Of a stretch of 64,000 nucleotides of DNA, positions 1-64,000 are shown piece after piece. The stretch is taken from the NCBI GenBank assembly GCA_002774875.1, contig PCYM01000001.1:1096-65095 (forward strand). Direction: 5' to 3'. How positions within the stretch are numbered: the stretch's first letter is position 1; each line of letters begins with the position of its first letter. The notes under the pieces were generated by a model. The model saw only the letters and a program-made list of their open reading frames with translations, was not told the DNA's origin and did not search any database. The DNA is from Candidatus Uhrbacteria bacterium CG10_big_fil_rev_8_21_14_0_10_50_16. GTDB taxonomy: Bacteria; Patescibacteriota; Patescibacteriia; UBA9934; UBA11717. Position numbers and translations under genes: made by a program.

Positions 1-160
1 TTAGTGATCTATATAAATTTTTGCCCCTACATTATTCTTTCTTTGTTCCTGACTCAAATTACATATAACTGGTTATTATCTGAACTAACTGTGAATAAGT
101 GTATCGAATGCGTTGGATATGCGCAATTGACATTTTTTCATTTTCTGCCATACTCGCCCC

Positions 161-1285
161 ATGTTTACACGCATCAAACAATCCACTATCTCCAAGGCGC
201 GACGCGGGGAACTCGCGACCACACACGGCACTCTACAGACGCCGTTTTTTATGACGATAGCCACCAAGGGTGCGGTGCGTGCCATGAACGTGCGAGATCT
301 CAAACGCATTCATGTTCCCATAGTTCTTGCAAACACGTATCACTTGCTTGTGCGACCAGGTATGGACGCCTTGCGCGAACGTGGAGGATTGCACAAATGG
401 ATGCACTGGGACGGTCCCATGCTCACTGACAGTGGTGGGTACCAAGTGTTTAGTTTGGGACATCGACGCAAGGTGACAGAGGAAGGTGTGACGTTTCGAT
501 CACACATTGATGGAAGTAAAATCTCCCTCACACCCGAGGAGTCGATTGCCATGCAGCAAGCGATTGGATCGGATATGATCATGCAGCTTGATGTTGTTGA
601 ACCACCGACGGTGAGCGATAAACGTCGTGCCTATGCCATGGAGCGATCCATTCGATGGGCCAAGCGTTGCAAGGACTATTTATATGCACATCGGGATCAA
701 TCCGTTACAGCGGATCAAAAACTCTTTGGAATTGTGCAAGGTGGCGTAGATGAAGCGCTGCGCACACGATCCGTTGCGGGTCTCACGGCGTTGGATCTTG
801 ACGGGTACGCCATTGGAGGCCTCTCTGTGGGCGAATCCAAGGAAGACAATTTGCGTATTGCGGCGTTTACGGCAAGCCTCTTACCGCAAGACAAGGTGCG
901 ATATTTTATGGGTGGTGGAATGCCCGAGGAGATTGTTGCCTATGTGCGCATGGGGATCGACATGTTTGATTGCGTGATTCCAACGCGCCACGCACGGCAT
1001 GGGTCACTTTTTGTGTGGAATGGGAATCCGACACCGGAGTTAATCGCGAGCGGAGATTTTTATACAAAAATTAATATCGTGAATGCCGAGTATCGCAACA
1101 GCGATGATCCGATTGATTCATGGAATAATTGCGACGCCTCACAAGCCTACACACGTGGGTATTTGCGACACTTGTTTGGACTCAAAGAGGCACTTGGTAC
1201 GCAATTGGCGACGGAGCATAATGTGCGTTTTTACATGCAATTAATGGAGGTAATCAGACAGGGAATTGAAGAAGGGGTTTTGTAG
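161..1285 (+). CDS. tgt: queuine tRNA-ribosyltransferase
   Basis: The N-terminal region (RARRGEL...HG...TP.FM..T...V) and overall length match Tgt. The ATG at 161 is assumed as the start. Confidence 0.8.
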   Translation: MFTRIKQSTISKARRGELATTHGTLQTPFFMTIATKGAVRAMNVRDLKRIHVPIVLANTYHLLVRPGMDALRERGGLHKWMHWDGPMLTDSGGYQVFSLGHRRKVTEEGVTFRSHIDGSKISLTPEESIAMQQAIGSDMIMQLDVVEPPTVSDKRRAYAMERSIRWAKRCKDYLYAHRDQSVTADQKLFGIVQGGVDEALRTRSVAGLTALDLDGYAIGGLSVGESKEDNLRIAAFTASLLPQDKVRYFMGGGMPEEIVAYVRMGIDMFDCVIPTRHARHGSLFVWNGNPTPELIASGDFYTKINIVNAEYRNSDDPIDSWNNCDASQAYTRGYLRHLFGLKEALGTQLATEHNVRFYMQLMEVIRQGIEEGVL

Positions 1286-1357
1286 GGTGTTTCTGTGGAA
1301 AACTCTTTTTCTTTACAGGGTTGTTTTTGCTATACTGTCGGCATACTTAATCTCTCT

Positions 1358-4300
1358 ATGTTCATCATTCGATCGTTCCCGAAGTATTTAGTTGCTTGTC
1401 TCATTTTGTTATTTTTTGGATTGTTTTTTGGGGTCTTAGACGCCTCCGCCGCAAATAGATATTGGGTGGGAGCTTCTACGACTTTCAACACGACGGGCAA
1501 CTGGTCAACATCAAGCGGTGGCGCAAGCGGAGCGTCTGTTCCGGGTTCCAGCGACATTGCAATTTTTGATGGTGGAAGTGCACAGGCGGTGAGCCTGGAT
1601 GCAACAACGTTGAGCGGTTTAGATATTCAAGCCGCGTACGGTGGAACGGTTACGGCTCCTGCTGGAACACTTATCCTTATGGTGAGTTTTAGTGATGCAG
1701 CTGGTGCCTTTGTGCATAACAATGGAACCGTTCAAATTCGGACTGGCAGTGGTGCATATTTTGATTTTAATAGCAACGCAATTCTTTATAATTTAGTGAG
1801 CTTAAATGGCGCCAATTACGGAAATAGAATGAATACGTTTACCGTAAAGGTTACAGGAACATTAACGCACGGCGATGGAAGTAGCTCTGGAGGTATTTGG
1901 CAGACGGGGACATTACGGGTTGAAGGTGATTTTACTGTTGCGAAACTTGCGGATACTTACCAAATCAATAATGGAACGGGACTGATTCAATTTACGGGTT
2001 CTAATAATCAGTCATTTACTACAACAGACACCACGGACACCTTCGGGGCCCCTGTTGAGGTCAATAAAACAAGTGGAACGCTAACGCTGAATAGTGCGTT
2101 TGATTTTACTGGAGCAAGCATGACGTTCACGGTAACAGCGGGTACCGTAGACATGTCTACCTCCTCCATGACGGATGTATATAATCTTTATATTAACGGT
2201 GGAACCTTTATTCATGGATCTGGGACGTTAACAACAAAGGGGACGACGAATGCCCTGCAGGTGAATGGAGGAACGTTTACGGGAGGATCCGGTGATGTTA
2301 ATTTTGCTTCCGGTGGAGAATTGGAAATAGATAGTGGAACCTTTACGGCTCCAACGGGAAATCTAGCTCTCTCTTCAACACTGCACGTTGCGAGTGCAGG
2401 GGCGACGTTTAACCACAACAATGGAACGATTACATCAACGACATCAACTCACTTGAATATTGAGGTAGAAGGAGGGGTCGGAACGATTACAGTCTATAAC
2501 TTAACGCTTAACAAAGCTGGAGGATATAGTTTGAGTGTAAACGGGAGCTCAACGTTGGTCGTGCAAGGAACTCTTACACGAACGGCGGGACGTTTGAGTG
2601 AATCATCTTCGGCAACGTATCCTTTGCAAATAGAAGGAAATTTGGATTTTGATGCTGTTGAAACAAATGGAACCTCGACTCTTCTCGTGACAGGTTCGGG
2701 AACGCAGACACTCGATTTTGCAGATCCTGCTTCTTGGGATACGAATATCTTTGTGAACAAGTCGGGCGGGTCTGTCTCGTTGCTAACGGGGCTCACATTG
2801 AATGCGGCGAGTAACAATAACCTCACCATTCAAGAGGGGCGATTCAATGTGAATGGTCAGACCTTGTCCGTTGGGGGCACGTTGTCCGTGGAGAGTGGTG
2901 GAGACTACGCCATGACGGGAGACGAATCTGCTCCAGCACCCACGCTGGCTTCTGGCAGTATCGTAACCTATGTTGCAACTTCCGGTGCTCGAACGATTAA
3001 GGACTACGATTACAGTGCTTCAACATTGGCGTTTGATGGAGTTGGTGGGGTGTTTATTATGACCGTTGGAGGTGAAACAGTCGCTAATCTTACGATTACA
3101 AATGGATCGTTCTACCTCAATGGAGACAACCTAACGGTCACGGGAACCTTTTCTAACGACGATACCCTTATTTTGAGTGGTGATGAGACAACCGTCTCCT
3201 ATACAAACGATACAGATTCTGGAACGGTTGAATACAAGGGGGCTGTAACGGCTGCAAGCTTAAAAGGAGGGAATTCGTATTATAATCTTGCCTTTGTAAA
3301 TCCGAGTGGTAGTTGGACGGCGGCCGCTCCCGTTGATATTAATGGGTCACTTACGGTTACATCGGGAACCTTTAATACGGGAGGTTATGCAGTTACGTTG
3401 GCGGGTAATTTTACGAACGCGGCAACGTTTACACAATCGAGCGGGACACTCACCTTGGATGGGACAAATCAGACCCTATCTGGCTCCACAACGTTTTATA
3501 ATCTCACAAAGAATGTTAGCTCGGCGGCAACATTGACGTTTACTGCGGGGCAAACGTTTACCGTGTCGAATAACCTTGATCTTCAAGGAGCGTCCGGACA
3601 AGTCTTATCACTTGTTTCGAGTACGCCGACCACGGCCATTAATATGTCTGCGGCCGGCACGGTAACGGCGCAGTATCTCAACGTGTCAGACAATAACAAT
3701 ACAGGCTCCACGATTAATTGTGTGGTGGGTTGTGTGAAGGGAACCGGGAACACAGGATGGATGTTTGCTTCTTCTGCAACACCTTCCTCTGTGACGTATC
3801 AAGACACGGACGTAGACGGGGTTGTGGACCGTGTCATTATTGATTTTGGTTCGGCTGTTTCGATTGTGGGCACACTTTCTAATACACGCTTTACTTGGGT
3901 GAGTTCAACAGGAGCGAATGGTTTTGGTGGATCATTGACAGGAAACGCTTCCGTTGTTAGTGGAGACGTTGTTATTACAATCACAGGTTCAGAAACAGAT
4001 GATACGAGCCACACAACACAACCAACACTTGCTTATAGCGATAACTCAACAGATGGAACGAATTACATTGCGGATGCAAGCGGTGACCTTATTCTCACGT
4101 TTGGTGCGACAAACGCCGCGGACGGCGCATCACCTATTCTTGTATCTTCTAACCCAGCAGACGCAGACACAAGTGTCGCAAACAATGCAACGATCGCGCT
4201 TACGTTTTCTGAACCAATAAATACGGGAACGTTTGCCTATTCGTGTTGTGGAGTAGGAACAGACCCTGGACGTTCCGGAGTGTGGACAGTGTCTAATACG

Positions 4301-5266
4301 GTCTATACCGTTACCCCAACCGCTAATTGGACAGGAGGAAACACAATTACGATCGACATAACGACATCTGCAGACACAACAGGAAACGCGTTTGGCGGAG
4401 CGGGCTCTGGTGCTACGGATCCATTTACCTTTACAGTCGCACGTAACACGGGTGGGACACCAACACCGGGTGCAGGTCCGGATGCCACGGTAACAACGGC
4501 ACAACTGATAGCACCAAATGGAGGAGAGCAACTTGTGGGCGGGCAGATTGTAACTATTTCTTGGTCGGCGTCGGGTGATAAACTCACAACGATTAAACTC
4601 ACCTACACCCTAGACCAGGGTCGAACCTACAAATTAATCGCGGAGAACGAGGAGAACGATGGAGAATATCGTTGGACCGTTCCAAACATTACAGCAGCTG
4701 CCGTATATGCAAGGGTATCAGGAATCACGACAACAGGAGGGGAGTTGGTAAGCGATGGCTCAAACGCAAACTTTTCCGTCATAGCAAGTGCGGATACACC
4801 AATAGAAAATGTGGATGATATTCCAAGTGTACCAGTTGATACGTCGACACCTGTTGCAATTATGCAGCGTATTGATGGAACGTTTGTAGAATTACGTGCA
4901 GGAAACCTATTCCGCGGAGAGACGTTATCTGGTGTGTACTTGGTGCGCAACGGGAAGCGTTACGTGTTCCCATCTGAGTCCGTCTACTTCTCTTATTACG
5001 ACTCATTTAGCAACATTGTGATGGTGAAGGATAGTCAGTTAAAGGCGTTGGATATTGGTGGACGCGTAACCATGGCGCCCGGGCGGATGATCAAAATTCA
5101 ATCGGATAACCATGTGTATCAAGTGCAGGAAGACGGCACGATCCGTCACATCCCAGACGAGGCAACGGCAAGAAGCCTTTACGGGGACACGTGGAACAAA
5201 CAGATTACCGATATAAATGTGACGTTCTGGTTCGATTATCCACGTGGAGATGCACTAACAACATAA
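1358..5266 (+). CDS. large secreted Thr/Gly/Ser/Asn-rich surface protein with parallel beta-helix-like repeats and an N-terminal signal/TM
   Basis: The track ORF is 1295..5266. An internal ATG at 1358 gives MFIIRSFPKYLVACLILLFFGLFFGVLDASA, a signal-peptide-like N-terminus. There are hundreds of residues of GT.T/NGGT-type repeats, a TATACT -10-like hexamer upstream, and a C-terminal globular region. Confidence 0.55.
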   Translation: MFIIRSFPKYLVACLILLFFGLFFGVLDASAANRYWVGASTTFNTTGNWSTSSGGASGASVPGSSDIAIFDGGSAQAVSLDATTLSGLDIQAAYGGTVTAPAGTLILMVSFSDAAGAFVHNNGTVQIRTGSGAYFDFNSNAILYNLVSLNGANYGNRMNTFTVKVTGTLTHGDGSSSGGIWQTGTLRVEGDFTVAKLADTYQINNGTGLIQFTGSNNQSFTTTDTTDTFGAPVEVNKTSGTLTLNSAFDFTGASMTFTVTAGTVDMSTSSMTDVYNLYINGGTFIHGSGTLTTKGTTNALQVNGGTFTGGSGDVNFASGGELEIDSGTFTAPTGNLALSSTLHVASAGATFNHNNGTITSTTSTHLNIEVEGGVGTITVYNLTLNKAGGYSLSVNGSSTLVVQGTLTRTAGRLSESSSATYPLQIEGNLDFDAVETNGTSTLLVTGSGTQTLDFADPASWDTNIFVNKSGGSVSLLTGLTLNAASNNNLTIQEGRFNVNGQTLSVGGTLSVESGGDYAMTGDESAPAPTLASGSIVTYVATSGARTIKDYDYSASTLAFDGVGGVFIMTVGGETVANLTITNGSFYLNGDNLTVTGTFSNDDTLILSGDETTVSYTNDTDSGTVEYKGAVTAASLKGGNSYYNLAFVNPSGSWTAAAPVDINGSLTVTSGTFNTGGYAVTLAGNFTNAATFTQSSGTLTLDGTNQTLSGSTTFYNLTKNVSSAATLTFTAGQTFTVSNNLDLQGASGQVLSLVSSTPTTAINMSAAGTVTAQYLNVSDNNNTGSTINCVVGCVKGTGNTGWMFASSATPSSVTYQDTDVDGVVDRVIIDFGSAVSIVGTLSNTRFTWVSSTGANGFGGSLTGNASVVSGDVVITITGSETDDTSHTTQPTLAYSDNSTDGTNYIADASGDLILTFGATNAADGASPILVSSNPADADTSVANNATIALTFSEPINTGTFAYSCCGVGTDPGRSGVWTVSNTVYTVTPTANWTGGNTITIDITTSADTTGNAFGGAGSGATDPFTFTVARNTGGTPTPGAGPDATVTTAQLIAPNGGEQLVGGQIVTISWSASGDKLTTIKLTYTLDQGRTYKLIAENEENDGEYRWTVPNITAAAVYARVSGITTTGGELVSDGSNANFSVIASADTPIENVDDIPSVPVDTSTPVAIMQRIDGTFVELRAGNLFRGETLSGVYLVRNGKRYVFPSESVYFSYYDSFSNIVMVKDSQLKALDIGGRVTMAPGRMIKIQSDNHVYQVQEDGTIRHIPDEATARSLYGDTWNKQITDINVTFWFDYPRGDALTT

Positions 5267-5291
5267 GACTACCCACACCCCCGTTGCTGCA

Positions 5292-5714
5292 GTGTTCGGG
5301 GGTTTTGGTATACTGTACCTATTGCAAATCAATCGTATGGCGCAGCCACTGGTGGTACAAGCAGCAAAGCTTTTTTTGGTCGACCTCGTGGGCGGCGTTT
5401 TAGGGTTTCCGGTTTGGTGGTATTCCAAAGGGGTTGTGCGCTGGTCGCGTTTTATGTGGGATTGGTATGAGACCTATCGTGCAACATTGGCCGTGGATGT
5501 GTGGGTGAAGAACTGGTTTGTTCCCATGTACGGGTCTTATGATATCCCCGGTCGTTTGATTAGTTTTTTTATGCGTACCGTGATGATTGTTTTGCGCTCC
5601 CTGCTACTGCTTTTAGTGAGTTGTCTGATGATCATCATATACTGCATCTACTTCATTCTACCTCCGATCGTTGTTGTTGCAATTGTCTATAACGCTTACG
5701 GACTGTTTCTCTAG
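5292..5714 (+). CDS. hypothetical multi-pass membrane protein
   Basis: A 140 aa ORF with several hydrophobic helices, ending 2 nt before the clpC-like start, so probably co-transcribed. Confidence 0.4.
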   Translation: MFGGFGILYLLQINRMAQPLVVQAAKLFLVDLVGGVLGFPVWWYSKGVVRWSRFMWDWYETYRATLAVDVWVKNWFVPMYGSYDIPGRLISFFMRTVMIVLRSLLLLLVSCLMIIIYCIYFILPPIVVVAIVYNAYGLFL

Positions 5715-5716
5715 GT

Positions 5717-8455
5717 ATGGAAGAACAAAAAGATGTACAACCAAATGAGACGGACTTACTGGTAAATCTTCCGTTTATCTCGGCAAGTGAAGACCGCCCG
5801 CATGATTTTGGTGTCCTCGTGGACAATACGTTCTTTGTTTGGAATGATCGATTAGACATTGGCTCCAGAAAACTTCGAAAGGCAAAACGGTCCGTTGATG
5901 CGTTTATTACGTTTATAGCGATTCTTGTGACAGGCATCTGTTTTGCACTCTTTTTGGTATCAACGTTTGTTTTGTTGCCTCCAAGTGTTTGGCAGGCACT
6001 GCCGTTTTGGACGGATCCTTCCTCGGTGCAATTGTTATTGTGGCTGACGGTTGCAGGAGTTATGTATGTGGCTTATCGCCGAGCTCTGGCAAAACGTGAG
6101 CCTCAGGAATCTGGCGCACGTGTTGATGTATCGCTTCACCCACTACAAACCACTTGGGAGGCGGCAAAGGAGATGCAGGATAAACCATGGGTGGATATTG
6201 GATCTCGTTGTACACAAGAGGCATGGAAGGGGTTAGAGGACGCTGCGTTACTGGCAGAGCGTCTTAGCCATCGCTACGTGGGGCTTTTGCATGTGTTTGC
6301 AGGCCAGCTTTCGCAACCAAGCGTTGGTCATTTATTCGCACGTCTTGGAATAAACTTTGATCAAATTAAGGATTCGCTTACCCATAAACTCGCGGAGTAT
6401 CCAAAAGCACAACCTGGCGAGGCAATGGCGGATCGTTTGGATCCCTTGGGTCAGCGTGCCATCTTGGGTGCAGCCGTACACGCGGCGATGCACGGGCGGA
6501 CCGTTATTACTCCGGTGGATGTATTTGTGAGTACCTACCGTAACTCGCCATTTTTGCAGGAGTTATTCTATGGTGTGGATATCAAAGAGGAGGCGATGGA
6601 GAACGTGCTGGCGTGGTTACAAATACGAGAAAATCTTCGTGCGCGGTGGCAGATGTTTAGAAAGGCAAGTTTTCTTAAACCGACGGGGAACATGAACCGA
6701 TCCATGACGGCCGTGGCGACCCCCTTGCTTGATCGTGTCAGTACGGATCTTACGTCGCAGGCGGCGCGAGCGGGGTTACCTATGTTGATCGGTCGTGAGA
6801 CAGAGATGGAGCGTGTGTTACGAGTTTTTGAAAGTGGTGGACGGAGCGTCGTGCTGGTGGGACAACCGGGAATCGGCAAACAAGCAATCATAGACGGAAT
6901 CGCGGAACGGATGGTAAAAGAAGACGTTCCCGATTTACTAAAGGATCGACGGCTCGTAAGTATTGACGTAGGACGGCTTGTGGCGGGTGCCACGCCAGCG
7001 CAGGCGGAGGAGCGTTTATTGTTGGCGTTAAATGAAGTTGGACGTTCCGGAAACATTGCGCTTGCGATTCCCAATATCGACGATTTGGTAGGTATTACGG
7101 CGGGCAGTGCGCAAAGCCTTGATTTGTCCTCGTTGCTCGCACAGGAATTGGAGAAAGGATATTTTGTACTCATTGCCACTACGACACCAGCGGCGTACAG
7201 AGATGCCATTGAAGGTTCTGCCTTGGCCAGTAGCCTTACGAAGGTAGATTTGGACGAGCCAAATAAAAATGAGGCGATTCAGATTATTGAGGCAAAGGTT
7301 GGAAAGCCTGAGGCAGAGCAGGGGGTATTGTTCTCGTATGAGGCGGTTGAGGCGCTTGTGGATCTAACCGCGCGGTATTTGCATGACCAATTCTTGCCGG
7401 ATAAGGCCATACGCCTCATGGAGGAGACAGCCCTCATGGTAAAGCAGAGTCGAGGATTAGGTGCAACGATTACCAAGCAAGATGTTGCCCAAATTGTGTC
7501 GGTAGCTGCCAAGGTTCCATTAACCGCGGTTTCTCAGGATGAAAAAGAAAAACTCCTCGCCCTAGAGGTAAATCTACATACGCGAGTGATTGGTCAATCA
7601 GAGGCAGTGAACATGGTGTCGGCGGCGTTGCGTCGTGCGCGTGCGGAAATGCGCTCTGGCCGACGTCCAATTGCTAACTTCTTGTTTTTGGGTCCAACGG
7701 GAGTCGGTAAAACAGAGCTTTCAAAAGCCATCGCGGCAACCTACTTTGGTAATGAGGAGGCTATGGTGCGTTTGGATATGTCGGAGTATCAGGATTCATC
7801 GAGTATCCACAGACTCATTGGCGTACCAGGTTCGCGACAAGGCGGATTGTTTACCGAGGCGGTGCGCAAGCAACCGTTTGGACTCATTTTGTTAGATGAG
7901 TTGGAAAAGGCGCATCCAGAAATTTTGAATGTTTTTTTGCAGGTATTTGACGATGGACGGCTTACAGATGCAGCGGGCCGAACGGTCGATTTTACGCAAA
8001 CAATTATTGTCGCCACGTCCAATGCGGGGTCTCAGTATATTCAGGAACAGGTTAAACAAGGAACGCCGATGGATCAAATTAAGACGCACCTCATGGAAGA
8101 GGAGTTATCGCAGTATTATCGACCAGAGTTTTTGAACCGGTTTGATGGCGTGGTGGTCTTTACGCCGCTGACCATGGAGGATGTGATGGCTATTGCAGGG
8201 CTTATGCTCGGTGGCGTCCGAAAGCGATTGGATGACAAGGGGATTGTGTTTACGGTGTCTGATGCGGCACTTAAAGAGCTTGCGGTGGCCGGTTATGATC
8301 CGCAGTTTGGGGCACGTCCTCTGCGCCGTGTGATTCAAGAAAAAGTCGAAGACCCACTTGCAACCTTGTTATTGGAAGGGAAGGTAGGGAGACGCGATAC
8401 AGTGGTATTGGATGCAGGTGGGGAAATGCGTGTCGATAAAGCACCGGCGCTATGA
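5717..8455 (+). CDS. ClpC/ClpB-family AAA+ unfoldase with an N-terminal extension of about 150 aa containing two hydrophobic helices
   Basis: Clp_N repeats are present (…AALLAERLSHRYVGLLHVFAG). Two Walker A sites are present (VLVGQPGIGKQ and FLFLGPTGVGKTE), and the Clp signature region follows. The unusual part is the N-terminal TM-like extension. Confidence 0.8.
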   Translation: MEEQKDVQPNETDLLVNLPFISASEDRPHDFGVLVDNTFFVWNDRLDIGSRKLRKAKRSVDAFITFIAILVTGICFALFLVSTFVLLPPSVWQALPFWTDPSSVQLLLWLTVAGVMYVAYRRALAKREPQESGARVDVSLHPLQTTWEAAKEMQDKPWVDIGSRCTQEAWKGLEDAALLAERLSHRYVGLLHVFAGQLSQPSVGHLFARLGINFDQIKDSLTHKLAEYPKAQPGEAMADRLDPLGQRAILGAAVHAAMHGRTVITPVDVFVSTYRNSPFLQELFYGVDIKEEAMENVLAWLQIRENLRARWQMFRKASFLKPTGNMNRSMTAVATPLLDRVSTDLTSQAARAGLPMLIGRETEMERVLRVFESGGRSVVLVGQPGIGKQAIIDGIAERMVKEDVPDLLKDRRLVSIDVGRLVAGATPAQAEERLLLALNEVGRSGNIALAIPNIDDLVGITAGSAQSLDLSSLLAQELEKGYFVLIATTTPAAYRDAIEGSALASSLTKVDLDEPNKNEAIQIIEAKVGKPEAEQGVLFSYEAVEALVDLTARYLHDQFLPDKAIRLMEETALMVKQSRGLGATITKQDVAQIVSVAAKVPLTAVSQDEKEKLLALEVNLHTRVIGQSEAVNMVSAALRRARAEMRSGRRPIANFLFLGPTGVGKTELSKAIAATYFGNEEAMVRLDMSEYQDSSSIHRLIGVPGSRQGGLFTEAVRKQPFGLILLDELEKAHPEILNVFLQVFDDGRLTDAAGRTVDFTQTIIVATSNAGSQYIQEQVKQGTPMDQIKTHLMEEELSQYYRPEFLNRFDGVVVFTPLTMEDVMAIAGLMLGGVRKRLDDKGIVFTVSDAALKELAVAGYDPQFGARPLRRVIQEKVEDPLATLLLEGKVGRRDTVVLDAGGEMRVDKAPAL

Positions 8456-9528
8456 CCTGGCTCGTAGGTGGTGCGAGTTTTCTGCTTGCTGCAAGCTTAG
8501 CACCAATGGTGGGTGCTTTGGCAACGCGATGGGGGATTGTTGATCACGTCAAAGAACGAGGTCGCAAGGTGCACCGTCGTACAACGCCGCTCATGGGGGG
8601 TGTTGCCGTGCTGGTGGCTACGATTATGACCGTTCTGATTGTCCTCATACGTTCAGACCTATTAACGAGCGGCCGTGTGACAACGGCACATTACGTTGGT
8701 CTATTGCTTGCTGGATGCGTGTTGATGATCGGCGGCGTTTTGGATGATAAATATAATCTGTCGCCAAAAATTCAGCTACTGTTTCCGGTTGCGGCGGCGC
8801 TGGTGGCTATTGCAGGCGGACTTGGAATTGAGAAGATCACGAACCCCTTTGGCGGATTTGTCTGGTTTGAGACCGTTACGTGGAATCTGTTTGCGCTTGG
8901 TCCGCACATGGTAGCCGTGAGTTGGCCTGGGGATGTGTTTGTTTTTTTGTGGCTGCTTGGCATGATGTTTACCGTCAAACTACTGGATGGATTGGATGGA
9001 CTTGCAACAAGTATCGGATCGGTAGGTGTGTTGATGGTGCTCTTGCTCGCAGGTACGACGGCGTATTTTCAACCAGACGTCGTGGTGCTGTCGGCGATTA
9101 TTCTTGGTGCATTTTTGGGGTTTCTTGTTTGGAATGTGCATCCTGCGCAACTGTTTCTGGGTGAGGGTGGGGCCTTGCTCGTTGGATTTTTTCTTGGGGC
9201 ACTGGCGATTATCTCGGGTGGGAAGATTGCAACACTCTTGCTGGTCATGGGGATTCCGATACTCGATGTTGCGTGGGTGATGTTTCGTCGTCTTCGCTCG
9301 GGGAAAGACGTGAGTAAAGGGGATCGACTTCATTTGCATCACCGTCTGTACGATTTCGGATTGAGTCAGAGGCAGGTGGTAGGTCTCTACACGCTCCTTG
9401 CTCTGGGATTTGGATCGTTGACACTTGTGTTACCGAGCTTTGCAAAATTGATCGCCCTGGTTTGCCTCATGTTTTTTACATTGATTGGCGCGTACGCGCT
9501 CTTGATTGTTGAGGGGGAAAGACGGTAA
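8452..9528 (+). CDS. glycosyltransferase family 4 phospho-sugar transferase (MraY/WecA-like)
   Basis: The motifs PLMGG, LLDGLDGLATS, FLGEGGALLVGF and HLHHRL are present. The protein is polytopic. Its ATG overlaps the clpC-like stop (ATGA), indicating translational coupling. Confidence 0.7.
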   Translation: MTWLVGGASFLLAASLAPMVGALATRWGIVDHVKERGRKVHRRTTPLMGGVAVLVATIMTVLIVLIRSDLLTSGRVTTAHYVGLLLAGCVLMIGGVLDDKYNLSPKIQLLFPVAAALVAIAGGLGIEKITNPFGGFVWFETVTWNLFALGPHMVAVSWPGDVFVFLWLLGMMFTVKLLDGLDGLATSIGSVGVLMVLLLAGTTAYFQPDVVVLSAIILGAFLGFLVWNVHPAQLFLGEGGALLVGFFLGALAIISGGKIATLLLVMGIPILDVAWVMFRRLRSGKDVSKGDRLHLHHRLYDFGLSQRQVVGLYTLLALGFGSLTLVLPSFAKLIALVCLMFFTLIGAYALLIVEGERR

Positions 9529-9554
9529 GATCGGCTTAATCTATAACTATTTCT

Positions 9555-10019
9555 ATGAACATACATCAACGCATTGGAGGAATCTTTATCGCTTTAACTC
9601 TTTTGGGGGCTGGATGCTCTGGCGCGGATTCATCTGTCGCCGAAGGGAATCGGGCAATCATCCATTTGCCAAACGGAAAAACGATTCAAGTGGAAGTTGC
9701 AAGAACGCCGAGTGAGCAGGCAGAAGGTTTGTCGGAGCGCACATCGCTTAAGGGCGGGATGCTCTTTTGTATGGATATAACAAAGCAACAGAATTTTTGG
9801 ATGCTGGGGATGAAGATGCCGATCGACATGGTGTGGATTCATGGCGGAGAAGTGCGTGGTGTGTCTGCAAACGTACCTGTGCGAGAGAAGGATGACTGGG
9901 CGCGCCGTTCAAGTAATGAACCTGTGAATATGGTCTTGGAATTGCCAGCGGGCGCGGCTGAGGGGTTTGGACTAGAGCCTGGCGTGATGTTGGAGGACAC
10001 GGTGAGCGCGTGTGGATAA
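9555..10019 (+). CDS. DUF192-family secreted lipoprotein
   Basis: The N-terminus is a lipoprotein signal (LTLLGAGCSG). An FWM...MP.DMVWI core resembles DUF192. Confidence 0.5.
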   Translation: MNIHQRIGGIFIALTLLGAGCSGADSSVAEGNRAIIHLPNGKTIQVEVARTPSEQAEGLSERTSLKGGMLFCMDITKQQNFWMLGMKMPIDMVWIHGGEVRGVSANVPVREKDDWARRSSNEPVNMVLELPAGAAEGFGLEPGVMLEDTVSACG

Positions 10020-10058
10020 GAAAATCATTAAACGCGCTATACTAAACAAAACAAAACT

Positions 10059-10943
10059 ATGAAAACACTTCTACAACATTCTTACGCAAAATACACCATG
10101 ATCGCATTTGGCGCGCTTGTGAGTGTGGGGTTAGGGTTTATGATGGTATCGGCATCGAGCTTGTCTATTGAGTACAACCAAGAGACAGCAGAGCACATGG
10201 GATCCGTCGACGCGGCGGTGGTCGACACAAACCAGATCATTGCACAACGGATCCGGGTGTCTGGTTGGGCATTTGATAAAAATAATAAGCAGAACGTAAC
10301 GACCGTGCGTGCGACGAACGATTTGGCTGGATTGGACGTCATTGAGGAGTTTGTTCCAGATATTGGACGACTCGACGTGTTACAAACGTTCCCAAACGCA
10401 AGTGAGAAGCCTGGGTTCCACTGGTTTGTGCCTTCTCGTTATTACGACGGATTAGACCACACGGTGTACTTTTTTGCCGGTGATGCGCAGCAAAATGCTT
10501 GGGATTACATTGGGGCTATTGTATTGCCCGTTGTGGATTCGGGTGTTGTTGGCTCGCTTGATAGTATCGGAGCAAATAATATTGCTGGTTGGGCGATTGA
10601 TTTAGATGATCTCTGGCTGGATAGCTCAAATATCCCTGTTGCCGTATACGTGGATGGAGACTTTGTGGCGGCAGACGTTGCGGATCTTGTGCGTGTGGAT
10701 GTGGAGAATGCATACAAAGGTCGCATCGCAAACGTGGGGTCTCGTCATGGGTACAATGTTCCAATTTCTGCGGATCAATTACGATCGTACCGCGATGGGA
10801 ATGTGCACCGAGTAGAGGTGTTTGCTCTGGAGGTGTCGGAGGGCGTCATGACATCTATTGGTGTTAAATGGCCCACCATTACAGAAGCGGGAATGATGCT
10901 ATACGGAAATCCTCAAATATTTGATGAAGGCGGGCTCTACTAA
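10059..10943 (+). CDS. hypothetical secreted protein with two internal GWA(F/I)D repeats
   Basis: It has an N-terminal hydrophobic segment and a duplicated GWAFDKNN / GWAIDLDD module. I recognise no known family. Confidence 0.4.
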   Translation: MKTLLQHSYAKYTMIAFGALVSVGLGFMMVSASSLSIEYNQETAEHMGSVDAAVVDTNQIIAQRIRVSGWAFDKNNKQNVTTVRATNDLAGLDVIEEFVPDIGRLDVLQTFPNASEKPGFHWFVPSRYYDGLDHTVYFFAGDAQQNAWDYIGAIVLPVVDSGVVGSLDSIGANNIAGWAIDLDDLWLDSSNIPVAVYVDGDFVAADVADLVRVDVENAYKGRIANVGSRHGYNVPISADQLRSYRDGNVHRVEVFALEVSEGVMTSIGVKWPTITEAGMMLYGNPQIFDEGGLY

Positions 10944-10947
10944 AGGA

Positions 10948-10977
10948 TTTAAAACACCCCTTACGGGGTGTTTTGTG
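10948..10977. terminator. rho-independent terminator hairpin between convergent genes
   Basis: The sequence is AAAACACCCC-TTAC-GGGGTGTTTTGTG. It is symmetric, so it could terminate both the 10059..10943 gene and rplU. Confidence 0.5.
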
Positions 10978-11283
10978 TTACGCGATGGTATCGATCATCA
11001 CCTTGGTAAATGGCTGACGATGTCCTGTGCGGCGTCGGTAGTTGCTCTTTGGCTTGTATTTAACAATACTTACTTTCTCGGAACGACCTTGTTCCATAAT
11101 GGTACCCGTCACCTTCATTCCGGCAACGGTAGGCGTTCCCACTTTGGTTTCTCGGTCGTTAGAGACGAGCAATGGCTCAAACTCGATCTTTGACCCATCT
11201 TCCTGCTCGATCTTTTCGGTGAGGATCCATTTTCCTTCCTCAACCACCTGCTGCTTTCCTCCTGTTTTGATAATAGCGAACAT
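10978..11283 (-). CDS. rplU: 50S ribosomal protein L21
   Basis: MFAIIKTGGKQQVVEEG... matches L21. The start was chosen at the internal ATG because the track ORF extends upstream with non-L21 sequence. No rpmA lies adjacent. Confidence 0.8.
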   Translation of the reverse strand: MFAIIKTGGKQQVVEEGKWILTEKIEQEDGSKIEFEPLLVSNDRETKVGTPTVAGMKVTGTIMEQGRSEKVSIVKYKPKSNYRRRTGHRQPFTKVMIDTIA

Positions 11284-11393
11284 ACAATAGATAAACTTCT
11301 TTAGGGGCCTGTACCCAGCGTAACCGCGGGTTTGAGGCGAGTAATTACGGGCGCAATGTATCATTCGGGCTGTTTTTTGTCAACTCTTTGGGG

Positions 11394-11993
11394 TTAAATA
11401 TCCCATCGGCGGCGCAGGGCATCGCCAAGCGTCACCTCGTCGGCAAATTCAAGATCCGACCCAACTGGGAGTCCACGAGCCAGACGCGTCAGGCGCAGCG
11501 GCCGATCTTTGAGGACTTTTGAGAGATACATAATGGTTGATTCACCTTCAATATCTGGGTTAAACGCGAGCACGAGCTCTGCGACGGCGGGTTCATCGTT
11601 GAGGCGCTCAAGGAGTGAAGCAATCTCAAGCGTGTCGGGCGTAATTCCCTCAATGGGCGAAAGTGTCCCACCAAGTACGTGGTAGCGGCCGTTAAATCCT
11701 GCCGCGTCGATGGTGCCAATGTCACGCGGCTGTGCTACAACGCAGATAATTGTTTTGTCGCGTCGTGGATCCAGACACGTTTCACACATCTCGGACGTTG
11801 TGTAGGTTTTACAAATGGTACAGGATTGAATGGACGATTGGAGCTCTTGCAGCGCGCGAATCATTCCCTCGATGGTCCCCTTGGGCTGTTTGAGTAAATA
11901 AAACACAAACCGGAGTGCGGTTTTGGGCCCCACTCCGGGTAAATAGGTGAACGCGTTCACCACGGTTTGGATTGGTTTTGGGTACTCGCGCAT
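11394..11993 (-). CDS. recR: recombination protein RecR
   Basis: It has a helix-hairpin-helix N-terminus (LPGVGPKTA), a C4 zinc finger (CTICKTYTTSEMCETC), and a Toprim region. Confidence 0.9.
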   Translation of the reverse strand: MREYPKPIQTVVNAFTYLPGVGPKTALRFVFYLLKQPKGTIEGMIRALQELQSSIQSCTICKTYTTSEMCETCLDPRRDKTIICVVAQPRDIGTIDAAGFNGRYHVLGGTLSPIEGITPDTLEIASLLERLNDEPAVAELVLAFNPDIEGESTIMYLSKVLKDRPLRLTRLARGLPVGSDLEFADEVTLGDALRRRWDI

Positions 11994-12280
11994 TACAAAC
12001 CGAATTGGCTCAAATCTGGGAGTCCGCCTGTTTCTTGCATCACTTTTTGTACGAGTTTTTGGATGTCCTTTACGGCCTCTGCAAAGGCGACTTTGATGTT
12101 CTTCTCGATGTCTGATCGTTCCATATCTTCTGGGATGGAGACGTTGAGGATCTCTTGTTTGCCATTCATGGTGATTTCTAATCCGCGCGAGCTTCCTGTG
12201 GCAGATACGCCTTCGAGAGCTTTTTCTAGAACCTTGGCTTGGGAACGAACGTCTTTAAGGGCTTTAATTTTGTTGAACAT
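11993..12280 (-). CDS. ybaB: nucleoid-associated protein YbaB/EbfC
   Basis: The 95 aa protein has an N-terminus typical of YbaB (MFNKIKALKD...KALEGVSATGSSRGLEITMNGKQEI) and overlaps the recR start. Confidence 0.8.
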   Translation of the reverse strand: MFNKIKALKDVRSQAKVLEKALEGVSATGSSRGLEITMNGKQEILNVSIPEDMERSDIEKNIKVAFAEAVKDIQKLVQKVMQETGGLPDLSQFGL

Positions 12281-12450
12281 AGGGATTGGTTACAAATTGC
12301 GAATGAATGAGGGACGGTCTGAGTATACCGTATGGAGCGTGGTTTGTGGCAAACCTATGGATACGTGACGAAATTCTTTTCTCTGATTCTTTGCGTGTGT
12401 CCGCATTGCGTGTGCCATAAGACCTTCCGTCAATACTCCGCGTCGCTGCA

Positions 12451-12558
12451 GATGTGTGCCGATCGTGGCGATTCATTCTGAATCTTCGATCGGCTACACG
12501 GCTTCGCTCTACGGAAACCCTGCGTTTATGCCGGGGTCTTATTGTCGTACTCGTGATG
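12451..12558. repeat. structured repeat element, copy 1 (nested hairpins, no downstream cargo)
   Basis: By eye it is about 80% identical to 22002-22118. GCCGATCG (12459-12466) and CGATCGGC (12488-12495) flank a perfect inner hairpin GATTCA-TTC-TGAATC (12471-12485). A third segment GCCGGGG (12531-12537) can pair alternatively with the middle segment. Confidence 0.5.
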
Positions 12559-12599
12559 GACTCACGCAAAGAATCGCCGAGGAAAGAATAACCTTCATT

Positions 12600-14021
12600 T
12601 TACCCATGAGAACGGGGAAGGGGCGGCGACTCCACAGGTTTTGGTGCAGAAGCAATTGGAGGTTCCATTCTGCGTTCCAAGTTTTTGAAGTTGGCACGCG
12701 TGGCGTCAAAGAAGAGCTTTACGATACCGGTCGGCCCATTACGATGCTTGGAGATGTGGACCTCTGCGAGGTTCTTCTCCTCTGGCGACAGCTCGTCTGG
12801 CTGATAGTTCTTATCGGCTGCTTTACGGTAGATAAACATCACCACGTCGGCATCTTGTTCAATGGACCCAGATTCACGCAGGTGGGAAAGCTTTGGAATC
12901 GCCGGTTTACTCATTTCCACGGTACGCGAGAGCTGTGAGAGGGCGATAATTGGAATCTCTAGCTCGCGGGCGATTTGCTTAAGACCACGAGAGATCTCGG
13001 CCACCTCCTGCACACGGTTTTCCTTAGCACCGCGCGATTCCATGAGCTGCAAGTAGTCAATGATCACCATCCCAAGTCCGTGTTCTGACTTAAGACGGCG
13101 GCACTTAGCACGGATTTCCATGATGTTGGCCGATGCGGAGTCGTCAATATAGAGCGGCGCCTCGGACAAAACACCAAGCGCTTGCCCAATACGTGGAAAG
13201 TCGTCGTCGCGATCAGAGAGTTTGCCTGTGCGCAGTTTCCACAGGTCAATGTCTGCCTCCGCACAAATGAGTCGATCCACCAGCTGCTCCTTGCTCATTT
13301 CCAGACTAAACAGCCCCACGGGAATTTTGAGTTTTACAGATGCGTGACGTGCGAGCGAGAGGGCAAAGGCGGTCTTTCCCACAGACGGACGTGCGGCAAG
13401 AATAATAAGGTCCGCTTTTTGAAATCCGGCGAGTAGATTGTCTAACGCTACGTATCCAGACGGCACACCGCGCAATTTTCCACGTTCCTTGTGAAGGGTG
13501 TCAATGCGCTCAAACGCGTCAGCCAAAATGGAACGGATATGTGTAAACGATTGTTTGAGGTGTGTGGATGCCACGCCAAACATGGTGGACTCTGCTTGAT
13601 CCAGCACGCTGGCAATATCGTCCGTGGATTCATCAAATCCAAGTTGTGAGATTTTAGACGCCGCCGAGATAAGCCGTCGGAGCGTGGCTTTTTTTTGAAT
13701 GATGTCGCCGTAGTGCACCACGTTACTCGCCGTTGGAACGATGTTAGTGAGTTCGGCCAAGTAAGACCTGCCACCCAGGTTAGCGAGGCTTCCCATCTCA
13801 TCCAGTCGGTTACCAAGCGAGAGAAGATCAATCGGCTCATGCTTTGCGTAGAGGTCAATCATTCCACCGTAGATTTTGCGGTGCTTTTCAAAATAGAATT
13901 GCTCGGGATCCACGTGATCAGCAACCTTAATAATCGCCTCTGGATCAATCAAAAGCGCGCCCAAAAACGATTGTTCGGCTTCTTCGTTATGCGGAGGAAC
14001 TTTGTTGATCTCGCTGGCCAT
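12600..14021 (-). CDS. dnaB: replicative DNA helicase DnaB
   Basis: The N-terminal domain (EAEQSFLGALLIDPEAI), Walker A (ARPSVGKTAFAL) and other RecA-fold motifs are present. Confidence 0.9.
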   Translation of the reverse strand: MASEINKVPPHNEEAEQSFLGALLIDPEAIIKVADHVDPEQFYFEKHRKIYGGMIDLYAKHEPIDLLSLGNRLDEMGSLANLGGRSYLAELTNIVPTASNVVHYGDIIQKKATLRRLISAASKISQLGFDESTDDIASVLDQAESTMFGVASTHLKQSFTHIRSILADAFERIDTLHKERGKLRGVPSGYVALDNLLAGFQKADLIILAARPSVGKTAFALSLARHASVKLKIPVGLFSLEMSKEQLVDRLICAEADIDLWKLRTGKLSDRDDDFPRIGQALGVLSEAPLYIDDSASANIMEIRAKCRRLKSEHGLGMVIIDYLQLMESRGAKENRVQEVAEISRGLKQIARELEIPIIALSQLSRTVEMSKPAIPKLSHLRESGSIEQDADVVMFIYRKAADKNYQPDELSPEEKNLAEVHISKHRNGPTGIVKLFFDATRANFKNLERRMEPPIASAPKPVESPPLPRSHG

Positions 14022-14145
14022 GTAGCAAGATCTTACCGCATAGGCACCTTCGCGGCAATGCGCGGACTCAACAGCTTGTGCGCAGATTGTCCACAGAGGC
14101 GAGATAAGAAGAAAAGCAGGGGTAATTCTGTTATACTGAGGGCCT

Positions 14146-14367
14146 ATGCAACAATGGCTACAAGATATTGCGTTTCAAAAACTCACAACGCAGCAATTAC
14201 GCTGGGTGTTTAAAGGATTGCTGGTGGTGACGATCATTGATTGGCTGATGCCCGACGCGCTTCCGTTTGTGGATGAGCTTGGACTTGCGTGGCTCACCTA
14301 TGAGGCGTGGGTTGCACTCAAGGCGCGAAAAAATGCATCGCGTGACGTAAAGGGTGAAGAAATTTAG
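14146..14367 (+). CDS. hypothetical small protein
   Basis: A 73 aa ORF with one hydrophobic helix, lying upstream of the transporter gene. Confidence 0.3.
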   Translation: MQQWLQDIAFQKLTTQQLRWVFKGLLVVTIIDWLMPDALPFVDELGLAWLTYEAWVALKARKNASRDVKGEEI

Positions 14368-14412
14368 TTGTCGCGTGTGCTATACTGCACACATTCAGGA
14401 GTGAAAATAAAC

Positions 14413-15570
14413 ATGTTCCATTTATCCGCGGTGAGAAAGGCGCAATTAAGCGCCGGAGAGTCTCTTGTTGGCGCCATGATCGGTGTTGGTGTTTTTGGTC
14501 TGCCGTTTGCGTTTGTAAAGGCGGGTTTTTTTGTTGGCATGACGTATCTCGTCGTGCTTGGATTTGTGACCATGACGTTACAGATGATGATGGCGGAAGT
14601 CTCGTTGCAAACACCAGGACATCACCAACTTGCCGGCTACGTTAAACGATATTTTGGGAAAAAATGGGGCATGTTGTCCGCGTTTGTTATGATTGCCATG
14701 GCATGGGGAGCAATTGTCGCCTACGTGCTCGTGGGGGCAGAATTCTTACATGCACTTTTATCTCCAATAATTGGAGGGGATGTTGTGCTCTATCAAGCAG
14801 GTTTTTTAATCGCTGGTTTTTTGATTGCATTGAGGGGATTAAAACTCGTTGCACGTACAGAAATCTATCTTGTGGGTGCACTCCTTGTGGCTCTTGTGGT
14901 GATTATTGTGCGTGGCCTGTTTAGCGTGGAGGTCGCAAACCTTATGACGTTGGATGGGTTTGATATCTTTTTGCCGTATGGGGTTGTGTTGTTCTCCCTA
15001 GGTGGTATTACGATTATTCCAGAAATAAAGGGCATGCTCGGTCGTTATAAGACGTCCATGCGTGTGGTGGTTCCATGGAGTGTGATCTTGGTTGTTGTTC
15101 TCTATGGATTATTTGTGACGGCTGTAGTGGGTGTGACGGGTGAGGCGACGACGGAGGCGTCGGTTGTTGGACTTGGGGAAGCGTTGGGTCCTTGGATTCT
15201 CATCTTGGGATCGGTGTTTGGATTTTTGGCGGTGACTACAAGCTTTCTTATTCAGGCAATATCCGTCCAAGATTTACTCGAATACGACTACAAATTTACG
15301 CGGTTGTTTGCGTGGTTTGCAACCTTGAGTGTCCCGGCAATCGTTATGTTGGCCGGCGCACGCGATTTTATTGAGGTGATGAGTTTTACCGGAGGTGTTT
15401 TTGGGGGGTTGATTGGGATTATTACCGTTGCACTCTATATTCGTGTTCGTAATCGGTATTGTACAGAACCCAATAAATGTTTCGCGATTCCAACATGGTT
15501 TTGCTGGTTAATTCTTCTACTGTTTTTACTTGGTGCGATGATAGAATTAGTATTCTCCTTTACTCGGTAA
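14413..15570 (+). CDS. amino acid transporter (HAAAP/aromatic amino acid permease-like), about 11 TM
   Basis: A TATACT -10 lies at 14378-14383 and AGGAGTG lies upstream of the ATG at 14413. The N-terminal motif SAGESLVGAMIGVGVFGLPFAF is typical of this permease family. Confidence 0.5.
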   Translation: MFHLSAVRKAQLSAGESLVGAMIGVGVFGLPFAFVKAGFFVGMTYLVVLGFVTMTLQMMMAEVSLQTPGHHQLAGYVKRYFGKKWGMLSAFVMIAMAWGAIVAYVLVGAEFLHALLSPIIGGDVVLYQAGFLIAGFLIALRGLKLVARTEIYLVGALLVALVVIIVRGLFSVEVANLMTLDGFDIFLPYGVVLFSLGGITIIPEIKGMLGRYKTSMRVVVPWSVILVVVLYGLFVTAVVGVTGEATTEASVVGLGEALGPWILILGSVFGFLAVTTSFLIQAISVQDLLEYDYKFTRLFAWFATLSVPAIVMLAGARDFIEVMSFTGGVFGGLIGIITVALYIRVRNRYCTEPNKCFAIPTWFCWLILLLFLLGAMIELVFSFTR

Positions 15571-15571
15571 T

Positions 15572-15997
15572 ATGAAACCGCTACGATTCATCCTCTTCTT
15601 TGTTACACATTATCTGCTCGGACTTGCGATGGTCTATTTCTTTATATTTTCGGCGCACTATCTGCAACAGGGGAATGTGGTGTTTGGAGGATTGATCTTC
15701 TCGATTATCTTTACACTTCTATTTAGCTGGCTGTATTTTAGAGGCGTACCTGCGCTTACCTGGCGTCAGCGGTATGAGGTGATCATTGTGTGGTTTGGTC
15801 TCGTCTTTTTGTTAGATATTGCTACGTTAGTATTTATTCAAGGAGGATCCATTTCACAACTTTCGTATTTCTCTCTTTGGTCGTATTTGTTAGAAATTAT
15901 GACGCTATTTGTTGCGGCGTACCTGACGTCTGGAGGCGATCACCCGCGATTGTCGAGCCCAAACCTGGCCATGAGTCAAAACAAAGACGCCTCCTAA
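15572..15997 (+). CDS. hypothetical membrane protein
   Basis: A 141 aa protein with four hydrophobic helices, starting 2 nt after the transporter stop. Confidence 0.4.
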   Translation: MKPLRFILFFVTHYLLGLAMVYFFIFSAHYLQQGNVVFGGLIFSIIFTLLFSWLYFRGVPALTWRQRYEVIIVWFGLVFLLDIATLVFIQGGSISQLSYFSLWSYLLEIMTLFVAAYLTSGGDHPRLSSPNLAMSQNKDAS

Positions 15998-16809
15998 GAG
16001 ACGTCTTTTTGTAATGCGTAACAGGCGAGGACATTTTTGAGTAGGAGCGCAACAGTGACGGGTCCTACACCTCCCGGAACCCGCGTGCGCCAGGAAGCTA
16101 CGGCGTCGCAGGTGGGGTCGACGTCTCCTAGAATCTCATCCCCTTGTTTTGTGATGCCGATATCAATGAGGATCGCGTCTTCCTTAATATTGTCGGGGGT
16201 GAGCCAGTGCGGCCGGCCGATCGCAATAATCACAATATCGCTTGCTTTGAGTTCGGCGGACACCTCTGCGTCGTCGGGCTCTGCTGCTGCTGTCTCTACG
16301 CCGTGTTGCGAGAGGATTTGAGCGATGGGTGGTGCAAATACGTCTGGTGTATTTGCAAGGATGAGCGCGCGCTTCTCTTGCAGTGGTTCGAGCGTGGAGA
16401 GCAAGAGTGTCTCGACGACTTGCGCCATGACAGGCGTGAGCGGGCTGTGTTCTTGGAATCCGTCCGCGTCCTTGGTTGGATCGATTGCCGCAATTACGCG
16501 ATTAGTGTCAATGTGCTTGGGTAAGGGAAGTTGCACGAGGATGCCGTGGACGTGCGTGTCTGCGTTGAGTGAATCAATAAGCGTCAGGAGTTGATCTGTG
16601 GTCGTGTCTTCTGCGAGCTCATGTGTATCAAAACGCATGCCAATTTTGTCGGCGGCGTGGGCTTTGAGTTTAACGTAGGTTTGGGAGGCAGGATCGCTTC
16701 CAACGAGAATTGCGGCAAGCCCTACGTCGATTCCCTCTGAGAGAATCTTATGGCCGAGTTCATTGCGAATCTTTTTTGCTATCTTGCGACCATTGATTAT
16801 CTGTCCCAT
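15994..16809 (-). CDS. folD: bifunctional methylenetetrahydrofolate dehydrogenase/cyclohydrolase
   Basis: MGQIINGRKIAKKIR...VGSDPASQTYVKLKAHAADKIGM matches the FolD N-terminal domain. Confidence 0.85.
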   Translation of the reverse strand: MGQIINGRKIAKKIRNELGHKILSEGIDVGLAAILVGSDPASQTYVKLKAHAADKIGMRFDTHELAEDTTTDQLLTLIDSLNADTHVHGILVQLPLPKHIDTNRVIAAIDPTKDADGFQEHSPLTPVMAQVVETLLLSTLEPLQEKRALILANTPDVFAPPIAQILSQHGVETAAAEPDDAEVSAELKASDIVIIAIGRPHWLTPDNIKEDAILIDIGITKQGDEILGDVDPTCDAVASWRTRVPGGVGPVTVALLLKNVLACYALQKDVS

Positions 16810-18014
16810 AGGGGAAACGGTGTAGTGAATTGTTTAACCTCCTCGCGAATTTCGGCGAGCGTATCTGCATCATGTCGGGCGAGGATAGCGCGATCAATAA
16901 AATCGGCGACACGTTTCATCTCTTCTTCCTTCATCCCGCGTGTGGTAAGTGCTGGCGTTCCGAGGCGAATGCCGGACGGGTCCATGGGAGATCGCGGATC
17001 GTCTGGAATCACGTTTTTGTTGACGGTGATTCCGGCGGCGTCTAGGGCAAGTTGCGCGTCCTTCCCTGCAAGGCCTTTATTGGTGAGGTCAATGAGGAGG
17101 AGATGATTCTCCGTTTTGCCAAAACAGATCGTGTAGTCACGCTGTTTGAGTTCCACCTCGAGTGTCTTTGCGTTGAGAAGAATTTGCTGTGCGTAGTCCC
17201 TAAAACTTGGGTCCAATGCTTCTTCTAGGGCAACGGCGAGGCCTGCAATATTGTTCATATGCGGACCGCCCTGCAATCCTGGGAAGACAGATTTATCAAT
17301 TGCCTTTGCGTGTTTTTCCTTACAAAGGATCATGGCACCGCGCGGGCCACGGAGCGTTTTGTGTGTGGTGGTCATAACCACGTCAAATAGGGGTACCGGA
17401 TTGTTCATGAGTCCCGTTGCTACCATTGCGGCAAAGTGAGAGATGTCGGCCATGGTAAGTGCACCAACCTCGTCCGCAATTGCTTGAATCGCGGCGTAGT
17501 CAATGTCGCGTGAATAGGAGCTGTACCCCACGAGGATGAGTTTTGGTTTATGTTCGTGCGCAAGTTCTTTGAGCTGCGCGTAGTCGATCTCGCCCGTTGG
17601 GGTTGTATTATAACGTACGAAGTTCCAGATTTTTGCAGAAAACGTGACCGGGTGACCGTGGGTGAGGTGTCCACCGTGGCTCAAGTCCATCCCAAGTACG
17701 GTGTCGCCGGGTTCCAAGAGGGCGGAATAAATGGCGAGGTTGGCAGGTGCACCTGAGAGGGGCTGAACGTTGACGTGCTCGGCGCCAAAGAGTTCCTTGG
17801 CACGGTCAATGGCAAGTTGTTCAATTTGGTCCACCACGCTGCAACCGCCGTAATAACGCCTACCGGGGTAGCCTTCCGCGTACTTGTTGGTGGCCACGGA
17901 GCCTAGTGCCGCAAGCACGTCGTTGGAGACAAAGTTCTCCGAGGGAATGAGCTCTAATCCGCCGCGTTGGCGGGCTTCTTCTTGCTCAAGGAGTTGTGAG
18001 ATGGATGTTTTCAT
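16797..18014 (-). CDS. glyA: serine hydroxymethyltransferase
   Basis: LELIPSENFVS...YAEGYPGRRYYGG and the PLP-lysine region TTTHKTLRGPRG match GlyA. Confidence 0.9.
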   Translation of the reverse strand: MKTSISQLLEQEEARQRGGLELIPSENFVSNDVLAALGSVATNKYAEGYPGRRYYGGCSVVDQIEQLAIDRAKELFGAEHVNVQPLSGAPANLAIYSALLEPGDTVLGMDLSHGGHLTHGHPVTFSAKIWNFVRYNTTPTGEIDYAQLKELAHEHKPKLILVGYSSYSRDIDYAAIQAIADEVGALTMADISHFAAMVATGLMNNPVPLFDVVMTTTHKTLRGPRGAMILCKEKHAKAIDKSVFPGLQGGPHMNNIAGLAVALEEALDPSFRDYAQQILLNAKTLEVELKQRDYTICFGKTENHLLLIDLTNKGLAGKDAQLALDAAGITVNKNVIPDDPRSPMDPSGIRLGTPALTTRGMKEEEMKRVADFIDRAILARHDADTLAEIREEVKQFTTPFPLWDR

Positions 18015-18145
18015 GCAGGGAGGATAGCTGTTTTTTTGGGAAGTTTCAAGAGGATAGGAGGGTTGGTGGGAGCATTAAATGCGATGCAAATTAGTTGATC
18101 TAAACAAGCATGTGTTTCTCCTGCGTATCCTGCAACGCTTATTTC

Positions 18146-18174
18146 TTGTAGAAGGCGCGGAAATAGGCTAGAAT
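18146..18174 (+). promoter_or_regulatory. candidate sigma70 promoter for murC (TTGTAG-17nt-TAGAAT), implying a leaderless or very short-leader mRNA
   Basis: The hexamers lie at 18146-18151 and 18169-18174, and the murC ATG at 18181 is 7 nt downstream of the -10. The region is also a divergent intergenic space shared with glyA. Confidence 0.35.
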
Positions 18175-18180
18175 AGAGAC

Positions 18181-19572
18181 ATGAAAACGTACAAACGGGT
18201 CCACTTTATTGGCATTGGAGGAATTGGTATGAGCGCGATGGCCAAACTCTTAAAGGTATGCGGTACCTATGTTTCGGGTTCAGATGTCCAGGATTCGGAG
18301 ACGATCAGGGAATTACGCCATATGAGCGTGCAAATTGGCATTGGCAGCAAGCCGGAACTTATTGGAAAGGATGTTGAACTCATTGTGTATTCAAGCGCGG
18401 TTCCCTTGGATGATGAGGAACGTATTCGTGGCAGACACCTCGATATACCAGAAATCACCTACAACGCGTTTTTGGGTGAGGTGAGTCAGGGGTCAAATCT
18501 CATTGCGGTTACAGGCACACACGGGAAATCCACAACCACCGCTATGCTTGGCCATATCCTCACGGTAGCAGGATTAGACCCAACGGTTGTTGTTGGGTCA
18601 AAAGTAACGTCGTTCCCCTATGGAAATTTGCGCGTTGGAATGAGCGATGTGTTTGTCGCCGAGGCGTGTGAGCATATGGCACACATGCTACATATGGATC
18701 CGCAGATGATTGTGCTCACCAACATAGAATTTGATCACCCGGATTTTTATGGATCGGTAGAAGACGTGCGTGCGGCTATGAAGCAGTTTGTAGAAAAGTT
18801 ACCGCAAGGTGGAACGCTTGTGTGGAACGCAGATGATGCGCAATCGCAATTATTGATCAAAGAGATTGCGTTGAGTCGATCCGATATTCAGTTAATTGCT
18901 TACGGACAGGACGCGGCAGCACATGCGGAGGTAGAACGTGAGGTGGGAATCCAACGGGTTCATCTCTTTAAGGAAGATGCGGAAGTGTTTGAGGCTGATC
19001 TACGTTATCCTGGCGACTATAACGTGCACAATGCCATGATGGCGGCGCTGGCGGCATCGGCGTTGCATGTGCGAGGGGATAAGATTAAGCAAGCCTTGGA
19101 ATCATTCCCAGGGCTTTGGCGCAGATTTGAACATCTTGGTCTATGGAAAGGAGCCGATGTGTATTCCGATTACGGACATCACCCAACGGCGGTCGCGAGC
19201 TTGTTGGAAGGCGTAAAATCATTTTTGCCGGGCAAGCGAATCGTTCTGTGTTTTCAGCCACATCAACACGCACGAACACGTGGATTGTTCAATGAGTTTG
19301 TGCAGAGTATGGAGGAAGCAGACGTCGTGGTGCTCCAAGAGATTTATGATGTCGCCGGCCGTAACGAGCAGGACCATGCAACATCGAGTGCGGAGTTGGT
19401 GGAGGCGATTCATGAGTCAGACACAACGCGTGGGGTTGACCGAGATGTTATTTATGCGCAAGATGCAGAGGCGGTAAAATTTCAATTAGAAAAGATTGTT
19501 CGTCCGGGAGATGTTTTACTTATGGTGGGTGCGGGAGACATTGATCGTCTCGCACGGACATTGATTAAGTAG
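18181..19572 (+). CDS. murC: UDP-N-acetylmuramate--L-alanine ligase
   Basis: HFIGIGGIGMSAMAKLL...VSGSD and TGTHGKSTTTAM match the Mur ligase central domain. Confidence 0.85.
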   Translation: MKTYKRVHFIGIGGIGMSAMAKLLKVCGTYVSGSDVQDSETIRELRHMSVQIGIGSKPELIGKDVELIVYSSAVPLDDEERIRGRHLDIPEITYNAFLGEVSQGSNLIAVTGTHGKSTTTAMLGHILTVAGLDPTVVVGSKVTSFPYGNLRVGMSDVFVAEACEHMAHMLHMDPQMIVLTNIEFDHPDFYGSVEDVRAAMKQFVEKLPQGGTLVWNADDAQSQLLIKEIALSRSDIQLIAYGQDAAAHAEVEREVGIQRVHLFKEDAEVFEADLRYPGDYNVHNAMMAALAASALHVRGDKIKQALESFPGLWRRFEHLGLWKGADVYSDYGHHPTAVASLLEGVKSFLPGKRIVLCFQPHQHARTRGLFNEFVQSMEEADVVVLQEIYDVAGRNEQDHATSSAELVEAIHESDTTRGVDRDVIYAQDAEAVKFQLEKIVRPGDVLLMVGAGDIDRLARTLIK

Positions 19573-19573
19573 T

Positions 19574-20086
19574 ATGAAGTTCTCATTAAGAAAATTCTTT
19601 GATTCACGTTGGGGAATGTGGATGCCGCTTGTTGGGTTGGGGCTCATGGCACTCTCTTTTGCTGGTTTTCTTGTTTGGCTCATGATGTTTGCTCCCTTGT
19701 CGCCTGGTGAGACGTTTGGATTGGATCAAGTTCCAACGTTTTCGACCCTTGCAATCGTAATTCAATATTGGCTTATCTTATCGTTTCTTCTTGGATCGGT
19801 TCTATTGGTAGTGGGAACGTTCGTTGTTTGGCCGATGAGATTTATCTACCGCAAATCATCCTGGAAGGTTTGGGCGGGGTACGCCGTTGTTGTCTTGGGA
19901 TGGGTAGGGATGATAGGATTTCGGTATTGGTCACGGTCATTTACTGTGGAGGAACGAGTAAGTCAGCGAGAGTTGATTGCCGTTATTCTTAGCCTAGAAC
20001 AGCTCGCCACGATGATTATGGTGTTTGGCACGATCGTCTTTGCAGGTGTTTTACAAGTTTATGATCCAAAAAAAGGAAGAAAATAA
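19574..20086 (+). CDS. hypothetical membrane protein
   Basis: A 170 aa protein with four hydrophobic helices, starting 2 nt after the murC stop. Confidence 0.4.
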   Translation: MKFSLRKFFDSRWGMWMPLVGLGLMALSFAGFLVWLMMFAPLSPGETFGLDQVPTFSTLAIVIQYWLILSFLLGSVLLVVGTFVVWPMRFIYRKSSWKVWAGYAVVVLGWVGMIGFRYWSRSFTVEERVSQRELIAVILSLEQLATMIMVFGTIVFAGVLQVYDPKKGRK

Positions 20087-20154
20087 CATAGACGTCAATG
20101 CGATGTGTTGATATCTGGTATGATTGAACACGTAACGATCAATACGGAAAACGT

Positions 20155-21144
20155 ATGAACACACAATTTGAACAACAAGTAGAAGCGCTCTTGGGTGATC
20201 GACTCAAACGGGGTGAACCTCTGGCGGCGCATTCGCATTATGGCGTTGGAGGACCTGCCTCTTATTTTGTGTTAGCAAAGACAGCAGAGGAGGTGACGAG
20301 TCTTGTGCAATTAGCTAAAGATGAGAACGTGCCATGGGTGGTGATCGGCGGCGGCACAAATATTCTTGTGAGTGATAAGGGATTCAACGGGCTCGTAATC
20401 AAGATGGGTAACCGTTCCATTCGCATTAACCACGAGACAGGAGAGGTGGTGGCAGATGCTGGGTTGCTCTCATCAAGCCTTGCACGTCAAACGGGAGAAG
20501 CCGGACTTACAGGATTTGAATGGGGGATTGGACTACCAGGGACGATTGGTGGTGCCGTGCGCGGAAATGCGGGTTGCTTTGGCGGAGAGACAAAAGATAA
20601 GTTGGTCTCGGTCGATATCCTTAACACAGAAACGGGAGAAGTACAGACGATTGCAAAAGAAGACCTTGTTATGGGGTATCGTCACAGCAAAATAAAGGAC
20701 GTTCCGTGGATTGTGCTGCGCGCTACGTTTTTATTTGAGCCACGTGAGGTGGACCTCAACCGTGAGGCGATCAATGAGGTGCTTCGCTGTCGCATGGATT
20801 CTCAACCAAAGAACGTCAAATGCGCCGGCTGTGCGTTTAAGAATGTCGATTTTGTGGCAGACGAGGATATCGCTAAGTTAAAAGATAGGGTTCATGATAT
20901 CCCGGAAGCGTTTCTTACAAATAAGCGTATTCCCGCCGGCTGGTTGGTGGATCGTCTCGGTCTTAAGGGCACGCGCGTTGGAGGGGCGGCGATTAGTGAG
21001 CTTCACGGAAACTTTATTACAAGCGATGGCACAGCGACGGCGGATCAACTGATGCAGCTCATTGCACTGGTTAAATCCAAAGTGCGAGATGCGTACGGGA
21101 TTCAATTACACGAGGAGGTTCAATTCATTGGGTTTGATACATAA
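20155..21144 (+). CDS. murB: UDP-N-acetylenolpyruvoylglucosamine reductase
   Basis: It has an FAD-binding PCMH-type N-terminus (HYGVGGPASYFV...VIGGGTNILVSD) and a MurB C-terminal domain. Confidence 0.85.
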   Translation: MNTQFEQQVEALLGDRLKRGEPLAAHSHYGVGGPASYFVLAKTAEEVTSLVQLAKDENVPWVVIGGGTNILVSDKGFNGLVIKMGNRSIRINHETGEVVADAGLLSSSLARQTGEAGLTGFEWGIGLPGTIGGAVRGNAGCFGGETKDKLVSVDILNTETGEVQTIAKEDLVMGYRHSKIKDVPWIVLRATFLFEPREVDLNREAINEVLRCRMDSQPKNVKCAGCAFKNVDFVADEDIAKLKDRVHDIPEAFLTNKRIPAGWLVDRLGLKGTRVGGAAISELHGNFITSDGTATADQLMQLIALVKSKVRDAYGIQLHEEVQFIGFDT

Positions 21145-21147
21145 TCT

Positions 21148-21477
21148 ATGGGACCACTTTCGGAATTAGCCTTGTTTATCTCGATCAACTGGCGGGCACA
21201 CGCAAAACAGCAAACGATGGATGCATCTGCTCTGCGTGGGGAGCCGATCGAGAAGATATTGGAGGAACTTGCAGCACTGGCAGAATTGGAAAAGAAGACG
21301 GGGAGAACGGAGGTGGTGGACACAGAAGTTGCTCGAGCGCATTTGGGGGCGATGTTGCTCAATCTTATGCGTTACTGTGATCTTGCGGGTGTGGAAGGGG
21401 ACACACTCGGTGAATGGATTGCGGACTATTATCGGTCGTTGCCCACACCTGCGGACGAGGGTATACTAACGGTGTAA
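21148..21477 (+). CDS. small MazG-like nucleotide pyrophosphohydrolase-domain protein (tentative)
   Basis: A 109 aa protein with an acidic helical EExxE..E pattern (ILEELAALAELEKK...AHLGAMLLNLMRYCDLAGV). It starts 3 nt after murB. Confidence 0.35.
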   Translation: MGPLSELALFISINWRAHAKQQTMDASALRGEPIEKILEELAALAELEKKTGRTEVVDTEVARAHLGAMLLNLMRYCDLAGVEGDTLGEWIADYYRSLPTPADEGILTV

Positions 21478-21494
21478 GTCATAACCGATCTGTT

Positions 21495-21866
21495 ATGAAA
21501 ATTGAGAAAATTTTAGGCACGAATATCGATCTTACCCCCGCGATCGAAGCACATATCAACAAACGTATTGCACCACTTTCCAAGCTTGTAAAACGATTAC
21601 AGCCGGCAAGCGTGGCAGTGGAGGTGGGAAAGCCGTCGGAGCATCACAATAAAGGAAATGTGTTTTACGCGGAGTTTAACGCGGATATCCAAGGCGAGGT
21701 GTTTCATGCGACTGCCGAGGCAGAGGATTTGTATGCTGCTATCGACAAAGTGCAAAAAGAGTTCAAACGTCAGATTGTTGATTGGCGCAAGAAGCAAAAA
21801 TCTGTTGGCACCCGCGCAGGCCGATCGTTTAAGAAGTTTCTGCGATTTGGACGCGAGCAAGACTAG
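21495..21866 (+). CDS. hpf: ribosome hibernation promoting factor / RaiA family
   Basis: MKIEKILGTNIDLTPAIEAHINKRI...VEVGK...HHNKGNVFYAEFNADIQG matches the HPF/YfiA fold family. Confidence 0.75.
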   Translation: MKIEKILGTNIDLTPAIEAHINKRIAPLSKLVKRLQPASVAVEVGKPSEHHNKGNVFYAEFNADIQGEVFHATAEAEDLYAAIDKVQKEFKRQIVDWRKKQKSVGTRAGRSFKKFLRFGREQD

Positions 21867-21877
21867 GATTGATGATT

Positions 21878-21912
21878 TAAAACACCCGTCTGTGGATGGG
21901 TGTTTTTGTTTT
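21878..21912 (+). terminator. rho-independent terminator after hpf
   Basis: The sequence is AACACCCGTC-TGTGGA-TGGGTGTTTTTGTTTT. Confidence 0.55.
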
Positions 21913-22001
21913 ACAGGCTTGCCTGCAAGCTCTCCTGGTCGTCATTGCGCGTTTCACGAAGCAATCTATTTATTCTTTCTCCCTCCTTTTTGTTTCGCCA
22001 A

Positions 22002-22118
22002 AGATGTGTGCCAATTGTGGCGATTCATGTTGAATCTTCAATTGGCTACACGGCTTCGCTCTACAGAAGGGCTTCGTTTATGCCAAGGTCTGTACGGCGT
22101 ACTCGTGGGGACACGCTG
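22002..22118. repeat. structured repeat element, copy 2 (followed by a GC-rich small ORF)
   Basis: It has the same architecture as copy 1, but both 6-nt palindromes changed concordantly (CGATCG to CAATTG) and the third pairing segment co-varies (GCCGGGG to GCCAAGG). Confidence 0.5.
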
Positions 22119-22187
22119 AGGGACGACTACAACACCGGGGACCCCGATTCCGTCCGCGTGCGCTTTACGTACGCCGGACGTGCCTAT

Positions 22188-22409
22188 CGGATGTGGAGTC
22201 TCCCGGGTAGGCTCTCCGTTTGGGAGGGGAAGGGCACTTACACGGACACGGGACCTACCGGCTGCATCAACTCCGCCGTGTCCGACGTGGGTGTCATGAA
22301 GTGGCTAGATCACGAGGAGCCGGATGAAATCCCGGAGACCCAGCCGGAGTGGCAGGTTCGCTGCAAGGTGGCGATCGAGAGCCTGGCCGCCGTCCTCGGC
22401 GTCCGCTGA
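22188..22409 (+). CDS. possible small GC-rich cargo ORF downstream of repeat copy 2
   Basis: This is the C-terminal part of track ORF 21900..22409, from MWSLPGRLSVWEGKG onward. It is about 63% GC in a 50% GC background, and a terminator-like hairpin follows at about 22425-22460. The start is uncertain. Confidence 0.25.
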   Translation, partial: RMWSLPGRLSVWEGKGTYTDTGPTGCINSAVSDVGVMKWLDHEEPDEIPETQPEWQVRCKVAIESLAAVLGVR

Positions 22410-22505
22410 ACTGCCGCCTGAAGGCGCGACCGCAAAGGTCGTCTGCCTACAGGCGGCCTTTGTGTTATTGACCAAAATGCTCCTTTGACCTACAATCTCG
22501 GCATT

Positions 22506-25175
22506 ATGGCACACTTTTTAGATCGATTTTTAACGGATTCCAGTAAGAAAACACTCAAGTACTATCAACAGAGTGTGGATGCAGTCAATGCGCTTGCAGA
22601 CAGCTACCGTGGGTTATCGGATGCAGAGTTAAAGGAGAAAACCGTGAGTTTTAAAGCGCGCTTGGCGGAAGGCGTTTTGATTGACGATTTGCTCGTAGAG
22701 GCGTTTGCCACAGCCCGTGAAGCGGCACAGCGAACCTTGGGACAATATCATTACGATGTGCAGTTGTTGGGAGGGATGGCGCTGCATCATCACAACATTG
22801 CCGAGATGCGCACAGGAGAAGGAAAGACACTTACCTCAACACTCCCAGTTTATTTGAATGCATTGGAGGGAAAAGGTGTGCACGTGGCAACCGTTAACGA
22901 CTACCTGTCCATGCGAGATGCTGCATGGATGGGTGAAGTGTTTGATTTCCTGGGATTGTCCGTGGGAGTCATTTCTCACGAAGGTGGCTTTGTGTACGAC
23001 AAATCGATCGTGCAGGATGAAGTAGTGGAAGACGCCGATCGAGATGTTACGGGAAGTTTTAAAGTTCACCATGATTATTTGCGACCTGTGGCGCGTGCAG
23101 ATGCCTATGCGGCGGACATCACCTACGGCACCAACAATGAGTTCGGATTTGACTATCTGCGCGACAACATGGTGCAGAATCCGGATCAGCGCGTGCAACG
23201 TCCCCTTAACTATTGTTTGATTGACGAGGTGGACTCTATTTTGATTGACGAGGCACGCACGCCATTGATTATCTCTGCGCCGTCTCAAACGTCCAGTGCC
23301 ATGTACCAACAATTTGCACAGGTGGTGCGATTGTTAAAGTTGGACGTGGATTATAATATTGACGAGAAAATGAAAGTCTCTACACTTACGGAGGCTGGAA
23401 TTGAGAAAGTGGAGAAAGCTCTTGGTCTTGCAAACCTCTATGCCGACGGTGGTGTGCACTTGGTGCATCATTTGGAGCAGGCGCTGCGGGCGGAGGTGTT
23501 GTATAAGCGTGATAAAGAATACGTGGTACGCGAAGGAGAGATTGTGATTGTGGATGAATTTACGGGTCGTATGATGGAGGGACGTCGTTTTTCGGAAGGA
23601 CTCCATCAGGCGATCGAGGCGAAAGAAGGTGTGGAGGTACAACAAGAAAGTCAGACATTGGCCACCATTACGTTCCAAAACTATTTCCGCATGTATTCGC
23701 GATTGGCGGGCATGACGGGAACGGCCAAGACAGAGGAGGAAGAGTTTCAAAAGATTTATGATTTGAACGTGATCGTGATACCAACCAATAAGGTCATAGC
23801 CCGTAATGACCATGAAGACAAAATTTACAAGTCAGAGGCTGGTAAGATTCAGGCTATTGTAAAGGACGTTAAAACGCGGCAGGCCCTGGGGCAGCCAGTG
23901 CTCATTGGTACCATTTCTATTGAGAAGAACGAAGAGATGTCGCAGGCACTTTCCAAGGCGGGTGTGCCGCATGAGGCGTTGAACGCAAAAAACCACGAAC
24001 GAGAAGGGTCGATTGTTGCACAAGCAGGGCGCAAAGGTTCCGTGACGGTGGCCACCAACATGGCGGGTCGTGGTGTGGATATAAAGTTGGGAGGCGTTCC
24101 GGCAACAAAGCAAGAATATGAGGAAGTTCTCGCGTTAGGTGGTTTGTATGTGGTGGGAACGGAGCGTCACGAGGCACGTCGGATTGACAATCAGCTCCGT
24201 GGACGATCTGGCCGTCAGGGCGATGTTGGAGAAACGCAGTTCTTTGTATCGACCGAGGACGACCTTATGCGTGTGTTTGGATCTGATCGCATGAAGAACA
24301 TGATGGAGCGATTGGGCGTCCCTGAGGATATGCCGATTGAGAATAAAGTTATTACAAAAGCGTTGGAAGGGGCACAAAAGAAGGTGGAGGGTCACAACTT
24401 TGACATTCGCAAACGTTTGTTGGATTACGACGATATCCTCAATAAACAGCGTTCTGTGACCTATGAAATTCGTAACGAGATTGTAGACATTAATACAACG
24501 GAGGAGCCAGAGGCGGCACGTCCGATGATTTTGGATCACATTACGGAAGAGATCGAGAATGTTGTGTCGTTCCATACGGCAGACGGAACGGATTGGAATG
24601 TAAAGGAGATTTTTGAAACCATGCAGACCATTGTGCCGGTTCCGGAGGAGTTAAAGGAACGTTTTACGGCATATAATGGTATTGGTGCACCGAAGGCTGC
24701 GCAGGCCGCAGTGGTGCGCACGGAGTTGATTGAAACATTGGAGGGCCAGGCGCAGATAGCGTACAAGGATCTCGAGGGATTGTTTGCGGAGCGTTCCCAA
24801 CTTGCAACGGTGGAGAAGCAGTTGTTATTGCGATCGATCGACATGTTGTGGGTGGAACATCTAACCGCGATGCGTAAATTGCGCAGTGGTGTTGGGTTGA
24901 GTGGCTATGCACAGCGTGATCCGTTGGTGGAGTACAAGCGTGAGAGCTTTGCTATGTACCAGGTGATGCTGTCAGAGGTGCAAAAACAGGTGGTGTACTC
25001 CATTTTTAAGGTAAAGGATGCCATGCGGATTGCCCATACGCCGTCCTTGGCAGAGCGCGCAAAGATTAGCGAGGCTATAAAGGCAGGCGTGAGTAATCAT
25101 CAAAAACCAGGACGTAACGACGCGTGTCCGTGTGGATCGGGGAAGAAGTACAAAAAGTGCCATGGAATGGAATAA
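22506..25175 (+). CDS. secA: preprotein translocase ATPase SecA
   Basis: It has the DEAD-like motor motifs (MRTGEGKTLTSTLP, LIDEVDSILIDEARTPLIIS) and the C-terminal zinc finger CPCGSGKKYKKCHG. The start is taken at MAHFLDRFL. Confidence 0.9.
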   Translation: MAHFLDRFLTDSSKKTLKYYQQSVDAVNALADSYRGLSDAELKEKTVSFKARLAEGVLIDDLLVEAFATAREAAQRTLGQYHYDVQLLGGMALHHHNIAEMRTGEGKTLTSTLPVYLNALEGKGVHVATVNDYLSMRDAAWMGEVFDFLGLSVGVISHEGGFVYDKSIVQDEVVEDADRDVTGSFKVHHDYLRPVARADAYAADITYGTNNEFGFDYLRDNMVQNPDQRVQRPLNYCLIDEVDSILIDEARTPLIISAPSQTSSAMYQQFAQVVRLLKLDVDYNIDEKMKVSTLTEAGIEKVEKALGLANLYADGGVHLVHHLEQALRAEVLYKRDKEYVVREGEIVIVDEFTGRMMEGRRFSEGLHQAIEAKEGVEVQQESQTLATITFQNYFRMYSRLAGMTGTAKTEEEEFQKIYDLNVIVIPTNKVIARNDHEDKIYKSEAGKIQAIVKDVKTRQALGQPVLIGTISIEKNEEMSQALSKAGVPHEALNAKNHEREGSIVAQAGRKGSVTVATNMAGRGVDIKLGGVPATKQEYEEVLALGGLYVVGTERHEARRIDNQLRGRSGRQGDVGETQFFVSTEDDLMRVFGSDRMKNMMERLGVPEDMPIENKVITKALEGAQKKVEGHNFDIRKRLLDYDDILNKQRSVTYEIRNEIVDINTTEEPEAARPMILDHITEEIENVVSFHTADGTDWNVKEIFETMQTIVPVPEELKERFTAYNGIGAPKAAQAAVVRTELIETLEGQAQIAYKDLEGLFAERSQLATVEKQLLLRSIDMLWVEHLTAMRKLRSGVGLSGYAQRDPLVEYKRESFAMYQVMLSEVQKQVVYSIFKVKDAMRIAHTPSLAERAKISEAIKAGVSNHQKPGRNDACPCGSGKKYKKCHGME

Positions 25176-25179
25176 CCAA

Positions 25180-25207
25180 AAACCTCCCAATGCAGGGAGG
25201 TTTTTTA
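25180..25207 (+). terminator. rho-independent terminator after secA
   Basis: The sequence is AACCTCCC-AATGCA-GGGAGGTTTTTT. Confidence 0.55.
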
Positions 25208-25400
25208 ATAGGAACTAGGTGAGTTTTGGAATACTGATTTTAAGGACACCGTTTTCCACTACTGATGAGATGCCGGATGAATCATAATTATTTTCTGGAA
25301 GTTCGACAGATCATGAATTAAGAGTAGATCTATTGTAGTAGCATAGGTATAGATATTCAAACATTGCGGAGGATAACAGAAGATGATAGGTTGTGCATCT

Positions 25401-26012
25401 ATGAAGCTACTGATGTTTGATTTTGATGGGGTGATAGTGGCCTCTGCGGAGCCGTGTTTTGCGATCCACCAACAATTAGAGGGAGATCAACTGACGCGGG
25501 AAGTTTGGCGGACGTATTTTTACGGAAACGCGTTTGACTCTGAGCAGGTGAACATACATTATTCTGATGACCCGGTTGTTTCTGAGGAAAAACCCTTTTT
25601 TAAACTCTACAAACCGATTATTGAGACGATGGATCCTGTACCGGGGCTCAAGGAACTCGTCCACAACCTTGCACAGACGCACACGCTTACGATTGTCTCT
25701 TCCGGGTTTAGCGACATTATTCAGACCTTTTTAGAGCGGCATGGCCTGCGTTCGTATTTTCAGGAAGTTTGGGGCGCGGATATTCACAAAAAGAAAACGG
25801 TTAAAATACAGCGACTTCTCGATCAGTATCAAGTGACTCCTGATGAAGCGCGATTCATTACAGACACTCTTGGCGATGTAAAAGAGGCGCAAGAGGTTGG
25901 TACGGCATCTATTGGAGTTACGTGGGGCGTCCACACACGGGATATCCTCGCACTCGGGGCGCCGTTGTGTATTGTGGATACGATCGATGAACTTACCAAG
26001 ATTCTTTTGTAA
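25401..26012 (+). CDS. HAD-superfamily hydrolase (phosphatase-like)
   Basis: The motif I sequence MKLLMFDFDGVIV is present, and the size is typical of HAD phosphatases. Confidence 0.65.
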   Translation: MKLLMFDFDGVIVASAEPCFAIHQQLEGDQLTREVWRTYFYGNAFDSEQVNIHYSDDPVVSEEKPFFKLYKPIIETMDPVPGLKELVHNLAQTHTLTIVSSGFSDIIQTFLERHGLRSYFQEVWGADIHKKKTVKIQRLLDQYQVTPDEARFITDTLGDVKEAQEVGTASIGVTWGVHTRDILALGAPLCIVDTIDELTKILL

Positions 26013-26013
26013 T

Positions 26014-27288
26014 ATGGATCAATACGACGTCGTCATTGTTGGCGCGAGTTTTGCAGGTTTAACATTGGCGCATCATCTGCCAGGTCACCTGCGGGTTCTT
26101 GTTGTGGATGCAAAACCGGCGGCCGGATCTAGTGTTGAATCCACGGGGCTCATTACTTCAAAGACCTACGATTTGTTTAAAACGTTTTTCCCCATTGACG
26201 ACTACATCACCAATCCCATTTCGGCGATTTGTGTGGTAGCGCCGGATTTTAAGGATTACTTTGTGTCGCAAACGTCGGAACCTTGGATTTATCAAACCGA
26301 TACAAAGGCTCTCGTGCGTGCCATGGCCGATACCGTTCCATCAAACGTAACCGTTAAGACAAAAACGGTATTCATGAACGCGGTGGATGAGGATGATCAC
26401 GTTATTATTTCACTGCAAGCTCAAGGAGAGCCTTCTCACCAATTGAGGTGTCGAGTGCTTGTGGGCGCCGATGGTTCTCATTCCAAGGTTGCACAGGTGA
26501 CACCGGAGCTCGATCAGAACAAATCGTTTCTTTTTGGCTTTGAACGTGTGTATTTTGGAGAGGTGAATCTGGGACCGATTCCGCAGCAGACAATTTATCA
26601 CTATTGGTTTGGTGAATTTTCTTTGGGGTATGGCGGGTGGCTTTCGCCAACGGTTGTAAACGGACGCTCGGCGTATCGTATTGGCCTTGCAAAGCTGATG
26701 AGTGATCGAGGTGCGGCGAGTCAGTTGCTCAAGACGTTTACGCAGCGACTTGTCGACAACGGCACGATCACGCTCGAAGGGTCTATTGAGACGTCGGAAT
26801 ATGCGTTTGGGAGCTTGATTCCCATTGGTGGGGTTGTAAAACGTGTGACGCACAAAAATCGTGTGCTCATTGGAGATGCAGCAGGGTATTGCGGGGCGTT
26901 TGCTGCAGATGGTATTAAGGGGTCGTTGGCATCGGCAAAAATTGTTGCGCGGCTGATTCCACGATTTTTGGATGGAGAAACACAGGCACTGGTAGAACTG
27001 CCGGAGCGTATGAACACAGAATTTAATCTTATAGATTATTATCGTCGACAGATGCGTTACCGGTGGATCTGGGATCAAATGAGGCGTGACAGGTCATTTA
27101 AGGCAATGTTTGCCATTATCGCGCGGGAGCAGGAGACGTTCGTGGAACAATTCTGTGACAGTAAAGATACACACCGCAGTCTCGCCTGGACCGTGCTGAA
27201 ATTTAAATATCTTCCTCTTCTGGTGCAATATGGGTGTTTTCTGGTTTGGGACAAGTTATTTACACACAAAAAGACTGTCGTTGGTTGA
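26014..27288 (+). CDS. FAD-dependent oxidoreductase, geranylgeranyl reductase family
   Basis: YDVVIVGASFAGL (GxGxxG) is at the N-terminus, and VLIGDAAGYCGAFAADGIKGS is the GDAAG motif of this family. The start is at MDQYDV. Confidence 0.65.
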   Translation: MDQYDVVIVGASFAGLTLAHHLPGHLRVLVVDAKPAAGSSVESTGLITSKTYDLFKTFFPIDDYITNPISAICVVAPDFKDYFVSQTSEPWIYQTDTKALVRAMADTVPSNVTVKTKTVFMNAVDEDDHVIISLQAQGEPSHQLRCRVLVGADGSHSKVAQVTPELDQNKSFLFGFERVYFGEVNLGPIPQQTIYHYWFGEFSLGYGGWLSPTVVNGRSAYRIGLAKLMSDRGAASQLLKTFTQRLVDNGTITLEGSIETSEYAFGSLIPIGGVVKRVTHKNRVLIGDAAGYCGAFAADGIKGSLASAKIVARLIPRFLDGETQALVELPERMNTEFNLIDYYRRQMRYRWIWDQMRRDRSFKAMFAIIAREQETFVEQFCDSKDTHRSLAWTVLKFKYLPLLVQYGCFLVWDKLFTHKKTVVG

Positions 27289-27382
27289 TTAATCTCACCA
27301 GGGGCGTTACAATGGCGCCCGAGCTGTATTGGCGGGTAGAACCGCCTTCAATCCCCTCATTTCATTTTTTTATTCTGATTAC

Positions 27383-28867
27383 ATGGCTTACAAACAGTTT
27401 CGAAAACAGCAAAAGGAGGCTGGTAAACATAAGCAAATCAATGCTTCTGTACCATCAAAATGGCGATTACCTGTGGGTGTCATTGGGATCATTCTCCTTT
27501 CCGTTATTGGACTTGGGTACATGTTCCCAGCACAGTGGAATGCGACCGTTGGGAAGACTGGTTTGGAATTTAAGGGAACGCCGTTCCATCTAGGTCTTGA
27601 TTTGTTGGGGGGTGCGCATCTTGTGTATGAGGCAGATTTGTCTCAGGTGGGCGAGTCGGAACGTGCAGATGCATTGCGTGGTGTACGAGACGTTATTGAA
27701 CGTCGTGTCAATGCCTTTGGTGTTGCCGAGCCGGTTGTTCAATTAACGGGGGATACACGTATTATTGTTGAGCTCGCTGGAATTCAGGACGTGAATGAAG
27801 CGATTAACCAAATTGGAGAGACACCGATTTTGGAATTCAAACGGCCAGCTGCCGTGGACCCAGATGCACCAGATCCAATGGAGGGAATTACGGTATCAAC
27901 AGATGCAGACGGGAATGCGACGCTGGTGGGCACCGACGGCGAGCCTGTCGAGCTGACAAGTGAAATATTCGCTGCATTGCAAGGGAATAATCAGTGGGAA
28001 AATACGGAGTTAAGCGGTGCACATCTTAAACACGCATCCGTGGAGTTTGATTCAAACACAGGCACACCGTTGGTATCGCTCACGTTCGATTCCGAGGGCG
28101 GAGAAATGTTTGGGAAGTTGACAGAAGAATTGATTGGACAAAAGATCGCCATTTTCTTGGACGGTTCGGTTATTTCTGCGCCGGTTGTTCAGGATGCTAT
28201 TTACGGCGGTCAGGCGCAGATTACGGGAAGTGATTCTATCGAGGAGGCGCGAACACTCGCGCAACGGCTTAATGCAGGTGCGTTGCCGGTACCTATCGAA
28301 TTGATCTCTCAACAAACGGTAGGTCCAACACTAGGTGCTATCTCATTGGAGCGTAGCCTCATGGCGGGCGCCATTGGACTTGTCTTGATCGCTCTCTTTA
28401 TGCTGCTCTACTATCGGTTACCGGGGCTTCTTGCGATCGCCGCACTTGTTGTTTATGGAGTTCTTGTTCTGTCTGTCTTTAAAATGGGATCTGTGACATT
28501 AACACTTGCAGGAATCGCTGGTCTTATCCTTTCGATTGGAATGGCGGTGGATGCAAACGTACTCATTTTTGAGCGATTAAAAGAAGAATTAGCGTCTGGT
28601 CGGCCGCTTGATCGATCGATCGACGAAGCAGTAAAACGTGCCTGGTCTTCTATCCGCGACGGAAATATTACGACCCTTATTGCGTGTGTGATCCTTTTTG
28701 GCTTCAGTTCGAGTTTTATTAAGGGATTTGCGTTGACCTTGGGGATTGGAGTTGTGGCAAGTATGTTGACAGCCGTGGTGGTGACACGCGCATTTTTGGC
28801 GCTGGCAGCACGTTGGCCACTCCTCAATAAACCGTTTTTGTACGGGGTAAAAAAGATGCGAGAATAA
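27383..28867 (+). CDS. secD: protein-export membrane protein SecD
   Basis: It has LGLDLLGGAHLVYEAD, a periplasmic domain, and a C-terminal 6-TM region. The alternative upstream ATG at 27329 is also possible. Confidence 0.8.
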   Translation: MAYKQFRKQQKEAGKHKQINASVPSKWRLPVGVIGIILLSVIGLGYMFPAQWNATVGKTGLEFKGTPFHLGLDLLGGAHLVYEADLSQVGESERADALRGVRDVIERRVNAFGVAEPVVQLTGDTRIIVELAGIQDVNEAINQIGETPILEFKRPAAVDPDAPDPMEGITVSTDADGNATLVGTDGEPVELTSEIFAALQGNNQWENTELSGAHLKHASVEFDSNTGTPLVSLTFDSEGGEMFGKLTEELIGQKIAIFLDGSVISAPVVQDAIYGGQAQITGSDSIEEARTLAQRLNAGALPVPIELISQQTVGPTLGAISLERSLMAGAIGLVLIALFMLLYYRLPGLLAIAALVVYGVLVLSVFKMGSVTLTLAGIAGLILSIGMAVDANVLIFERLKEELASGRPLDRSIDEAVKRAWSSIRDGNITTLIACVILFGFSSSFIKGFALTLGIGVVASMLTAVVVTRAFLALAARWPLLNKPFLYGVKKMRE

Positions 28868-28870
28868 CCT

Positions 28871-29761
28871 ATGAAGATCATTCAACAACGAACCGTTTGG
28901 TTCAGTATTAGCGGAGGATTGATTCTTGCCAGTATCGCGTTCCTCGTGATATTTGGGCTTAATCTTGGAATCGATTTTACAGGAGGAAGCCTACTGGAAG
29001 TGGAATATGCACAGGATCGGGCAGATATTACGGATATTCGTACAGCTGTCGAAACTGCTGGTTTTACAAGCGGCCAGGTACAGCCAAGTAATGAACGCGG
29101 ATTACTTGTGCGTCAACCTCCGCTCACGGAAGATCAACATCAGGTACTCATGGGGACATTGTTGACATTTGGAGAATTGGATGAATTGCGATTTGACTCT
29201 ATTGGCCCTGTTATTGGACAGGAGTTGAAGCAAAAATCCCTGTGGGCACTCGTTCTCATTTTCGTGGCGATTGTGGCCTATGTGGCTTGGTCATTCCGTA
29301 AGGTGGGAAGCAAAGTAAAAAGTTGGAAGTATGGATTTTTGACGATTGTTGCAGCACTCCATGATGTGCTTATCGCATTGGGTGTCGCGGCGCTTCTTGG
29401 TCATTTTATGGATTTCTCGATTGGGACGGCGTTTGTGGCGGCGTTGTTGACGATTCTTGGATACTCGGTAAACGATACAATTGTGGTATTTGATCGAATC
29501 CGCGAGAACCTCATGAAAGATCATCACACGTTCGAAGCCGTTGTGGATCAGTCTGTGAATGAGACGATCGCCCGTTCGATCAATACAAGCTTAACCACCC
29601 TACTCGCGTTGTTCGCGGTGTACCTATTTGGTGGGGAAACAACAAAAGATTTTGCCTTAATTCTCATGGTGGGAATCTTTGTGGGAGCCTATTCGTCGAT
29701 CTTCATTGCGTCACCGTTACTGGTAACGTGGCAAAAGTGGATGGATAGAAAGCGTTCTTAG
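28871..29761 (+). CDS. secF: protein-export membrane protein SecF
   Basis: GIDFTGGSLLEVEY and the C-terminal TM bundle match SecF. It starts 3 nt after secD. Confidence 0.85.
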   Translation: MKIIQQRTVWFSISGGLILASIAFLVIFGLNLGIDFTGGSLLEVEYAQDRADITDIRTAVETAGFTSGQVQPSNERGLLVRQPPLTEDQHQVLMGTLLTFGELDELRFDSIGPVIGQELKQKSLWALVLIFVAIVAYVAWSFRKVGSKVKSWKYGFLTIVAALHDVLIALGVAALLGHFMDFSIGTAFVAALLTILGYSVNDTIVVFDRIRENLMKDHHTFEAVVDQSVNETIARSINTSLTTLLALFAVYLFGGETTKDFALILMVGIFVGAYSSIFIASPLLVTWQKWMDRKRS

Positions 29762-29774
29762 TGCGTGTGTAGAT

Positions 29775-29805
29775 GAACGAGGTCGCAGAGACCTCGTTTT
29801 GTTTT
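29775..29805 (+). terminator. rho-independent terminator after secF
   Basis: The sequence is AACGAGGTC-GCAGA-GACCTCGTTTTGTTTT. Confidence 0.55.
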
Positions 29806-29872
29806 GTGGTGTGTGTAAGTAGGATTAGAAGCAGCAGACAGGGAAAGACAACGTGGTATACTGGTCTCATCT

Positions 29873-31414
29873 ATGTTTGAAATTGTGACTGATTTTTCGT
29901 CTTTGCAACGCATGGCGGTGACGCGGCCCGACGTGCTACTTTTGTATATCCTGATGCCAATTGGCGCGTTACTTATTTTAACGACGATTGTATGGGTGAT
30001 TAAGCAATTGTATTTGGATAAAAAAGGAGGAGAATACGCCGCCGGACTTAAGTGGTCTGTTTTGGCAATCGACATTCCAATGAACATGCAGTCGCCAAAA
30101 GCGGTGGAAAACATCTTTGCGATTGTTAAGGGAACAAAGTCCGTGGTTACAAAGAAAGAGGAGTGGCTGCATGGGAAATTTCTCACGGCGACAAGTTTTG
30201 AAATCGTGAGTATCGATGGCTATACACAATTCTTTTTGCGCACGCAGGCGCGGTTCCGTGATCATTTGGAAGCCGGAATTTACTCGCAATATCCGGAGGC
30301 GGAGATTTCCGAGGTGGAGGATTATACAAAGAATATTCCAGGTGATTTTCCAAACGAGACACATGAAATGTTTGGAGGGGAGATTATTTTGGAGGAGCCG
30401 AGCTATTTGCCGATTCGTACTTACGAAGATTTTGAGCACATGGCGAGCAAGGATGAAAAACTCAAGGATCCACTCAATCAAATGTTTGAGTTCATGGGAA
30501 AGTTGCGACCAGGAGAGCAGTTCTGGGTTCATCTGATTGTGCACCCAGGTGGCGACGGCGGGTGGTCTAAAAAGGGAGAAGATTTTATTTTAAAAACCTA
30601 TGGACGAGATAAGCCGGAAGCGGTCTCCACGGGCTCTGTATTGTTAAAGTTGTTGTTCTCGCCATTTGGTTGGATCATCAAAGAAGCGGCAACACAACTA
30701 GGCGCAGGCGTTTTTGAAGCGGGAGAGGCTGCAAAGCCTGAACGTCCAATGTTTTTTGTGCCGACGAACACAGAAAAAACCCAGCTTGATGGTGTGACCA
30801 AAAAACTCGCAAAACCAGGGTATGAATGTAAGATTCGTTGGGCCTATGTGTCACGGCACGAGACGTACAATAAGGGTGGTCGTAACACGCTTTGGAAAGG
30901 GTACCTCGCATTGTTTACGCATCCAGCGATGAATAAGTTTAAATACGATGCAGACACCATGCCACGTGACGATTATTTTTGGATGATTTGGGAGTATCGA
31001 CGTAAGCAACGAGAACTCATGGAAGCCCTAAAGGGTCGTAGCTGGGGTCATGGAAGTACGCCAATGTATTTGAATGTGGAGGAATTAGCGACCCTGTGGC
31101 ACTTCCCAACAATCGAATCACATGCACCTCTTATGGCGCGTACGGAGTCTAAACGATCCGAGGCGCCAACCTATTTGCCAAAACCTGGCGTTGGGGAATC
31201 GGAAGATTTGCCATCTGAGGAGTTGATCGAGGTTGATGAGCAAGGAAGACCCGTTGCAAGACCTGTTGATGTCGGCGCAATTTACAATAACGATCTTGCG
31301 GATATTTTGCCCACCGAGCCCATGATTGAACCTGGAGATGAGAATCAACCTCGCGACACGGATGAGACCTATGGAGAGGAGCAACCGTTTATCCCGCCCA
31401 ACCTTCCTGTGTAA
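29873..31414 (+). CDS. hypothetical protein with a single N-terminal TM anchor and a large soluble domain of unknown function
   Basis: The hydrophobic segment is LLLYILMPIGALLILTTIVWVI. The roughly 470 aa soluble part carries no motif I recognise, and its C-terminus is acidic. The gene lies 33 nt upstream of the T4CP-like ATPase on the same strand. Confidence 0.5.
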   Translation: MFEIVTDFSSLQRMAVTRPDVLLLYILMPIGALLILTTIVWVIKQLYLDKKGGEYAAGLKWSVLAIDIPMNMQSPKAVENIFAIVKGTKSVVTKKEEWLHGKFLTATSFEIVSIDGYTQFFLRTQARFRDHLEAGIYSQYPEAEISEVEDYTKNIPGDFPNETHEMFGGEIILEEPSYLPIRTYEDFEHMASKDEKLKDPLNQMFEFMGKLRPGEQFWVHLIVHPGGDGGWSKKGEDFILKTYGRDKPEAVSTGSVLLKLLFSPFGWIIKEAATQLGAGVFEAGEAAKPERPMFFVPTNTEKTQLDGVTKKLAKPGYECKIRWAYVSRHETYNKGGRNTLWKGYLALFTHPAMNKFKYDADTMPRDDYFWMIWEYRRKQRELMEALKGRSWGHGSTPMYLNVEELATLWHFPTIESHAPLMARTESKRSEAPTYLPKPGVGESEDLPSEELIEVDEQGRPVARPVDVGAIYNNDLADILPTEPMIEPGDENQPRDTDETYGEEQPFIPPNLPV

Positions 31415-31447
31415 TTATTGACCGCACGTCCTTAACCGTCTACCTCT

Positions 31448-33535
31448 ATGGCTCGTATCCACGACCATGAAAATGAAATCACCTACTTCGCTAAAACCAA
31501 CTTTCGACAAGGTGGTCAGAAGTTTGGGATTAAAACGGACGATCGACGCCGGCACATGTATATTGTTGGAAAAACCGGTGCTGGTAAAACAACACTTTTG
31601 GAGAACATGGTGTTGCAAGACATTTATAACGGGCACGGGATTTGCTATGTGGATCCGCATGGAGATACGGTGGAGCGTATTCTTGATTTTATTCCAAGCT
31701 GGCGTTTGAATGATGTTGTGTACTTTAACCCGGCGGATTTGGATTTTCCGGTTGGGTTTAACGTGTTAGATGAAGTGTCTGGAAGCCACAAACATCTTGT
31801 CGCCTCTGGTTTGATGAGTGTGTTTAAGAAGATTTGGGAGAACATGTGGTCGGCTCGTATGGAGTATATTCTGGGCAATACGATTTTAGCCTTGTTGGAT
31901 ACCCCAGGCTCTACGTTGTTGGGTATTAACCGTATGTATTCCGATCCGGACTATCGAAGGTCCATTATTGAAAATATCAAGGACCCTGTGGTCAAACAGT
32001 TCTGGGTCATGGAGTATGCGGCATATTCAGAGAAATTTGCAACAGAGGCGGTGGCGGCCGTGCAAAACAAGGTAGGTCAGTTTTTGTCGTCCGACGTGAT
32101 TCGCAATATCGTTGCACAGGTTAAATCGACGATTGACGTGCGAGAAATCATGGATTCGCAGAAAATTTTGCTGGTCAACTTGTCTAAGGGGCGTATTGGA
32201 GAGGATAATTCGCGTTTGCTTGGCGGAATGTTGATCAATAAGGTACAGCTAGCGGCCATGGAACGTGTGGACATGCCAGAGAAAGATCGAAAAGATTTCT
32301 ATTTGTACGTAGATGAGTTTCAAAACTTTGCAACGGAATCATTCGCCGGAATTTTGTCCGAGGCGCGTAAATATCGACTCAATCTAATCGTCGCACACCA
32401 ATATATTGCACAGTTAACGGAGGAGGTACGAGATGCCGTGTTGGGTAACGTTGGCACGATGACGGTGTTTCGTGTGGGTGCACCAGACGCGCAGGAGCTA
32501 GAGACAGAATTCATGCCACGATTTACGCCGGAGGATATTATTAACCTGCCAAAATACCAAGTGTATTTAAAATTGATGATCGACGGAATGGCGTCTCCTC
32601 CATTCTCTGCGACCACGCTTCCGCCGATCGCACAGAATACGGGATCAGAAGCAAAAGTTATACGGATGAGTCGTGAGCGTTATTCGGCTGATCGGTCTGA
32701 GGTGGAGGCTGGTGTGATTAAATGGACTGGTTTGGAGGATGCAGATATTGATCAACTCATGGACCAGGCAAAGGCAAAAGGGTCCGGAAATCAGGCGAAG
32801 GTCAAACATAAATACAAATGTTCTTGGACAGGAAAAGAGTTTTCGATTCCAGTGAAGTTGGATCGCGGACGGCCAATTTACAGTGAGGAAGGAAAAGAGA
32901 TGGTGCGAGCGGCCAAGAAGGACGGTACATACGATCCTCGCAAGGATATTATTTACAGTGATACTCTGGAGCCCATCGGATCGGTTGCAGAATTGGGAAC
33001 GGATGGTTTGTGGGCGGTACGCAATGAGGAAGGGGACATTATTGGTCGCAAAGATGAGGATAGTACAAAACGCGATCGTAGGGCGGCTAAGGAGACCGAA
33101 AAACAGGAGTTAGAAGTAAAACTTGCTAAGGCGCGTGAGGAAATGAAGGAGTCTGGAGCACCAGCGGCGAGTGTAGAGGTAGCACCGACTCCAAAACCTG
33201 CAAACGTAGAGTCTCCAAAAGTGGAGCGTCCTGCACCGCGCCTACAGGAAGAGGTAAAGTCTGTCGTTGGGGCCTCGTTGAATGTTCTCAAGCAAGAAGG
33301 TGAGCGGCGTGAGGGCGAGAAGCGTAAACGCAGAAGGAAAAAGCCAACACAAGATGGAGGAGGCGATCGTGGAGGTTCTCGATCACGTTCCAATCCATCG
33401 AGGTCGACAGACACACCCAGAGATCAGCAACCCGTCATACGACAGCCGGCTGCAGATGTTCAACCAAAAACAGAGCCAGATACAAAGGCAAGGCCTATTA
33501 AACCTGGTGAGATGATCACGTTTGGGGAGGAATAA
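31448..33535 (+). CDS. type IV coupling protein (VirD4/TraG/TraD)-like P-loop ATPase, lacking a TM anchor, with a long KE/RGG-rich low-complexity tail
   Basis: It has Walker A (YIVGKTGAGKTT), a DEF-type Walker B (FYLYVDEFQNFAT), and a conserved LIVAHQYIAQL block as in T4CP NTP-binding domains. The C-terminal 260 aa are Lys/Glu/Arg/Gly-rich. Confidence 0.6.
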   Translation: MARIHDHENEITYFAKTNFRQGGQKFGIKTDDRRRHMYIVGKTGAGKTTLLENMVLQDIYNGHGICYVDPHGDTVERILDFIPSWRLNDVVYFNPADLDFPVGFNVLDEVSGSHKHLVASGLMSVFKKIWENMWSARMEYILGNTILALLDTPGSTLLGINRMYSDPDYRRSIIENIKDPVVKQFWVMEYAAYSEKFATEAVAAVQNKVGQFLSSDVIRNIVAQVKSTIDVREIMDSQKILLVNLSKGRIGEDNSRLLGGMLINKVQLAAMERVDMPEKDRKDFYLYVDEFQNFATESFAGILSEARKYRLNLIVAHQYIAQLTEEVRDAVLGNVGTMTVFRVGAPDAQELETEFMPRFTPEDIINLPKYQVYLKLMIDGMASPPFSATTLPPIAQNTGSEAKVIRMSRERYSADRSEVEAGVIKWTGLEDADIDQLMDQAKAKGSGNQAKVKHKYKCSWTGKEFSIPVKLDRGRPIYSEEGKEMVRAAKKDGTYDPRKDIIYSDTLEPIGSVAELGTDGLWAVRNEEGDIIGRKDEDSTKRDRRAAKETEKQELEVKLAKAREEMKESGAPAASVEVAPTPKPANVESPKVERPAPRLQEEVKSVVGASLNVLKQEGERREGEKRKRRRKKPTQDGGGDRGGSRSRSNPSRSTDTPRDQQPVIRQPAADVQPKTEPDTKARPIKPGEMITFGEE

Positions 33536-33588
33536 CTCGTCGGTTGCACCTTGATTCATAAGGGTAACCGTGCTAGGTTGGCAACGAT

Positions 33589-34671
33589 ATGCAGGACTCC
33601 CCCAGGAAAATCTTAGTGGCAATGAGCGGTGGCGTCGATTCGTCGGTGGCCGCTGCGTTGCTTTTGGAACAGGGGCATGAGGTGGTGGGGGCGTTTATGA
33701 AAAATTGGAGCGGATGTGATTGGGAGACGGACAAACGAGATGCACAGCGTGTGGCGGCAGGTCTGGGAATTGATTTTTATGTCTACGACTTTGAGAAAGA
33801 ATACCGGGAGCGTGTGTATGAATACATGATTGCCGAGTATGCGGCAGGCCGCACACCAAATCCGGATGTGATGTGTAACCGTGAGGTAAAGTTTGACTTA
33901 CTTATGAATGTGGCAGACGCGTTGGGATGTAGTCAGCTGGCAACTGGCCATTATGCACGCATTCGCACGGAGGGGGAGACTATTGAATTATTAAAGGGTG
34001 TTGATTCCAATAAAGATCAATCGTATTTTTTATGTCGGTTGGGTCAGAAGGAATTGCGTCGAGCCGTATTCCCTGTGGGCGAGCTCACCAAATCGGAGGT
34101 GCGCCGCATTGCGCAGAAATATCACCTTGCAACTGCGGAGAAAAAAGATAGCCAGGGGCTTTGTTTTGTTGGGATGGTGGATATGCAAACGTTTTTAAAG
34201 GAGCGAATCCCTACGCAGACGGGACCGATTGTGACCACAGACGGAGAGGTGATTGGAGAACATGAAGGGATTCAATACTATACGATTGGGCAGCGACATG
34301 GATTGGGTGTTGGTGGCGGTGAGCCGTGGTATGTGGTGGATCGACGATTGGAGACGAATGAATTGGTAGTGGGACATGAGGACGATCCGGCGTTGCTCGC
34401 ACGAGAGATTCATGCGATGGATGTCCATTGGGTTTCTGGGGCAGAGCCGGTGTTTCCAGTTATCTGCCAGGCAAAAATTCGCTATCGGCAAGAGGATCAG
34501 TTGTGCACGGTTACGCCGATACAAGGAGATTACGTAGATGAGAAGGGGAATGTGGATCGGCAGGCGACGTTAAACATTCAATTTGATCAAGCACAGCGGG
34601 CTGTGGCACCGGGGCAGTTTGTTGTTTTTTACCACCAAGACGTCCTCATTGGCAGCGCGGTGGCTGTGTAA
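33589..34671 (+). CDS. mnmA: tRNA-specific 2-thiouridylase
   Basis: The PP-loop (KILVAMSGGVDSSVAA) and the rest of the MnmA architecture are present. Confidence 0.85.
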   Translation: MQDSPRKILVAMSGGVDSSVAAALLLEQGHEVVGAFMKNWSGCDWETDKRDAQRVAAGLGIDFYVYDFEKEYRERVYEYMIAEYAAGRTPNPDVMCNREVKFDLLMNVADALGCSQLATGHYARIRTEGETIELLKGVDSNKDQSYFLCRLGQKELRRAVFPVGELTKSEVRRIAQKYHLATAEKKDSQGLCFVGMVDMQTFLKERIPTQTGPIVTTDGEVIGEHEGIQYYTIGQRHGLGVGGGEPWYVVDRRLETNELVVGHEDDPALLAREIHAMDVHWVSGAEPVFPVICQAKIRYRQEDQLCTVTPIQGDYVDEKGNVDRQATLNIQFDQAQRAVAPGQFVVFYHQDVLIGSAVAV

Positions 34672-35090
34672 TAACAGTACAATTACACGAGATAGGAAAT
34701 AAAAACACCAAGAGCGGCACCCGAAGGCCCGCTCAAGAGGAGGTGTGGAACGCTCGTCACCTGCTAAACTATCACCAAAAAAGCACTTATCCCGGTATAT
34801 TGGGCCGGGTACCCTATGTGATTTTGTCAATTTATATGTCCGTCTCTCGCTGGCCCCTTGGGGACATGGAGACAATTGCCGAGCGGGCACAAACGCGCCA
34901 AAGCTCGGGAAGACAGGTGCGAGGGTGGTTGTTCCAAGACCACCACGAGCGTTCCACGAAGAAAGACTATCAAAAAGTCCTCATATTGTCAATAGTTTGC
35001 CTCTTTGGAGGAAATTGGAAAAGGAAGAGAATGAAGTACAGGGTAAATACTCGACAAATAGGGGAAATAGCGCTAGTATCGGGTTATTCT

Positions 35091-36884
35091 ATGGATCAAT
35101 CACACATCCGCAACTTTTGCATTATCGCCCATATTGACCACGGAAAGTCGACCCTCGCGGATCGGCTTTTAGAGTTAACGGGCACATTGGACAAACGACA
35201 GCTCAAAGAACAGACCCTGGACACCATGGACTTGGAGCGAGAGCGGGGGATTACCATTAAGTTACAACCGGCTCGGATGAAGCACACCAAAGATGGTGTG
35301 GAGTACACGTTGAATCTCATTGACACACCGGGGCATGTGGATTTTGCTTACGAGGTTTCTCGATCGCTTGCCGCTGTGGAGGGATGTATTTTGTTGGTCG
35401 ATGCCACACAGGGTGTGCAGGCGCAAACACTTGCAAACTTATATATGGCAATTGAGGCGGGGTTGGAGGTGATTCCGGTGCTCAATAAAATCGACTTGCC
35501 GGCGGCAGACGTGGCAAGTCGTAGCGAGGAACTGAAACAACTCATTGGCTGCACACGAGAAGATATTTTGACAGTCTCCGGAAAAACAGGTGAGGGCGTT
35601 GCAGCGCTGTTGGATCGCCTGGTGGAGAAGGTGCCTATGCCCAAAGGTGACACAAACGCCGAACCACGCGCGATGATTTTTGATTCGTTCTACGACGATT
35701 ATCAAGGCGTGGTGGCCTACGTGCGTGTGGTGGATGGCGCCTTTAAAAAAGGACAGCAAATGAAGATGGTTGCCACAGAAGTTGTGACGCCGATTGCAGA
35801 GCTTGGACACATTTCTCCACAACGTATCCCTGACGCCGACCTCACGACGGGGCAAATTGGCTATATAGTAACTGGGTTAAAAGATATTGTGAGCTGTCGC
35901 GTTGGAGATACGATCACCTTGCCGGGTACGCACGTAACGCCGTTGCCGGGTTACAAAGAGGTGCGACCAATGGTGTTTGCTGGTATTTTTCCGCGCGATG
36001 GAGGTGATGTTACGGAATTGCGTGAGGGTATGGAAAAGTTGCAGTTGTCCGATGCGTCTCTTACAGTGGAGCCGGAGCAATCTGGGGCGCTTGGTGTTGG
36101 ATTCCGTTGTGGTTTGCTTGGCATGTTGCATTTGGAAATTGTGCAGGAACGCCTCATGCGGGAGTCGGATGTGGACGTGGTGGTTACAACGCCGAGTGTG
36201 CGATACCGTGTGCAAAAATCCAATGGTGAGGAACTGATTATTAAGAGTCCGCTCGATCTTCCGGATCCAAGTCAGATTGCACAGGTTTTTGAGCCTTGGG
36301 CGCGTGTGGATATTGTGGTGCCAACGGAGCGCATTGGAGCCGTCATGGCGCTTGTGCAGGACAGACGTGGAATTTACAAAACCACGGAATACCTGGATCA
36401 GCACCGAGCGCTTTTGCATTACGAAATGGCGTTGTCGGCGGTGATTGTAGATTTTTATGATGCGCTTAAAACGGCAACGAGTGGCTACGGATCCATGAGC
36501 TACGAGGCGTTTGACGAGCGTCCGGCAGATGTGGTGCGTATGGATATTTTTGTGGCGGAAGACCCTGTGGAGGCGCTTTCCACACTAGTGTATCGAGATC
36601 AAGCGCATGAGGTTGGAAAGAAAATTATTCATACACTTAAAAATGAGATACCACGTCAGCAGTTTGTGATAAAATTGCAGGCGATGATAGGAGGTGCCAT
36701 TATTGCAGGGGATCGTATTTCGGCCATGCGTAAAGACGTGACGGCCAAGCTTTATGGCGGAGACGTCACGCGAAAACGTAAATTGCTCGAGAAACAAAAA
36801 AAGGGAAAGAAGAAAATGGCTGCCTTGGGACATGGAAAAGTGGAAATCCCCGCCAGTGCCTATTTAAAAGTATTAAAGCGATAA
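35091..36884 (+). CDS. lepA: elongation factor 4 (LepA)
   Basis: IRNFCIIAHIDHGKSTLADRL is the G1 motif, and the DTPGHVDF and LepA-specific C-terminal domains follow. The start is at MDQSHIRNF. The track ORF extends in-frame upstream to 34743, and I judge that part to be non-coding leader. Confidence 0.85.
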   Translation: MDQSHIRNFCIIAHIDHGKSTLADRLLELTGTLDKRQLKEQTLDTMDLERERGITIKLQPARMKHTKDGVEYTLNLIDTPGHVDFAYEVSRSLAAVEGCILLVDATQGVQAQTLANLYMAIEAGLEVIPVLNKIDLPAADVASRSEELKQLIGCTREDILTVSGKTGEGVAALLDRLVEKVPMPKGDTNAEPRAMIFDSFYDDYQGVVAYVRVVDGAFKKGQQMKMVATEVVTPIAELGHISPQRIPDADLTTGQIGYIVTGLKDIVSCRVGDTITLPGTHVTPLPGYKEVRPMVFAGIFPRDGGDVTELREGMEKLQLSDASLTVEPEQSGALGVGFRCGLLGMLHLEIVQERLMRESDVDVVVTTPSVRYRVQKSNGEELIIKSPLDLPDPSQIAQVFEPWARVDIVVPTERIGAVMALVQDRRGIYKTTEYLDQHRALLHYEMALSAVIVDFYDALKTATSGYGSMSYEAFDERPADVVRMDIFVAEDPVEALSTLVYRDQAHEVGKKIIHTLKNEIPRQQFVIKLQAMIGGAIIAGDRISAMRKDVTAKLYGGDVTRKRKLLEKQKKGKKKMAALGHGKVEIPASAYLKVLKR

Positions 36885-36886
36885 GT

Positions 36887-37396
36887 ATGTCTTATTGGAT
36901 AAGTCGATCATTTCTATATTCGATCGTTATTTTGCTTGTCGTGCTGGGTATTGGTTGTGTGTTCCAAGTTGTGGATACGGGCAATGATCTCACGGATCTA
37001 TCGGTGATTACGGATCCCCCTCTACAAGGAACTTCTGATCAAATAACGGGTGTTCTGGTGAACATTGGCTTTAGTGGAACAGAAATTGGATGTGATCTTG
37101 CAGAGTCGGACCCAGTGGGAACACGCCGTTCTTGCAATACGGGTGTTGTGCATCTTGGGTTAGAGGAGTCTACGGGTCGCGTGGTTGATTTGGACGGAGT
37201 GAGTTGCTCTGGACAGGAAGTATTGGTACGTACAGAAGAAGGTGTACAAATGGAGTATGAGACTACAAATTGCGCCTATCAAATTGGTGACCGCTATCAG
37301 GTTGAGGGTAAAATGGGTCAATTATTGGATCAATGGGACCACGGAACGCAAGTAGAAGAATACATTATGTATAATCCTATAATAACCTCATTGTAA
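36887..37396 (+). CDS. hypothetical lipoprotein
   Basis: The signal peptide has a lipobox (VVLGIGC), and the mature domain is Cys-containing. Confidence 0.4.
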   Translation: MSYWISRSFLYSIVILLVVLGIGCVFQVVDTGNDLTDLSVITDPPLQGTSDQITGVLVNIGFSGTEIGCDLAESDPVGTRRSCNTGVVHLGLEESTGRVVDLDGVSCSGQEVLVRTEEGVQMEYETTNCAYQIGDRYQVEGKMGQLLDQWDHGTQVEEYIMYNPIITSL

Positions 37397-37528
37397 TATG
37401 TACAAAAGCAAGTGGCTTAAGCGCGTGTTTGCTATCATCTCTTTTGTTGTGATTTTAAGCATGGTTGGATTTACCATCGCGATTGGATTTTAGTAGGGTG
37501 GGTGTGGCTTAGTTGTGAATGATTTTGT

Positions 37529-39271
37529 ATGAAGAAACAAACAGCGACGTGGAATCTTCATACGCCGGTGGAGGAAGATGCCTTGCGACAATTTCCAGAA
37601 TTGGATCCCGTGTTGATGCAATTATTGTGGAATCGTGGTATCCGATCACAAGAGGAAATTTATGCGTTTTTTAATCCTGATTATGGAACCGATCTCCATG
37701 ATCCGTTTTTGTTTCGACAAATGAAGAGTGTCGTAAAGCGTATTTACCAGGCGTTGGAGAAAGGGGAAACGATTGTGATTCACGGAGATTATGATGCAGA
37801 CGGGATCTGTGGAACGGCCGTACTCGTGACAGCCATTAAAGAAATTTGTCGTCGTACGGGTATAAAGGCATTTGAGGAGGAGCGGGTACGTTGGTATCTA
37901 CCATCGCGAGAAGGAGATGGGTACGGAATGAGCTACGCAGCGGTAGAGACGTTTAAGGAGATGGAGGTGAACCTTATTATTACGGTTGATTGCGGGATTG
38001 CAAACGTGGATGAGATTGCGCTTGCGTATGCCTTTGGAATGGAGGTGATTGTGGTGGATCATCACCAGTTACCGCAAACCTGTTCTGAGCTTGCGCTCAC
38101 GGTGCACCCGTTGGTGCCAGGAGAAACTTATCCATTCAAGAAACTCGCGGCGGTGGGCGTGGCCTTTAAGGTTGCCTGCGCACTTTATGCGCACGGAAGA
38201 TCCAGGAAGGCGCCAATTCCTTTGGGGTTAGAAAAATGGTTGCTGGATCTTGTGTCCATCGCAACGGTCACAGATATGGTTCCATTGACGGGCGAAAATC
38301 GTTTATTGGAGACGTATGGATTAATGGTGCTAAATAAAAGTAAACGTGTTGGATTGCTTGCGCTCATGAACGCCGCAGGGCTGACACAGGGGAAGCTTAC
38401 GACCACGGATATTGGATTTAGAATTGGGCCAAGACTTAATGCAGCTGGCAGAATTGCAAAGGCAGACGTGGCATTGGAACTTATGCTCGAGGAAGACGAG
38501 TCGCGTGCAGACGCATTGGCAGAACAGCTGAATCAAATCAATACCGAGCGACAAAAGCTTACAGAACAGTCCACAAAGCGTGCCTTGGAGATGGTGGACA
38601 CCGAGGCCGCATTTATTGCGGTTGTGGATCATGAAACACGCGTAGGCGTTGCAGGACTTGTCGCTGGAAAGCTTGCGCAACAGCTTGGAAAGCCGTCGGT
38701 GGTCATGACACGCGTAGGTGTGCATGTGGTGGGATCGGGTCGTGCGCCCTCGGGGTTCCAATTTGTGCAGGCGATGGATACGTGTCGAGAACTCATGGTA
38801 GGGGGTGGAGGACATCCGGAGGCGTGTGGATTTACGCTTTTGGAACCGCAGATTTCCGCGTGGGTGAAGGCGATGAACATATTTGCAGCCGAACATGCAA
38901 CGGACGACGCAGGGAAAACAATCTTGGACGTGGACGCAGAGTTGGAGCTATCGGATGTTACCTGGGAACTTGTTGAGCGTGTGTCTGCCATGGAACCACA
39001 CGGTATGGGCAATCCAACGCCAACGTTTTTGGCTTCTGGTGTGCAGGTGATCGCGGCAGAAACGGTCGGTAAAACACAATCACATTTACGATTAAGTGTC
39101 GCCACAAGCACTCGCAGTATTAGGTCCTGTATTGGGTTTGGATGGGGATGGTTGGCGGAAGACCTGACGATGGGTGATACAATAGACTTGGTTTATGAGA
39201 TTGGCGTCAATGAATGGAATGGGAATCGAGAGATTCAACTACAGATCGTGGACATTCAAAAGGTGTCATGA
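37529..39271 (+). CDS. recJ: single-stranded-DNA-specific exonuclease RecJ
   Basis: DHH motifs are present (VIHGDYDADGICG, DHHQ), along with a DHHA1 region and an OB-fold C-terminus. Confidence 0.85.
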   Translation: MKKQTATWNLHTPVEEDALRQFPELDPVLMQLLWNRGIRSQEEIYAFFNPDYGTDLHDPFLFRQMKSVVKRIYQALEKGETIVIHGDYDADGICGTAVLVTAIKEICRRTGIKAFEEERVRWYLPSREGDGYGMSYAAVETFKEMEVNLIITVDCGIANVDEIALAYAFGMEVIVVDHHQLPQTCSELALTVHPLVPGETYPFKKLAAVGVAFKVACALYAHGRSRKAPIPLGLEKWLLDLVSIATVTDMVPLTGENRLLETYGLMVLNKSKRVGLLALMNAAGLTQGKLTTTDIGFRIGPRLNAAGRIAKADVALELMLEEDESRADALAEQLNQINTERQKLTEQSTKRALEMVDTEAAFIAVVDHETRVGVAGLVAGKLAQQLGKPSVVMTRVGVHVVGSGRAPSGFQFVQAMDTCRELMVGGGGHPEACGFTLLEPQISAWVKAMNIFAAEHATDDAGKTILDVDAELELSDVTWELVERVSAMEPHGMGNPTPTFLASGVQVIAAETVGKTQSHLRLSVATSTRSIRSCIGFGWGWLAEDLTMGDTIDLVYEIGVNEWNGNREIQLQIVDIQKVS

Positions 39272-39312
39272 GGTTGTTGATCCAATAATTTTGATCATTG
39301 GTAAACGTTTGT

Positions 39313-39717
39313 ATGCATGCATTATTGTTCACTGATGGAGGATCACGTGGAAACCCAGGACCAGCTGGGTCTGGTGCTGTTTTGTTTGATGAGAACAAAG
39401 AGGTGATAGACGAGGCGATGTTGTATTTAGGAACGGAGACCAATAACGTTGCAGAATACACGGCGATTATTATTGGATTAGAGTTGGCACTCGCGCACGG
39501 CGTAACGACGCTCGATTCCTATATGGACTCAGAGCTTGCCGTCAAACAATTAAATGGTCAGTATCGCGTCAAAAATCCAGGTCTTGCAAAATTGTGGATT
39601 CAGGTACGCGAGTTGGCGTCTAAGTTTGAACGCGTTCGATTTACCCATGTGCGGCGCGAGCAGAATACGCACGCCGATGCACTTGTCAACAAGGTCCTAG
39701 ACCAACACACGCGATAA
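39313..39717 (+). CDS. rnhA: ribonuclease HI
   Basis: FTDGGSRGNPGPAG and the TNNVAEY / HADAL catalytic residue pattern match RNase H type 1. Confidence 0.8.
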   Translation: MHALLFTDGGSRGNPGPAGSGAVLFDENKEVIDEAMLYLGTETNNVAEYTAIIIGLELALAHGVTTLDSYMDSELAVKQLNGQYRVKNPGLAKLWIQVRELASKFERVRFTHVRREQNTHADALVNKVLDQHTR

Positions 39718-39792
39718 TTTGATAGAATGAGAGGGTTACATAGGCGACGTGTAAGGAAATGTTGACGTTCGTATCCTCAGTGAATATCAAAC

Positions 39793-40953
39793 GTGTGTAT
39801 GAGTTTGTTTGCAAAAAAAGAAGAACGATTTGTAGGAATCGATATTGGAGCGGGCGGGATTAAGCTCGTTGAATTGTTGTATGAACATGGTGCCTATAAA
39901 TTGATGACGTATGGTTCTACTTCGCGAATGGCAGATGTCGTCGACACGGCACTTACGGATGTTCCAAAGGAGGCGGTGGATCATATTAAAGAACTCATTA
40001 AACAGGCAGGTGTTGAATCGACGCACGTGATTGCGTCGTTGCCGGTTCACTCGGTGTTTAGCTCTATTATTGCCATTCCAGATGTCAAAAATCCCGTGGA
40101 GACGCGGGCACTCGTGGAACGTCAGGCGGGTAAGTTAATGCCATTGCCGGTGGATCAAATGGTGATCGATTTTCAAATACTGGATCGTGTTGGGCGAGAG
40201 AATACTTCTATTCTCGATGCAGACGTCGCGGCGTCTAAACAGGCAAAGATCACCACATCATCCATTGCTGATAAAAATGTGCGTGTCCTTATTACGGGTG
40301 CCGAGAAAAAAATGGTGCAGACCTATACACAGATTTTCCAAGATGCAGGATTAGATTTGGCTAGTTTAGAGACAGAACCGTTTGCGCTTATCCGCTCATT
40401 GATCGGTAATGACAAGAGTCCTATTATGGTCTTGGATGTGGGGGCGTTTAGAACAAATATGACGATCGTAGAGGAAGGGATTCCCTTTTTGAATCGTAGT
40501 ATTAAAGTAGGTGGCGCCATGGTCACACGCGAGATTGCCAAACAAATGGGGATTGCCGTGGAGGAGGCCGAGCAGATGAAGCAAGACCTACATACAGAGA
40601 ACGGCGATGTTCCAAAGGCGGTGGTGGATTTATTTCAGCCAATCGTGAATGAGATTTCCTATGCCATGGAGTTGTTTGCAAAATCTAAGTTGTCGGATAA
40701 AGATCGCGTGGAAAAGGTGATTCTCACAGGTGGGTCTGCGTTGTTGTTGGGATTGGATACATTTTTGACGGAGAAATTGAACGTGCGAACGTTTGTAGGA
40801 GACCCATGGGCGCGCGTACAGATCAATGAGGCGATGCGGCCAATGCTCGAGGAGATTGGTCCGCGATTCTCTGTGGCGCTTGGGTTGGCGATGCATGCGG
40901 CAAAGGGCGCTCCGGTAGAGGTCAAGAAGGATTCCAAATCAAAGAAACAGTAG
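39793..40953 (+). CDS. pilM: type IV pilus assembly ATPase-like protein PilM (actin-like fold)
   Basis: FVGIDIGAGGIKLVEL is at the N-terminus and the length is about 380 aa. The gene sits in a pilin/prepilin-peptidase neighbourhood. An FtsA-like alternative cannot be excluded. Confidence 0.65.
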   Translation: MCMSLFAKKEERFVGIDIGAGGIKLVELLYEHGAYKLMTYGSTSRMADVVDTALTDVPKEAVDHIKELIKQAGVESTHVIASLPVHSVFSSIIAIPDVKNPVETRALVERQAGKLMPLPVDQMVIDFQILDRVGRENTSILDADVAASKQAKITTSSIADKNVRVLITGAEKKMVQTYTQIFQDAGLDLASLETEPFALIRSLIGNDKSPIMVLDVGAFRTNMTIVEEGIPFLNRSIKVGGAMVTREIAKQMGIAVEEAEQMKQDLHTENGDVPKAVVDLFQPIVNEISYAMELFAKSKLSDKDRVEKVILTGGSALLLGLDTFLTEKLNVRTFVGDPWARVQINEAMRPMLEEIGPRFSVALGLAMHAAKGAPVEVKKDSKSKKQ

Positions 40954-40954
40954 T

Positions 40955-41299
40955 ATGATCGAGGCGTGGCAACAACGATCCGAGCCGATCGGCCTTTTTG
41001 TTGGGGCGCCGGAGTTTCCGTTGTTGCATACGGTAATTGGAGATCGCGCGCATCGATTTGTTGTGCGTGGGCAGGGAATGCCACTTGTGGTCCAAATGCA
41101 TCCAAACATACCCGTTCGGACACTCGTAAGTTGTTTGGTTATTGGTAGACGCGTGGGATGTTATTTGAATGATGAAGATGACATTATGCATACGGCACAT
41201 CGACTCTTACGGGCGGCGCCAGGGCACATTGCACGATTACCGGTTGCTGTGTGGGATGGTGGTGCTTGGTCTCAACATCTTTTGTACGAGTTGGCATGA
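40955..41299 (+). CDS. hypothetical Arg/His/Gly-rich protein without a TM segment
   Basis: It is translationally coupled on both sides: it starts 1 nt after the pilM stop, and its stop overlaps the receiver gene's ATG (ATGA). It occupies the position where pilN/pilO usually sit, but has no TM helix. Confidence 0.35.
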   Translation: MIEAWQQRSEPIGLFVGAPEFPLLHTVIGDRAHRFVVRGQGMPLVVQMHPNIPVRTLVSCLVIGRRVGCYLNDEDDIMHTAHRLLRAAPGHIARLPVAVWDGGAWSQHLLYELA

Positions 41300-41685
41300 G
41301 CGCAAAACAACATATTTGTATCTTGGAGAACGATCCATTTTTTGCGGGCCTGTACGCGCGTAAGTTTGAGTCGCGTGGATGGAAAACAACCGTCATTGAG
41401 CATGCGGACGATTTGTCTAAATGCTTGGAGGACGAGGGTGTGGACCTGTTTATTATCGATATTGAGGGAGATGATTACTCTGCAAAGGACCTCGTGGAGC
41501 GGTTGAAGGCGCCCGCGAGTGCGTATCGGTCACTCCCGATTGTTATATTAACAAAGGTAAAGGACCGAGAGACCGTACAGAAGATGATGAAAATCGGTGT
41601 GGACGCTTATTTATTTAAAGGTCACTTTGTACCCAACGAGGTTGTGGAGAAGGTACAGCGCATTTTAGACAGCGGAGTGGTATAA
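41296..41685 (+). CDS. stand-alone response regulator receiver (CheY/PilH-like)
   Basis: It has a receiver fold with the phospho-acceptor Asp in DLFIIDIEGDD, then the conserved T (ILTKV) and K (YLFKGH). The N-terminal acidic pair is atypical (END). Confidence 0.65.
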   Translation: MSAKQHICILENDPFFAGLYARKFESRGWKTTVIEHADDLSKCLEDEGVDLFIIDIEGDDYSAKDLVERLKAPASAYRSLPIVILTKVKDRETVQKMMKIGVDAYLFKGHFVPNEVVEKVQRILDSGVV

Positions 41686-41708
41686 TCAATGCATTCAAGC
41701 AACCGTCT

Positions 41709-42200
41709 ATGGAAAAACCATCAGGAATCACATTAGTGGAGGGCCTCATTATTGGAGGGATCTTCTGTATTTTGTTGTTTGCAACAGGAATCTCGTTGTC
41801 GGCGGCGCGTGAGCGTGTGCGTGATTATAAGCGTATTTCCGATGTTTCGCGCGTACAGGCGGCATTGGAGCTGTACTACAATGAACAAAATCAGTATCCA
41901 AAGACGGAAGGGAAGATTGCTCTTGGAAACGGTGGGGCGCTCTGTTTGAGTAGCTCTGGGTTCCAGCCAACGTGCTCGTCTACGGGTCGTGTGTTTTTAA
42001 ATCCTGTGCCAAGTCAGACGGGCATCGGGTTGGGGGGATCGGACTTGCAGGTCTATGCGTATGAGAGTGATGGAGAGAATTACGTGATTTCTTTGGTGAT
42101 CGAGCGGGCGATTCCTCAGGTGGCTATTGAGAAAGGGTTGGTGTGCGCGCGTCCTGGGTCGCCTATTCAGGCGTCGGCAAGCGGCGTGTGCGCGCTTTAG
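41709..42200 (+). CDS. type IV pilin / pseudopilin (prepilin-type N-terminal methylation domain)
   Basis: It has a class III signal (MEKPSG-ITLVEGLIIGGIF) with Glu at +5, and two Cys near the C-terminus. Confidence 0.7.
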   Translation: MEKPSGITLVEGLIIGGIFCILLFATGISLSAARERVRDYKRISDVSRVQAALELYYNEQNQYPKTEGKIALGNGGALCLSSSGFQPTCSSTGRVFLNPVPSQTGIGLGGSDLQVYAYESDGENYVISLVIERAIPQVAIEKGLVCARPGSPIQASASGVCAL

Positions 42201-42204
42201 GCAA

Positions 42205-42232
42205 TTTGTGCTCAACTGATCGTAAGAGACAG
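42205..42232 (+). terminator. rho-independent terminator after the pilin gene
   Basis: The sequence is ACAGGC-TTGAC-AGGCCTGTTTTTTT. Confidence 0.5.
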
Positions 42233-42428
42233 GCTTGACAGGCCTGTTTTTTTGTTGTATGTTTGGTGGGCGACAATCCGTTGCACGAGGAGACTGGCAT
42301 GGCCCTGAACCCCTACACGCCGCCCCCCAAGGTGGACGGCCCCGAGTCGCGCGCGAGCGTGCGCGACTACCCTCGTCCTCGTCACGGGCAGGTCCTCGAC
42401 CTGCCCGTGGAGGTTCCCTCCAACGGGG

Positions 42429-43721
42429 GTGAGCTCAAGCCGGCGACGGCCTGAGCTCGCTCTACCCCCCCACGCGGTCTTCGGGCTGCACTTCTACGAC
42501 CGGCGCCTGGAACCTCAGGACGCCGGCCTCGTACGTTCATGCGCAACGCAGAAAGAGCGGAAGATGAAGTCGGACATTGCAGATGTAAACTTGCAGAAGT
42601 TGTATGAGGCACTGGAAGCAGCGCTGAGAAACGCGGGTGTTGCAGACAAGATTTCCGTGGCAACGTCGTTGAGGGCGTTTGTGGATACTGTGGACGAATT
42701 GGCGGTCGAGCGTGGCCAGTTACTTGCTGCGCTGGAGCACGCCACCACCGATTCGGTTACGGGACTGCTGAGATCTGACCAATGGCGTCAGCAACTCGCC
42801 ATGGCGCTCAGGCAGGCATTGGGAGAAGCGGCGATCGTGCCCATCCTCGATGGTATGTTCCCGCTTGCGGCGGCCCGGATGGTGGGGTTAAAGGATGTGG
42901 TCAGAAGTGTCGTCCTTGCGACGTTTGACGTTCGTGCGTTGGACTATACCAACGCGCTGCTAGGCTATGCCGCGGGCAGCGAGATGCTGACGCTGTGTGC
43001 ACAGACGGCGGCGACGGTGTTGGACGAGTTCCTCTCCTCCTACGGGATGCAGCGGAGAACCAGTGTTCGCGACCCTCTGTGGCTGTGTTCACTCACACGG
43101 ACCGGCGGCGATGAATTCCGTGCGGTCTTGGTTGGTCAGGCGGCCACGCGTTGGCGCGACGTGCGCGACGGACTGTTCATGCGTCTGAGCGAGGAAGAAG
43201 TGCCGGGGCTCGACATCCCGCCCGCGATGGCATCCGGTGCCATGTCCATGCACGTCTTGCTCTGGTACGTGGGCGCGTTCTATCGGTGGCGGGGCCTGTC
43301 TCTGCCCACCGACAGGGAGGAGATCATCACGCTCGCCATTCAACTGTGGTGTGCCTTCACGGAGGCGCGCGCAGATGCACAGCGGGTGGTGGAATACGGT
43401 CTCCTGTTTGCCGATGCGTGGGACGATGACCCTGTAAAGCGCGAGCGGTTCGATCGGTGGATGTCCACCAAGTTGATGGCCTCGGCCTTCAATGGACGAA
43501 CTCTGGATGAGGTGCACAACCTGTGCCGAAGCGCGTCCATGTGTCTGAAGGCAGACGACACCAAGGGTGCCAAGGCGGTGTTCGTGCACGATCACGATGA
43601 TCGTATGCGTGTTCACTTCAACATCCTCCTGGCCAAGGCGCGGGCGCTGCAAGAAGAAAACATCCGTCTCCGGCTCGAGATCTTCGTGATCTCCAATGAG
43701 TTCGAGTTTCCTATCCCCTAA
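42429..43721 (+). CDS. GGDEF-domain protein (putative diguanylate cyclase) with an uncharacterised C-terminal extension of about 180 aa, on a GC-rich segment
   Basis: D-SVTGLLRSDQWRQQL matches the D.LTGL.NR entry motif of GGDEF domains. FDVRALDYTNALLGYAAGSEML corresponds to the D.D.FK..ND..GH..GD block, and LTRTGGDEFRAVLVG is an intact GGDEF active site. The segment 42230-43720 is about 60-70% GC against a local background of about 50%. The start is uncertain; ATG 42564 (MKSDIADV) is an alternative. Confidence 0.6.
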   Translation: MSSSRRRPELALPPHAVFGLHFYDRRLEPQDAGLVRSCATQKERKMKSDIADVNLQKLYEALEAALRNAGVADKISVATSLRAFVDTVDELAVERGQLLAALEHATTDSVTGLLRSDQWRQQLAMALRQALGEAAIVPILDGMFPLAAARMVGLKDVVRSVVLATFDVRALDYTNALLGYAAGSEMLTLCAQTAATVLDEFLSSYGMQRRTSVRDPLWLCSLTRTGGDEFRAVLVGQAATRWRDVRDGLFMRLSEEEVPGLDIPPAMASGAMSMHVLLWYVGAFYRWRGLSLPTDREEIITLAIQLWCAFTEARADAQRVVEYGLLFADAWDDDPVKRERFDRWMSTKLMASAFNGRTLDEVHNLCRSASMCLKADDTKGAKAVFVHDHDDRMRVHFNILLAKARALQEENIRLRLEIFVISNEFEFPIP

Positions 43722-43810
43722 GGGGAATCAACGTCGAGGGGCTCCGGCCCCTCATTCATTTTGTTAAAAAGCGTCTATCCTAACCGCTCAAACTTTGCTA
43801 AACTACCCCT

Positions 43811-46614
<2,804 letters not shown>

Positions 46615-46622
46615 TTACAGCT

Positions 46623-46916
46623 ATGGATACCAAACAGTTTGACACACTTTTACAACTCGCCTCGCTCCACGTGGATGCAAGTGAACGCGAGAGATTGCAG
46701 GACGATATTGGGAGCATTCTATCCTATGTCGACAAGCTCCAAGGATTAAAATTGGATTCTGTTGAGTTTGCGCGCACTGTGGTTGCCGCAGAATCGTACA
46801 GGGAGGATATAATCATTCCTGCAGCGCCTGCAGAGAGAAAAATGGTGATAGAAAATTTCCCAAGCACCACGTCCGATAACTTACTCGAGGCACACGCCGT
46901 GATTGATCGCACTTAG
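46623..46916 (+). CDS. gatC: Asp/Glu-tRNA amidotransferase subunit C
   Basis: This 97 aa protein has an N-terminus typical of GatC (LAS.L.....E..RL..D...IL.YV..L) and lies immediately upstream of gatA. Confidence 0.75.
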   Translation: MDTKQFDTLLQLASLHVDASERERLQDDIGSILSYVDKLQGLKLDSVEFARTVVAAESYREDIIIPAAPAERKMVIENFPSTTSDNLLEAHAVIDRT

Positions 46917-48324
46917 TATGACCATTGCAGAATTGAGATTAAACATGGAGCAGGGGACCATGACGGCGCGACAGGTGGTAGACAGCTATTTGGAGCGTAT
47001 TGAGGCGCAGGATCACAACGTTGGTGCGTTTTTAGAAGTGTTTGGTGCGGATGCACGGTTGCAAGCGGATGAGATTGACGCACGTCGTGCACGCGGGGAG
47101 TCGCTAGGGTCCCTTGCAGGGATTCCGATTGCCGTTAAGGACAATATTCTTATGCAGGGCAAAACGGCCACAGGAGGATCTGCTATTTTGGAATCCTACA
47201 CAGCGGCCTATGACGCAACGGCGATTGCACGGCTCAAGGCCGCGGATGCCATTTTGATGGGGCGTACCAATTGTGATGAGTTTGGGTGCGGATCGTCTAC
47301 GGAATCAAGTGCGTATGGAGTGACTAAGAATCCGATTGACCTTACGCGTATCGCAGGTGGTTCCTCCGGTGGGTCAGCTGCTGCTGTTAAGGCCGAGTTT
47401 GTGCCAGCGGCTCTTGGAAGCGAGACAGGTGGGTCTACACGACAACCGGCGGCAATGTGCGGTGTGGTCGGGTTTAAGCCAACGTATGGGTACATCTCTC
47501 GCTATGGGTTGATGGCCTATGCCTCGAGTCTTGATCATATTGGAACGTTTGCAAACAACGTGGAGGATGTTGCGGAGGTTATGCGCGTAATTGCCGGTAA
47601 GGATGATAAGGACGCTACGACCGTGGAGGGAGAGATTGCCTTTCCGGAGTTTTCTGATGGCGTCAAGGGTAAACGTATTGGCGTTCCAAAGCAGTTTTTT
47701 GATGAAAATTTAGATCCGGCGCTTGTAAAACGTGTGCGAGAGGCGATTGCGGTGTTTGAGGAGGGTGGGGCGACGATTGTGGAGCTCAACCTTCCAATTT
47801 TGGAGTACGCACTTGCCATGTATTACATCATTGCCACAGCAGAGTTATCCAGCAATCTCAATCGATACGATGGATTGCAATATGGATCTGTGGTTGCGGG
47901 AGAGACAATCGAGGAGCAAGTCGCCACAACACGTACGGCGGGATTTGGAACAGAGGTTAAACGTCGCATTCTGCTTGGAACGTATGTGCTCTCAGCGGGT
48001 CATGTGGACGCCTATTACAAAAAAGCCATTGCGGCACGGCAGACGCTGTGTGACGCGATGGACAATGCCTGGGAGGAGGTAGATGTGATTATGGGGCCAA
48101 CGAGTCCGGTGGTTGCCTGGCCGCTAGGGGAGAAGATGGACGACCCGGTGACCATGTACCTGGCGGACATTTACACAGTTGTCGCCAATTTGGCGGGCAT
48201 CCCTGGATTATCTGTCCCCTGCGGTAACGTGGATGATCTGCCGGTTGGATTGCAGATCATGGGTCCTAGAAACGCAGACGCCACCGTGTTGGACATGGGC
48301 TATTGGTATCAAAACAACGTCTAA
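46903..48324 (+). CDS. gatA: Asp/Glu-tRNA amidotransferase subunit A (amidase)
   Basis: The amidase signature GIPIAVKDNI...GGSSGGSAAAV is present. An alternative start at ATG 46918 is possible. Confidence 0.9.
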   Translation: MIALSMTIAELRLNMEQGTMTARQVVDSYLERIEAQDHNVGAFLEVFGADARLQADEIDARRARGESLGSLAGIPIAVKDNILMQGKTATGGSAILESYTAAYDATAIARLKAADAILMGRTNCDEFGCGSSTESSAYGVTKNPIDLTRIAGGSSGGSAAAVKAEFVPAALGSETGGSTRQPAAMCGVVGFKPTYGYISRYGLMAYASSLDHIGTFANNVEDVAEVMRVIAGKDDKDATTVEGEIAFPEFSDGVKGKRIGVPKQFFDENLDPALVKRVREAIAVFEEGGATIVELNLPILEYALAMYYIIATAELSSNLNRYDGLQYGSVVAGETIEEQVATTRTAGFGTEVKRRILLGTYVLSAGHVDAYYKKAIAARQTLCDAMDNAWEEVDVIMGPTSPVVAWPLGEKMDDPVTMYLADIYTVVANLAGIPGLSVPCGNVDDLPVGLQIMGPRNADATVLDMGYWYQNNV

Positions 48325-48756
48325 ATGCTTCTTATCGCCGCAATCGTATTGCTTGCCATGATCCTCATTGTTATTGGGGTGGCGATTGGGTTTCAGTCAC
48401 ATCTGCAAGGCATGGATGATCAATTGCGATTAGATGCGGTGGATTGCGAGGCGGTCAAAAAGAAACTGCACGAGGTGGATCGTATGCTTGCGAGTGATCA
48501 ATTACGATTTGCGGTGATTGAGGCAGATAAGCTTTTGCATTTTGTGGTGAAAGAAATGTTGTACGAGGGACAGCCAATTGAGGATCATTTGGAAAGCGTG
48601 CGGGAGTATGAAACGCGTTTTGAAGGGATTCCCGAGGCCTCGAGTTTTGCGCAACGACTGCAGGAGCAACCCTCGACCCCGATTGATGCACAAACGGCCG
48701 GACGCACCGTGGAAACCTATCATCGAGCTCTCAAACGACTGGGTGTGTTGAATTGA
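48325..48756 (+). CDS. hypothetical membrane-anchored protein
   Basis: It has an N-terminal TM (LLIAAIVLLAMILIVIGVAIGF) followed by a soluble helical domain, and starts directly after gatA. Confidence 0.35.
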   Translation: MLLIAAIVLLAMILIVIGVAIGFQSHLQGMDDQLRLDAVDCEAVKKKLHEVDRMLASDQLRFAVIEADKLLHFVVKEMLYEGQPIEDHLESVREYETRFEGIPEASSFAQRLQEQPSTPIDAQTAGRTVETYHRALKRLGVLN

Positions 48757-48791
48757 TACGTGACGATCCGATTAAGACAGTAAGAAACACT

Positions 48792-49550
48792 ATGATTCCA
48801 TATTTTACACAAACTGTGATTCACCTGGGTCCGCTCCCAATCCAAGTTTGGGGCACCATGGTTGCACTGGGTATTGCTGTGGGACTTTGGGTGTCGGGAA
48901 AGCGCGCCGAGAAGCTCGGGCTTAACAAAAAAATTGTCTACGATCTTGGAACCTATGCCGTAATTGCTGCCATGGTGGGCGCGCGTGTAGTGCATTCGTT
49001 TGTGTATGAGATTGGGGCGACGCTGCAGGATCCGTTGGAATTTTTCCGTGTGTGGCATGGAGGGTTTTCTGTCATGGGTGGATTTATTGGCGCCTGTTTA
49101 ATGAGTTACTGGTATTTGCGTAAGCATCATGTGGACGTGTGGCGCTATGCAGATGCCACGATTTTTGGCCTGCCTATTGGGTTAGGAATTGGGCGTATTG
49201 GATGCTTTTTGATCCATGACCATCCCGGGACGGCGTCGGATTTTATTCTTGCTGTGCAATATCCCGACGGCGTGGCGCGGCACGATCACGGTCTGTATCT
49301 CTCGTTGAATGGATTTGCGATGGCGCTCGTGTTTTGGTGGATGAGTCGACGCAGGCTACCGGTGGGCGCGTACTTGGCCGTGTTTGGGGTCTGGTATGGA
49401 GCAGTGCGATTTTGGCTGGATTTTTATCGGACTATCGACACACGCTATTTTGGTCTCACGCCAGCGCAATATGTGTCCGTTGCCATGTTTGGACTTGGAC
49501 TGTGGGGGATCTGGAAATGTGTGCAATCAACGCGTAAAAAAAGTGGATAA
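48792..49550 (+). CDS. lgt: prolipoprotein diacylglyceryl transferase
   Basis: GPLPIQVWGTMVALGIAVG is at the N-terminus, and the Lgt signature region G.GRIGCF is present. Confidence 0.8.
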   Translation: MIPYFTQTVIHLGPLPIQVWGTMVALGIAVGLWVSGKRAEKLGLNKKIVYDLGTYAVIAAMVGARVVHSFVYEIGATLQDPLEFFRVWHGGFSVMGGFIGACLMSYWYLRKHHVDVWRYADATIFGLPIGLGIGRIGCFLIHDHPGTASDFILAVQYPDGVARHDHGLYLSLNGFAMALVFWWMSRRRLPVGAYLAVFGVWYGAVRFWLDFYRTIDTRYFGLTPAQYVSVAMFGLGLWGIWKCVQSTRKKSG

Positions 49551-49636
49551 CTTTGAGAATTGCGCGTCTCCCATGTCTTGAGTCAACGGCGTGCGCGTGA
49601 TAAGATACACCCGTAACTGAATAAATAAACATCCCT

Positions 49637-50386
49637 ATGGAAGAAAACACCCCACGAGAACAAGGATTTCTGGATGGTCCTCCAAAAACCATGTTCGCAT
49701 TTGGTATCGCTTGCGGTATCGCTGTCTCGGCATTTATCTTTGTTCTCGCCGGAGGCACGGGCGGAGCGGGGTTGCTCGCAGCATCTGGAAGCGGACGTGC
49801 TGCAGACGCCGCACCTCTTGTAGCACAGCCAACCAATAACGGAGCCGCGCCTGCAGGTGCACCTGTTCCTGATATTACCAAGGACGATTACGTTCGCGGT
49901 GATTTGAGCAAGGCGAAGGTCGTGATGATTGAGTACTCGGACTACGAGTGTCCATTCTGCAGCCGTCACCACCCAACGCTCAAAGCGATGATGGATGAGT
50001 TTGGCGACGATGTTGCATGGGTCTACCGACAGTTCCCACTCACAAGTATTCACCAACAAGCGATGCCTGCGGCGACGGCAGCGTTGTGTGCGGGGGATCT
50101 TGGTGGAAACGAGGCGTTTTGGGATATGACCGATGCGTTATTTGAGAATCAGTCCACGCTTGGACAGGCTACATACGAGAAGTTGGCAGCCGACATTGGC
50201 CTTAATGCTAAGAAGTTTTCCACGTGTCTTGTGTCGGGAGAGTTTAACGATCGCATTAACAACGAACAAAGCGGGGGAGCGGCGTCTGGCGTAACCGGAA
50301 CACCGGGAACGTTTATCAACGGACAGCTCATTCCAGGAGCGGTTCCAGAAGATCAGATCCGATCCATTATTCAAGGATTGCTTTAA
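49637..50386 (+). CDS. membrane-anchored DsbA-like thiol:disulfide oxidoreductase
   Basis: An N-terminal TM is followed by a thioredoxin fold with the CPFC active site (YSDYECPFCSRHH). Confidence 0.75.
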   Translation: MEENTPREQGFLDGPPKTMFAFGIACGIAVSAFIFVLAGGTGGAGLLAASGSGRAADAAPLVAQPTNNGAAPAGAPVPDITKDDYVRGDLSKAKVVMIEYSDYECPFCSRHHPTLKAMMDEFGDDVAWVYRQFPLTSIHQQAMPAATAALCAGDLGGNEAFWDMTDALFENQSTLGQATYEKLAADIGLNAKKFSTCLVSGEFNDRINNEQSGGAASGVTGTPGTFINGQLIPGAVPEDQIRSIIQGLL

Positions 50387-50395
50387 GAGTTCTAA

Positions 50396-50430
50396 AAACC
50401 CTGCGTTTAGGCGCAGGGTTTTGGTTTTAT
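50396..50430 (+). terminator. rho-independent terminator after the dsbA-like gene
   Basis: The sequence is AAAACCCTGCG-TTTAG-GCGCAGGGTTTTGGTTTT. Confidence 0.55.
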
Positions 50431-50470
50431 GGACAAGAGCGTGGAAATACGCTATAGTCGCCACGCATTT

Positions 50471-50558
50471 GGAGAGGTCGCATAGTGGCCTAGTGCGCCA
50501 TCTTGGAAAGGTGGTATACCGCAAGGTATCGGGGGTTCGAATCCCCCCCTCTCCGCCA
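50471..50558 (+). tRNA. tRNA-Ser (anticodon GGA)
   Basis: The cloverleaf folds by hand. The acceptor is GGAGAGG/CCTCTCC, the anticodon stem CCATC/GGTGG with loop TTGGAAA, and the long variable arm ATACC-GCAA-GGTAT. The T arm is GGGGG-TTCGAAT-CCCCC, and CCA is encoded. Confidence 0.85.
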
Positions 50559-50567
50559 ACCAAAAGA

Positions 50568-50592
50568 ACGAGCTTGCCTCGTTTTTTTGGTT
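50568..50592 (+). terminator. rho-independent terminator after tRNA-Ser
   Basis: The sequence is ACGAG-CTTGC-CTCGTTTTTTTGG. Confidence 0.5.
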
Positions 50593-50944
50593 GGTGAGGG
50601 GTAAGAGCGTATGCCCTGCGGCATGCGCGACGGGTTCAGACGGTCAAAGACAATCGCCGCTTGTTGACGGACATATTGGCTAACGTTCAAAACTTGTAAG
50701 AATAAACGGAACAAAGTGAAGTGAGTGAACCTCATAGTCCTTGTTGTACGATGTATATTTTTTTCTTTTTTCTGCGATAGCAAAACTGCTTTTCAATAAT
50801 AAATGCAAATTGGATTTGTTTTGGCGAGCACACGAGGAGAACTAAAGAGGTGAATTGTGCGAGTCAAAACTCCTTATAAAGAACGGATGGTGAAAAGCTT
50901 GATTGGTTTGGTTCTTTGTGTTTATATTGCATCTAATCTGCAAT

Positions 50945-51901
50945 ATGAAGATTGATTTAACATATCACCCTGATTATGCTGAATTGACGAGTGGTTTTAA
51001 AGCTCTTCGAGAGATTTTTTCTGATCACTATCGGGTTGATTCCGGTTTAGTTATTCCTACAAATGGTGCAACAGGAGCATTGGACGCCGTGTTTTCGTGT
51101 ACATTGGCTCATGCTGATGGAAAACCAACTGATGCATTGGTTTCTTCCATGGAATATTTCGATGCTGTGAGGATGTTGAAGTTATATGGTTTTGGATTGA
51201 GATCCGTTCCTTCTGATGGCATAAATTACCCGACTGATAAAGTTGTCGAAGCGTTAAGAAGAAATGCACCGAGTTTATTTTATTTATCTGTGCCCAATAA
51301 TCCTTCAGGCCGAGTATTATCTGAGGCTGATTTAGGCCAAATATTGGAGGCTGTGTCAGATAAAACCAGAGTTCTTATAGATATCACTTTAATTGGTACC
51401 CCTTCTCACTGTTTACCGAGAGAACTATTAAATAAACATGATGATAGAATAGATATAGTTGTTGTTGATTCTTTGTCAAAAAAGCGAGGACTGGTAAGAG
51501 ATCGTGGCTGGGCTATTGTAGCTCTGAGAAAAAGTACTGCTGATCGAATACATCCATTTGCTCATGCCACAAACCTACATGGTATGCAAACAGCAATAGC
51601 TCGCATGAATGATGTGACCGCTGAAAGCGAGACGCATGAAAAAATTAGAACATCGCAAAAAATTTTAGATGCCTGGAGCAATGATTTTGCAGTTTATCAT
51701 CCATCTAATTCCAATTTTGCTTGTATAGAGCTTCTGACAACAACAGGTTCTGACTGCAAGCAACGATTAGAGCAAAGAGGTATTAAATTGCGGGCAGGGG
51801 CAGATCTTTATATTGATGATAAATATATTAGGATCGATATGGAACAGCCGAAAGTTCTGCAAGATTTTTTGTCTGCTTTAGATAATATTTTGGTTCAGTA
51901 G
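50945..51901 (+). CDS. class I/II aminotransferase-like PLP enzyme (HisC-like fold), on an AT-rich segment
   Basis: VPNNPSGRV and the Lys-containing DSLSKKRGL motif match fold-type I aminotransferases. It is about 40% GC, well below the local background. Confidence 0.55.
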   Translation: MKIDLTYHPDYAELTSGFKALREIFSDHYRVDSGLVIPTNGATGALDAVFSCTLAHADGKPTDALVSSMEYFDAVRMLKLYGFGLRSVPSDGINYPTDKVVEALRRNAPSLFYLSVPNNPSGRVLSEADLGQILEAVSDKTRVLIDITLIGTPSHCLPRELLNKHDDRIDIVVVDSLSKKRGLVRDRGWAIVALRKSTADRIHPFAHATNLHGMQTAIARMNDVTAESETHEKIRTSQKILDAWSNDFAVYHPSNSNFACIELLTTTGSDCKQRLEQRGIKLRAGADLYIDDKYIRIDMEQPKVLQDFLSALDNILVQ

Positions 51902-52081
51902 TTTTCCCCTCTATCAAAAAAGAAAATGCAATTTGCATTTTATTGTAAAACAAAGGACTTTGCCCGTAAAAGGAAAAGTATACTTCATTTACCGTGTGCG
52001 AGTATACGATGTTTGCGTAGCAAATATTGGTGAAGCGTAGCGGAACTGCATACACGCAATTGTGTGATGGCGCGGAAATTT

Positions 52082-52345
52082 TTATCCATTTTTTTCGTAT
52101 TTTATTTTTACTACCAACTGAGCAAGTGTCACTAAAAAATTAAACCCATCCCCAAGTAGCACCGGGAGGCTATTTATCATATAACCATAAATTGCCCAAA
52201 GGCCGGTAGCAAAAAAATAGATAACAATCATGAAGAACGAAACATCCTTTACGCTTTTTGTTGTAATGGACTTGATAAATTGAGGAACCATGTGAATGGC
52301 TCCAAGCAGCGCTGCCGAGAATCCTACTATTTCTATTGTTGACAT
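52082..52345 (-). CDS. SemiSWEET / PQ-loop family sugar transporter (3-TM)
   Basis: This 87 aa protein has three hydrophobic helices and a PQ motif in helix 1 (HMVPQFIKSITTKS). It is colinear with known bacterial SemiSWEETs. Confidence 0.65.
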   Translation of the reverse strand: MSTIEIVGFSAALLGAIHMVPQFIKSITTKSVKDVSFFMIVIYFFATGLWAIYGYMINSLPVLLGDGFNFLVTLAQLVVKIKYEKNG

Positions 52346-52585
52346 AGTTTTACATTCTTGAAACCAAGAACCAAAAATTAAAATTAATTTGGCGATATTT
52401 TGCTACCGCAAAATTAAAAAACTTTTCATTACATCGCACAACGTGCCGCGGCACGTTAGCCAACGAGCAAAGCGATGTTGGCTAACATTCCAACATATAC
52501 AATATCTAAACAGGGTAAAATGTACACGAAGTGCTTACCACTGGCAAACATGGGTGGAGGCATGCGGAGGTACGGAGCAAGCCGT

Positions 52586-52640
52586 AACCGCATACGCAGT
52601 GTTAGTTGATGTATTCCTTTTCTTTTGTTCCGCCATCGGT
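52586..52640. repeat. copy of the terminator/promoter module repeat (family also at 60936-61006 and 62350-62472)
   Basis: A shared core ...CAGTGTTAG(T/C)TGATGTATTCCTTTTCTTTTGTTCCGCCATCGG... is present, containing a short GC hairpin. Confidence 0.5.
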
Positions 52641-52831
52641 ATCGCAACCGTGGCAATCGATGCGAACAACTGTTTCTGACATCTCTTCCTCCTTCGATCC
52701 CACTATTTTGGGGGATTCAGAGCTTGTTTGGCGTGCTAATTTTTTCAAGAATATAGCCTTTTGTCAATGCATGAGCTTTGTGACCGGAGCTTCATTGTTT
52801 CTTCATCAATTCTCCGCTACACTCACACGGT

Positions 52832-53506
52832 ATGAAACTCTTAGTGGTGGAAGACGAACCAAAACTCAATAAAGGCCTAGTAACGGGTCTGCAGGCGCGG
52901 GGATATACCGTAGAATCGGCGATGGACGGCGTGGAGGGCGAGCAACTCGCGCGTGTGGAGGGGTATGATCTTATTGTGTTAGACGTCATGCTGCCCGGTC
53001 GCGATGGGTTAGAGGTGTGCAGAAATCTCCGCGGGTACGGCATCCAAACGCCTATTTTATTCCTTACGGCACGTGACACAGTACCAGATAAGGTGGCGGG
53101 ATTGGATTTGGGAGGAGACGACTACTTAGCAAAACCTTTTGCGTTTGAAGAGTTACTGGCGCGTGTTCGCACCTTGCTACGTCGACCCAAGCAAGCCACA
53201 CAGGACGTGCTTGTGTTGGAAGATTTACAGGTCGACACACGATCACAAAAAGTGCGCATTAAAGACAAGGAGATCGACCTTACGCTGCGCGAGTACGGTG
53301 TGTTGGAATATCTCCTGCGTAATAAGGGGTTGGTGGTCACGCGTGAAGACATTTTGTCGCATGTGTGGGATCGTTTCTTCGATTCATTTAGTAACGTGGT
53401 AGACGTCCATGTTAAAAACCTTCGCAAAAAATTACCAAAAGCGTATGCAAAACGGATTGAAACCGTTTGGGGAAAGGGGTATCGGATTGCTGAGCCCGCT
53501 GTTTAG
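52832..53506 (+). CDS. OmpR-family two-component response regulator
   Basis: The receiver domain (KLLVVEDEPKL...DLIVLDVMLPGRDG) is followed by a winged-helix trans_reg_C domain (VW...). Confidence 0.85.
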   Translation: MKLLVVEDEPKLNKGLVTGLQARGYTVESAMDGVEGEQLARVEGYDLIVLDVMLPGRDGLEVCRNLRGYGIQTPILFLTARDTVPDKVAGLDLGGDDYLAKPFAFEELLARVRTLLRRPKQATQDVLVLEDLQVDTRSQKVRIKDKEIDLTLREYGVLEYLLRNKGLVVTREDILSHVWDRFFDSFSNVVDVHVKNLRKKLPKAYAKRIETVWGKGYRIAEPAV

Positions 53507-54494
53507 CCGCGCGCGGTTTGCGCTCACGGCGGTCTACGTCCTTATTTTGGCGGTGATTCTGTTGATCTCCGGTGGGCTGAGCCGGTCTATTTTTTCTGGT
53601 CGCCTGCAACAGCGGTTTGCCATAGAGGGAGAACAAGTAGAAGTGGTTGTGCAACGTCGCCTACCACCTACGCCTAATTACCGGATGATTCAATCGGATT
53701 TTCAGGACACGATTGTGCTGGTCAACGGCATTTTACTGTTGTTAGCGGGCTTGTTGAGTTACGGGTTAGCAGGGATCACACTCCGACCAATCCAAGAGGC
53801 ATATGACAAACAAAAACAGTTTGTGAGTGATGCGTCGCATGAGCTGCGTACACCGCTGGCGATTCTCAAGGTTGAGTTGGAGAATCAACGAACACAAAAG
53901 CACTCGACGGATGTATACGCTGTTATTGACAGCCACTTGGAGGAGGTGGATCGCATGACACGCCTTGTGGATGATCTTCTCCGACTTTCAAAGATGCAAG
54001 AGATGGATACAGAATCGCTCAAACAGGAAGAGGTTGCGCTTGCACCGTTGCTCGCTAAGGCTGTATCGCGCCTTTTGCCACTTGCGCGCGAAAAATCCAT
54101 CCAGCTAGCGTTTGATGAGGGCGCCGATACGTCGCTCGTTGTGTTGGGAGACGAGGCGGGACTCATGCAGGTGTTCACAAATATTATCAAAAATGCGATT
54201 GCCTATAATGCAAACGAGGGAAGTGTGACGGTGCGACTCGTGCAAGAGAAACAATCCTGCGTGGTAGAAGTGTGTGACACGGGATTGGGAATGAACAAGC
54301 GAGAGGTAGCGCATGTGTTTGATCGATTTTATCGAACTGAGAAGAGTCGATCGCGTAAAACGGGCGGAAGCGGCCTTGGGATGGCTATTGCACGTGGAAC
54401 GATTTTAGCTCATGGCGGGCGGATAGAAGTACAAAGTAAACCTCAAATAGGAACCACGGTTCGCGTGTCTCTACCTATCCACAGGACTTCATAA
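53487..54494 (+). CDS. sensor histidine kinase
   Basis: There are two N-terminal TM segments, an H-box (SDASHELRTPLAI), and N/G boxes (NAIAYN..., DTGLGM, GGSGLGMAIARG). The track ORF starts at 53409 and overlaps the regulator. A TTG start near 53487 is assumed. Confidence 0.75.
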   Translation: MLSPLFSRARFALTAVYVLILAVILLISGGLSRSIFSGRLQQRFAIEGEQVEVVVQRRLPPTPNYRMIQSDFQDTIVLVNGILLLLAGLLSYGLAGITLRPIQEAYDKQKQFVSDASHELRTPLAILKVELENQRTQKHSTDVYAVIDSHLEEVDRMTRLVDDLLRLSKMQEMDTESLKQEEVALAPLLAKAVSRLLPLAREKSIQLAFDEGADTSLVVLGDEAGLMQVFTNIIKNAIAYNANEGSVTVRLVQEKQSCVVEVCDTGLGMNKREVAHVFDRFYRTEKSRSRKTGGSGLGMAIARGTILAHGGRIEVQSKPQIGTTVRVSLPIHRTS

Positions 54495-54662
54495 TTTCTT
54501 CATGGGAGATTGGATAGAGTTGTAAGTGAGGAATACGTCGACAGTGTGCAGAACACGGACGGTGCACGGATTGGTTTTTGCGGAGAACGTACGCTCTGCT
54601 TCTCACCCTGCTTGTGCACACCTCTGCAGATGACATGTCACCCTAATTCTTGATCATCGATT

Positions 54663-55169
54663 ATGAAGCAAAAAAATGCGTTATTTATGGCAGCGGCGTT
54701 GGTGGCAGTCATGGGTATGGGCACCATTGGTGTCGCATCTACGTTCGCTGCTGCGCCTCTGGATTCGGCAAATCGGTTTGCCGGACTTCAAGAGGCAATC
54801 GCACAACGGTTTCACGTAGATGTAGCCGACGTGCAGCAAGTGTTCCAAGAACAGCATGCCAGGATGCAAGATGAGATGCGCGCACAGTCGCAGGAACGTC
54901 TAGATGCGCTTGTCGCAGATGGCAAACTCACACAGGAGCAAGTTGACGCGCTGCAGGCAAAACATCAGGAGATGGAAGCACTCCAAAAGAGTCTTAAAGA
55001 TGCAACGCCGCAAGAGAGAAAGGATGCTATAGAGAGTCACCGAGAAGATATGAAGGCCTTTGCCGATGAGCTTGGTCTTCCAAACATTCCGTTAGAGGGA
55101 ATGCGAGCCCGTGAAGGACGCGGCGGTATGGGACGTCCGCATCAATTCAAGGCTCCGATCAACAACTAA
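54663..55169 (+). CDS. secreted coiled-coil protein with an LTXXQ motif (CpxP/Spy-like, tentative)
   Basis: It has a signal peptide, is helical and rich in Q/E/K/A, and carries the motif KLTQEQVDALQ. It lies directly downstream of the two-component pair. Confidence 0.35.
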   Translation: MKQKNALFMAAALVAVMGMGTIGVASTFAAAPLDSANRFAGLQEAIAQRFHVDVADVQQVFQEQHARMQDEMRAQSQERLDALVADGKLTQEQVDALQAKHQEMEALQKSLKDATPQERKDAIESHREDMKAFADELGLPNIPLEGMRAREGRGGMGRPHQFKAPINN

Positions 55170-55187
55170 TCAATCATTTATGTATCG

Positions 55188-55225
55188 CACACAAGAGCCA
55201 CGAGGTTCTTGTGTGTTTGTTTTTC
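55188..55225 (+). terminator. rho-independent terminator
   Basis: The sequence is ACACAAGA-GCCACGAGGT-TCTTGTGTGTTTGTTTTT. Confidence 0.5.
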
Positions 55226-55299
55226 GTGCACAGGTTTGTCTTTACCGGACACGTTGAAGTTGATAGCATGAGCTTATAGAAATATTGTAATGAGAGTCT

Positions 55300-55740
55300 A
55301 TGCATATTCGATTCCAAAATGGGCTTACATTACTCGAAATTTTTCTCGTTGTTGTAGCAATAGGCATTATAGTTGGAATTGTGATTCTGGCCATTAACCC
55401 GGAAAAACAATTAAGTGATACACGAAATACTCAACGCCGCACCGATGTGAGCACGATTGCTAACGCAGTGTATCAGTATTCCCTTGAACACGAAGGTTCA
55501 TTGCCAAAAAACATTACAACTACAGCAACAGAGATTTGTGCAAAAGGCCGAGATTGTACGGATTTGATAGATTTAAGTGCGTTGACTTTACGAGAGGAAT
55601 ATCTAATCTCTATACCTGAGGAGCCGCAGAAGACGAATCCTAATGGAGCGGGATATATGATGAGTAAGATTGATACTGGGAGAATCACCGTCGAAGCACA
55701 ATTTACAGAGCAGGATGCAGTGATCAGTGTCACGCGATAG
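55300..55740 (+). CDS. type IV pilin-like protein (prepilin N-terminal domain)
   Basis: The class III signal is MHIRFQNG-LTLLEIFLVVVAIGII, with Glu at +5. Confidence 0.65.
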   Translation: MHIRFQNGLTLLEIFLVVVAIGIIVGIVILAINPEKQLSDTRNTQRRTDVSTIANAVYQYSLEHEGSLPKNITTTATEICAKGRDCTDLIDLSALTLREEYLISIPEEPQKTNPNGAGYMMSKIDTGRITVEAQFTEQDAVISVTR

Positions 55741-56032
55741 CCTGTACGTCTCTTGAGTCATCGCCTTCGCAAGAGGGGATACAAAAACAAGAAAAACGAT
55801 CCGAGTTTTACAGGCAAGCTGAGGACTCGGTCAATTTGCTTTGTTCGGTATCGGAGGACGTAGCACAGATTGTTCCGACAGCGCTCGCAGCAATAGAGAA
55901 GACGGCTGATAGGATTGACCGAGAGATTTTACCTAAGTCGGTTATTGAGGAAACAAAACAGGCGATGCAGGCCTGCGGGACCATCCAAGATCGTGAGGAG
56001 CTGGCACGGGCGCCTATGTTTTTAATCGTCTC

Positions 56033-56344
56033 ATGACCTACGGGCGGAGCGGACCAGAAATTCATCTACATGCATCTCAAGGTAAAACCGTAGAGAATAA
56101 GCTTTCTCTCTATCGGGATGAGATGCGAAAGCTTGCTCAAATTGTTGATAAAGACCCGGAGGTACGGATCGTTTCGGCGACCTCTGCATTAGTAGCAGAA
56201 CATCCTGGGCTCTTTGTCCGCGCAGGGTTTACGTTGGAAGATGTTTTGAAGGAAATACGAACTGCCTATTTTGACGATCAGACACGAGCCATAAAACGCG
56301 CCGTGATTGATCGAAAAACGTTATTAGATAAATGGCTACAATAA
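56033..56344 (+). CDS. hypothetical protein
   Basis: This 103 aa ORF lies upstream of dnaG. I recognise no motifs. Confidence 0.3.
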   Translation: MTYGRSGPEIHLHASQGKTVENKLSLYRDEMRKLAQIVDKDPEVRIVSATSALVAEHPGLFVRAGFTLEDVLKEIRTAYFDDQTRAIKRAVIDRKTLLDKWLQ

Positions 56345-56395
56345 TAATCGCATGCAGAAGCGTTTCTTTTTTGTTTGGTGTGATAAGATAGGGGC

Positions 56396-58231
56396 ATGGA
56401 ACCCAAAGAAGAAATTCGAGAACGGTTGGACGTGGTGGACGTGGTAGGGGAGTATCTCACGCTCAAAGGCGCCGGACAGGGCAGTTTTAAGGCGTGCTGC
56501 CCGTTCCATGGAGAAAAGACCCCGTCGTTTTATGTGAATCGTCAAAAGCAAATTTGGCATTGTTTTGGGTGTGACAAAGGAGGCGACAGTTTTGCGTTTA
56601 TTATGGAAATGGAGGGCGTGGAATTTCCTGAGGCGTTGCGCATCTTGGCACAAAAAGCGGGTGTAGAACTGCCGGTGTATGAGCGTAAAGACGCAGACAA
56701 GACCACACGGTTGCAATCTATTAACCTCTTTGCACAAAGAGTGTTTCAAAAATATTTGACGTCTGAGAGTGGGGAAGAGACACGAGCGTATTTGCAGAAT
56801 CGAGGAATTAATACGGGGTTAGTGGAAAAATTTGGATTGGGATATGCTCCAAAAAGTTGGGATGCATTAGTGTCGCTTGCCGGGCAAAAAGATATTGGTG
56901 TGGATGAGTTGATCGACGCGGGCGTGGCGTTGCGGTCTAAGGGCGGGACGGGGAATGTGATTGATCGATTTAGAAATCGTCTCATGATTCCCTTACGTGA
57001 TCATCACGGTAACACGGTCGGATTTACGGGGCGCGTGTTGGATCTTGCGGACTCGCCCAAGTACATGAACTCGCCACAGACGCCGATTTATGACAAAAGC
57101 GCCCTGATGTTTGGATTGGATGTTGCAAAGACGGCAATTAAGGTGGAACGGGCGGTCGTGATTGTAGAAGGCAACCTGGACGTGGTTGCTTCGCACAAAG
57201 CGGGGGTGGAGAACGTGGTTGCAAGTTCTGGTACAGCGCTCACGGAACGACATATTGGATTGCTCAAACGCTATACAACGACGCTTATTTTTTCCTTTGA
57301 CGCAGACGCGGCAGGATTTGAGGCAGCACGACGGGGGATGCGTCTGGCGAGCTCACTTGGGTGTGACGTGCGTGTGGCTATGATCCCGGAGGGCATGGGC
57401 AAGGATCCGGATGATTTGGTGCAAAAAGATCCCGCCCAATGGCAGCAGGTGGTGCAGAACCATATCGACAAGATGCAATTTTTGTTTCAACGACTCGTGG
57501 CCAATATCGATCTTCACTCTGTGCAGGCTAAAAAGGACGCAGGAAAAGCGTTCTTGCCAGAGATTGCTGCAATTGCCGATCGAATTGAACGGGAACATTG
57601 GATGAAGCGATTTGCAGAAACAGTAGATGTTCCGCTTGCCACAGTACGGGAAATGGTTGCCTCGCAAAGTCAAAAAAAAGTAGAAACAGGTGCCGTGCGC
57701 ACAATCAGTATTCCTGTAAGTAAACCTGCTTCACGTCATCGTGAGCAAGCCTACCCTGTGATAGAGGGCGTGGCTGCAACCAGTATCTCAGATAAAACCA
57801 TGGAACTCCTGTTTTCCTTGGCATTAGCGGACCGAGAGAGCCTCAAACAGCTTGTAGAAGGCCTTTCGGAGGACACGTTGAGCCTTTCCCCTTATAAGGC
57901 TCTTTACGTGCAGCTCGTTTTAGTCTATACTACGGGCAATCTGTCGCCTGAGAAATCACTCTTTGAAGTGATCCGTGCACGATTGGCTACGCAAGAACCC
58001 GACCTGATTCCCTTTGTGGACAGGATTGCCCTTGCCTACGACCACTACGTTGGAACGGAATCCTCCTCACAAAGCGACATGGCAACCTTGCAAGACCTGA
58101 TCTCCCAGGTAAAAGACCGCTCAAAACGTGAACAACGAGCCTCTGTTTTGGCAGAGCTCAAGCGTGCCGAGCACGCACAAGATCCTGCGCAGATTCAAGA
58201 ATTAACGCGCCGGTATCAATCTTTGTTGTAA
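56396..58231 (+). CDS. dnaG: DNA primase
   Basis: The CHC2 zinc finger ([11 protein letters not shown]...[10 protein letters not shown]) and a Toprim domain ([14 protein letters not shown]) are present. Confidence 0.9.
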
Positions 58232-58245
58232 TTGACTCCCCCCAC

Positions 58246-59571
58246 ATGCCCGCAAAGAAACCACCAGCCAAGGCTGGCAAACCTGTGGTACGCCCTAAAA
58301 AGGCTGCTACGGCAAAATCGACGGCAAAAAAGCCTGTCAAAAAACCTGTTGTAAAGAAGACCGTTGCTAGAAGGGTCACTTCGGCTGCCAAAAAACCGGT
58401 TGCAAAAAAATCCGCTTCTAAAGCGTCTCCCAAGACAATAGTGCGAAAAGCTCCTGTTAAGCGCGAGCGCTATGTGCGATCAGAACCTCCTCTCCCGGAG
58501 AAACTTTTGCATTTGCTTAAAAAAGGTCAGACACGTGGTTTTATTACGGAGACAGAGATTCTCTACACCTTCCCAGACGTTGAGGATTACGTGGAAATGT
58601 ACGAAAACTTTTTAGATGAAATGGACACATGGGGATTGACCCTTGTGGAGGTGAAGGAGGGATTGTTGGGAAAGACGTCCGCACACTCAGACGCCATGGA
58701 GAAATTGCGCGTCAACGTGGACAAAAAACAACCAAGTTACGCCGAGCTCACACAAGACAATATTCAAATGTACTTGCGCGAGATCGGGAAAATTCCGTTA
58801 CTCACGGCTGAGGAAGAGGTAGCGCTGGCAAAACGTAAGGAGCGCAACGACAAAGAGGCAGAGCGACGATTGATTGAGGCAAACTTGCGTTTGGTGGTGA
58901 GTATCGCGAAGAAATTCGCAGGCAAGAGTCTAACGTTGTTGGACCTCATTCAAGAGGGGAATATTGGATTGTTCCGTGCGGTGAAAAAGTTTGAATATCG
59001 TAAGGGGTACAAGTTCTCCACGTACGCCACGTGGTGGATTCGACAAGCCATTACGCGTGCGCTTGCGGACCAGTCACGAACCATCCGTATTCCGGTGCAC
59101 ATGGTGGAGACCATTAACCGGTTCCAGCAGATTTCTCGTCGACTTTTGCAGGATTTGGGACGTGATCCCTTGCCGGAGGAGCTGGCTGCCGAGATGGATC
59201 AACCGTTGGACAAGGTGCGTCACATCATGAAGATCTCGCAGGAGACGGTTTCCTTGGAAACGTCCGTGGGAGATGATGATGAGGATTCCACGTTGGAAGA
59301 CTTTATTGAAGATAAAAAGAATATTTCGCCTCAAAAGGCTGCAGCACGGGAGATGTTGCGCATGTATGTGGCCGAGGCCATGGCGGGTCTGACACCACGC
59401 GAGCACAAGATTTTGGAGATGCGATTTGGACTGGGCGATGGCGTGAGTCACACGTTGGAGGAGGTGGGAAAAGAGTTCGACGTGACGCGTGAGCGTATTC
59501 GTCAGATTGAGGCAAAGGCGCTGGATAAAATCCAATCGCAGCAGATTATTGAACGGTTGCGAGACTACTAA
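58246..59571 (+). CDS. rpoD: RNA polymerase sigma-70 factor with a Lys/Ala/Pro-rich N-terminal tail
   Basis: Region 2 ([15 protein letters not shown]), region 3, and the region 4 helix-turn-helix ([20 protein letters not shown]) are present, in the classic dnaG-rpoD arrangement. Confidence 0.9.
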
Positions 59572-59572
59572 A

Positions 59573-59606
59573 GACAAAGACCGCCCGGTTAAGGGTGGTC
59601 TTTGGT
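59573..59606 (+). terminator. rho-independent terminator after rpoD
   Basis: The sequence is AGACCGCCC-GGTTAA-GGGTGGTCTTTGGTTTT. Confidence 0.55.
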
Positions 59607-59931
59607 TTTGAGCCTCCACCTGGTTATTTGGCGTAGGGAAGTCGGATAGTGTCTAAAAGACGGTGATGTGCGTCGGACCGGCGAGCGAGAAGTGTCACGT
59701 TTAAGACTCTACCCAGTCGGCAAATACGGCACAACACCTATCGCGGAGCTCACTTGCGGATACCACGGTATCACGCGGCTCTAAGCTCTACGCCACAATG
59801 TCCAAATAATGACAAATGGAGGCACTGGGAGTATACCTGAGGCTGGCCTGGACTGTCATATTTGGCGGGTTTGTGGGGTGTGAGAGAGACTTGTCGAACA
59901 AATCCAAACATGTTATAGTCTCGCTGTTCCA

Positions 59932-59995
59932 ACAACATTCCGAGCTCGCTTCCGCCAATGTTCCTTTTGGGCGGACAGGCAGTGGTAGAGCAGTT
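59932..59995 (+). other. partial duplicate or pseudogene of the tRNA-Asn 5' portion (candidate att-type scar)
   Basis: ACAACATTCCGAG (59932-59944) and CAGTGGTAGAGCAGTT (59980-59995) are identical to 60288-60300 and 60306-60321 of tRNA-Asn with its 5' flank. A hairpin-containing 35-nt segment separates them. Confidence 0.45.
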
Positions 59996-60057
59996 TCAGC
60001 CGTAGGCTGACCCGCCTATCAAGTTTTATTCAGTGGCGGGGACTGTACGGATACCGT

Positions 60058-60303
60058 ATGTACACTGTGTATGTTTTGCGAAGTCTTACATCCGGGAAAC
60101 GATATATTGGTTATACGGCAAAGGCTGTTCAAGAAAGACTCTTGGACCACCATAGCGGTACGAATCAATGGACAAGGGCTCACAGACCCTTTGAAATAAT
60201 TCATTGCGAAACGTACCAGGACAAGAAATTCGCCATACAACGTGAACGCTTTTTAAAAAGTGGAAGCGGAAGGCGGTGGTTGGACGACAACATTCCGAGG
60301 TAG
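60058..60303 (+). CDS. GIY-YIG nuclease-domain protein (small stand-alone URI-domain type)
   Basis: YTVYVLRSLTSGKRYIGYT...RLLDHHSG...W.R...PFEIIHCETY...A...ER.LK matches the GIY-YIG fold. Its stop overlaps the first nucleotides of tRNA-Asn. Confidence 0.65.
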   Translation: MYTVYVLRSLTSGKRYIGYTAKAVQERLLDHHSGTNQWTRAHRPFEIIHCETYQDKKFAIQRERFLKSGSGRRWLDDNIPR

Positions 60304-60368
60304 CTCAGTGGTAGAGCAGTTGACTGTTAATCAATTGGTCGTGGGTTCGAGCCCCACCCTCGGAGCCA
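60294..60368 (+). tRNA. tRNA-Asn (anticodon GTT)
   Basis: The cloverleaf folds by hand. The acceptor is TCCGAGG/CCTCGGA, the D stem GCTC/GAGC, the anticodon loop CTGTTAA, and the T arm GTGGG-TTCGAGC-CCCAC. CCA is encoded. Confidence 0.85.
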
Positions 60369-60465
60369 ACAAAAAGCCTCAGTTTTACTGAGGTTTTTTG
60401 TTTGACGCAACTGGGCTTCAGAACCCGTATGTGATAAAATATTCACGAACCTTTTAATTACTACT

Positions 60466-61056
60466 ATGTCTGAACACCCTGAAAGAGCTCCTGACATTGT
60501 TCGGGAACAAAGTAAGAAGGAACGGTACGAACTCACTTCGGCCAACGGTGAAGTTATCGGATCTGTGGAAGCAGAATATGGGACTATATTGGGTGATGAT
60601 ATCGATTTGACTTATAATGCCCACGCTTTTGACGATCCATCAAATATTGTGAGGTTGCAGCGCCTGACAGTTGAGTCCGCTGATGGAGACAAGGTGGATA
60701 TTTTTGACCTCCTTAAAGCTGATACGAGCAAGGTTTTAATAATCAATGACTATAAATATGTCGAATGTTCTCACGAGGGAGTTGTGTATATAGTCAAGCC
60801 GAGCTCATTATTGCGACTATTGACAACTCTTCATGAACTTGGTCATTTGGAGCAAATAGTTGATGAGAAAACCGCTTCCGCAATAGAGATGCGAAAACTA
60901 AATGCGACGCAAGTAGGGTTGGTGGAGAAGAACGAGTTAGCTGATGTATTCCTTTTCTTTTTTGGGCTATCGCCCAATTGTTTTAAAAAATTTTCAAATT
61001 TCTTTTCGCAGCACATCCCGATAAAAAGAAGAGCCGCCCACCAGATGAGCCAGTAG
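60466..61056 (+). CDS. hypothetical protein with an HExxH (HELGH) motif, possibly an ImmA/IrrE-like metallopeptidase
   Basis: It is AT-rich and contains LTTLHELGHLEQ. The last 40 or so codons are encoded by repeat sequences (60936-61073), so the true C-terminus is doubtful. Confidence 0.35.
   Translation: MSEHPERAPDIVREQSKKERYELTSANGEVIGSVEAEYGTILGDDIDLTYNAHAFDDPSNIVRLQRLTVESADGDKVDIFDLLKADTSKVLIINDYKYVECSHEGVVYIVKPSSLLRLLTTLHELGHLEQIVDEKTASAIEMRKLNATQVGLVEKNELADVFLFFFGLSPNCFKKFSNFFSQHIPIKRRAAHQMSQ
60936..61006. repeat. terminator/promoter module repeat, copy A
   Basis: The sequence is GTTAGCTGATGTATTCCTTTTCTTTTTTGGGCTATCGCCCAATTGTTTTAAAAAATTTTCAAATTTCTTT. It matches 62392-62472 in inverted orientation and 52595-52640. 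Confidence 0.5.
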
Positions 61057-61073
61057 GCGGCTCGTGGTGGACG
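61028..61073 (-). terminator. conserved 46-nt hairpin terminator (minus strand), copy 1
   Basis: GCCGCCCACCA...TGGTGGACGG forms a hairpin, followed on the minus strand by TCTTCTTTTTAT. It is nearly identical to 61782-61827. Confidence 0.5.
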
Positions 61074-61084
61074 GCTAGGTTGGA

Positions 61085-61597
61085 TTAGTCGTCATCCTCG
61101 TTGTATGTGTTGCTCACCGGCATCAACATGAAGCTCTCGAGCCGCGAGAGCTCTTCGTAGGAAGCCTCATCGGTGGGCCACTCCGGATCTTCCTTGCCGG
61201 TACGCAGCCACCGGCTGAGAGTGTGTTCAAGATGGTACAGCATCATGCGCTCACCATCGCCCTTGCAGTTGTACAGGTACCACCGCCAGCCGGTGCTAAA
61301 GACGGACAGAAGCTCCTGCATCTCCAGCAGCCAGTTCATCAGCCGGGTGATGGCCAGGTGGCGCGAAGCGATGTTGTCGTCCAGATCCTGCGCGAGCGAC
61401 TCGACGATGAAATCCGGGGCGTTGCCCTCGCCGGTGATCGTGGGGGTGAAGTCCCACGTGCCCTCGGCGAGCTCGCGCCTCGGGTTGAGAGGCGTGAGCC
61501 GAACGTAGAGATGACTCTCACCTTCCACCAGACCGGCGAAGGCGCTCTTGTCGGGATTGCCGAGCGTGATGACTCGACCACTTTCGATGGCGCTCAT
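61085..61597 (-). CDS. hypothetical acidic protein (GC-rich cargo gene)
   Basis: This 170 aa ORF is about 60% GC. GGAGGTG lies 4 nt upstream of the ATG, and a conserved terminator sits 10 nt after the stop. Plus-strand ORFs over the same DNA look like low-complexity antisense frames. Confidence 0.4.
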   Translation of the reverse strand: MSAIESGRVITLGNPDKSAFAGLVEGESHLYVRLTPLNPRRELAEGTWDFTPTITGEGNAPDFIVESLAQDLDDNIASRHLAITRLMNWLLEMQELLSVFSTGWRWYLYNCKGDGERMMLYHLEHTLSRWLRTGKEDPEWPTDEASYEELSRLESFMLMPVSNTYNEDDD

Positions 61598-61781
61598 TTA
61601 CACCTCCATGAGGAGACGTGAGTGTTCGGCTGTACCCGCCGTGGGTTGCGTTCCGTAAAAGGAAACGACGCTAAAATATAGTCCATTTTATAAAAGTAGT
61701 CAATAGAAGCTCGCCAAAAAAGGCATTTTTTGCGAATTTATGTACACTTGACGCACGGCGGCGGCGCGACGAAAAGAAATT

Positions 61782-61827
61782 AAGAGCCGCCCACCAGATG
61801 AGCCGGTAGACGACTCGTGGTGGGCGG
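61782..61827 (-). terminator. conserved 46-nt hairpin terminator (minus strand), copy 2
   Basis: CCGCCCACCA-N21-TGGTGGGCGG is a perfect 10-bp stem, followed on the minus strand by TCTTAATTTCTTTTCG. Confidence 0.5.
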
Positions 61828-61842
61828 TACAGATGGAGTGCT

Positions 61843-62262
61843 TCACTCCGCGAGTTCGACACTCCGAACCATGAAGGGACGGGATCCGGTGTAATGCTGT
61901 TCTGCGAGACTCGCCACCTGGCACAGCACGTTGACCCTCGTACCCTCCTGGAGCATCGCACTGGAGGGATCGCTGCCCAGATGCTTCTCGAACCGCGGAG
62001 GGTAGATCGGAGCAGGATCTCGCCAGTAAGTGAGTGCTGCCAGCGAGTCTGGATGATGCGGATGGTGTCGTCTGATGACCGCCTTGACGGTCTCCAGATC
62101 GAGCTCGACGATGATCGTGTATGTCTCCGGAATGGGTTCGAAGATCTGGAAGCCGAAGACCGAGAACCCGGATCTTGCCGGATATGTCTTCACACCGATG
62201 ATCTTCCCAGGGATGGTGACCTTCGAGCCGCTGGCCTGAGGCGCGAATCTTGGGGTCTGCAT
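61843..62262 (-). CDS. hypothetical protein (GC-rich cargo gene)
   Basis: The start is at MQTPRFAPQ, with AGGAGG 6 nt upstream. A sigma70-like promoter, TTGACT-16-TATATT, lies on the minus strand at 62323-62350. The conserved terminator follows the stop. Confidence 0.4.
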   Translation of the reverse strand: MQTPRFAPQASGSKVTIPGKIIGVKTYPARSGFSVFGFQIFEPIPETYTIIVELDLETVKAVIRRHHPHHPDSLAALTYWRDPAPIYPPRFEKHLGSDPSSAMLQEGTRVNVLCQVASLAEQHYTGSRPFMVRSVELAE

Positions 62263-62322
62263 ACGACCTCCTGTTCTGAATGTCACGGCTGTCCCTGCCG
62301 TAGGGGTCGAAAGCGACATTAA

Positions 62323-62350
62323 AATATACTCTATTCAGAAAAAAAGTCAA
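62323..62350 (-). promoter_or_regulatory. sigma70-like promoter (TTGACT-N16-TATATT) inside repeat copy B, driving the 61843..62262 gene
   Basis: On the minus strand the sequence reads TTGACTTTTTTTCTGAATAGAGTATATTTTA. Confidence 0.45.
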
Positions 62351-62472
62351 TGGTCGCCCAATATCTCGGACATATGTATAATGAAAGAAATTTGAAAATT
62401 TTTCAAAACAAGTCCCGCCGATGGCGGAACAAAAGAAAAGGAATACATCAGCTAACACTGGCTATGCGGTTC
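62350..62472. repeat. terminator/promoter module repeat, copy B (inverted relative to copy A)
   Basis: On the minus strand the sequence reads ...CGCATAGCCAGTGTTAGCTGATGTATTCCTTTTCTTTTGTTCCGCCATCGGCGGGACTTGTTTTGAAAAATTTTCAAATTTCTTTC..., followed by the promoter. Confidence 0.5.
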
Positions 62473-62567
62473 CGTTTCACTACACCCATATTTGCTTTCA
62501 CTTCGCTACAGCAAACATCGCATAGCCAGAAACGTTTTCAGAAGTTTCAAGACTTCAACGTCGTTAC

Positions 62568-62834
62568 GTGAATATAAGTGAAAGAAACGCCGTTGCACGC
62601 TCACTGCAGTGGATGAGGGAGCTGAAGCGACACAATATTAATTGCATGCAACCATTAGCAATCGATGATGATATTCGCATGCTGCTTGAGGGAGCCATAC
62701 AGGAGCTTGGCGACGAAGAGTTGGTCGCAGAAGCAAAAAGGATTTTAGAAAGCGATAGCATTACTTTTCAGGAATTCTCCCATTTCGCATTAAGGGTACA
62801 TCGTGCCGATCAGTCTGTCGTTAGTAATCCCTAA
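62568..62834 (+). CDS. hypothetical small protein
   Basis: This 88 aa ORF is AT-rich and helical. It is followed by a conserved box and terminator at 62904-62964. Confidence 0.35.
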   Translation: MNISERNAVARSLQWMRELKRHNINCMQPLAIDDDIRMLLEGAIQELGDEELVAEAKRILESDSITFQEFSHFALRVHRADQSVVSNP

Positions 62835-62903
62835 TACAATCATTGAACAAGTTTATTTAATTGGATGGCTATCAATTCAACTTTATTTCATTCAACAGTT
62901 CTG

Positions 62904-62964
62904 ACCCGTTCAGTATTCGGAACCAATGGGACTCGAACTAGCAATGGTTCGAGTTTTGTTTTAG
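62904..62964 (+). terminator. conserved box (ACCCGTTCAGTATTCGGAACCAA) plus rho-independent terminator
   Basis: The box lies at 62904-62926. The hairpin is ACTCGAAC-TAGCAATG-GTTCGAGTTTTGTTTT. Confidence 0.45.
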
Positions 62965-62990
62965 ACTATAGAAGAAATTAGCTCTGATTT

Positions 62991-63413
62991 ATGGAAAAAC
63001 CCGACCGTCTTTATCATGGCAGCACAAAACTTATAGAGGGGTATATCGAGCCAAGAAAAGCACTTGATGAAATGAGTGAAAATAACTCTCAGCTAGCCGT
63101 TTATGCCACAGATAGATTTGAGGTTGCCACCGGTATGTCTTTAACGGGGGATAATTGGTCATTCGCTGATTTTGATGAACCAGACTTCAAGGTGCTTTTT
63201 GCGGAGGAACCGCCTGAATCAGATCAGATGAGATATGTTTATGAATTGTCTTCAGAAACATTTGAGCGCGATCCTGAGAATAAATCTCAATGGATCTCAT
63301 TTGAAAAAGTGAAAATTTTGGAGATGCACAAATTCAGGACCCAAGATTTAAGTCACCTATGGAGAATGGCAACGAAAGAGGAGGTGGATGCTCATACGCC
63401 AAAGAATCGGTAA
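62991..63413 (+). CDS. hypothetical protein
   Basis: This 140 aa ORF is AT-rich and belongs to no family I recognise. It is followed by the second copy of the conserved box and terminator. Confidence 0.4.
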   Translation: MEKPDRLYHGSTKLIEGYIEPRKALDEMSENNSQLAVYATDRFEVATGMSLTGDNWSFADFDEPDFKVLFAEEPPESDQMRYVYELSSETFERDPENKSQWISFEKVKILEMHKFRTQDLSHLWRMATKEEVDAHTPKNR

Positions 63414-63473
63414 TTGTCATTTTACATACCTTAGTACCGCTGATTCAAAGTCAGACCATCTCACCAATCTGAA

Positions 63474-63540
63474 ACCCGTCCAGTATTCGGAGCCAAGAGA
63501 AAACCCGATCGCAAACACGGTCGGTTTTCTTTTTGTTGTG
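63474..63540 (+). terminator. conserved box (ACCCGTCCAGTATTCGGAGCCAA) plus rho-independent terminator
   Basis: The box lies at 63474-63496. The hairpin is AAACCCGATCG-CAAACA-CGGTCGGTTTTCTTTTTGTTG. Confidence 0.45.
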
Positions 63541-63707
63541 GTAAACTGGGGATGTTGAAATACAAGACTTGACCCTTGGCTTATAATAGGGATTATGAAC
63601 CAGATCCTTTGTGACGTGCGGGATGGCGCCTCTTACAAAATGAACGAGCGAGTCAATGCCTATTTCAAAGGTGACTGGCTTGAAAAGTATTTGCTTGGTA
63701 ACGAAGT

Positions 63708-64000
63708 ATGAGGGTTTTTCGAGTTGAGGTTCCAAATCGACCAATCATCAAAATCCGAGACTCGTTACGGCCAAAAGAATACACCATGATGGCAAGTGGA
63801 TTTGTTGCAAATCAAGCAAAGCGAGATCATGAACAACTTTTTGAGCAAGTAAGGATTGAGGGATTTTCACAAAAGCCAGACCGCCTTACCTCGATCTTTG
63901 CTTTTGAAGATCTTGAAACTGCTCGATGGTTTCAACAAAGCGGACGAATGGAATCAGGTGGCGTATTGACCGAACATGAAGTGACGAGGCTGGATGTACT
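63708..64000 (+). CDS. partial ORF running off the window end (hypothetical)
   Basis: ATG at 63708 opens MRVFRVEVPNRPIIKIRDSLRPKEYTMMASGF..., which stays open to the window end. A 38-codon ORF (63585..63701) lies just upstream. This conflicts with minus-strand track ORF 63451..63744. Confidence 0.3.
   Translation, partial: MRVFRVEVPNRPIIKIRDSLRPKEYTMMASGFVANQAKRDHEQLFEQVRIEGFSQKPDRLTSIFAFEDLETARWFQQSGRMESGGVLTEHEVTRLDV

Follow-up and report, generated by a model that had tools for sequence, protein, structure and literature searches.

The described repeats closest to the element reported here are the ERIC/IRU sequences of enterobacteria, small non-coding imperfect palindromes of about 127 nt that occupy intergenic positions inside or at the ends of transcription units, stand in either orientation, are present in some genomes and absent from their relatives, and fold into a long hairpin on either strand. 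Bacterial MITEs, such as Correia/NEMIS of Neisseria and RUP of Streptococcus pneumoniae, are also short (under about 600 bp), non-coding and insertion-polymorphic; they carry terminal inverted repeats and can give rise to gene fusions or provide neighbouring genes with expression signals. REPINs, the RAYT-mobilised pairs of REP sequences, are intergenic hairpins with compensatory stem changes and no target duplication, which depend on a single trans-acting enzyme, as is presumed for the element. The IS200/IS605-derived PATEs likewise bear hairpins, have an extrahelical base in the stem and leave no target duplication.

The window (the whole stretch of 64,000 nucleotides analysed here) contains two copies of an element that shares part of these properties, and a third copy is present in the closest relative. 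The element is probably a new low-copy, non-coding palindromic repeat that belongs with MITEs, ERIC and REPINs and is carried by a Candidatus Uhrbacteria lineage (CPR). At 163-175 nt and without coding capacity it falls within the size range of MITEs; it is longer than ERIC/IRU, to which it has no sequence relationship, and differs from them in its CPR host, in its sharp GTCC/GGAC ends and in copy number, with two plus one copies seen so far. Unlike MITEs, the element has yielded neither a target-site duplication nor a parent insertion sequence, and the inverted repeat outside GTCC/GGAC, clear in copy 1, is not common to all copies. REPINs are usually shorter, reach tens to hundreds of copies and have a RAYT gene in the genome, whereas PATEs carry a subterminal hairpin at either end and insert beside a fixed tetra- or pentanucleotide, in contrast to the element with its one central hairpin and no shared flanking motif. 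A full-text literature search found no paper on small non-autonomous repeats in CPR/Patescibacteria.

Extent and Setting of the Repeat

An earlier note, made from the letters of the window without database searches (the sequence-only reading), had pointed to two regions about 80% identical by eye. They are a genuine repeat: a repeat finder and alignment across the 64-kb window match 12443-12555 to 21995-22107, 113 nt without gaps at 81% identity, the sole repeat of such size in the window. The regions then described take in only the hairpin and the 3' half; the whole unit, 12399-12561 and 21938-22112, is larger. Alignment of three copies with their flanks defines this unit as an imperfect palindrome with sharp GTCC...GGAC ends, beyond which similarity ceases in all three contexts (copies 1 and 2 and the copy in the relative). 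The window copies and their upstream boundary at the second locus are as follows.

12399-12561, plus strand: copy 1 core, 163 nt, GTCC...GGAC, in the dnaB-ybaB spacer; 189.7 bits with model R2
21938-22112, plus strand: copy 2 core, 175 nt; 156.4 bits with model R2
21879-21906, plus strand: hpf intrinsic terminator, at which the lineage-specific DNA around copy 2 has its upstream limit

Copy 1 is flanked by the stop codon of dnaB (minus strand, 12600-14021) and by ybaB-recR, also on the minus strand, so that its plus strand is antisense to the dnaB-ybaB-recR run, and gene callers place no gene on it. Copy 2 lies 3' of the hpf terminator and its own 3' end abuts a truncated gene remnant; its 5' half has diverged and carries a 13-nt pyrimidine-rich insertion. 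The source species is, by its DnaB match, Candidatus Uhrbacteria bacterium CG10_big_fil_rev_8_21_14_0_10_50_16, a CPR bacterium, and identical copies are present on all of its strain-level contigs. Two other origins for a repeat pair of this kind were tried and rejected. The mismatches include G->A, C->T and T->G on both strands and are not adenine-specific, unlike those of a DGR template/variable repeat pair, and core genes (dnaB, glyA, folD, murC, murB, hpf), not an island bounded by attL and attR, occupy the 9.5 kb that separates the copies.

Copy 1 is further enclosed by paired arms.

12373-12398, plus strand: outer left inverted repeat, ATTCTTTTCTCtgATTCTTTGCGTGt, pairing with 12562-12589
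12562-12589, plus strand: outer right inverted repeat, tCACGCAAAGAATcgccGAGGAAAGAAT, partner of 12373-12398

The terminal inverted repeat of this copy is 17 nt long with 16 of 17 positions matched: ATTCTTTGCGTGTGTCC, at 12386-12402, is the reverse complement of 12558-12574 with one mismatch, and further arms lie outside it (outer-arm sequence ATTCTTTGCGTG). The rod formed by 12373-12589 (217 nt) has a minimum free energy of -96.6 kcal/mol (z -7.45), and its minus strand reaches -91.7 kcal/mol (z -6.6). GTCC/GGAC and paired outer stems occur in all copies; the longer terminal inverted repeat is clear only at copy 1, where the outer arms belong either to a longer version of the element or to a target palindrome with the core inserted at its centre.

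A Central Hairpin Within a Palindromic Rod

Both window copies contain the same 46-nt hairpin, GTGT-GCCRATYG-tggc-GATTCA-nnn-TGAATC-tt-CRATYGGC-t-ACAC.

12454-12499, plus strand: copy 1 central hairpin, 4+8+6 bp; -14.2 kcal/mol with DNA parameters, z -6.5
22006-22051, plus strand: copy 2 central hairpin, CAATTG in both arms; -12.2 kcal/mol with DNA parameters, z -4.6

In copy 1 its architecture includes a conserved 4-nt/2-nt internal loop and a bulged T, and the minus strand folds similarly (-14.7 kcal/mol, z -6.7, DNA parameters); against shuffles, z ranges from -4.6 to -6.7 on either strand with these parameters. CGATCG of copy 1 is replaced by CAATTG of copy 2 in both arms, amounting to two compensated pairs, G:C->A:T and C:G->T:A, and none of the 18 stem pairs is broken by the differences between the copies. 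The concerted, pairing-preserving changes claimed for this hairpin at the outset are thus real; the chance that four changes would form two exactly compensated pairs in a stem of 18 is about 1e-3 (a rough estimate of our own).

In the consensus fold the whole unit forms a single long rod with the inner loop at its centre; there are 47 pairs, and 93.6% of cells are paired. Twelve pairs have changed on both sides, against 4.0 +/- 1.7 in shuffles (0/500 as many) and 0-2 when partners are slid, in a fold derived from the same three sequences that were used for scoring. The opposite strand folds about equally well, and G-U counts show no consistent strand preference: plus versus minus they are 7 vs 4 in copy 1 and 7 vs 0 in copy 2, and the plus strand folds slightly better in these two copies, while in the copy of the relative the minus strand has a slight advantage (-63.0 vs -60.2 kcal/mol). 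Folding on both strands to about the same degree argues for a palindromic repeat of the MITE/ERIC type and against a strand-specific, riboswitch-like RNA. The two halves are about equally conserved between copy 1 and the copy in the relative (roughly 71% and 73%, by our own column count).

Conservation of sequence extends to unpaired motifs: the GGCGATT internal loop, the bulged T and TCGCT, which occurs on both sides of the hairpin at a distance of 4-6 nt, as well as a single-stranded stretch 3' of the hairpin. Such motifs suggest recognition of the folded hairpin by a protein, acting on single-stranded DNA during mobilisation or on RNA.

The sequence-only reading went further and proposed that a third segment, GCCGGGG in copy 1 and GCCAAGG in copy 2, covaries with the second hairpin arm in a switchable structure. 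The segments have the sequences described, but the alternative helix is at chance level, with 339 of 500 shuffles as good. Three-way covariation is not supported, a 5-bp helix that does no better than shuffles being set against an 18-bp hairpin, and in the whole-element fold the third segment pairs instead with the 5' arm (AUAAGACC/GGUCUUAU in copy 1). A translational or riboswitch-like leader, in which the 3' hairpin arm would alternatively pair with GCCRRGG at a start codon and switch translation, could draw on the fact that the 5-bp helix is possible in 3/3 copies (14 of 15 cells, with one G:C->A:U exchange) and that the ATG of the ORF called at copy 2 lies inside the element. It is nonetheless highly improbable. 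Besides the shuffles and the stronger competing hairpin, the ATG is ATA in the third copy, where no ORF follows; copy 1 has no downstream gene, and the frame opened by its ATG runs into dnaB antisense, codon for codon; copy 2 is followed by the remnant of a truncated gene instead of a conserved partner ORF; and the minimum-energy folds 3' of the hairpin differ between copies. The switch-leader reading is largely refuted.

The copy 1 ATG opens a 136-codon ORF (12528-12938) opposite the 3' end of dnaB and in codon register with it; a stop in this ORF would need dnaB to use TTA, CTA or TCA. The window has further long ORFs antisense to dnaB, and this one is probably a by-product.

A Third Copy Separates Structure From Coding

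A covariance model (R1) built from the two hairpin regions matches the closest relative, L033, at 12474-12544 with 48.9 bits (E 3e-12), a further copy that shows additional covariation. The full third copy, 12427-12589 of L033 (163 nt), occupies the gap between recR and rplU. It shares its strand with dnaB, in contrast to the antisense copy 1. In the window the recR-rplU spacer contains no copy, and neither R1 (filters off) nor R2 finds a further match in the window. The new copy keeps the hairpin by new compensatory changes, in the middle stem (GCCAACA/TGTTGGC) and in the inner stem (GATTTGA/TCAAATC), with the bulged T and the GGCGATT loop unchanged. Its different locus and orientation bear out the view that the element is independent of its neighbours.

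The third copy also decides a question that the window copies leave open. A frame beginning at GTG 12456 and GTG 22008 is open in both, and all four concerted changes are synonymous third-position changes in it (CCG/CCA, ATC/ATT, TCG/TCA, ATC/ATT), third codon positions pairing with third codon positions in the hairpin stem; two copies alone therefore cannot separate coding from structure. The open frame and the synonymous changes are what a plain segmental duplication of a gene start or small protein would leave, with the compensation a coincidence. In the third copy, however, the frame that reads "PIVAIH" in the window gives VPTRAI and a TGA stop, ATA replaces ATG, and +2/-1 indels shift the frame, so that the translation is wholly different. 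No peptide is conserved across the three copies in any frame, an exhaustive protein search returns no homologue of the N-terminal 24 residues, and no gene is called at copy 1. Between the window copies a 21-nt run without synonymous change gives way to four codons in a row that all differ in amino acid (GNPA vs RRAS), and the copies occupy non-orthologous sites in two genomes. A duplicated gene start, to which we give almost no credence, is refuted by the third copy. By its stop codon in the shared frame, its ATA for ATG and its frame-shifting indels, this copy shows that the element is non-coding; the shared peptide PIVAIH.ESSIGYTASLY is, as had been supposed, a by-product of the nucleotide repeat.

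Presence, Absence and Divergence Between Genomes

Relatives were picked by DnaB identity, 77-89% by local alignment. The closest, L033 (a TARA scaffold), has a DnaB 86-89% identical to that of the window (86% full-length). The dnaB-ybaB spacer measures 319 nt in the window against 74 in L033, 158 in L035, 21 in L036, 37 in L039 and 67 in L041, and the hpf-secA spacer 639 nt against 79 nt in L033. Three different gaps are thus occupied in two genomes while comparable orthologous gaps are short and lack the element; each of the three occupied spacers is short and element-free in the other genome, an insertion polymorphism. The copies stand in either orientation, in gaps that run from the end of one gene to the promoter of the next.

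The copies are 76.5% (1 vs 2), 74.2% (1 vs L033) and 65.0% (2 vs L033) identical, whereas fourfold-degenerate sites of the window and L033 are 41.5% identical in dnaB, 36% in ybaB and 40.6% in recR. Copies that are not orthologous and yet lie far above neutral identity indicate that the family was active after the lineage split, or that its sequence is constrained, or both. No target-site duplication is adjacent to the ends in the three contexts (GCGTGT|...|TCACGC, CTCCTG|...|ACGCTG and CCATTC|...|GGTTCT), which offer no exactly alignable empty site for comparison, and no tetra- or pentanucleotide next to the ends is shared, the left flanks GTGT, CCTG and ATTC being different.

In L035, which is less closely related, a different palindromic insert (TCATTCTGAGCGGGAGTCGAAGAACCTTCG...CGAAGGTCCTTCGACAAGCTCAGGATGA, 11423-11580) occupies the same dnaB-ybaB spacer, and this gap seems to collect hairpin-forming insertions.

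A Gene Remnant Fused to Copy 2

The DNA that follows copy 2 carries two features.

22080-22409, plus strand: ORF109, 109 aa, an exact match to hypothetical protein COV06_00110 of a CG10-series Candidatus Uhrbacteria bacterium
22425-22496, plus strand: terminator-like hairpins, then a secA promoter-like site (TTGACC-17-TACAAT), bounding the remnant downstream

The element supplies the ATG and the first 11 codons of ORF109. The ORF has 65% GC against roughly 49% for the genome, and its GC1/2/3 of 0.62/0.52/0.79 is coding-like. Three distant homologues of 209-247 aa (P0122, P0123 and P0125) emerge from an exhaustive protein search, all with lipoprotein-like signal peptides and no Pfam domain; residues ~13-109 of ORF109 align only to their C-terminal domain. 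In L038 the gene for P0122 sits between hpf and secA, within an island of 2.1 kb that has 60-65% GC; in L048 P0123 is encoded directly between hpf (82% identical to the window hpf) and secA. The DNA 3' of the ORF109 stop is conserved between L048 and the window, and 22425-22496 has its orthologue in L048, in the region that follows the full-length gene. Homologues between hpf and secA together with the conserved downstream DNA mark ORF109 as the 3' part of the syntenic gene, and homology to the lipoprotein gene starts at ~22113, exactly where the repeat ends (GGAC at 22112). By homology and synteny, then, ORF109 is a 5'-truncated remnant of a syntenic lipoprotein-like gene, fused to the element.

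Other views of this GC-rich ORF were dismissed. A structured RNA or a foreign insertion is at odds with the order GC3 > GC1 > GC2 and with the syntenic homologue in relatives, and the gene sits in an equally GC-rich island in L038. A match of 14/23 nt between the 3' end of the element and the lipoprotein gene of L048 is attributed to chance, being out of frame and the product of a forced global alignment.

The GC-rich (60-65%) lipoprotein-like segment covers 5700-7800 in L038, 447-1076 in L048 and 22113-22409 in the window, in hosts of otherwise ~50% GC. The family is patchy: it is absent in L033 and lies between rplI and rpmA in L049. The secA promoter-like site (22468-22508) ends 9 nt before the called ATG (22506), a layout conserved in L033 and L048, and the secA mRNA may be leaderless or nearly so.

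Searches for Further Copies and Known Families

Across 214 kb of the source genome and relatives, models R1 and R2 find three copies only; the source genome contributes two (in ~76 kb) and a relative one (in 21 kb). A further ~12 kb of source-genome sequence holds no additional copy, and no transposase or parent element bearing GTCC...GGAC ends was seen in the sequence read. The only Rfam matches above the gathering score in the window are two tRNAs; a cut-off relaxed to E 10 yields nothing at copy 1, and hits near copy 2 are at chance level and do not fall on the element, which therefore matches no known family. Defining features of a 6S-like rod, attC, a group II intron domain or an IS200/IS605 end are also missing, and these candidates were set aside.

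Exact-core scans returned chance matches only, from 185,579 species genomes (a collection from which the source species is absent), from IMG/VR viral contigs and from a metagenome collection; the last did not return the source organism's own copies, and these negatives carry little weight. BLAST against annotated phages and plasmids gave no match. A 21-mer, GGCTACACGGCTTCGCTCTAC, is found again, letter for letter, in a membrane-protein gene of gut bacteria (L010-L016), where it encodes GYTASLY as it does in the spurious frame of the element; its flanks there are unrelated, and the recurrence is a chance match.

Other Features of the Window

A second repeat family, with core GTTAGCTGATGTATTCCTTTTCTTTT, occurs at 52583-52639, 60936-60961 and 62418-62474 of the window, as a 57-nt pair (93% complementary) and a 26-nt third copy. 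Two of its copies lie just upstream of genes, a response regulator (52832-53506) and an ORF at 61700-62458 (minus strand); the family may be a shared promoter or leader, or another repeat. Downstream of tRNA-Asn (60294-60368), the segment 60900-62500 contains only orphan ORFs, and its gene calls differ between the strains (L045 and L046). It also has a 51-nt direct repeat (61024-61074 and 61777-61827, 88%) and a 28-nt inverted repeat (60978-61005 and 62384-62411), and may be a small variable island. At 29873-33535, ~8-11 kb downstream of copy 2, a gene for a DUF8128 protein is followed by one for a TrwB/VirD4-like coupling protein (PF10412; weak T4SS-DNA_transf), with no established link to the element.

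Origin of the Element and Competing Explanations

As a mobile palindromic repeat, the element would have spread after the lineage split through a recombinase or transposase encoded in trans, which would recognise the folded hairpin together with its conserved unpaired bases. Complementarity of the stems could be kept by this recognition or by palindrome-templated repair. At the second locus, the element may have inserted into the lipoprotein-like gene, the 5' part of which would then have been deleted from the element's left end, leaving a remnant ORF that borrows the element's ATG. Transcriptional read-through would produce a long hairpin in either orientation, and the element may, like ERIC and REP elements, serve as a 3'-end or processing structure. 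The repeat reading draws on three copies, and conservation of the unpaired motifs fits a functional RNA equally well.

The main rival is accordingly a family of small structured RNAs, sRNA genes or 3'-UTR/leader elements, with the DNA copies as their genes; possible roles would be a stabilising or processing hairpin, or pairing of a pyrimidine-rich UCGCUCU seed with ribosome-binding sites. Strong covariation of the fold and conservation of the unpaired GGCGATT, bulged T and TCGCTCT are what such a family would show, as are the slightly better folding and the higher G-U counts of the plus strand in copies 1 and 2; the plus strand of two of the three copies follows the direction of the upstream gene, from which read-through could express it. 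This account is nevertheless unlikely. The copies have no promoter- or terminator-like site in common, and none was found at copy 1, which is antisense to an operon and lacks any upstream source of plus-strand transcription; folding of the third copy slightly favours the minus strand; the unit is palindromic as a whole, with halves of about equal conservation; Rfam offers no match at E up to 10; and position changes between close relatives. A single-stranded hairpin site for a recombinase, relaxase or replication protein (attC-, oriT/nic-like or an HUH target), duplicated since such sites ride on or attract mobile DNA, would overlap with the favoured explanation as regards spread. An extrahelical T and an asymmetric internal loop, features of the sort that such enzymes read in attC and IS608 hairpins, are conserved here, as is the single-stranded stretch 3' of the hairpin, and the two DNA strands are equal in their folding of it; target duplication is lacking, the truncation of a gene at copy 2 coincides exactly with the element end, and a TrwB/VirD4-like coupling protein is encoded at 31448-33535. 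Yet no integrase, relaxase or HUH gene stands beside any copy, the ends have no conserved tetra- or pentanucleotide in the three contexts, and the hairpin is single and central, not one of a subterminal set, and without an R'/R''-type attC core. Both the site itself and its duplication by this route have a slim chance of being correct.

A bolder form of mobility is quite doubtful too: the element as a structure-dependent mobile unit of a kind undescribed in CPR, or as a mobile small-RNA gene with a cellular role. In the first case, an enzyme acting in trans would read the hairpin (bulged T, GGCGATT, TCGCT) and insert the unit into the centres of palindromes or into terminator-promoter gaps.

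Implications

Compensatory changes between two copies of a structured element may all be synonymous, and a diverged third copy is then needed to decide between coding and structure. ORF109, for its part, shows how some orphan "hypothetical proteins" may originate, as a truncated remnant that borrows the start codon of an element. The genomes of CPR bacteria are very small and compact, and a hairpin repeat that would move between intergenic gaps, keep its fold and, as at copy 2, reshape a neighbouring gene provides a small handle on how they rearrange.

Follow-up and report, generated by a model that had tools for sequence, protein, structure and literature searches.

A conserved DUF8128-ATPase gene pair of Patescibacteria very probably encodes a type IV coupling protein in two pieces

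INTRODUCTION

Type IV coupling proteins (T4CPs) such as TrwB, VirD4, and DotL (PF10412 and PF02534) carry Walker A and Walker B motifs, an AHQ block, and an all-alpha insertion within the nucleotide-binding domain. In pIP501 (Enterococcus), a plasmid-borne conjugative system, the T4CP ATPase of the TraI/TraJ pair is TM-less, and TraI, a small two-TM protein encoded by a separate tra gene, has been proposed to keep it at the membrane (PMC12857230). Archaeal CedD consists of a TM segment, a domain like the VirB4 N-terminal domain (NTD), and an ATPase, and is needed only for DNA import (PMC11868833).

According to a published survey, chromosomal VirB4-based T4SSs are present in 2,417 of 3,035 Patescibacteria genomes (about 80%), relaxases are rare, and 5,713 T4CP homologues occur in 2,918 of these genomes (96%), usually far from the VirB4-based T4SS and in only 148 cases near virB4 (PMC12102498). 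The same survey reports that in Southlakia the T4SS genes are essential and the T4CP homologue is dispensable, and its authors themselves raise exaptation of the T4CP homologues. The orphan Patescibacteria T4CP homologues of this survey (Quinonero-Coronel et al., 2025), of VirD4 type and rarely near virB4, are very probably the same genes as the ATPase gene described here; its accessible text describes no DUF8128 partner, split, fused relatives, secDF synteny, tail domains, or conservation level.

Here we describe a pair of genes (gene 1 and gene 2) in a 64-kb stretch of a tiny Uhrbacteria (Patescibacteria) genome, referred to below as the window. The product of gene 2 shares the insertion, the Walker motifs, and the AHQ block with TrwB, VirD4, and DotL, which are its best sequence and fold matches. 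Unlike them, it lacks a TM segment at its own N-terminus, carries a long zinc-ribbon-derived and basic C-terminal extension, is not encoded beside relaxase or T4SS genes, and is far better conserved than its core neighbors SecD, SecF, and MnmA. The arrangement resembles that of pIP501 in that a T4CP would be anchored in trans, but the candidate anchor, the product of gene 1, contains a 400-residue DUF8128 domain.

RESULTS

The two genes were found where the original prediction had placed them, on the same strand and in the same frame, encoding 513 and 695 aa and separated by a 33-nt spacer (Table 1). Pfam confirmed SecD and SecF upstream and MnmA, LepA, and RecJ downstream, so that the pair does lie between secDF and mnmA. 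A terminator-like hairpin follows the secF stop codon and probably separates secDF from the pair. The promoter-like site before gene 1 should be read against the count of such sites in the region, which does not exceed the shuffled expectation. As had been noted, the scanned ORFs of the window included neither VirB4 nor a relaxase nor any other T4SS gene. Around the pair, the GC content showed no anomaly, and neither flanking direct repeats nor an integrase, tRNA, or relaxase gene was found.

TABLE 1 Features of the locus (positions within the window)
Feature	Position	Strand	Basis
Terminator-like hairpin, 10-bp stem then T run, directly 3' of the secF stop codon	29775..29799	+	
Promoter-like site, CAGACA / 16-nt spacer / TG-TATACT, ending 10 nt 5' of the gene 1 ATG	29835..29862	+	Consensus match only
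Gene 1, DUF8128 (PF26449) protein, 513 aa, very probable membrane-anchor half of a split coupling protein	29873..31414	+	Family assignment; homology with fused T4CPs (N-terminal part) and with the haloarchaeal partner
Single transmembrane helix, aa 22-43, LLLYILMPIGALLILTTIVWVI	29936..30001	+	Hydrophobicity; topology from the positive-inside rule
Alpha/beta globular domain, aa ~60-412	30050..31108	+	AF2 model, pLDDT mostly 80-95; conserved columns
Family-wide motif ELATLWHFP closing the alpha/beta domain	31082..31108	+	Conserved columns
Acidic, proline-rich disordered linker, aa ~420-507	31130..31393	+	pLDDT <50; E 16%, P 12%, D 9%
Conserved C-terminal motif PPNLPV of gene 1	31394..31411	+	C-termini of relatives
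Gene 2, TM-less TrwB/VirD4-type coupling-protein ATPase with C-terminal extension, 695 aa	31448..33535	+	
Walker A GKTGAGKT, aa 41-48	31568..31591	+	Sequence motif
All-alpha insertion within the nucleotide-binding domain, aa ~112-236, as in TrwB	31781..32155	+	AF2 helices; hhalign to TrwB crosses the region; Pfam TrwB_AAD_bind
Walker B region FYLYVDEFQNF, aa 284-294	32297..32329	+	Sequence motif
Conserved VAHQYIAQL block, aa 315-323	32390..32416	+	Sequence motif; TrwB alignment
Degenerate CxxC-x17-CxxC zinc-ribbon module, YKCSWTGKEFSIPVKLDRGRPIYSEEG, one of four cysteines kept	32813..32893	+	TIGR04272 matches of relatives; alignment
Conserved basic patch EKRKRRRKK, then Gly/Arg/Ser stretch GGGDRGGSRSRS	33317..33391	+	Alignment of relatives
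Conserved C-terminal motif KPGEMITFGEE (family pattern PG[EQ]xIxF)	33500..33532	+	C-termini of relatives

The product of gene 2 is an ATPase of the T4CP (TrwB/VirD4) type, as originally proposed from its Walker A motif, DEF-type Walker B motif, and Q-containing block, all of which are present. In Pfam, TrwB_AAD_bind led (1.4e-9; aa 30 to 346), followed by T4SS-DNA_transf (2.6e-7) and TraG-D_C (9e-5). DotL and TrwB were the top PDB sequence matches, and hhalign aligned 262 columns with TrwB (Prob, 94%; E, 1e-7). A Foldseek search with the AF2 model ranked DotL first (1.2e-9), then 27 TrwB chains, with HerA, Cagbeta, and VirB4 lower. No hydrophobic segment lies N-terminal of Walker A, in agreement with the predicted absence of a TM anchor.

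Three other ATPase classes were rejected, including HerA and FtsK, either of which would have spoken against the original assignment. For VirB4, the hhalign match to TrwK covered the P-loop only (Prob, 2.7%) and Pfam AAA_10 reached an E value of 0.041. The FtsK_SpoIIIE match in Pfam (E, 0.029) was likewise confined to the P-loop, and no FtsK was among the 50 Foldseek matches listed. HerA requires an N-terminal HAS-barrel domain, whereas only 36 residues precede Walker A; DUF87 was barely at the cut-off (6.6e-5), HerA ranked below the T4CPs by fold, and no nuclease gene is a neighbor.

The product of gene 1 belongs to DUF8128 (PF26449), according to both a precomputed Pfam assignment and the UniRef name of exactly this protein. 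It has one hydrophobic helix, the single N-terminal TM that had been noted, and lysines after this helix suggest by the positive-inside rule that the large domain lies on the cytoplasmic side. In a Foldseek search, the top 13 PDB matches of the DUF8128 protein were all TrwK/VirB4. Its C-terminus is conserved as well, with NLP[VILF] ending the protein in about 58 of 68 relatives. A low-power hhalign comparison with one single sequence gave no likeness to TrsD of pSK41/pGO1, an MPF-FATA accessory protein (Prob, 0.3%).

Relatives outside Patescibacteria link the two genes. In Actinomycetota T4SS loci and in a Priestia replicon, a TM segment, DUF8128, and a T4CP ATPase occur in a single chain, and many Actinomycetota proteins contain PF26449 and PF10412 (with PF01935 and PF12696) together. 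Residues 78 to 398 of an Embleya plasmid T4CP (WP_331738717.1; 812 aa) matched the DUF8128 profile (Prob, 83%; E, 9e-6) in an alignment that takes in an ELAALAHLP motif, and this protein is 32% identical to the gene 2 ATPase (E, 5e-59). In the Priestia replicon, DUF8128 is joined to the start of the ATPase (Prob, 98%). The Actinomycetota and Priestia fusions have the module order of the pair (i.e., TM and DUF8128 ending in ELAxLxHxP, then the T4CP ATPase), with ATPase identities to gene 2 of 32 to 38%. Unlike the pair, they are single polypeptides, are plasmid or element borne, and lie beside VirB3-, VirB4-, and VirB6-like genes, a relaxase-like gene, and a cell-wall hydrolase gene. The Embleya locus encodes a PrgI/VirB3-like protein, a VirB4-like ATPase, TrbL, a relaxase-like protein, and NlpC/P60; its fusion protein has neither the zinc ribbon nor the basic tail of gene 2.

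Haloarchaeal plasmids have the split arrangement of the Uhrbacteria locus. An example is a plasmid of Halorussus limi (Prob, 96%), in which a DUF8128 gene directly precedes, and overlaps, a gene for a T4CP-like ATPase (WP_248653158.1 and WP_248653266.1). This ATPase differs from gene 2 in its length (1007 aa) and C-terminal extension, the two being ~28% identical, and the plasmid, unlike the Uhrbacteria locus, has a second T4CP-like paralogue close by. Since TM, DUF8128, and ATPase form one chain in other taxa, the gene pair is very probably a split T4CP of the DUF8128 type. The suggestion that the upstream protein supplies the missing anchor is supported by these single-chain homologues in Actinomycetota and Bacillota and by the split pair in haloarchaea. 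What is new here is that the DUF8128 and ATPase genes, judged by sequence, correspond to one protein in actinomycetes.

The C-terminal region of the ATPase had been described as a low-complexity, RGG-like tail of about 260 aa. This holds for residues ~540 to 684, the only K/E/R/P-rich low-complexity part; the remainder includes conserved segments. Residues 456 to 482 form a conserved module of the CxxC-x17-CxxC type in which three of the four cysteines have been lost, residues ~483 to 540 are conserved among the closest relatives, and the PGExIxF motif lies at the C-terminus. TIGR04272 did not match the gene 2 protein itself; it matched two relatives (P0149 and P0232), of which only P0149 was above the profile cut-off. 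The loss of the zinc ligands in the gene 2 protein counts against the role proposed in the Discussion.

The DUF8128 gene was detected in >555 Patescibacteria species. The upstream gene, far from being unlinked in relatives, was directly followed by the ATPase gene in 61 of the 69 loci with room for it, with gaps mostly of -17 to +60 nt, and secD-secF lay upstream of the pair in most loci. The median identity of the ATPase domain was 68%, above those of SecD, SecF, and MnmA; its conservation exceeded that of SecF in 51/51 loci and that of MnmA in 22/22 loci. None of the viral contigs was found to contain the pair. The pair is thus a very well conserved core gene pair and not mobile-element cargo, and the view that it is not a classical conjugative element agrees with the recurrent secDF synteny, the normal GC content, and the lack of flanking repeats. 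In the survey data, VirB4 is less widespread among Patescibacteria genomes (80%) than are T4CP homologues (96%), a difference that runs against a tie to a resident T4SS.

DISCUSSION

We propose that gene 1 encodes a single-pass membrane anchor with a large, probably cytoplasmic alpha/beta DUF8128 domain and that gene 2 encodes a TrwB/VirD4-type motor whose C-terminal extension comprises a module derived from a zinc ribbon, a basic tail of Arg, Lys, and Gly, and a conserved terminal peptide. The two products would come together on the cytoplasmic side of the membrane, where the ATPase may form a hexameric ring by analogy with TrwB. Driven by ATP hydrolysis, this motor would transport a polymer to or from an envelope-spanning channel. 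The polymer would most likely be a nucleic acid or nucleoprotein held by the basic zinc-ribbon tail, and the most likely channel would be the chromosomal VirB4-based T4SS encoded elsewhere in most Patescibacteria. Relaxases are mostly absent from the phylum, which suggests that the job of the pair is not classical conjugation. We assign a probability of roughly 0.6 to this reading as a whole. Of its parts, we give even odds to a partnership with the resident T4SS, and a nucleic acid substrate is about a one-in-two proposition.

The original prediction was instead a stand-alone DNA or protein translocation device. In this reading, the split T4CP motor would have been exapted as a translocase docked at the membrane that works without a T4SS. 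It could act together with another envelope channel or with the type IV pilus/competence machinery to take up or export DNA or RNA. The genome counts, with T4CP homologues in 2,918 genomes, VirB4 in 2,417, and only 148 homologues near virB4, are consistent with it, although the gap could partly reflect incompleteness of MAGs. It also accords with the exaptation raised by the survey authors, with the dispensable T4CP in Southlakia, which argues against an obligate T4SS partnership (PMC12102498), and with the precedent of CedD (PMC11868833). Conservation of the ATPase domain at or above the housekeeping level, the fixed synteny with core genes, and the C-terminal extension missing from the conjugative Embleya homologue point the same way. 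However, no alternative channel gene lies beside the pair in any of ~70 loci, and the informative loci inspected outside Patescibacteria (Embleya and probably Priestia) are all of the T4SS type. Given the reported VirB4-based T4SSs, with T4CP genes usually far off, a stand-alone device is not supported and we regard it as doubtful; a complete T4SS elsewhere in the genome that simply uses the gene 2 ATPase remains likely.

Other roles fit less well. An anchor, a long disordered linker, and a ring ATPase of the FtsK-HerA superfamily, together with core status and high conservation, recall a two-chain DNA pump, one chain being the anchor in the membrane and the other the motor, that would clear or segregate chromosomes when the cell divides. 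Such an FtsK-like role is improbable, as the Pfam and Foldseek results favor T4CPs and gene 2 has no gamma (KOPS-binding) domain. A defense ATPase, such as the MADS protein mad8 or a nuclease partner resembling HerA or DndH, was suggested by the PADLOC mad8 profile, which gave the best profile score (66.5 bits; E, 7e-19), by weak HerA matches, and by HerA, DndH-C, and TdpAB among the structural neighbors. MADS is an eight-gene operon that includes a methyltransferase, a specificity subunit, and a kinase. Near the pair, however, there is no further mad gene, and no methyltransferase, kinase, nuclease, or other defense gene adjoins it in the window or in ~70 related loci. Since the alignments behind the MADS profiles were HHpred derived and searched against the PDB, mad8 is presumably a generic T4CP-like profile. 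The conserved core synteny is unlike that of defense islands, and the membrane protein encoded upstream shares homology with the N-terminal part of T4SS coupling proteins; gene context thus largely refutes a defense role, which we consider very improbable. Although homologues outside Patescibacteria lie on plasmids or in conjugative loci, it is hardly credible that the pair is left over from an integrated conjugative element or plasmid. Dozens of species have the pair at this place, flanked by secDF and housekeeping genes, and this recurrence, the normal GC content, the absence of element hallmarks and of viral contigs with the pair, and strong purifying selection refute recent acquisition. 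An ancient transfer from monoderm conjugative systems is plausible and compatible with a split T4CP.

The split T4CP is a concrete, near-universal candidate component for T4SS coupling or nucleic acid traffic in Patescibacteria, which make up a large share of bacterial diversity, are unable to synthesize nucleotides, live on other cells, and depend on their T4SS in the single species examined for this. The candidate motor is under stronger constraint than SecD, SecF, and MnmA and has a predicted nucleic acid-type tail and a dedicated anchor. Recognition of DUF8128 as the detached N-terminal half of a T4CP would provide a function-linked annotation for a domain found in >1,400 sequence clusters. 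The pair also links Patescibacteria T4CPs to those of actinomycetes and a Priestia replicon and to T4CP-like ATPases of haloarchaeal plasmids, in parallel with the published VirB4 link. Testable hypotheses follow for anchor-motor contact, C-terminal docking motifs, and RNA/DNA binding.

Two more speculative and, on balance, quite unlikely ideas go further. In an evolutionary one, DUF8128 would be a true VirB4 NTD, with this T4CP class keeping the full-length architecture of a VirB4/VirD4 ancestor. In the other, the pair would be an early-captured conjugation-type ATPase, split from its VirB4-NTD-like anchor and given a nucleic acid-binding tail, that serves as a near-universal housekeeping motor importing host RNA or DNA via the T4SS or another channel. 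If this second idea holds, the pair would be the missing importer behind a nucleotide-scavenging, "RNA-feeding" lifestyle; direct host RNA uptake, by a route not known, was reported in a 2026 preprint (10.64898/2026.06.21.733656). CedB and CedD offer a parallel, combining a TM segment, a VirB4-NTD-like domain, and an ATPase of the FtsK/HerA superfamily in DNA import rather than export (PMC11868833). Unlike the pair, each Ced protein is a single chain with an ATPase domain of the HerA/VirB4 clade and not of the T4CP type, and the likeness of DUF8128 to the VirB4 NTD comes from Foldseek alone. A weak NCBIfam CedD match was located on the P-loop region of gene 2.

Genomic setting of the gene pair

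The membrane-anchor gene (gene 1) and the ATPase gene that follows it (gene 2) are separated by 33 nt and share both strand and reading frame. Their products are named in UniRef as "DUF8128 domain-containing protein" and [quoted passage not shown] respectively. Pfam identified SecA, a HAD hydrolase, an FAD enzyme, SecD, and SecF 5' of the pair and MnmA, LepA, and RecJ 3' of it, in agreement with the original placement between secDF and mnmA. The remainder of the window has a housekeeping content (TGT, ClpB, DnaB, SHMT, Mur enzymes, LigA, GatA, Lgt, DnaG, and sigma-70). No VirB4, VirB6, relaxase, or integrase gene was found among the scanned ORFs of the 64-kb window, which bears out the earlier statement that VirB4 and relaxase genes are absent near the pair. 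Given the hairpin after secF and the promoter-like site before the first ATG, the pair looks like a separate two-gene unit.

Positions of the gene pair and of other features in the window
Feature	Position	Strand	Description
Terminator-like hairpin	29775..29799		good; 3' of secF
Promoter-like site			end 10 nt 5' of gene 1 ATG
Gene 1	29873..31414	+	513-aa ORF; DUF8128 protein
Gene 2	31448..33535	+	695-aa ORF; T4CP-type ATPase
Zinc-ribbon module of gene 2	32813..32893		
PilM-like gene	39793..40953		
ORF	41709..42200		no Pfam match
ORF	42429..43721		no Pfam match
Prepilin peptidase gene	43811..44584		
Gene for 1323-aa protein	1295..5266		sole Pfam match, one bacterial Ig-like (Big_5) domain

Class of the ATPase

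The gene 2 product is a type IV coupling protein (T4CP) and not a VirB4, FtsK, or HerA protein. In Pfam it matched TrwB_AAD_bind (1.4e-9; aa 30 to 346), T4SS-DNA_transf (2.6e-7), and TraG-D_C (9e-5); its best NCBIfam matches were the coupling-protein models TraD/TrbC/CD1115, and DotL and TrwB headed a PDB sequence search. The alignment of a profile of 35 relatives with TrwB covered 262 columns and extended across the all-alpha domain (probability, 94%; E, 1e-7), whereas the P-loop alone aligned with the VirB4 protein TrwK. A structure search with an AF2 model of the ATPase (pLDDT, 73; pTM, 0.78) returned DotL (1.2e-9) and 27 TrwB chains first. The hhalign match to pSK41 TrsK, a CD1115-type T4CP, was weak; the ATPase is closer to TrwB/TraD-type T4CPs.

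An FtsK-like role for the pair is unlikely, the match to FtsK_SpoIIIE (0.029) being confined to the P-loop. Pfam also gave a match to DUF87/HerA (6.6e-5). A role of the ATPase in defense (mad8/HerA-like) has on its side structural matches to HerA (9e-8) and DndH-C; these stand, together with Cagbeta and VirB4 (9e-6), below those to DotL and TrwB, and we consider this role unlikely as well. The Pfam, NCBIfam, PDB, hhalign, and AF2-based matches all favor T4CPs, as the original prediction had it. That prediction was also right about the missing N-terminal transmembrane (TM) anchor: just 36 residues precede Walker A, none of them hydrophobic.

Gene 1 encodes the N-terminal half of a coupling protein

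The N-terminal half of the coupling protein is encoded separately, by gene 1; ATPase relatives outside Patescibacteria are decisive on this point. On an Embleya plasmid, the ATPase homologue (32% identity; E, 5e-59) makes up the C-terminal half of a protein of 812 aa, in which residues 78 to 398 match the DUF8128 profile (probability, 83%; E, 9e-6), including ...PELAALAHLP.... The locus of this fusion is a type IV secretion system (T4SS) with TrbL/VirB6-like, PrgI/VirB3-like, VirB4-like, relaxase-like, and NlpC/P60 genes. With the Embleya N-terminal half as the query, many Actinomycetota proteins were found in which a single chain combines PF26449 with PF10412, PF01935, or PF12696. On a Priestia replicon, a single ORF runs from DUF8128 (probability, 98%) into the start of the ATPase, and the rest is frameshifted. 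A Halorussus plasmid has a split like that of the window pair: the gene for a 376-aa DUF8128 protein (probability, 96%; E, 2e-9) extends into the beginning of a T4CP-like gene, the product of which has 1007 aa. The anchor and motor halves thus form a single chain elsewhere, and on this fusion evidence the notion of a split coupling protein proved correct. For a T4CP anchored in trans, pIP501 TraI/TraJ is a precedent (PMC12857230).

The Priestia fusion (L085:4771-8409; Priestia megaterium pFDU301A, NZ_CP045273.1), which appears to be broken by frameshifts, lies in a 1.08-Mb "plasmid" record with one annotated feature only; the local GC content is 33.5%. Outside Patescibacteria, the ATPase domain has its closest match (39% identity; E, 2e-94) in a 395-aa protein that consists of the ATPase only and is encoded beside transposases on a nonmobilizable alphaproteobacterial plasmid (L081:7986-9173; Sulfitobacter mediterraneus, NZ_CP081110.1), with no DUF8128 gene annotated nearby.

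DUF8128 is an existing Pfam family (PF26449; 1,486 clusters at 50% identity) with no function assigned, and neither name was found in the literature searched. Among the motifs conserved in the family are ELATLWHFP at the domain end and PPNLPV at the C terminus. The AF2 model of the gene 1 protein (pLDDT, 74.7) has a long TM helix, a confidently modeled alpha/beta domain (aa ~60 to 412), and an acidic, proline-rich tail that is predicted to be disordered. The top 13 Foldseek matches of the DUF8128 model in the PDB were all R388 TrwK/VirB4 chains (E, 3.5e-4 to 4e-2; probability, up to 1.0; ~440 to 460 aligned columns), with TM-scores of only ~0.3, and those below were noise (small ferredoxin-like domains). 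DUF8128 profile searches against PDB sequences gave no match, even at an E of 10, and hhalign comparisons with TrwK, pSK41 TrsE (VirB4), pSK41 TrsD, and the Embleya VirB4-like protein were all negative. Because sequence profiles lend no support, the modeled likeness of DUF8128 to the VirB4 N-terminal domain is suggestive only. Such a domain would fit the layout of archaeal CedB/CedD, which have a role in DNA import and in which a VirB4-NTD-like domain is joined to a TM segment and to an ATPase of the superfamily (PMC11868833).

Linkage and conservation in Patescibacteria

When one genome was scanned for each species, at least 555 loci with DUF8128 relatives were obtained, the best 80 of which were all on Patescibacteria-type contigs (Uhr-, Falkow-, Komeili-, Buchananbacteria, and others), some of them under placeholder taxon names. 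The ATPase gene was directly 3' of the DUF8128 gene, on the same strand, in 61 of the 69 loci with enough downstream sequence, so the linkage holds in relatives. Most loci had secD-secF 5' of the pair, and mnmA was often 3' of it. The gene junctions (mostly −17 to +60 nt) included numerous 4-nt overlaps, which are consistent with coupled translation; the pair constitutes a two-gene, colocated T4CP whose halves are probably cotranslated.

Across these loci, the ATPase domain was the best-conserved protein of its neighborhood (median identity, 68%, versus 57.5% for SecD, 49.5% for SecF, 50% for MnmA, and 38% for DUF8128); its identity exceeded that of SecF in 51 of 51 loci and that of MnmA in 22 of 22. 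With the ATPase above SecD, SecF, and MnmA, this is the behavior of a core gene, unlike that of a mobile-element T4CP, and the two genes form a conserved core pair.

Eight Falkowbacteria-like loci had a DUF8128 gene without a nearby ATPase gene (L059, L061, L064, L067, L075, L076, L077, and L079; ~6000-7450 in each); these eight genes lie in another conserved neighborhood, with a glycosyltransferase-like gene downstream. Several contigs with secD-secF-DUF8128-ATPase synteny (L001, L002, L005, L018, L035, L066, and others) bear titles such as "uncultured Gammaproteobacteria," "Kapaibacterium," "Binatia," and "Acutalibacteraceae," which are probably placeholder names or the result of misbinning. 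In one Patescibacteria MAG, a second, tail-less ATPase paralogue of 470 aa, which shares 42% identity with the ATPase domain of the window, is encoded directly 3' of the main ATPase (L025:9831-11243); this fits the approximately two T4CP homologues per genome in the literature.

C-terminal extension and terminal motifs

In most Uhrbacteria relatives, the ATPase domain is directly followed by an intact CxxC-x17-CxxC zinc ribbon (TIGR04272, 41 bits; cutoff, 36); a second ribbon is present in some relatives. In the subclade of the window, this module is conserved, as are the residues around it, but it retains a single cysteine, the other three of the four having been replaced (YKCSWTG...IYSEEG), and a conserved segment of ~60 residues has been gained after it (YDPRKDIIY...GSVAELG.DGLWA). 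The stretch beyond the ribbon is K/E/R/P-rich and includes a Gly/Arg/Ser run and a conserved polybasic patch (EKRKRRRKK). The ATPase ends in a conserved PG[EQ]xIxF, for which one subclade has D[VI]FPW, so that, with PPNLPV of the anchor, two conserved terminal peptides are carried on flexible linkers. The two C-terminal motif types did not covary, and the terminal motifs were absent from the other ORFs of the window.

Proposed mode of action and secretion partner

We propose that the anchor sets a cytoplasmic DUF8128 domain beneath the membrane, a topology supported by the lysines after the TM helix. The motor would assemble on DUF8128 as a TrwB-like hexamer, ATP hydrolysis would drive a polymer through the ring, and the zinc ribbon and basic tail may bind nucleic acid or recruit cargo.

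The most likely partner is a chromosomal VirB4-type T4SS. A published study (PMC12102498) reports such systems in 2,417 of 3,035 Patescibacteria genomes, rare relaxases, and 5,713 T4CP homologues in 2,918 genomes, typically encoded elsewhere than virB4 (only 148 are near it); orphan VirD4-type homologues in this group are already published. Wang et al. (2023) described an essential Southlakia T4SS locus without a recognizable coupling protein (PMC10633639). Exaptation of the pair for a T4SS-independent role seems to us rather improbable but is a serious rival, because more Patescibacteria genomes have T4CP homologues than have VirB4, the Southlakia T4CP homologue is nonessential according to the same study (PMC12102498), and VirB4, present in two candidate CG10 Uhrbacteria assemblies, is absent from a third; each of these points argues against an obligate T4SS partnership. 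The pair is unlikely to be the remnant of a mobile element: its GC content (0.465 to 0.495) is similar to that of the remainder of the window, no att-like flanking repeats stood out in a repeat search around it, and a scan of viral contigs gave no relatives.

We did not find in the literature searched DUF8128 as the N-terminal half of a monoderm and archaeal T4CP class, the Patescibacteria gene pair as a split of this DUF8128-type T4CP, its secDF-linked core synteny, motor conservation above the housekeeping level, or the zinc ribbon, basic tail, and terminal motifs. A 2026 preprint describes host-RNA uptake by an unknown route (10.64898/2026.06.21.733656), and a link between the pair and nucleic-acid acquisition by these epibiotic Patescibacteria is possible.

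Other features of the window

Type IV pilus genes (PilM-like and prepilin peptidase) lie 6 to 10 kb 3' of the pair, with two ORFs between them, and the bin at 42001-44000 has a GC content of 0.586, versus ~0.48 elsewhere in the window. GC skew is positive in all 2-kb bins of the window (1..64000), and the + strand holds nearly all long ORFs; the window is probably entirely on the leading strand of one replichore. The 1323-aa Big_5 protein may be a surface protein.

What the first reader, a model, noticed from the sequence alone, without database searches (positions are those of the whole stretch)
42230..43721. GC-rich GGDEF (diguanylate cyclase-like) gene inserted inside a type IV pilus locus
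The pilus-related genes are, in order, pilM (39793), a translationally coupled unknown ORF, a CheY-like receiver, a pilin (41709), a prepilin peptidase (43811) and a second pilin (55300). Between the pilin and the peptidase lies a 1.5 kb segment of about 60-70% GC, against about 50% elsewhere. It encodes a protein with a complete GGDEF domain (D.VTGLLR entry motif, FD..ALDYTNALLGYAAGSEML block, and an intact RTGGDEF site) plus about 180 aa of unknown C-terminal sequence. c-di-GMP control of type IV pili is established in other bacteria. Here the composition indicates a horizontally acquired regulator wired into the pilus operon. The upstream 42235-42560 is even more GC-rich and contains a short ORF (42263..42454) of unknown status.
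Basis: partly seen in the sequence, partly recalled or inferred. Interest (0 to 1): 0.6.

Follow-up and report, generated by a model that had tools for sequence, protein, structure and literature searches.

The report
Divergent GGDEF cassette beside pilin gene
A GC-rich two-gene cassette, a tiny ORF plus a highly divergent GGDEF-type nucleotide cyclase with a new helical tail, sits between the pilin and prepilin-peptidase genes of one sub-clade of Uhrbacteria; it is an old, retained insertion, not a recent foreign gene.

Summary
Window 42.2-43.75 kb is 59-64% GC against 49% overall, and it encodes a 385-aa protein (true start ATG 42564) with an intact GGDEF motif. Pfam's GGDEF model does not hit this protein. 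A profile of its 7-member family hits solved diguanylate cyclases, and an AlphaFold model (pLDDT 88.7) matches only GGDEF structures. Residues 229-385 form a helical domain with no structural match.

The gene, a preceding 51-aa ORF, a leader with covarying hairpins and an invariant TTGACA promoter box form an autonomous cassette. That cassette lies at the same site in eight divergent Uhrbacteria lineages, which form a clade. Three sequenced lineages that fall outside that clade, and a fourth, more distant one seen only as a gene list, have pilin directly followed by peptidase. This points to one ancient gain.

Synonymous sites are saturated even between the closest pair. Yet third-position GC stays 0.13-0.27 above that of flanking genes in every lineage, so GC-richness is maintained and is not a relic of transfer. 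The cassette has its own promoter and terminators, so it is not co-transcribed with the pilus genes. Catalytic Asp, Asn and Asp-Glu residues are conserved in 7 of 8 lineages. The base-specificity residue is Ser, as in Hypr GGDEF enzymes, and there is no I-site. Enzyme activity and any link to pili remain inferred.

The parts
41709..42200 (+). Type IV pilin-like gene (163 aa), the left flank of the cassette
   Evidence: The N-terminus SG|ITLVEGLI is a prepilin-type leader. There are weak GspG/ComGC profile hits. It is 72-92% identical among the X+ lineages. It is present in both X+ and X- lineages.
42224..42252 (+). Terminator-like hairpin with a T-run after the pilin gene. Its loop and 3' arm carry the -35 box of the cassette promoter.
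   Evidence: Scan. The hairpin-plus-T-run layout recurs in all 8 X+ loci in alignment A9.
42235..42263 (+). Sigma-70-type promoter-like site: TTGACA, 17 nt, TATGTT
   Evidence: 10 of 12 matches. TTGACA, and the T, A and final T of the -10 element, are invariant columns across 8 lineages (A9). The X- locus L016 has a terminator without TTGACA.
42299..42454 (+). Small ORF (51 aa, basic, rich in Pro and Arg), the first cistron of the cassette
   Evidence: GAGGAG lies 6 nt upstream. An ORF of 44-58 codons with a GGAG-type Shine-Dalgarno sequence sits at the same place in all 8 X+ loci. There is a weak shared motif (M.IP.L..PRVD...RASVR...KPAA). Some pipelines call it as a gene (P0049). GC by codon position is 0.75/0.55/0.86.
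42440..42563 (+). Structured spacer between the small ORF and X. It has a hairpin around the small-ORF stop codon, hairpin P1 (42474-42489, UUCG loop) and GC-rich hairpin P2 (42499-42528), then a conserved YUUCGUACAUYCA tract and a weak Shine-Dalgarno sequence.
   Evidence: RNAalifold gives 9 of 18 pairs with compensatory changes. For P1 and P2, 8 of 15 pairs have changes on both sides. Shuffles reached the observed covariation score, the paired fraction and the count of pairs with double changes in 0 of 500 cases, and slid controls score much lower. The hairpins recur in single-sequence folds of all 8 loci. There is no Rfam family. P2 is unique in the window. Model R1 finds the leader only in X+ loci.
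42564..42749 (+). X residues 1-62: N-terminal helical hairpin (stalk)
   Evidence: The AF2 model has helices 8-23 and 29-61. They align with the coiled-coil stalks of WspR and DgcB in HMMER and Foldseek hits.
42750..43247 (+). X residues 63-228: divergent GGDEF (diguanylate-cyclase-fold) domain. GGDEF is at 43104-43118. It has D122, N130, S139, D183 and E184.
   Evidence: The family profile hits DosC at 2e-6 and other cyclases. The top 50 Foldseek PDB hits are all GGDEF-domain structures, nearly all named diguanylate cyclases, at E down to 1.7e-7 and probability 1.0. D122, N130, D183 and E184 are invariant in 7 family members. Pfam PF00990 gives no hit on X but 1e-10 on the distant relative P0008.
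43248..43721 (+). X residues 229-385 plus the stop codon: all-helical C-terminal domain with no recognisable relatives
   Evidence: A separate AF2 model has pLDDT 90.4 and 7 helices. The best Foldseek hits are E=1.3 in PDB and E=0.7 in BFVD, with TM below 0.33. The only stretch of the degenerate orthologue P0009 that the family profile matches is 187-318, which lies mostly in this domain.
43736..43753 (+). Terminator-like hairpin GAGGGGC-TCCG-GCCCCTC with a T-rich tail, the right end of the cassette
   Evidence: L006 has an analogous hairpin after X (sequence printed).
43811..44584 (+). Prepilin peptidase (A24) gene, the right flank
   Evidence: PF01478 and PF06750. In X- lineages it follows the pilin gene after 4-60 nt.

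Best explanation
The segment is an autonomous two-gene cassette. In order it contains a promoter, a 5' hairpin, a 51-aa small ORF, a structured spacer, the 385-aa protein X and a terminator.

It was inserted once between the pilin terminator and the prepilin-peptidase promoter, in the ancestor of one sub-clade of Candidatus Uhrbacteria. It has been kept there since, with at least one exchange of alleles between lineages.

X is a cytoplasmic protein with three parts: a helical stalk, a very divergent GGDEF domain and a novel helical domain. It most likely still works as a dimeric cyclic-dinucleotide synthase. The metal-binding Asp, the base-contacting Asn and the Asp-Glu of GGDEF are kept while the rest of the protein evolves about 2-5 times faster than its neighbours. 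The base-specificity position is Ser in this genome (Asn or Asp in other lineages), the signature of promiscuous Hypr GGDEFs. The product may therefore not be c-di-GMP alone. There is no product-inhibition I-site.

The small ORF and the leader hairpins probably set how much X is made. The elevated GC is a maintained property of the cassette. The most likely cause is GC-biased gene conversion at a recombining locus, or else selection at the RNA level.

Shown: anatomy, fold, residue conservation, distribution, composition and mosaicism. Inferred: enzymatic activity, the product, the role of the small ORF and leader, any effect on pili, and the cause of the GC excess.
For: Identity and rarity:
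- X is 100% identical to hypothetical protein COV06_00200 of a Candidatus Uhrbacteria MAG. Only 3 relatives turned up among 5.8 billion clusters, and 7 hits among 1.84 billion representatives.

Fold:
- The family profile without P0008 hits DosC at 2e-6, and most of the other 27 listed hits (E up to 10) are also diguanylate cyclases.
- AF2 gives pLDDT 88.7 and pTM 0.82.
- The top 50 Foldseek hits are all GGDEF-domain structures.
- There is a transitive link to Pfam GGDEF: P0008 at 1e-10, P0007 at 2e-4.

Active site:
- D122, N130, R179, D183 and E184 are invariant in 7 members.
- N130 and S139 are 9 residues apart and combine with GGDEF. This mirrors GacA Asn339/Ser348/GGDEF, where the Ser/GGDEF pairing is the active, promiscuous combination (PMC6456294).

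Distribution:
- The cassette is at the same site in the window, L001-4, L005, L006, L009, L010 and L011-12. In L008 it sits directly next to ligA.
- The site is empty in L016, L017, L018/19 and a JGI contig.
- X+ lineages form a clade in flanking-gene NJ trees.

Autonomy:
- Terminators lie on both sides, with a promoter-like site.
- TTGACA is invariant in 8 lineages.

Small ORF and leader.

Rate and composition:
- dN is 0.30 for X against 0.06-0.22 for neighbours. dS is 1.2-2 or uncomputable, that is, saturated.
- GC3 of X exceeds flanking genes by 0.13-0.27 in all 8 lineages.
- The L21 and pilin genes have GC3 of 0.55-0.56, so codon selection for high expression does not explain the excess.

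Mosaicism:
- The L005 X allele groups with the window and L001 (54-59%), while its flanks group with L009 (77-83%). The switch occurs at the cassette edges.
Against: - Pfam, NCBIfam, PHROGs and PADLOC give no hit on X itself.
- No sequence match extends past strand beta4. The canonical C-terminal 'AD.ALY.AK..GRN' helix, with its phosphate-binding Lys and Arg, was not found. Catalysis would therefore need substitute basic residues. K303, R165 and R312 are conserved, but their positions relative to the active site were not checked.
- The GGDEF motif is altered in some orthologues (GGDEL, GDRSDEF, GRGDEM) and lost in L006/P0009. The C-terminal domain, not catalysis, may be the constant function.
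- No PilZ, EAL or HD-GYP domain, no PilB ATPase and no cyclic-dinucleotide riboswitch was seen in the 64 kb.
- The GC explanation is untested.
- The mosaic signal rests on one 3.4-kb contig.
- The gain-versus-loss inference rests on NJ trees of 2-4 short proteins from 10 loci.
Confidence: 0.6

Rival explanations
1. X is a pseudo-enzyme. On this view it is a GGDEF-fold scaffold or nucleotide receptor that no longer synthesises anything. It would act through its conserved C-terminal helical domain by binding a partner, for example a pilus-assembly component, in the way degenerate GGDEF-EAL proteins such as FimX act on type IV pili.
For: - It is invisible to Pfam.
- The canonical C-terminal phosphate-binding helix was not detected.
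- There are two insertions in the domain: extra helices at 89-110, and about 18 aa before the GGDEF hairpin.
- It has the fastest dN in the locus.
- The motif is degenerate in P0005 and P0007 and lost in P0009. P0009 still keeps an intact ORF and the C-terminal domain at the same site.
Against: - The metal-binding Asp, the base-contacting Asn, the Arg before the motif and the Asp-Glu of the motif are invariant in 7 of 8 lineages, against only 31-62% overall identity.
- The Ser/GGDEF pairing is the active combination in Hypr enzymes.
- An N-terminal stalk suitable for the dimerisation that catalysis needs is retained.
Confidence: 0.22
2. The cassette is a conflict or defence-type module, or a selfish two-gene module, that merely lodges next to the pilin gene. 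It would consist of a fast-evolving micro-protein and a nucleotide-signal synthase, exchanged between strains, and would have nothing to do with routine pilus regulation.
For: - It is a two-gene unit with its own promoter and terminators, inserted into an otherwise fixed housekeeping gene order.
- X has the highest dN in the locus, about 1.3-5 times its neighbours', and 21-62% pairwise identity among the X+ lineages; the small ORF is similarly divergent.
- The specificity residue varies between lineages: Ser, Asn or Asp.
- Allele history is incongruent with the flanks.
- In L008 the cassette persists without the peptidase gene.
- The distant homologue P0008 lies in an unrelated context.
Against: - There are no PADLOC, PHROG, IMG/VR or phage-genome hits.
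- There is no effector-like gene in the cassette.
- There are no flanking repeats, integrase or transposase.
- It stays at one chromosomal site in all eight lineages, which is unusual for mobile defence islands.
Confidence: 0.13
3. This is the first reader's reading: a recently acquired foreign gene from a GC-rich donor whose composition has not yet ameliorated.
For: - GC is 0.60 against 0.49, and fourfold-site GC is 4.7 sd above the reference genes.
- Arg/(Arg+Lys) is 0.77 against 0.53.
- The site is empty in outgroup lineages.
Against: - The same cassette is at the same site in 8 lineages that form a clade.
- Synonymous sites are saturated between even the closest pair, yet the GC3 excess is the same in all of them.
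- No donor-like relative exists among 1.84 billion representatives. The nearest outsider, P0008, sits in a 52% GC contig.
Confidence: 0.04

Closest known systems
Stand-alone stalk-GGDEF diguanylate cyclases (the WspR GGDEF module, Caulobacter DgcB, E. coli DosC GGDEF; Pfam PF00990)
   Same: - The same palm-like fold, with a preceding helical stalk.
- The DxxTGL entry motif, the metal-binding Asp in strand 1, the base-contacting Asn, and the R.GGDEF hairpin.
   Different: - No hit to PF00990.
- Two insertions in the domain.
- Ser instead of Asp at the guanine Watson-Crick contact.
- No RxxD I-site.
- The final helix and strand, with the conserved Lys and Arg, are not recognisable. They are replaced or followed by a 157-aa helical domain with no structural match.
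- No sensory input domain.
Hypr GGDEF enzymes (Geobacter GacA, Bdellovibrio Bd0367) that make 3',3'-cGAMP
   Same: - Ser at the position of GacA Ser348, 9 residues after the conserved Asn, combined with GGDEF rather than GGEEF. This is the combination described as active and able to accept ATP as well as GTP (PMC6456294).
- The GacA structure 6d9m is among the fold hits.
   Different: - GacA has a receiver domain and an I-site region; X has neither.
- Other Hypr signature and cross-dimer residues were not examined.
- Orthologues of X have Asn or Asp at this position.
- No cGAMP riboswitch was found nearby.
- Activity is untested.
c-di-GMP control of type IV pili in other bacteria (FimX, MshE/PilB N-terminal domains, PilZ; recalled from general knowledge, not tested here)
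   Same: A GGDEF-family protein is encoded within a pilus gene cluster, next to the pilin and prepilin-peptidase genes and downstream of pilM and a CheY-like receiver.
   Different: - No receptor or effector (PilZ, MshEN-type ATPase, EAL, HD-GYP) was found in the 64 kb.
- The cassette is transcriptionally separate from the pilus genes.
- The pilus cluster is complete and conserved in relatives that lack X.

Membership tests
GGDEF domain family (PF00990, diguanylate cyclase) | Significant match to the curated family profile | tested here: not met
   No PF00990 hit for X at E<=1, and none for P0002-P0005. P0006 scores 0.019 and P0007 scores 2e-4 (21.6 bits, below the 23.8 cut-off). Only the distant relative P0008 passes (42 bits).
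GGDEF domain family (PF00990, diguanylate cyclase) | GGDEF/palm-like fold | tested here: met
   AF2 pLDDT is 88.7. The top 50 Foldseek PDB hits are all GGDEF-domain structures, at E from 1.7e-7 to 1.6e-4 and probability 1.0. The family profile (without P0008) hits DosC at 2e-6.
GGDEF domain family (PF00990, diguanylate cyclase) | GG[D/E]EF active-site hairpin and the metal-binding Asp of strand 1 | tested here: met
   G181-G182-D183-E184-F185 are encoded at 43104-43118. D122 aligns to the first Asp of the WspR 'IDVD' motif. D122, D183 and E184 are invariant in 7 members.
GGDEF domain family (PF00990, diguanylate cyclase) | Guanine-specific contacts (Asn plus Asp, PleD N335/D344 equivalents) | tested here: not met
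   Asn is present (N130, invariant). The Asp position is S139 in the window, L001 and L005; Asn in P0004 and P0006; and Asp in P0005, P0007 and P0008.
GGDEF domain family (PF00990, diguanylate cyclase) | C-terminal helix with phosphate-binding Lys and Arg (PleD K442/R446; numbering recalled from the literature) | tested here: inconclusive
   No sequence alignment to any cyclase extends beyond residue 229. The Pfam match of P0008 stops at profile position 133 of 161. Residue-level structural superposition was not available.
GGDEF domain family (PF00990, diguanylate cyclase) | Allosteric I-site (RxxD five residues before GGDEF; optional in the family) | tested here: not met
   The sequence before the motif is VRDPLWLCSLTRT-GGDEF. 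No orthologue has RxxD at that register.
GGDEF domain family (PF00990, diguanylate cyclase) | Cyclic-dinucleotide synthase activity | not testable with these tools
   This needs an enzyme assay.
Hypr GGDEF subfamily | Ser at the Watson-Crick contact position combined with GGDEF (not GGEEF) | tested here: met
   S139 lies 9 residues after N130, and the motif is GGDEF. The criterion is taken from PMC6456294. It is necessary but not sufficient: D-to-S mutants of canonical enzymes are mostly inactive (same paper).
Hypr GGDEF subfamily | Production of cGAMP | not testable with these tools
   This needs LC-MS of the reaction products.
Recently transferred genomic island | Presence in this genome but absence from close relatives, with foreign composition and mobility genes or repeats | tested here: not met
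   It is present at the same site in 8 lineages. There are no flanking repeats and no integrase or transposase. dS is saturated while the GC3 excess persists. Only an ancient gain is supported.
Type IV pilus operon member (co-transcribed regulator) | Co-transcription or translational coupling with pilus genes | tested here: not met
   There are terminator-like hairpins on both sides, and a promoter-like site of its own with an invariant -35 box. This rests on sequence inference only; no transcript data were used.
Known cyclic-dinucleotide riboswitches or other Rfam leaders | Match to an Rfam covariance model in the cassette leader | tested here: not met
   There is no hit at gathering threshold in the window. 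In 42150-42650 the only hit is a chance-level sbcD match at E=2.8.

The most novel reading that the evidence does not exclude
The cassette is a previously unrecognised signalling module of Uhrbacteria, in which three things hold. First, a Pfam-invisible, Hypr-like GGDEF enzyme makes cGAMP or another non-c-di-GMP dinucleotide. Second, it is controlled by its co-encoded basic micro-protein and a novel structured leader RNA. Third, it acts through its new helical domain on the adjacent pilus machinery, or as a guard of the pilus, which is the phage- and host-contact organelle. Its persistent GC excess and allele exchange would mark it as a recombination hot spot under diversifying selection.
Probability: 0.12. 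Interest if true: 0.75.

Novelty: new variant of a known kind. Interest (0 to 1): 0.45.

Why it matters
Candidate Phyla Radiation bacteria have tiny genomes and depend on type IV pili for DNA uptake and host contact, yet almost nothing is known about how they signal.

This is a GGDEF-fold protein that standard annotation misses: it is labelled 'hypothetical' and has no Pfam hit. It has been retained at one spot in the pilus cluster of a whole sub-clade. It combines catalytic residues, a Hypr-type specificity residue and a domain with no structural match. It gives a concrete, cloneable candidate for cyclic-dinucleotide signalling in this group.

The case also carries a methodological caution. 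A GC-rich island in a mid-GC genome was a reasonable cue for horizontal transfer. Comparative data show instead that the composition is actively maintained over saturating divergence. That makes the locus a small natural test case for biased gene conversion versus selection on GC content.

Tried and rejected
Searches that found nothing:
- Direct profile scans of X and the small ORF against Pfam, NCBIfam, PHROGs and PADLOC gave nothing significant.
- A phage or viral origin was tested with tblastn against 50,697 phage genomes and a pattern scan of IMG/VR. Neither gave a hit.
- BFVD gave no fold match for the C-terminal domain.
- Rfam scans of the window and of the leader found only two tRNAs, elsewhere in the window.

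Ideas considered and rejected:
- An overlapping antisense gene as the reason for the GC constraint. Long antisense open frames exist in every orthologue, but their extents differ, as expected for GC3-rich coding sequence.
- A REP-like dispersed repeat as the source of the leader hairpins. The P2 pattern occurs once in 64 kb, and the covariance model hits only X+ loci.
- Target-site duplications or terminal inverted repeats around the cassette. None were found.
- Codon selection for high expression as the cause of high GC3. The L21 and pilin genes have GC3 of 0.55-0.56.
- A consistent helix that masks the Shine-Dalgarno sequence of X by pairing with the small-ORF stop region. It appears in the window's minimum-free-energy fold but not consistently in the other seven. 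The leader's folding energy is also not unusual for its composition (z = -0.6).

Technical limits:
- The search for more relatives in GTDB genomes returned only 2 loci. The JGI metagenome scan returned none, because the patterns were too specific.
- dN/dS could not be used because dS is saturated.
Full report
**What is in the sequence.** The window comes from a Candidatus Uhrbacteria (CPR/Patescibacteria) metagenome-assembled genome. The protein encoded at 42564-43721 is 100% identical to 'hypothetical protein COV06_00200' on a 330-kb contig.

Sliding windows give GC 0.59-0.63 for 42001-43500, against 0.49 for the whole 64 kb. The ORF listed mechanically (42429, GTG, 430 aa) over-extends. Public annotation and all orthologues start at ATG 42564 (385 aa).

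X has GC3 of 0.72, against a mean of 0.50 (sd 0.08) over 54 ORFs. Its fourfold-site GC is 0.74 against 0.53 (sd 0.045), and its Arg/(Arg+Lys) is 0.77 against 0.53. The neighbours are as described: PilM, an unknown 114-aa ORF, a CheY-like receiver, a pilin-like gene and a prepilin peptidase.

**Is it a GGDEF protein?** Direct profile searches fail. There is no PF00990 hit at E<=1, and nothing in NCBIfam, PHROGs or PADLOC.

The family is extremely small. A word-indexed search of 5.8 billion clusters found 3 proteins. An exhaustive HMMER search of 1.84 billion representatives with the family profile found 7. Three lines of evidence nevertheless establish the fold:
- The most distant relative, P0008, matches PF00990 at 1e-10, and P0007 scores 2e-4.
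- A profile of the seven closer members, excluding P0008, hits solved diguanylate cyclases (DosC at 2e-6). Most of the other hits listed, at E up to 10, are also cyclases.
- An AlphaFold2 model (pLDDT 88.7, pTM 0.82) gives 72 Foldseek PDB hits at E<=0.001. The top 50 are all GGDEF-domain structures, including WspR, DgcB, PleD, DosC and the Hypr enzyme GacA.

The alignments place D122 on the metal-binding Asp and N130 on the base-contacting Asn. S139 falls on the Asp that normally reads the guanine Watson-Crick face, and R179-x-GGDEF falls on the active-site hairpin. D122, N130, R179, D183 and E184 are invariant in seven members that are otherwise only 31-62% identical to X.

There is no RxxD I-site. 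No alignment extends beyond residue 229, so the canonical last helix, with its phosphate-binding Lys and Arg, is not recognisable.

Residues 229-385 fold confidently on their own (pLDDT 90.4, seven helices). They have no structural match in PDB or BFVD (best E 1.3 and 0.7). Residues 1-62 form a helical hairpin that aligns with cyclase stalks.

**The Ser139 detail.** In Geobacter GacA, Ser348 lies nine residues after Asn339 and is combined with GGDEF rather than GGEEF. That combination is the signature allowing ATP as well as GTP to be used, giving cGAMP. The Ser/GGEEF combination is inactive (PMC6456294, read). X has exactly N130, S139 and GGDEF. Orthologues carry Ser (3), Asn (2) or Asp (2, plus P0008) at this position. 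This is a lead, not a demonstration. The same paper reports that D-to-S mutants of canonical enzymes are mostly dead.

**Distribution: an old insertion, not a recent one.** Every family member except P0008 lies at the same chromosomal place. The order is recJ, RNase H, pilM, orf114, receiver, pilin, small ORF, X, prepilin peptidase, ligA, gatC, gatA. This was seen in:
- L001-L004 (X 62% identical),
- L005 (54%),
- L009 (38%),
- L010 (35%),
- L011/L012 (33%),
- the marine TARA contig L006 (27%),
- L008 (41%), where X is followed directly by ligA.

Flanking proteins in these lineages are 50-92% identical to those of the window.

Four related lineages have the same gene order but with pilin followed by peptidase after 4-60 nt:
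- L016, labelled Uhrbacteria, peptidase 53% identical,
- L017, Uhrbacteria RIFCSPLOWO2_01_FULL_53_9, 56%,
- L018/L019, 57%,
- a 617-kb JGI contig, 39%.

In neighbour-joining trees of the flanking proteins, the X-bearing lineages form one clade and the three X-less lineages with sequence in hand (L016-L018) fall outside it. A single gain in the ancestor of that sub-clade is the simplest reading. The trees are small, so this is an inference.

**The composition argument does not hold.** Between the window and its closest relative, L001, third-codon-position identity is 0.42-0.55. Nei-Gojobori dS is 1.2-2.0 or uncomputable for every gene in the locus. Synonymous sites have therefore turned over completely even in the closest pair.

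Yet GC3 of X exceeds that of its flanking genes by 0.13-0.27 in all eight lineages, whatever the local background (0.49-0.59 locus GC). A foreign signature would have decayed, so the excess is being maintained. Codon selection for high expression is unlikely, because the L21 and pilin genes have GC3 of 0.55-0.56. A conserved antisense gene is also unlikely.

X has the highest dN in the locus: 0.30, against 0.06-0.22 for the other genes.

One lineage is mosaic. The X allele of L005 groups with the window and L001 (54-59% amino-acid identity; 60-71% nucleotide identity). Its pilin and peptidase group with L009 (77-83% amino-acid identity). The switch lies at the cassette edges. Distances to outgroups are equal for L005 and L009, so this is not a rate artefact.

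Recombination with GC-biased gene conversion would explain both the GC excess and the mosaic. That remains a hypothesis.

X is not the only GC-rich ORF in the window. Two shorter orphan ORFs (22083-22409 and 61085-61597) show the same codon and Arg-over-Lys shift.

**An autonomous cassette.**
- The pilin gene ends in a hairpin plus T-run (42224-42252). Its loop carries TTGACA, followed 17 nt later by TATGTT.
- In an alignment of the eight lineages, TTGACA and the T, A and final T of the -10 element are invariant. A small covarying hairpin (GCGAC...GUYGC) and a GGAG-type Shine-Dalgarno sequence follow.
- The X-less locus L016 has a terminator without TTGACA, followed directly by a promoter-like TAAAAT before the peptidase gene.
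- Next comes a small ORF of 44-58 codons (42299-42454 here). It is basic and Pro/Arg-rich, with weak shared motifs at both ends. Some gene callers record it.
- The 110-nt spacer before X contains a hairpin around the small-ORF stop codon and two further hairpins, P1 (42474-42489) and P2 (42499-42528). In P1 and P2, 8 of 15 pairs show changes on both sides. Shuffles reached the observed covariation score, the paired fraction and the count of pairs with double changes in 0 of 500 cases, and slid-register controls are far lower.
- P2 is a 9-11-bp GC-rich stem followed by a U-containing tract, so it could act as an attenuator. This is inferred.
- There is no Rfam family. The pattern is unique in the window. 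A covariance model finds it only in X-bearing loci.
- A terminator-like hairpin follows X (43736-43753).
- No flanking repeats or mobility genes were found.

**Function.** The most likely reading is that X is a dimeric cyclic-dinucleotide synthase that has diverged beyond the reach of Pfam, with output set by the small ORF and leader. The preservation of catalytic residues against a background of rapid change supports this.

The main rival is a pseudo-enzyme acting through the C-terminal domain. Three things favour it: the missing C-terminal nucleotide-binding helix, the altered motifs in two lineages, and complete loss in L006. In L006 the ORF and the C-terminal domain are still kept.

A role in pilus control rests only on position. 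No PilZ, EAL, HD-GYP or PilB-type gene was found among the roughly 50 window ORFs scanned. The pilus cluster is intact in relatives without X. A conflict-type module is a further possibility, given the two-gene organisation, fast evolution and allele exchange. There is no match to known defence or phage families.

Diguanylate cyclase genes have been reported in ultra-small groundwater bacteria in general (PMC9938205). Full-text searches found no description of this family or this arrangement.

Noticed in passing
window 22083-22409 (+) and 61085-61597 (-): Two further GC-rich orphan ORFs (108 and 170 aa; fourfold-site GC 0.75 and 0.83; Arg/(Arg+Lys) about 0.8; no Pfam hit). They show the same compositional shift as X. 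The first is annotated as hypothetical protein COV06_00110 and lies just upstream of secA. GC-rich orphan genes may be a recurring class in this genome.
   Followed up: partly
window 50471-52500: An AT-rich island (GC 0.38, GC3 0.28) holds a class I/II aminotransferase gene (50903-51901) immediately after a tRNA gene (50471-50555). By composition and position it is a better candidate for recent transfer than X.
   Followed up: no
L005 1-3414 compared with L001, window, L009: Mosaic locus. The X allele groups with the window and L001, while the pilin 3' end and the peptidase group with L009. The switch lies near the cassette edges, which suggests allelic replacement of the cassette between lineages.
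   Followed up: partly
window 42224-42298 and alignment A9 of eight loci: The -35 box TTGACA of the cassette promoter sits inside the loop and 3' arm of the pilin terminator hairpin and is invariant in eight lineages. A small covarying 5' hairpin (GCGAC..GUYGC) follows the -10 element.
   Followed up: partly
L008 1-5396: In this lineage X is followed directly by ligA, with no prepilin peptidase gene between them. The cassette therefore persists without its usual right-hand neighbour.
   Followed up: no
L006 8001-9167 (protein P0009): The marine (TARA) orthologue has lost the metal-binding Asp, the Asn and the GGDEF motif, but it keeps an intact ORF and the C-terminal domain. Its small ORF is acidic rather than basic.
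   Followed up: partly
L001, L002/L004, L003 (upstream of RNase H): Contigs that carry the identical X protein P0002 have three different gene contexts upstream of the RNase H gene: protein kinases, mnmA-lepA-recJ, or tRNA synthetases with bactofilin. These are either real rearrangements or assembly chimeras.
   Followed up: no
window 29873-33535: A VirD4/TrwB-like coupling-protein gene (31448-33535) follows an unknown 513-aa ORF, embedded among housekeeping genes (secDF, mnmA).
   Followed up: no
L015 (CAZWSS010000053.1): A contig labelled 'uncultured Gammaproteobacteria bacterium' encodes a PilM that is 69% identical to the Uhrbacteria PilM. It is probably a mis-binned CPR contig.
   Followed up: no
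L013 365-1438 (protein P0008): This is the only family relative outside the pilus locus. It passes Pfam GGDEF, shares part of the C-terminal region, is preceded by an unrelated 52-aa ORF, and lies next to yebC and ruvC in a 52% GC contig of unknown taxon. It may be close to the source lineage of the cassette.
   Followed up: partly
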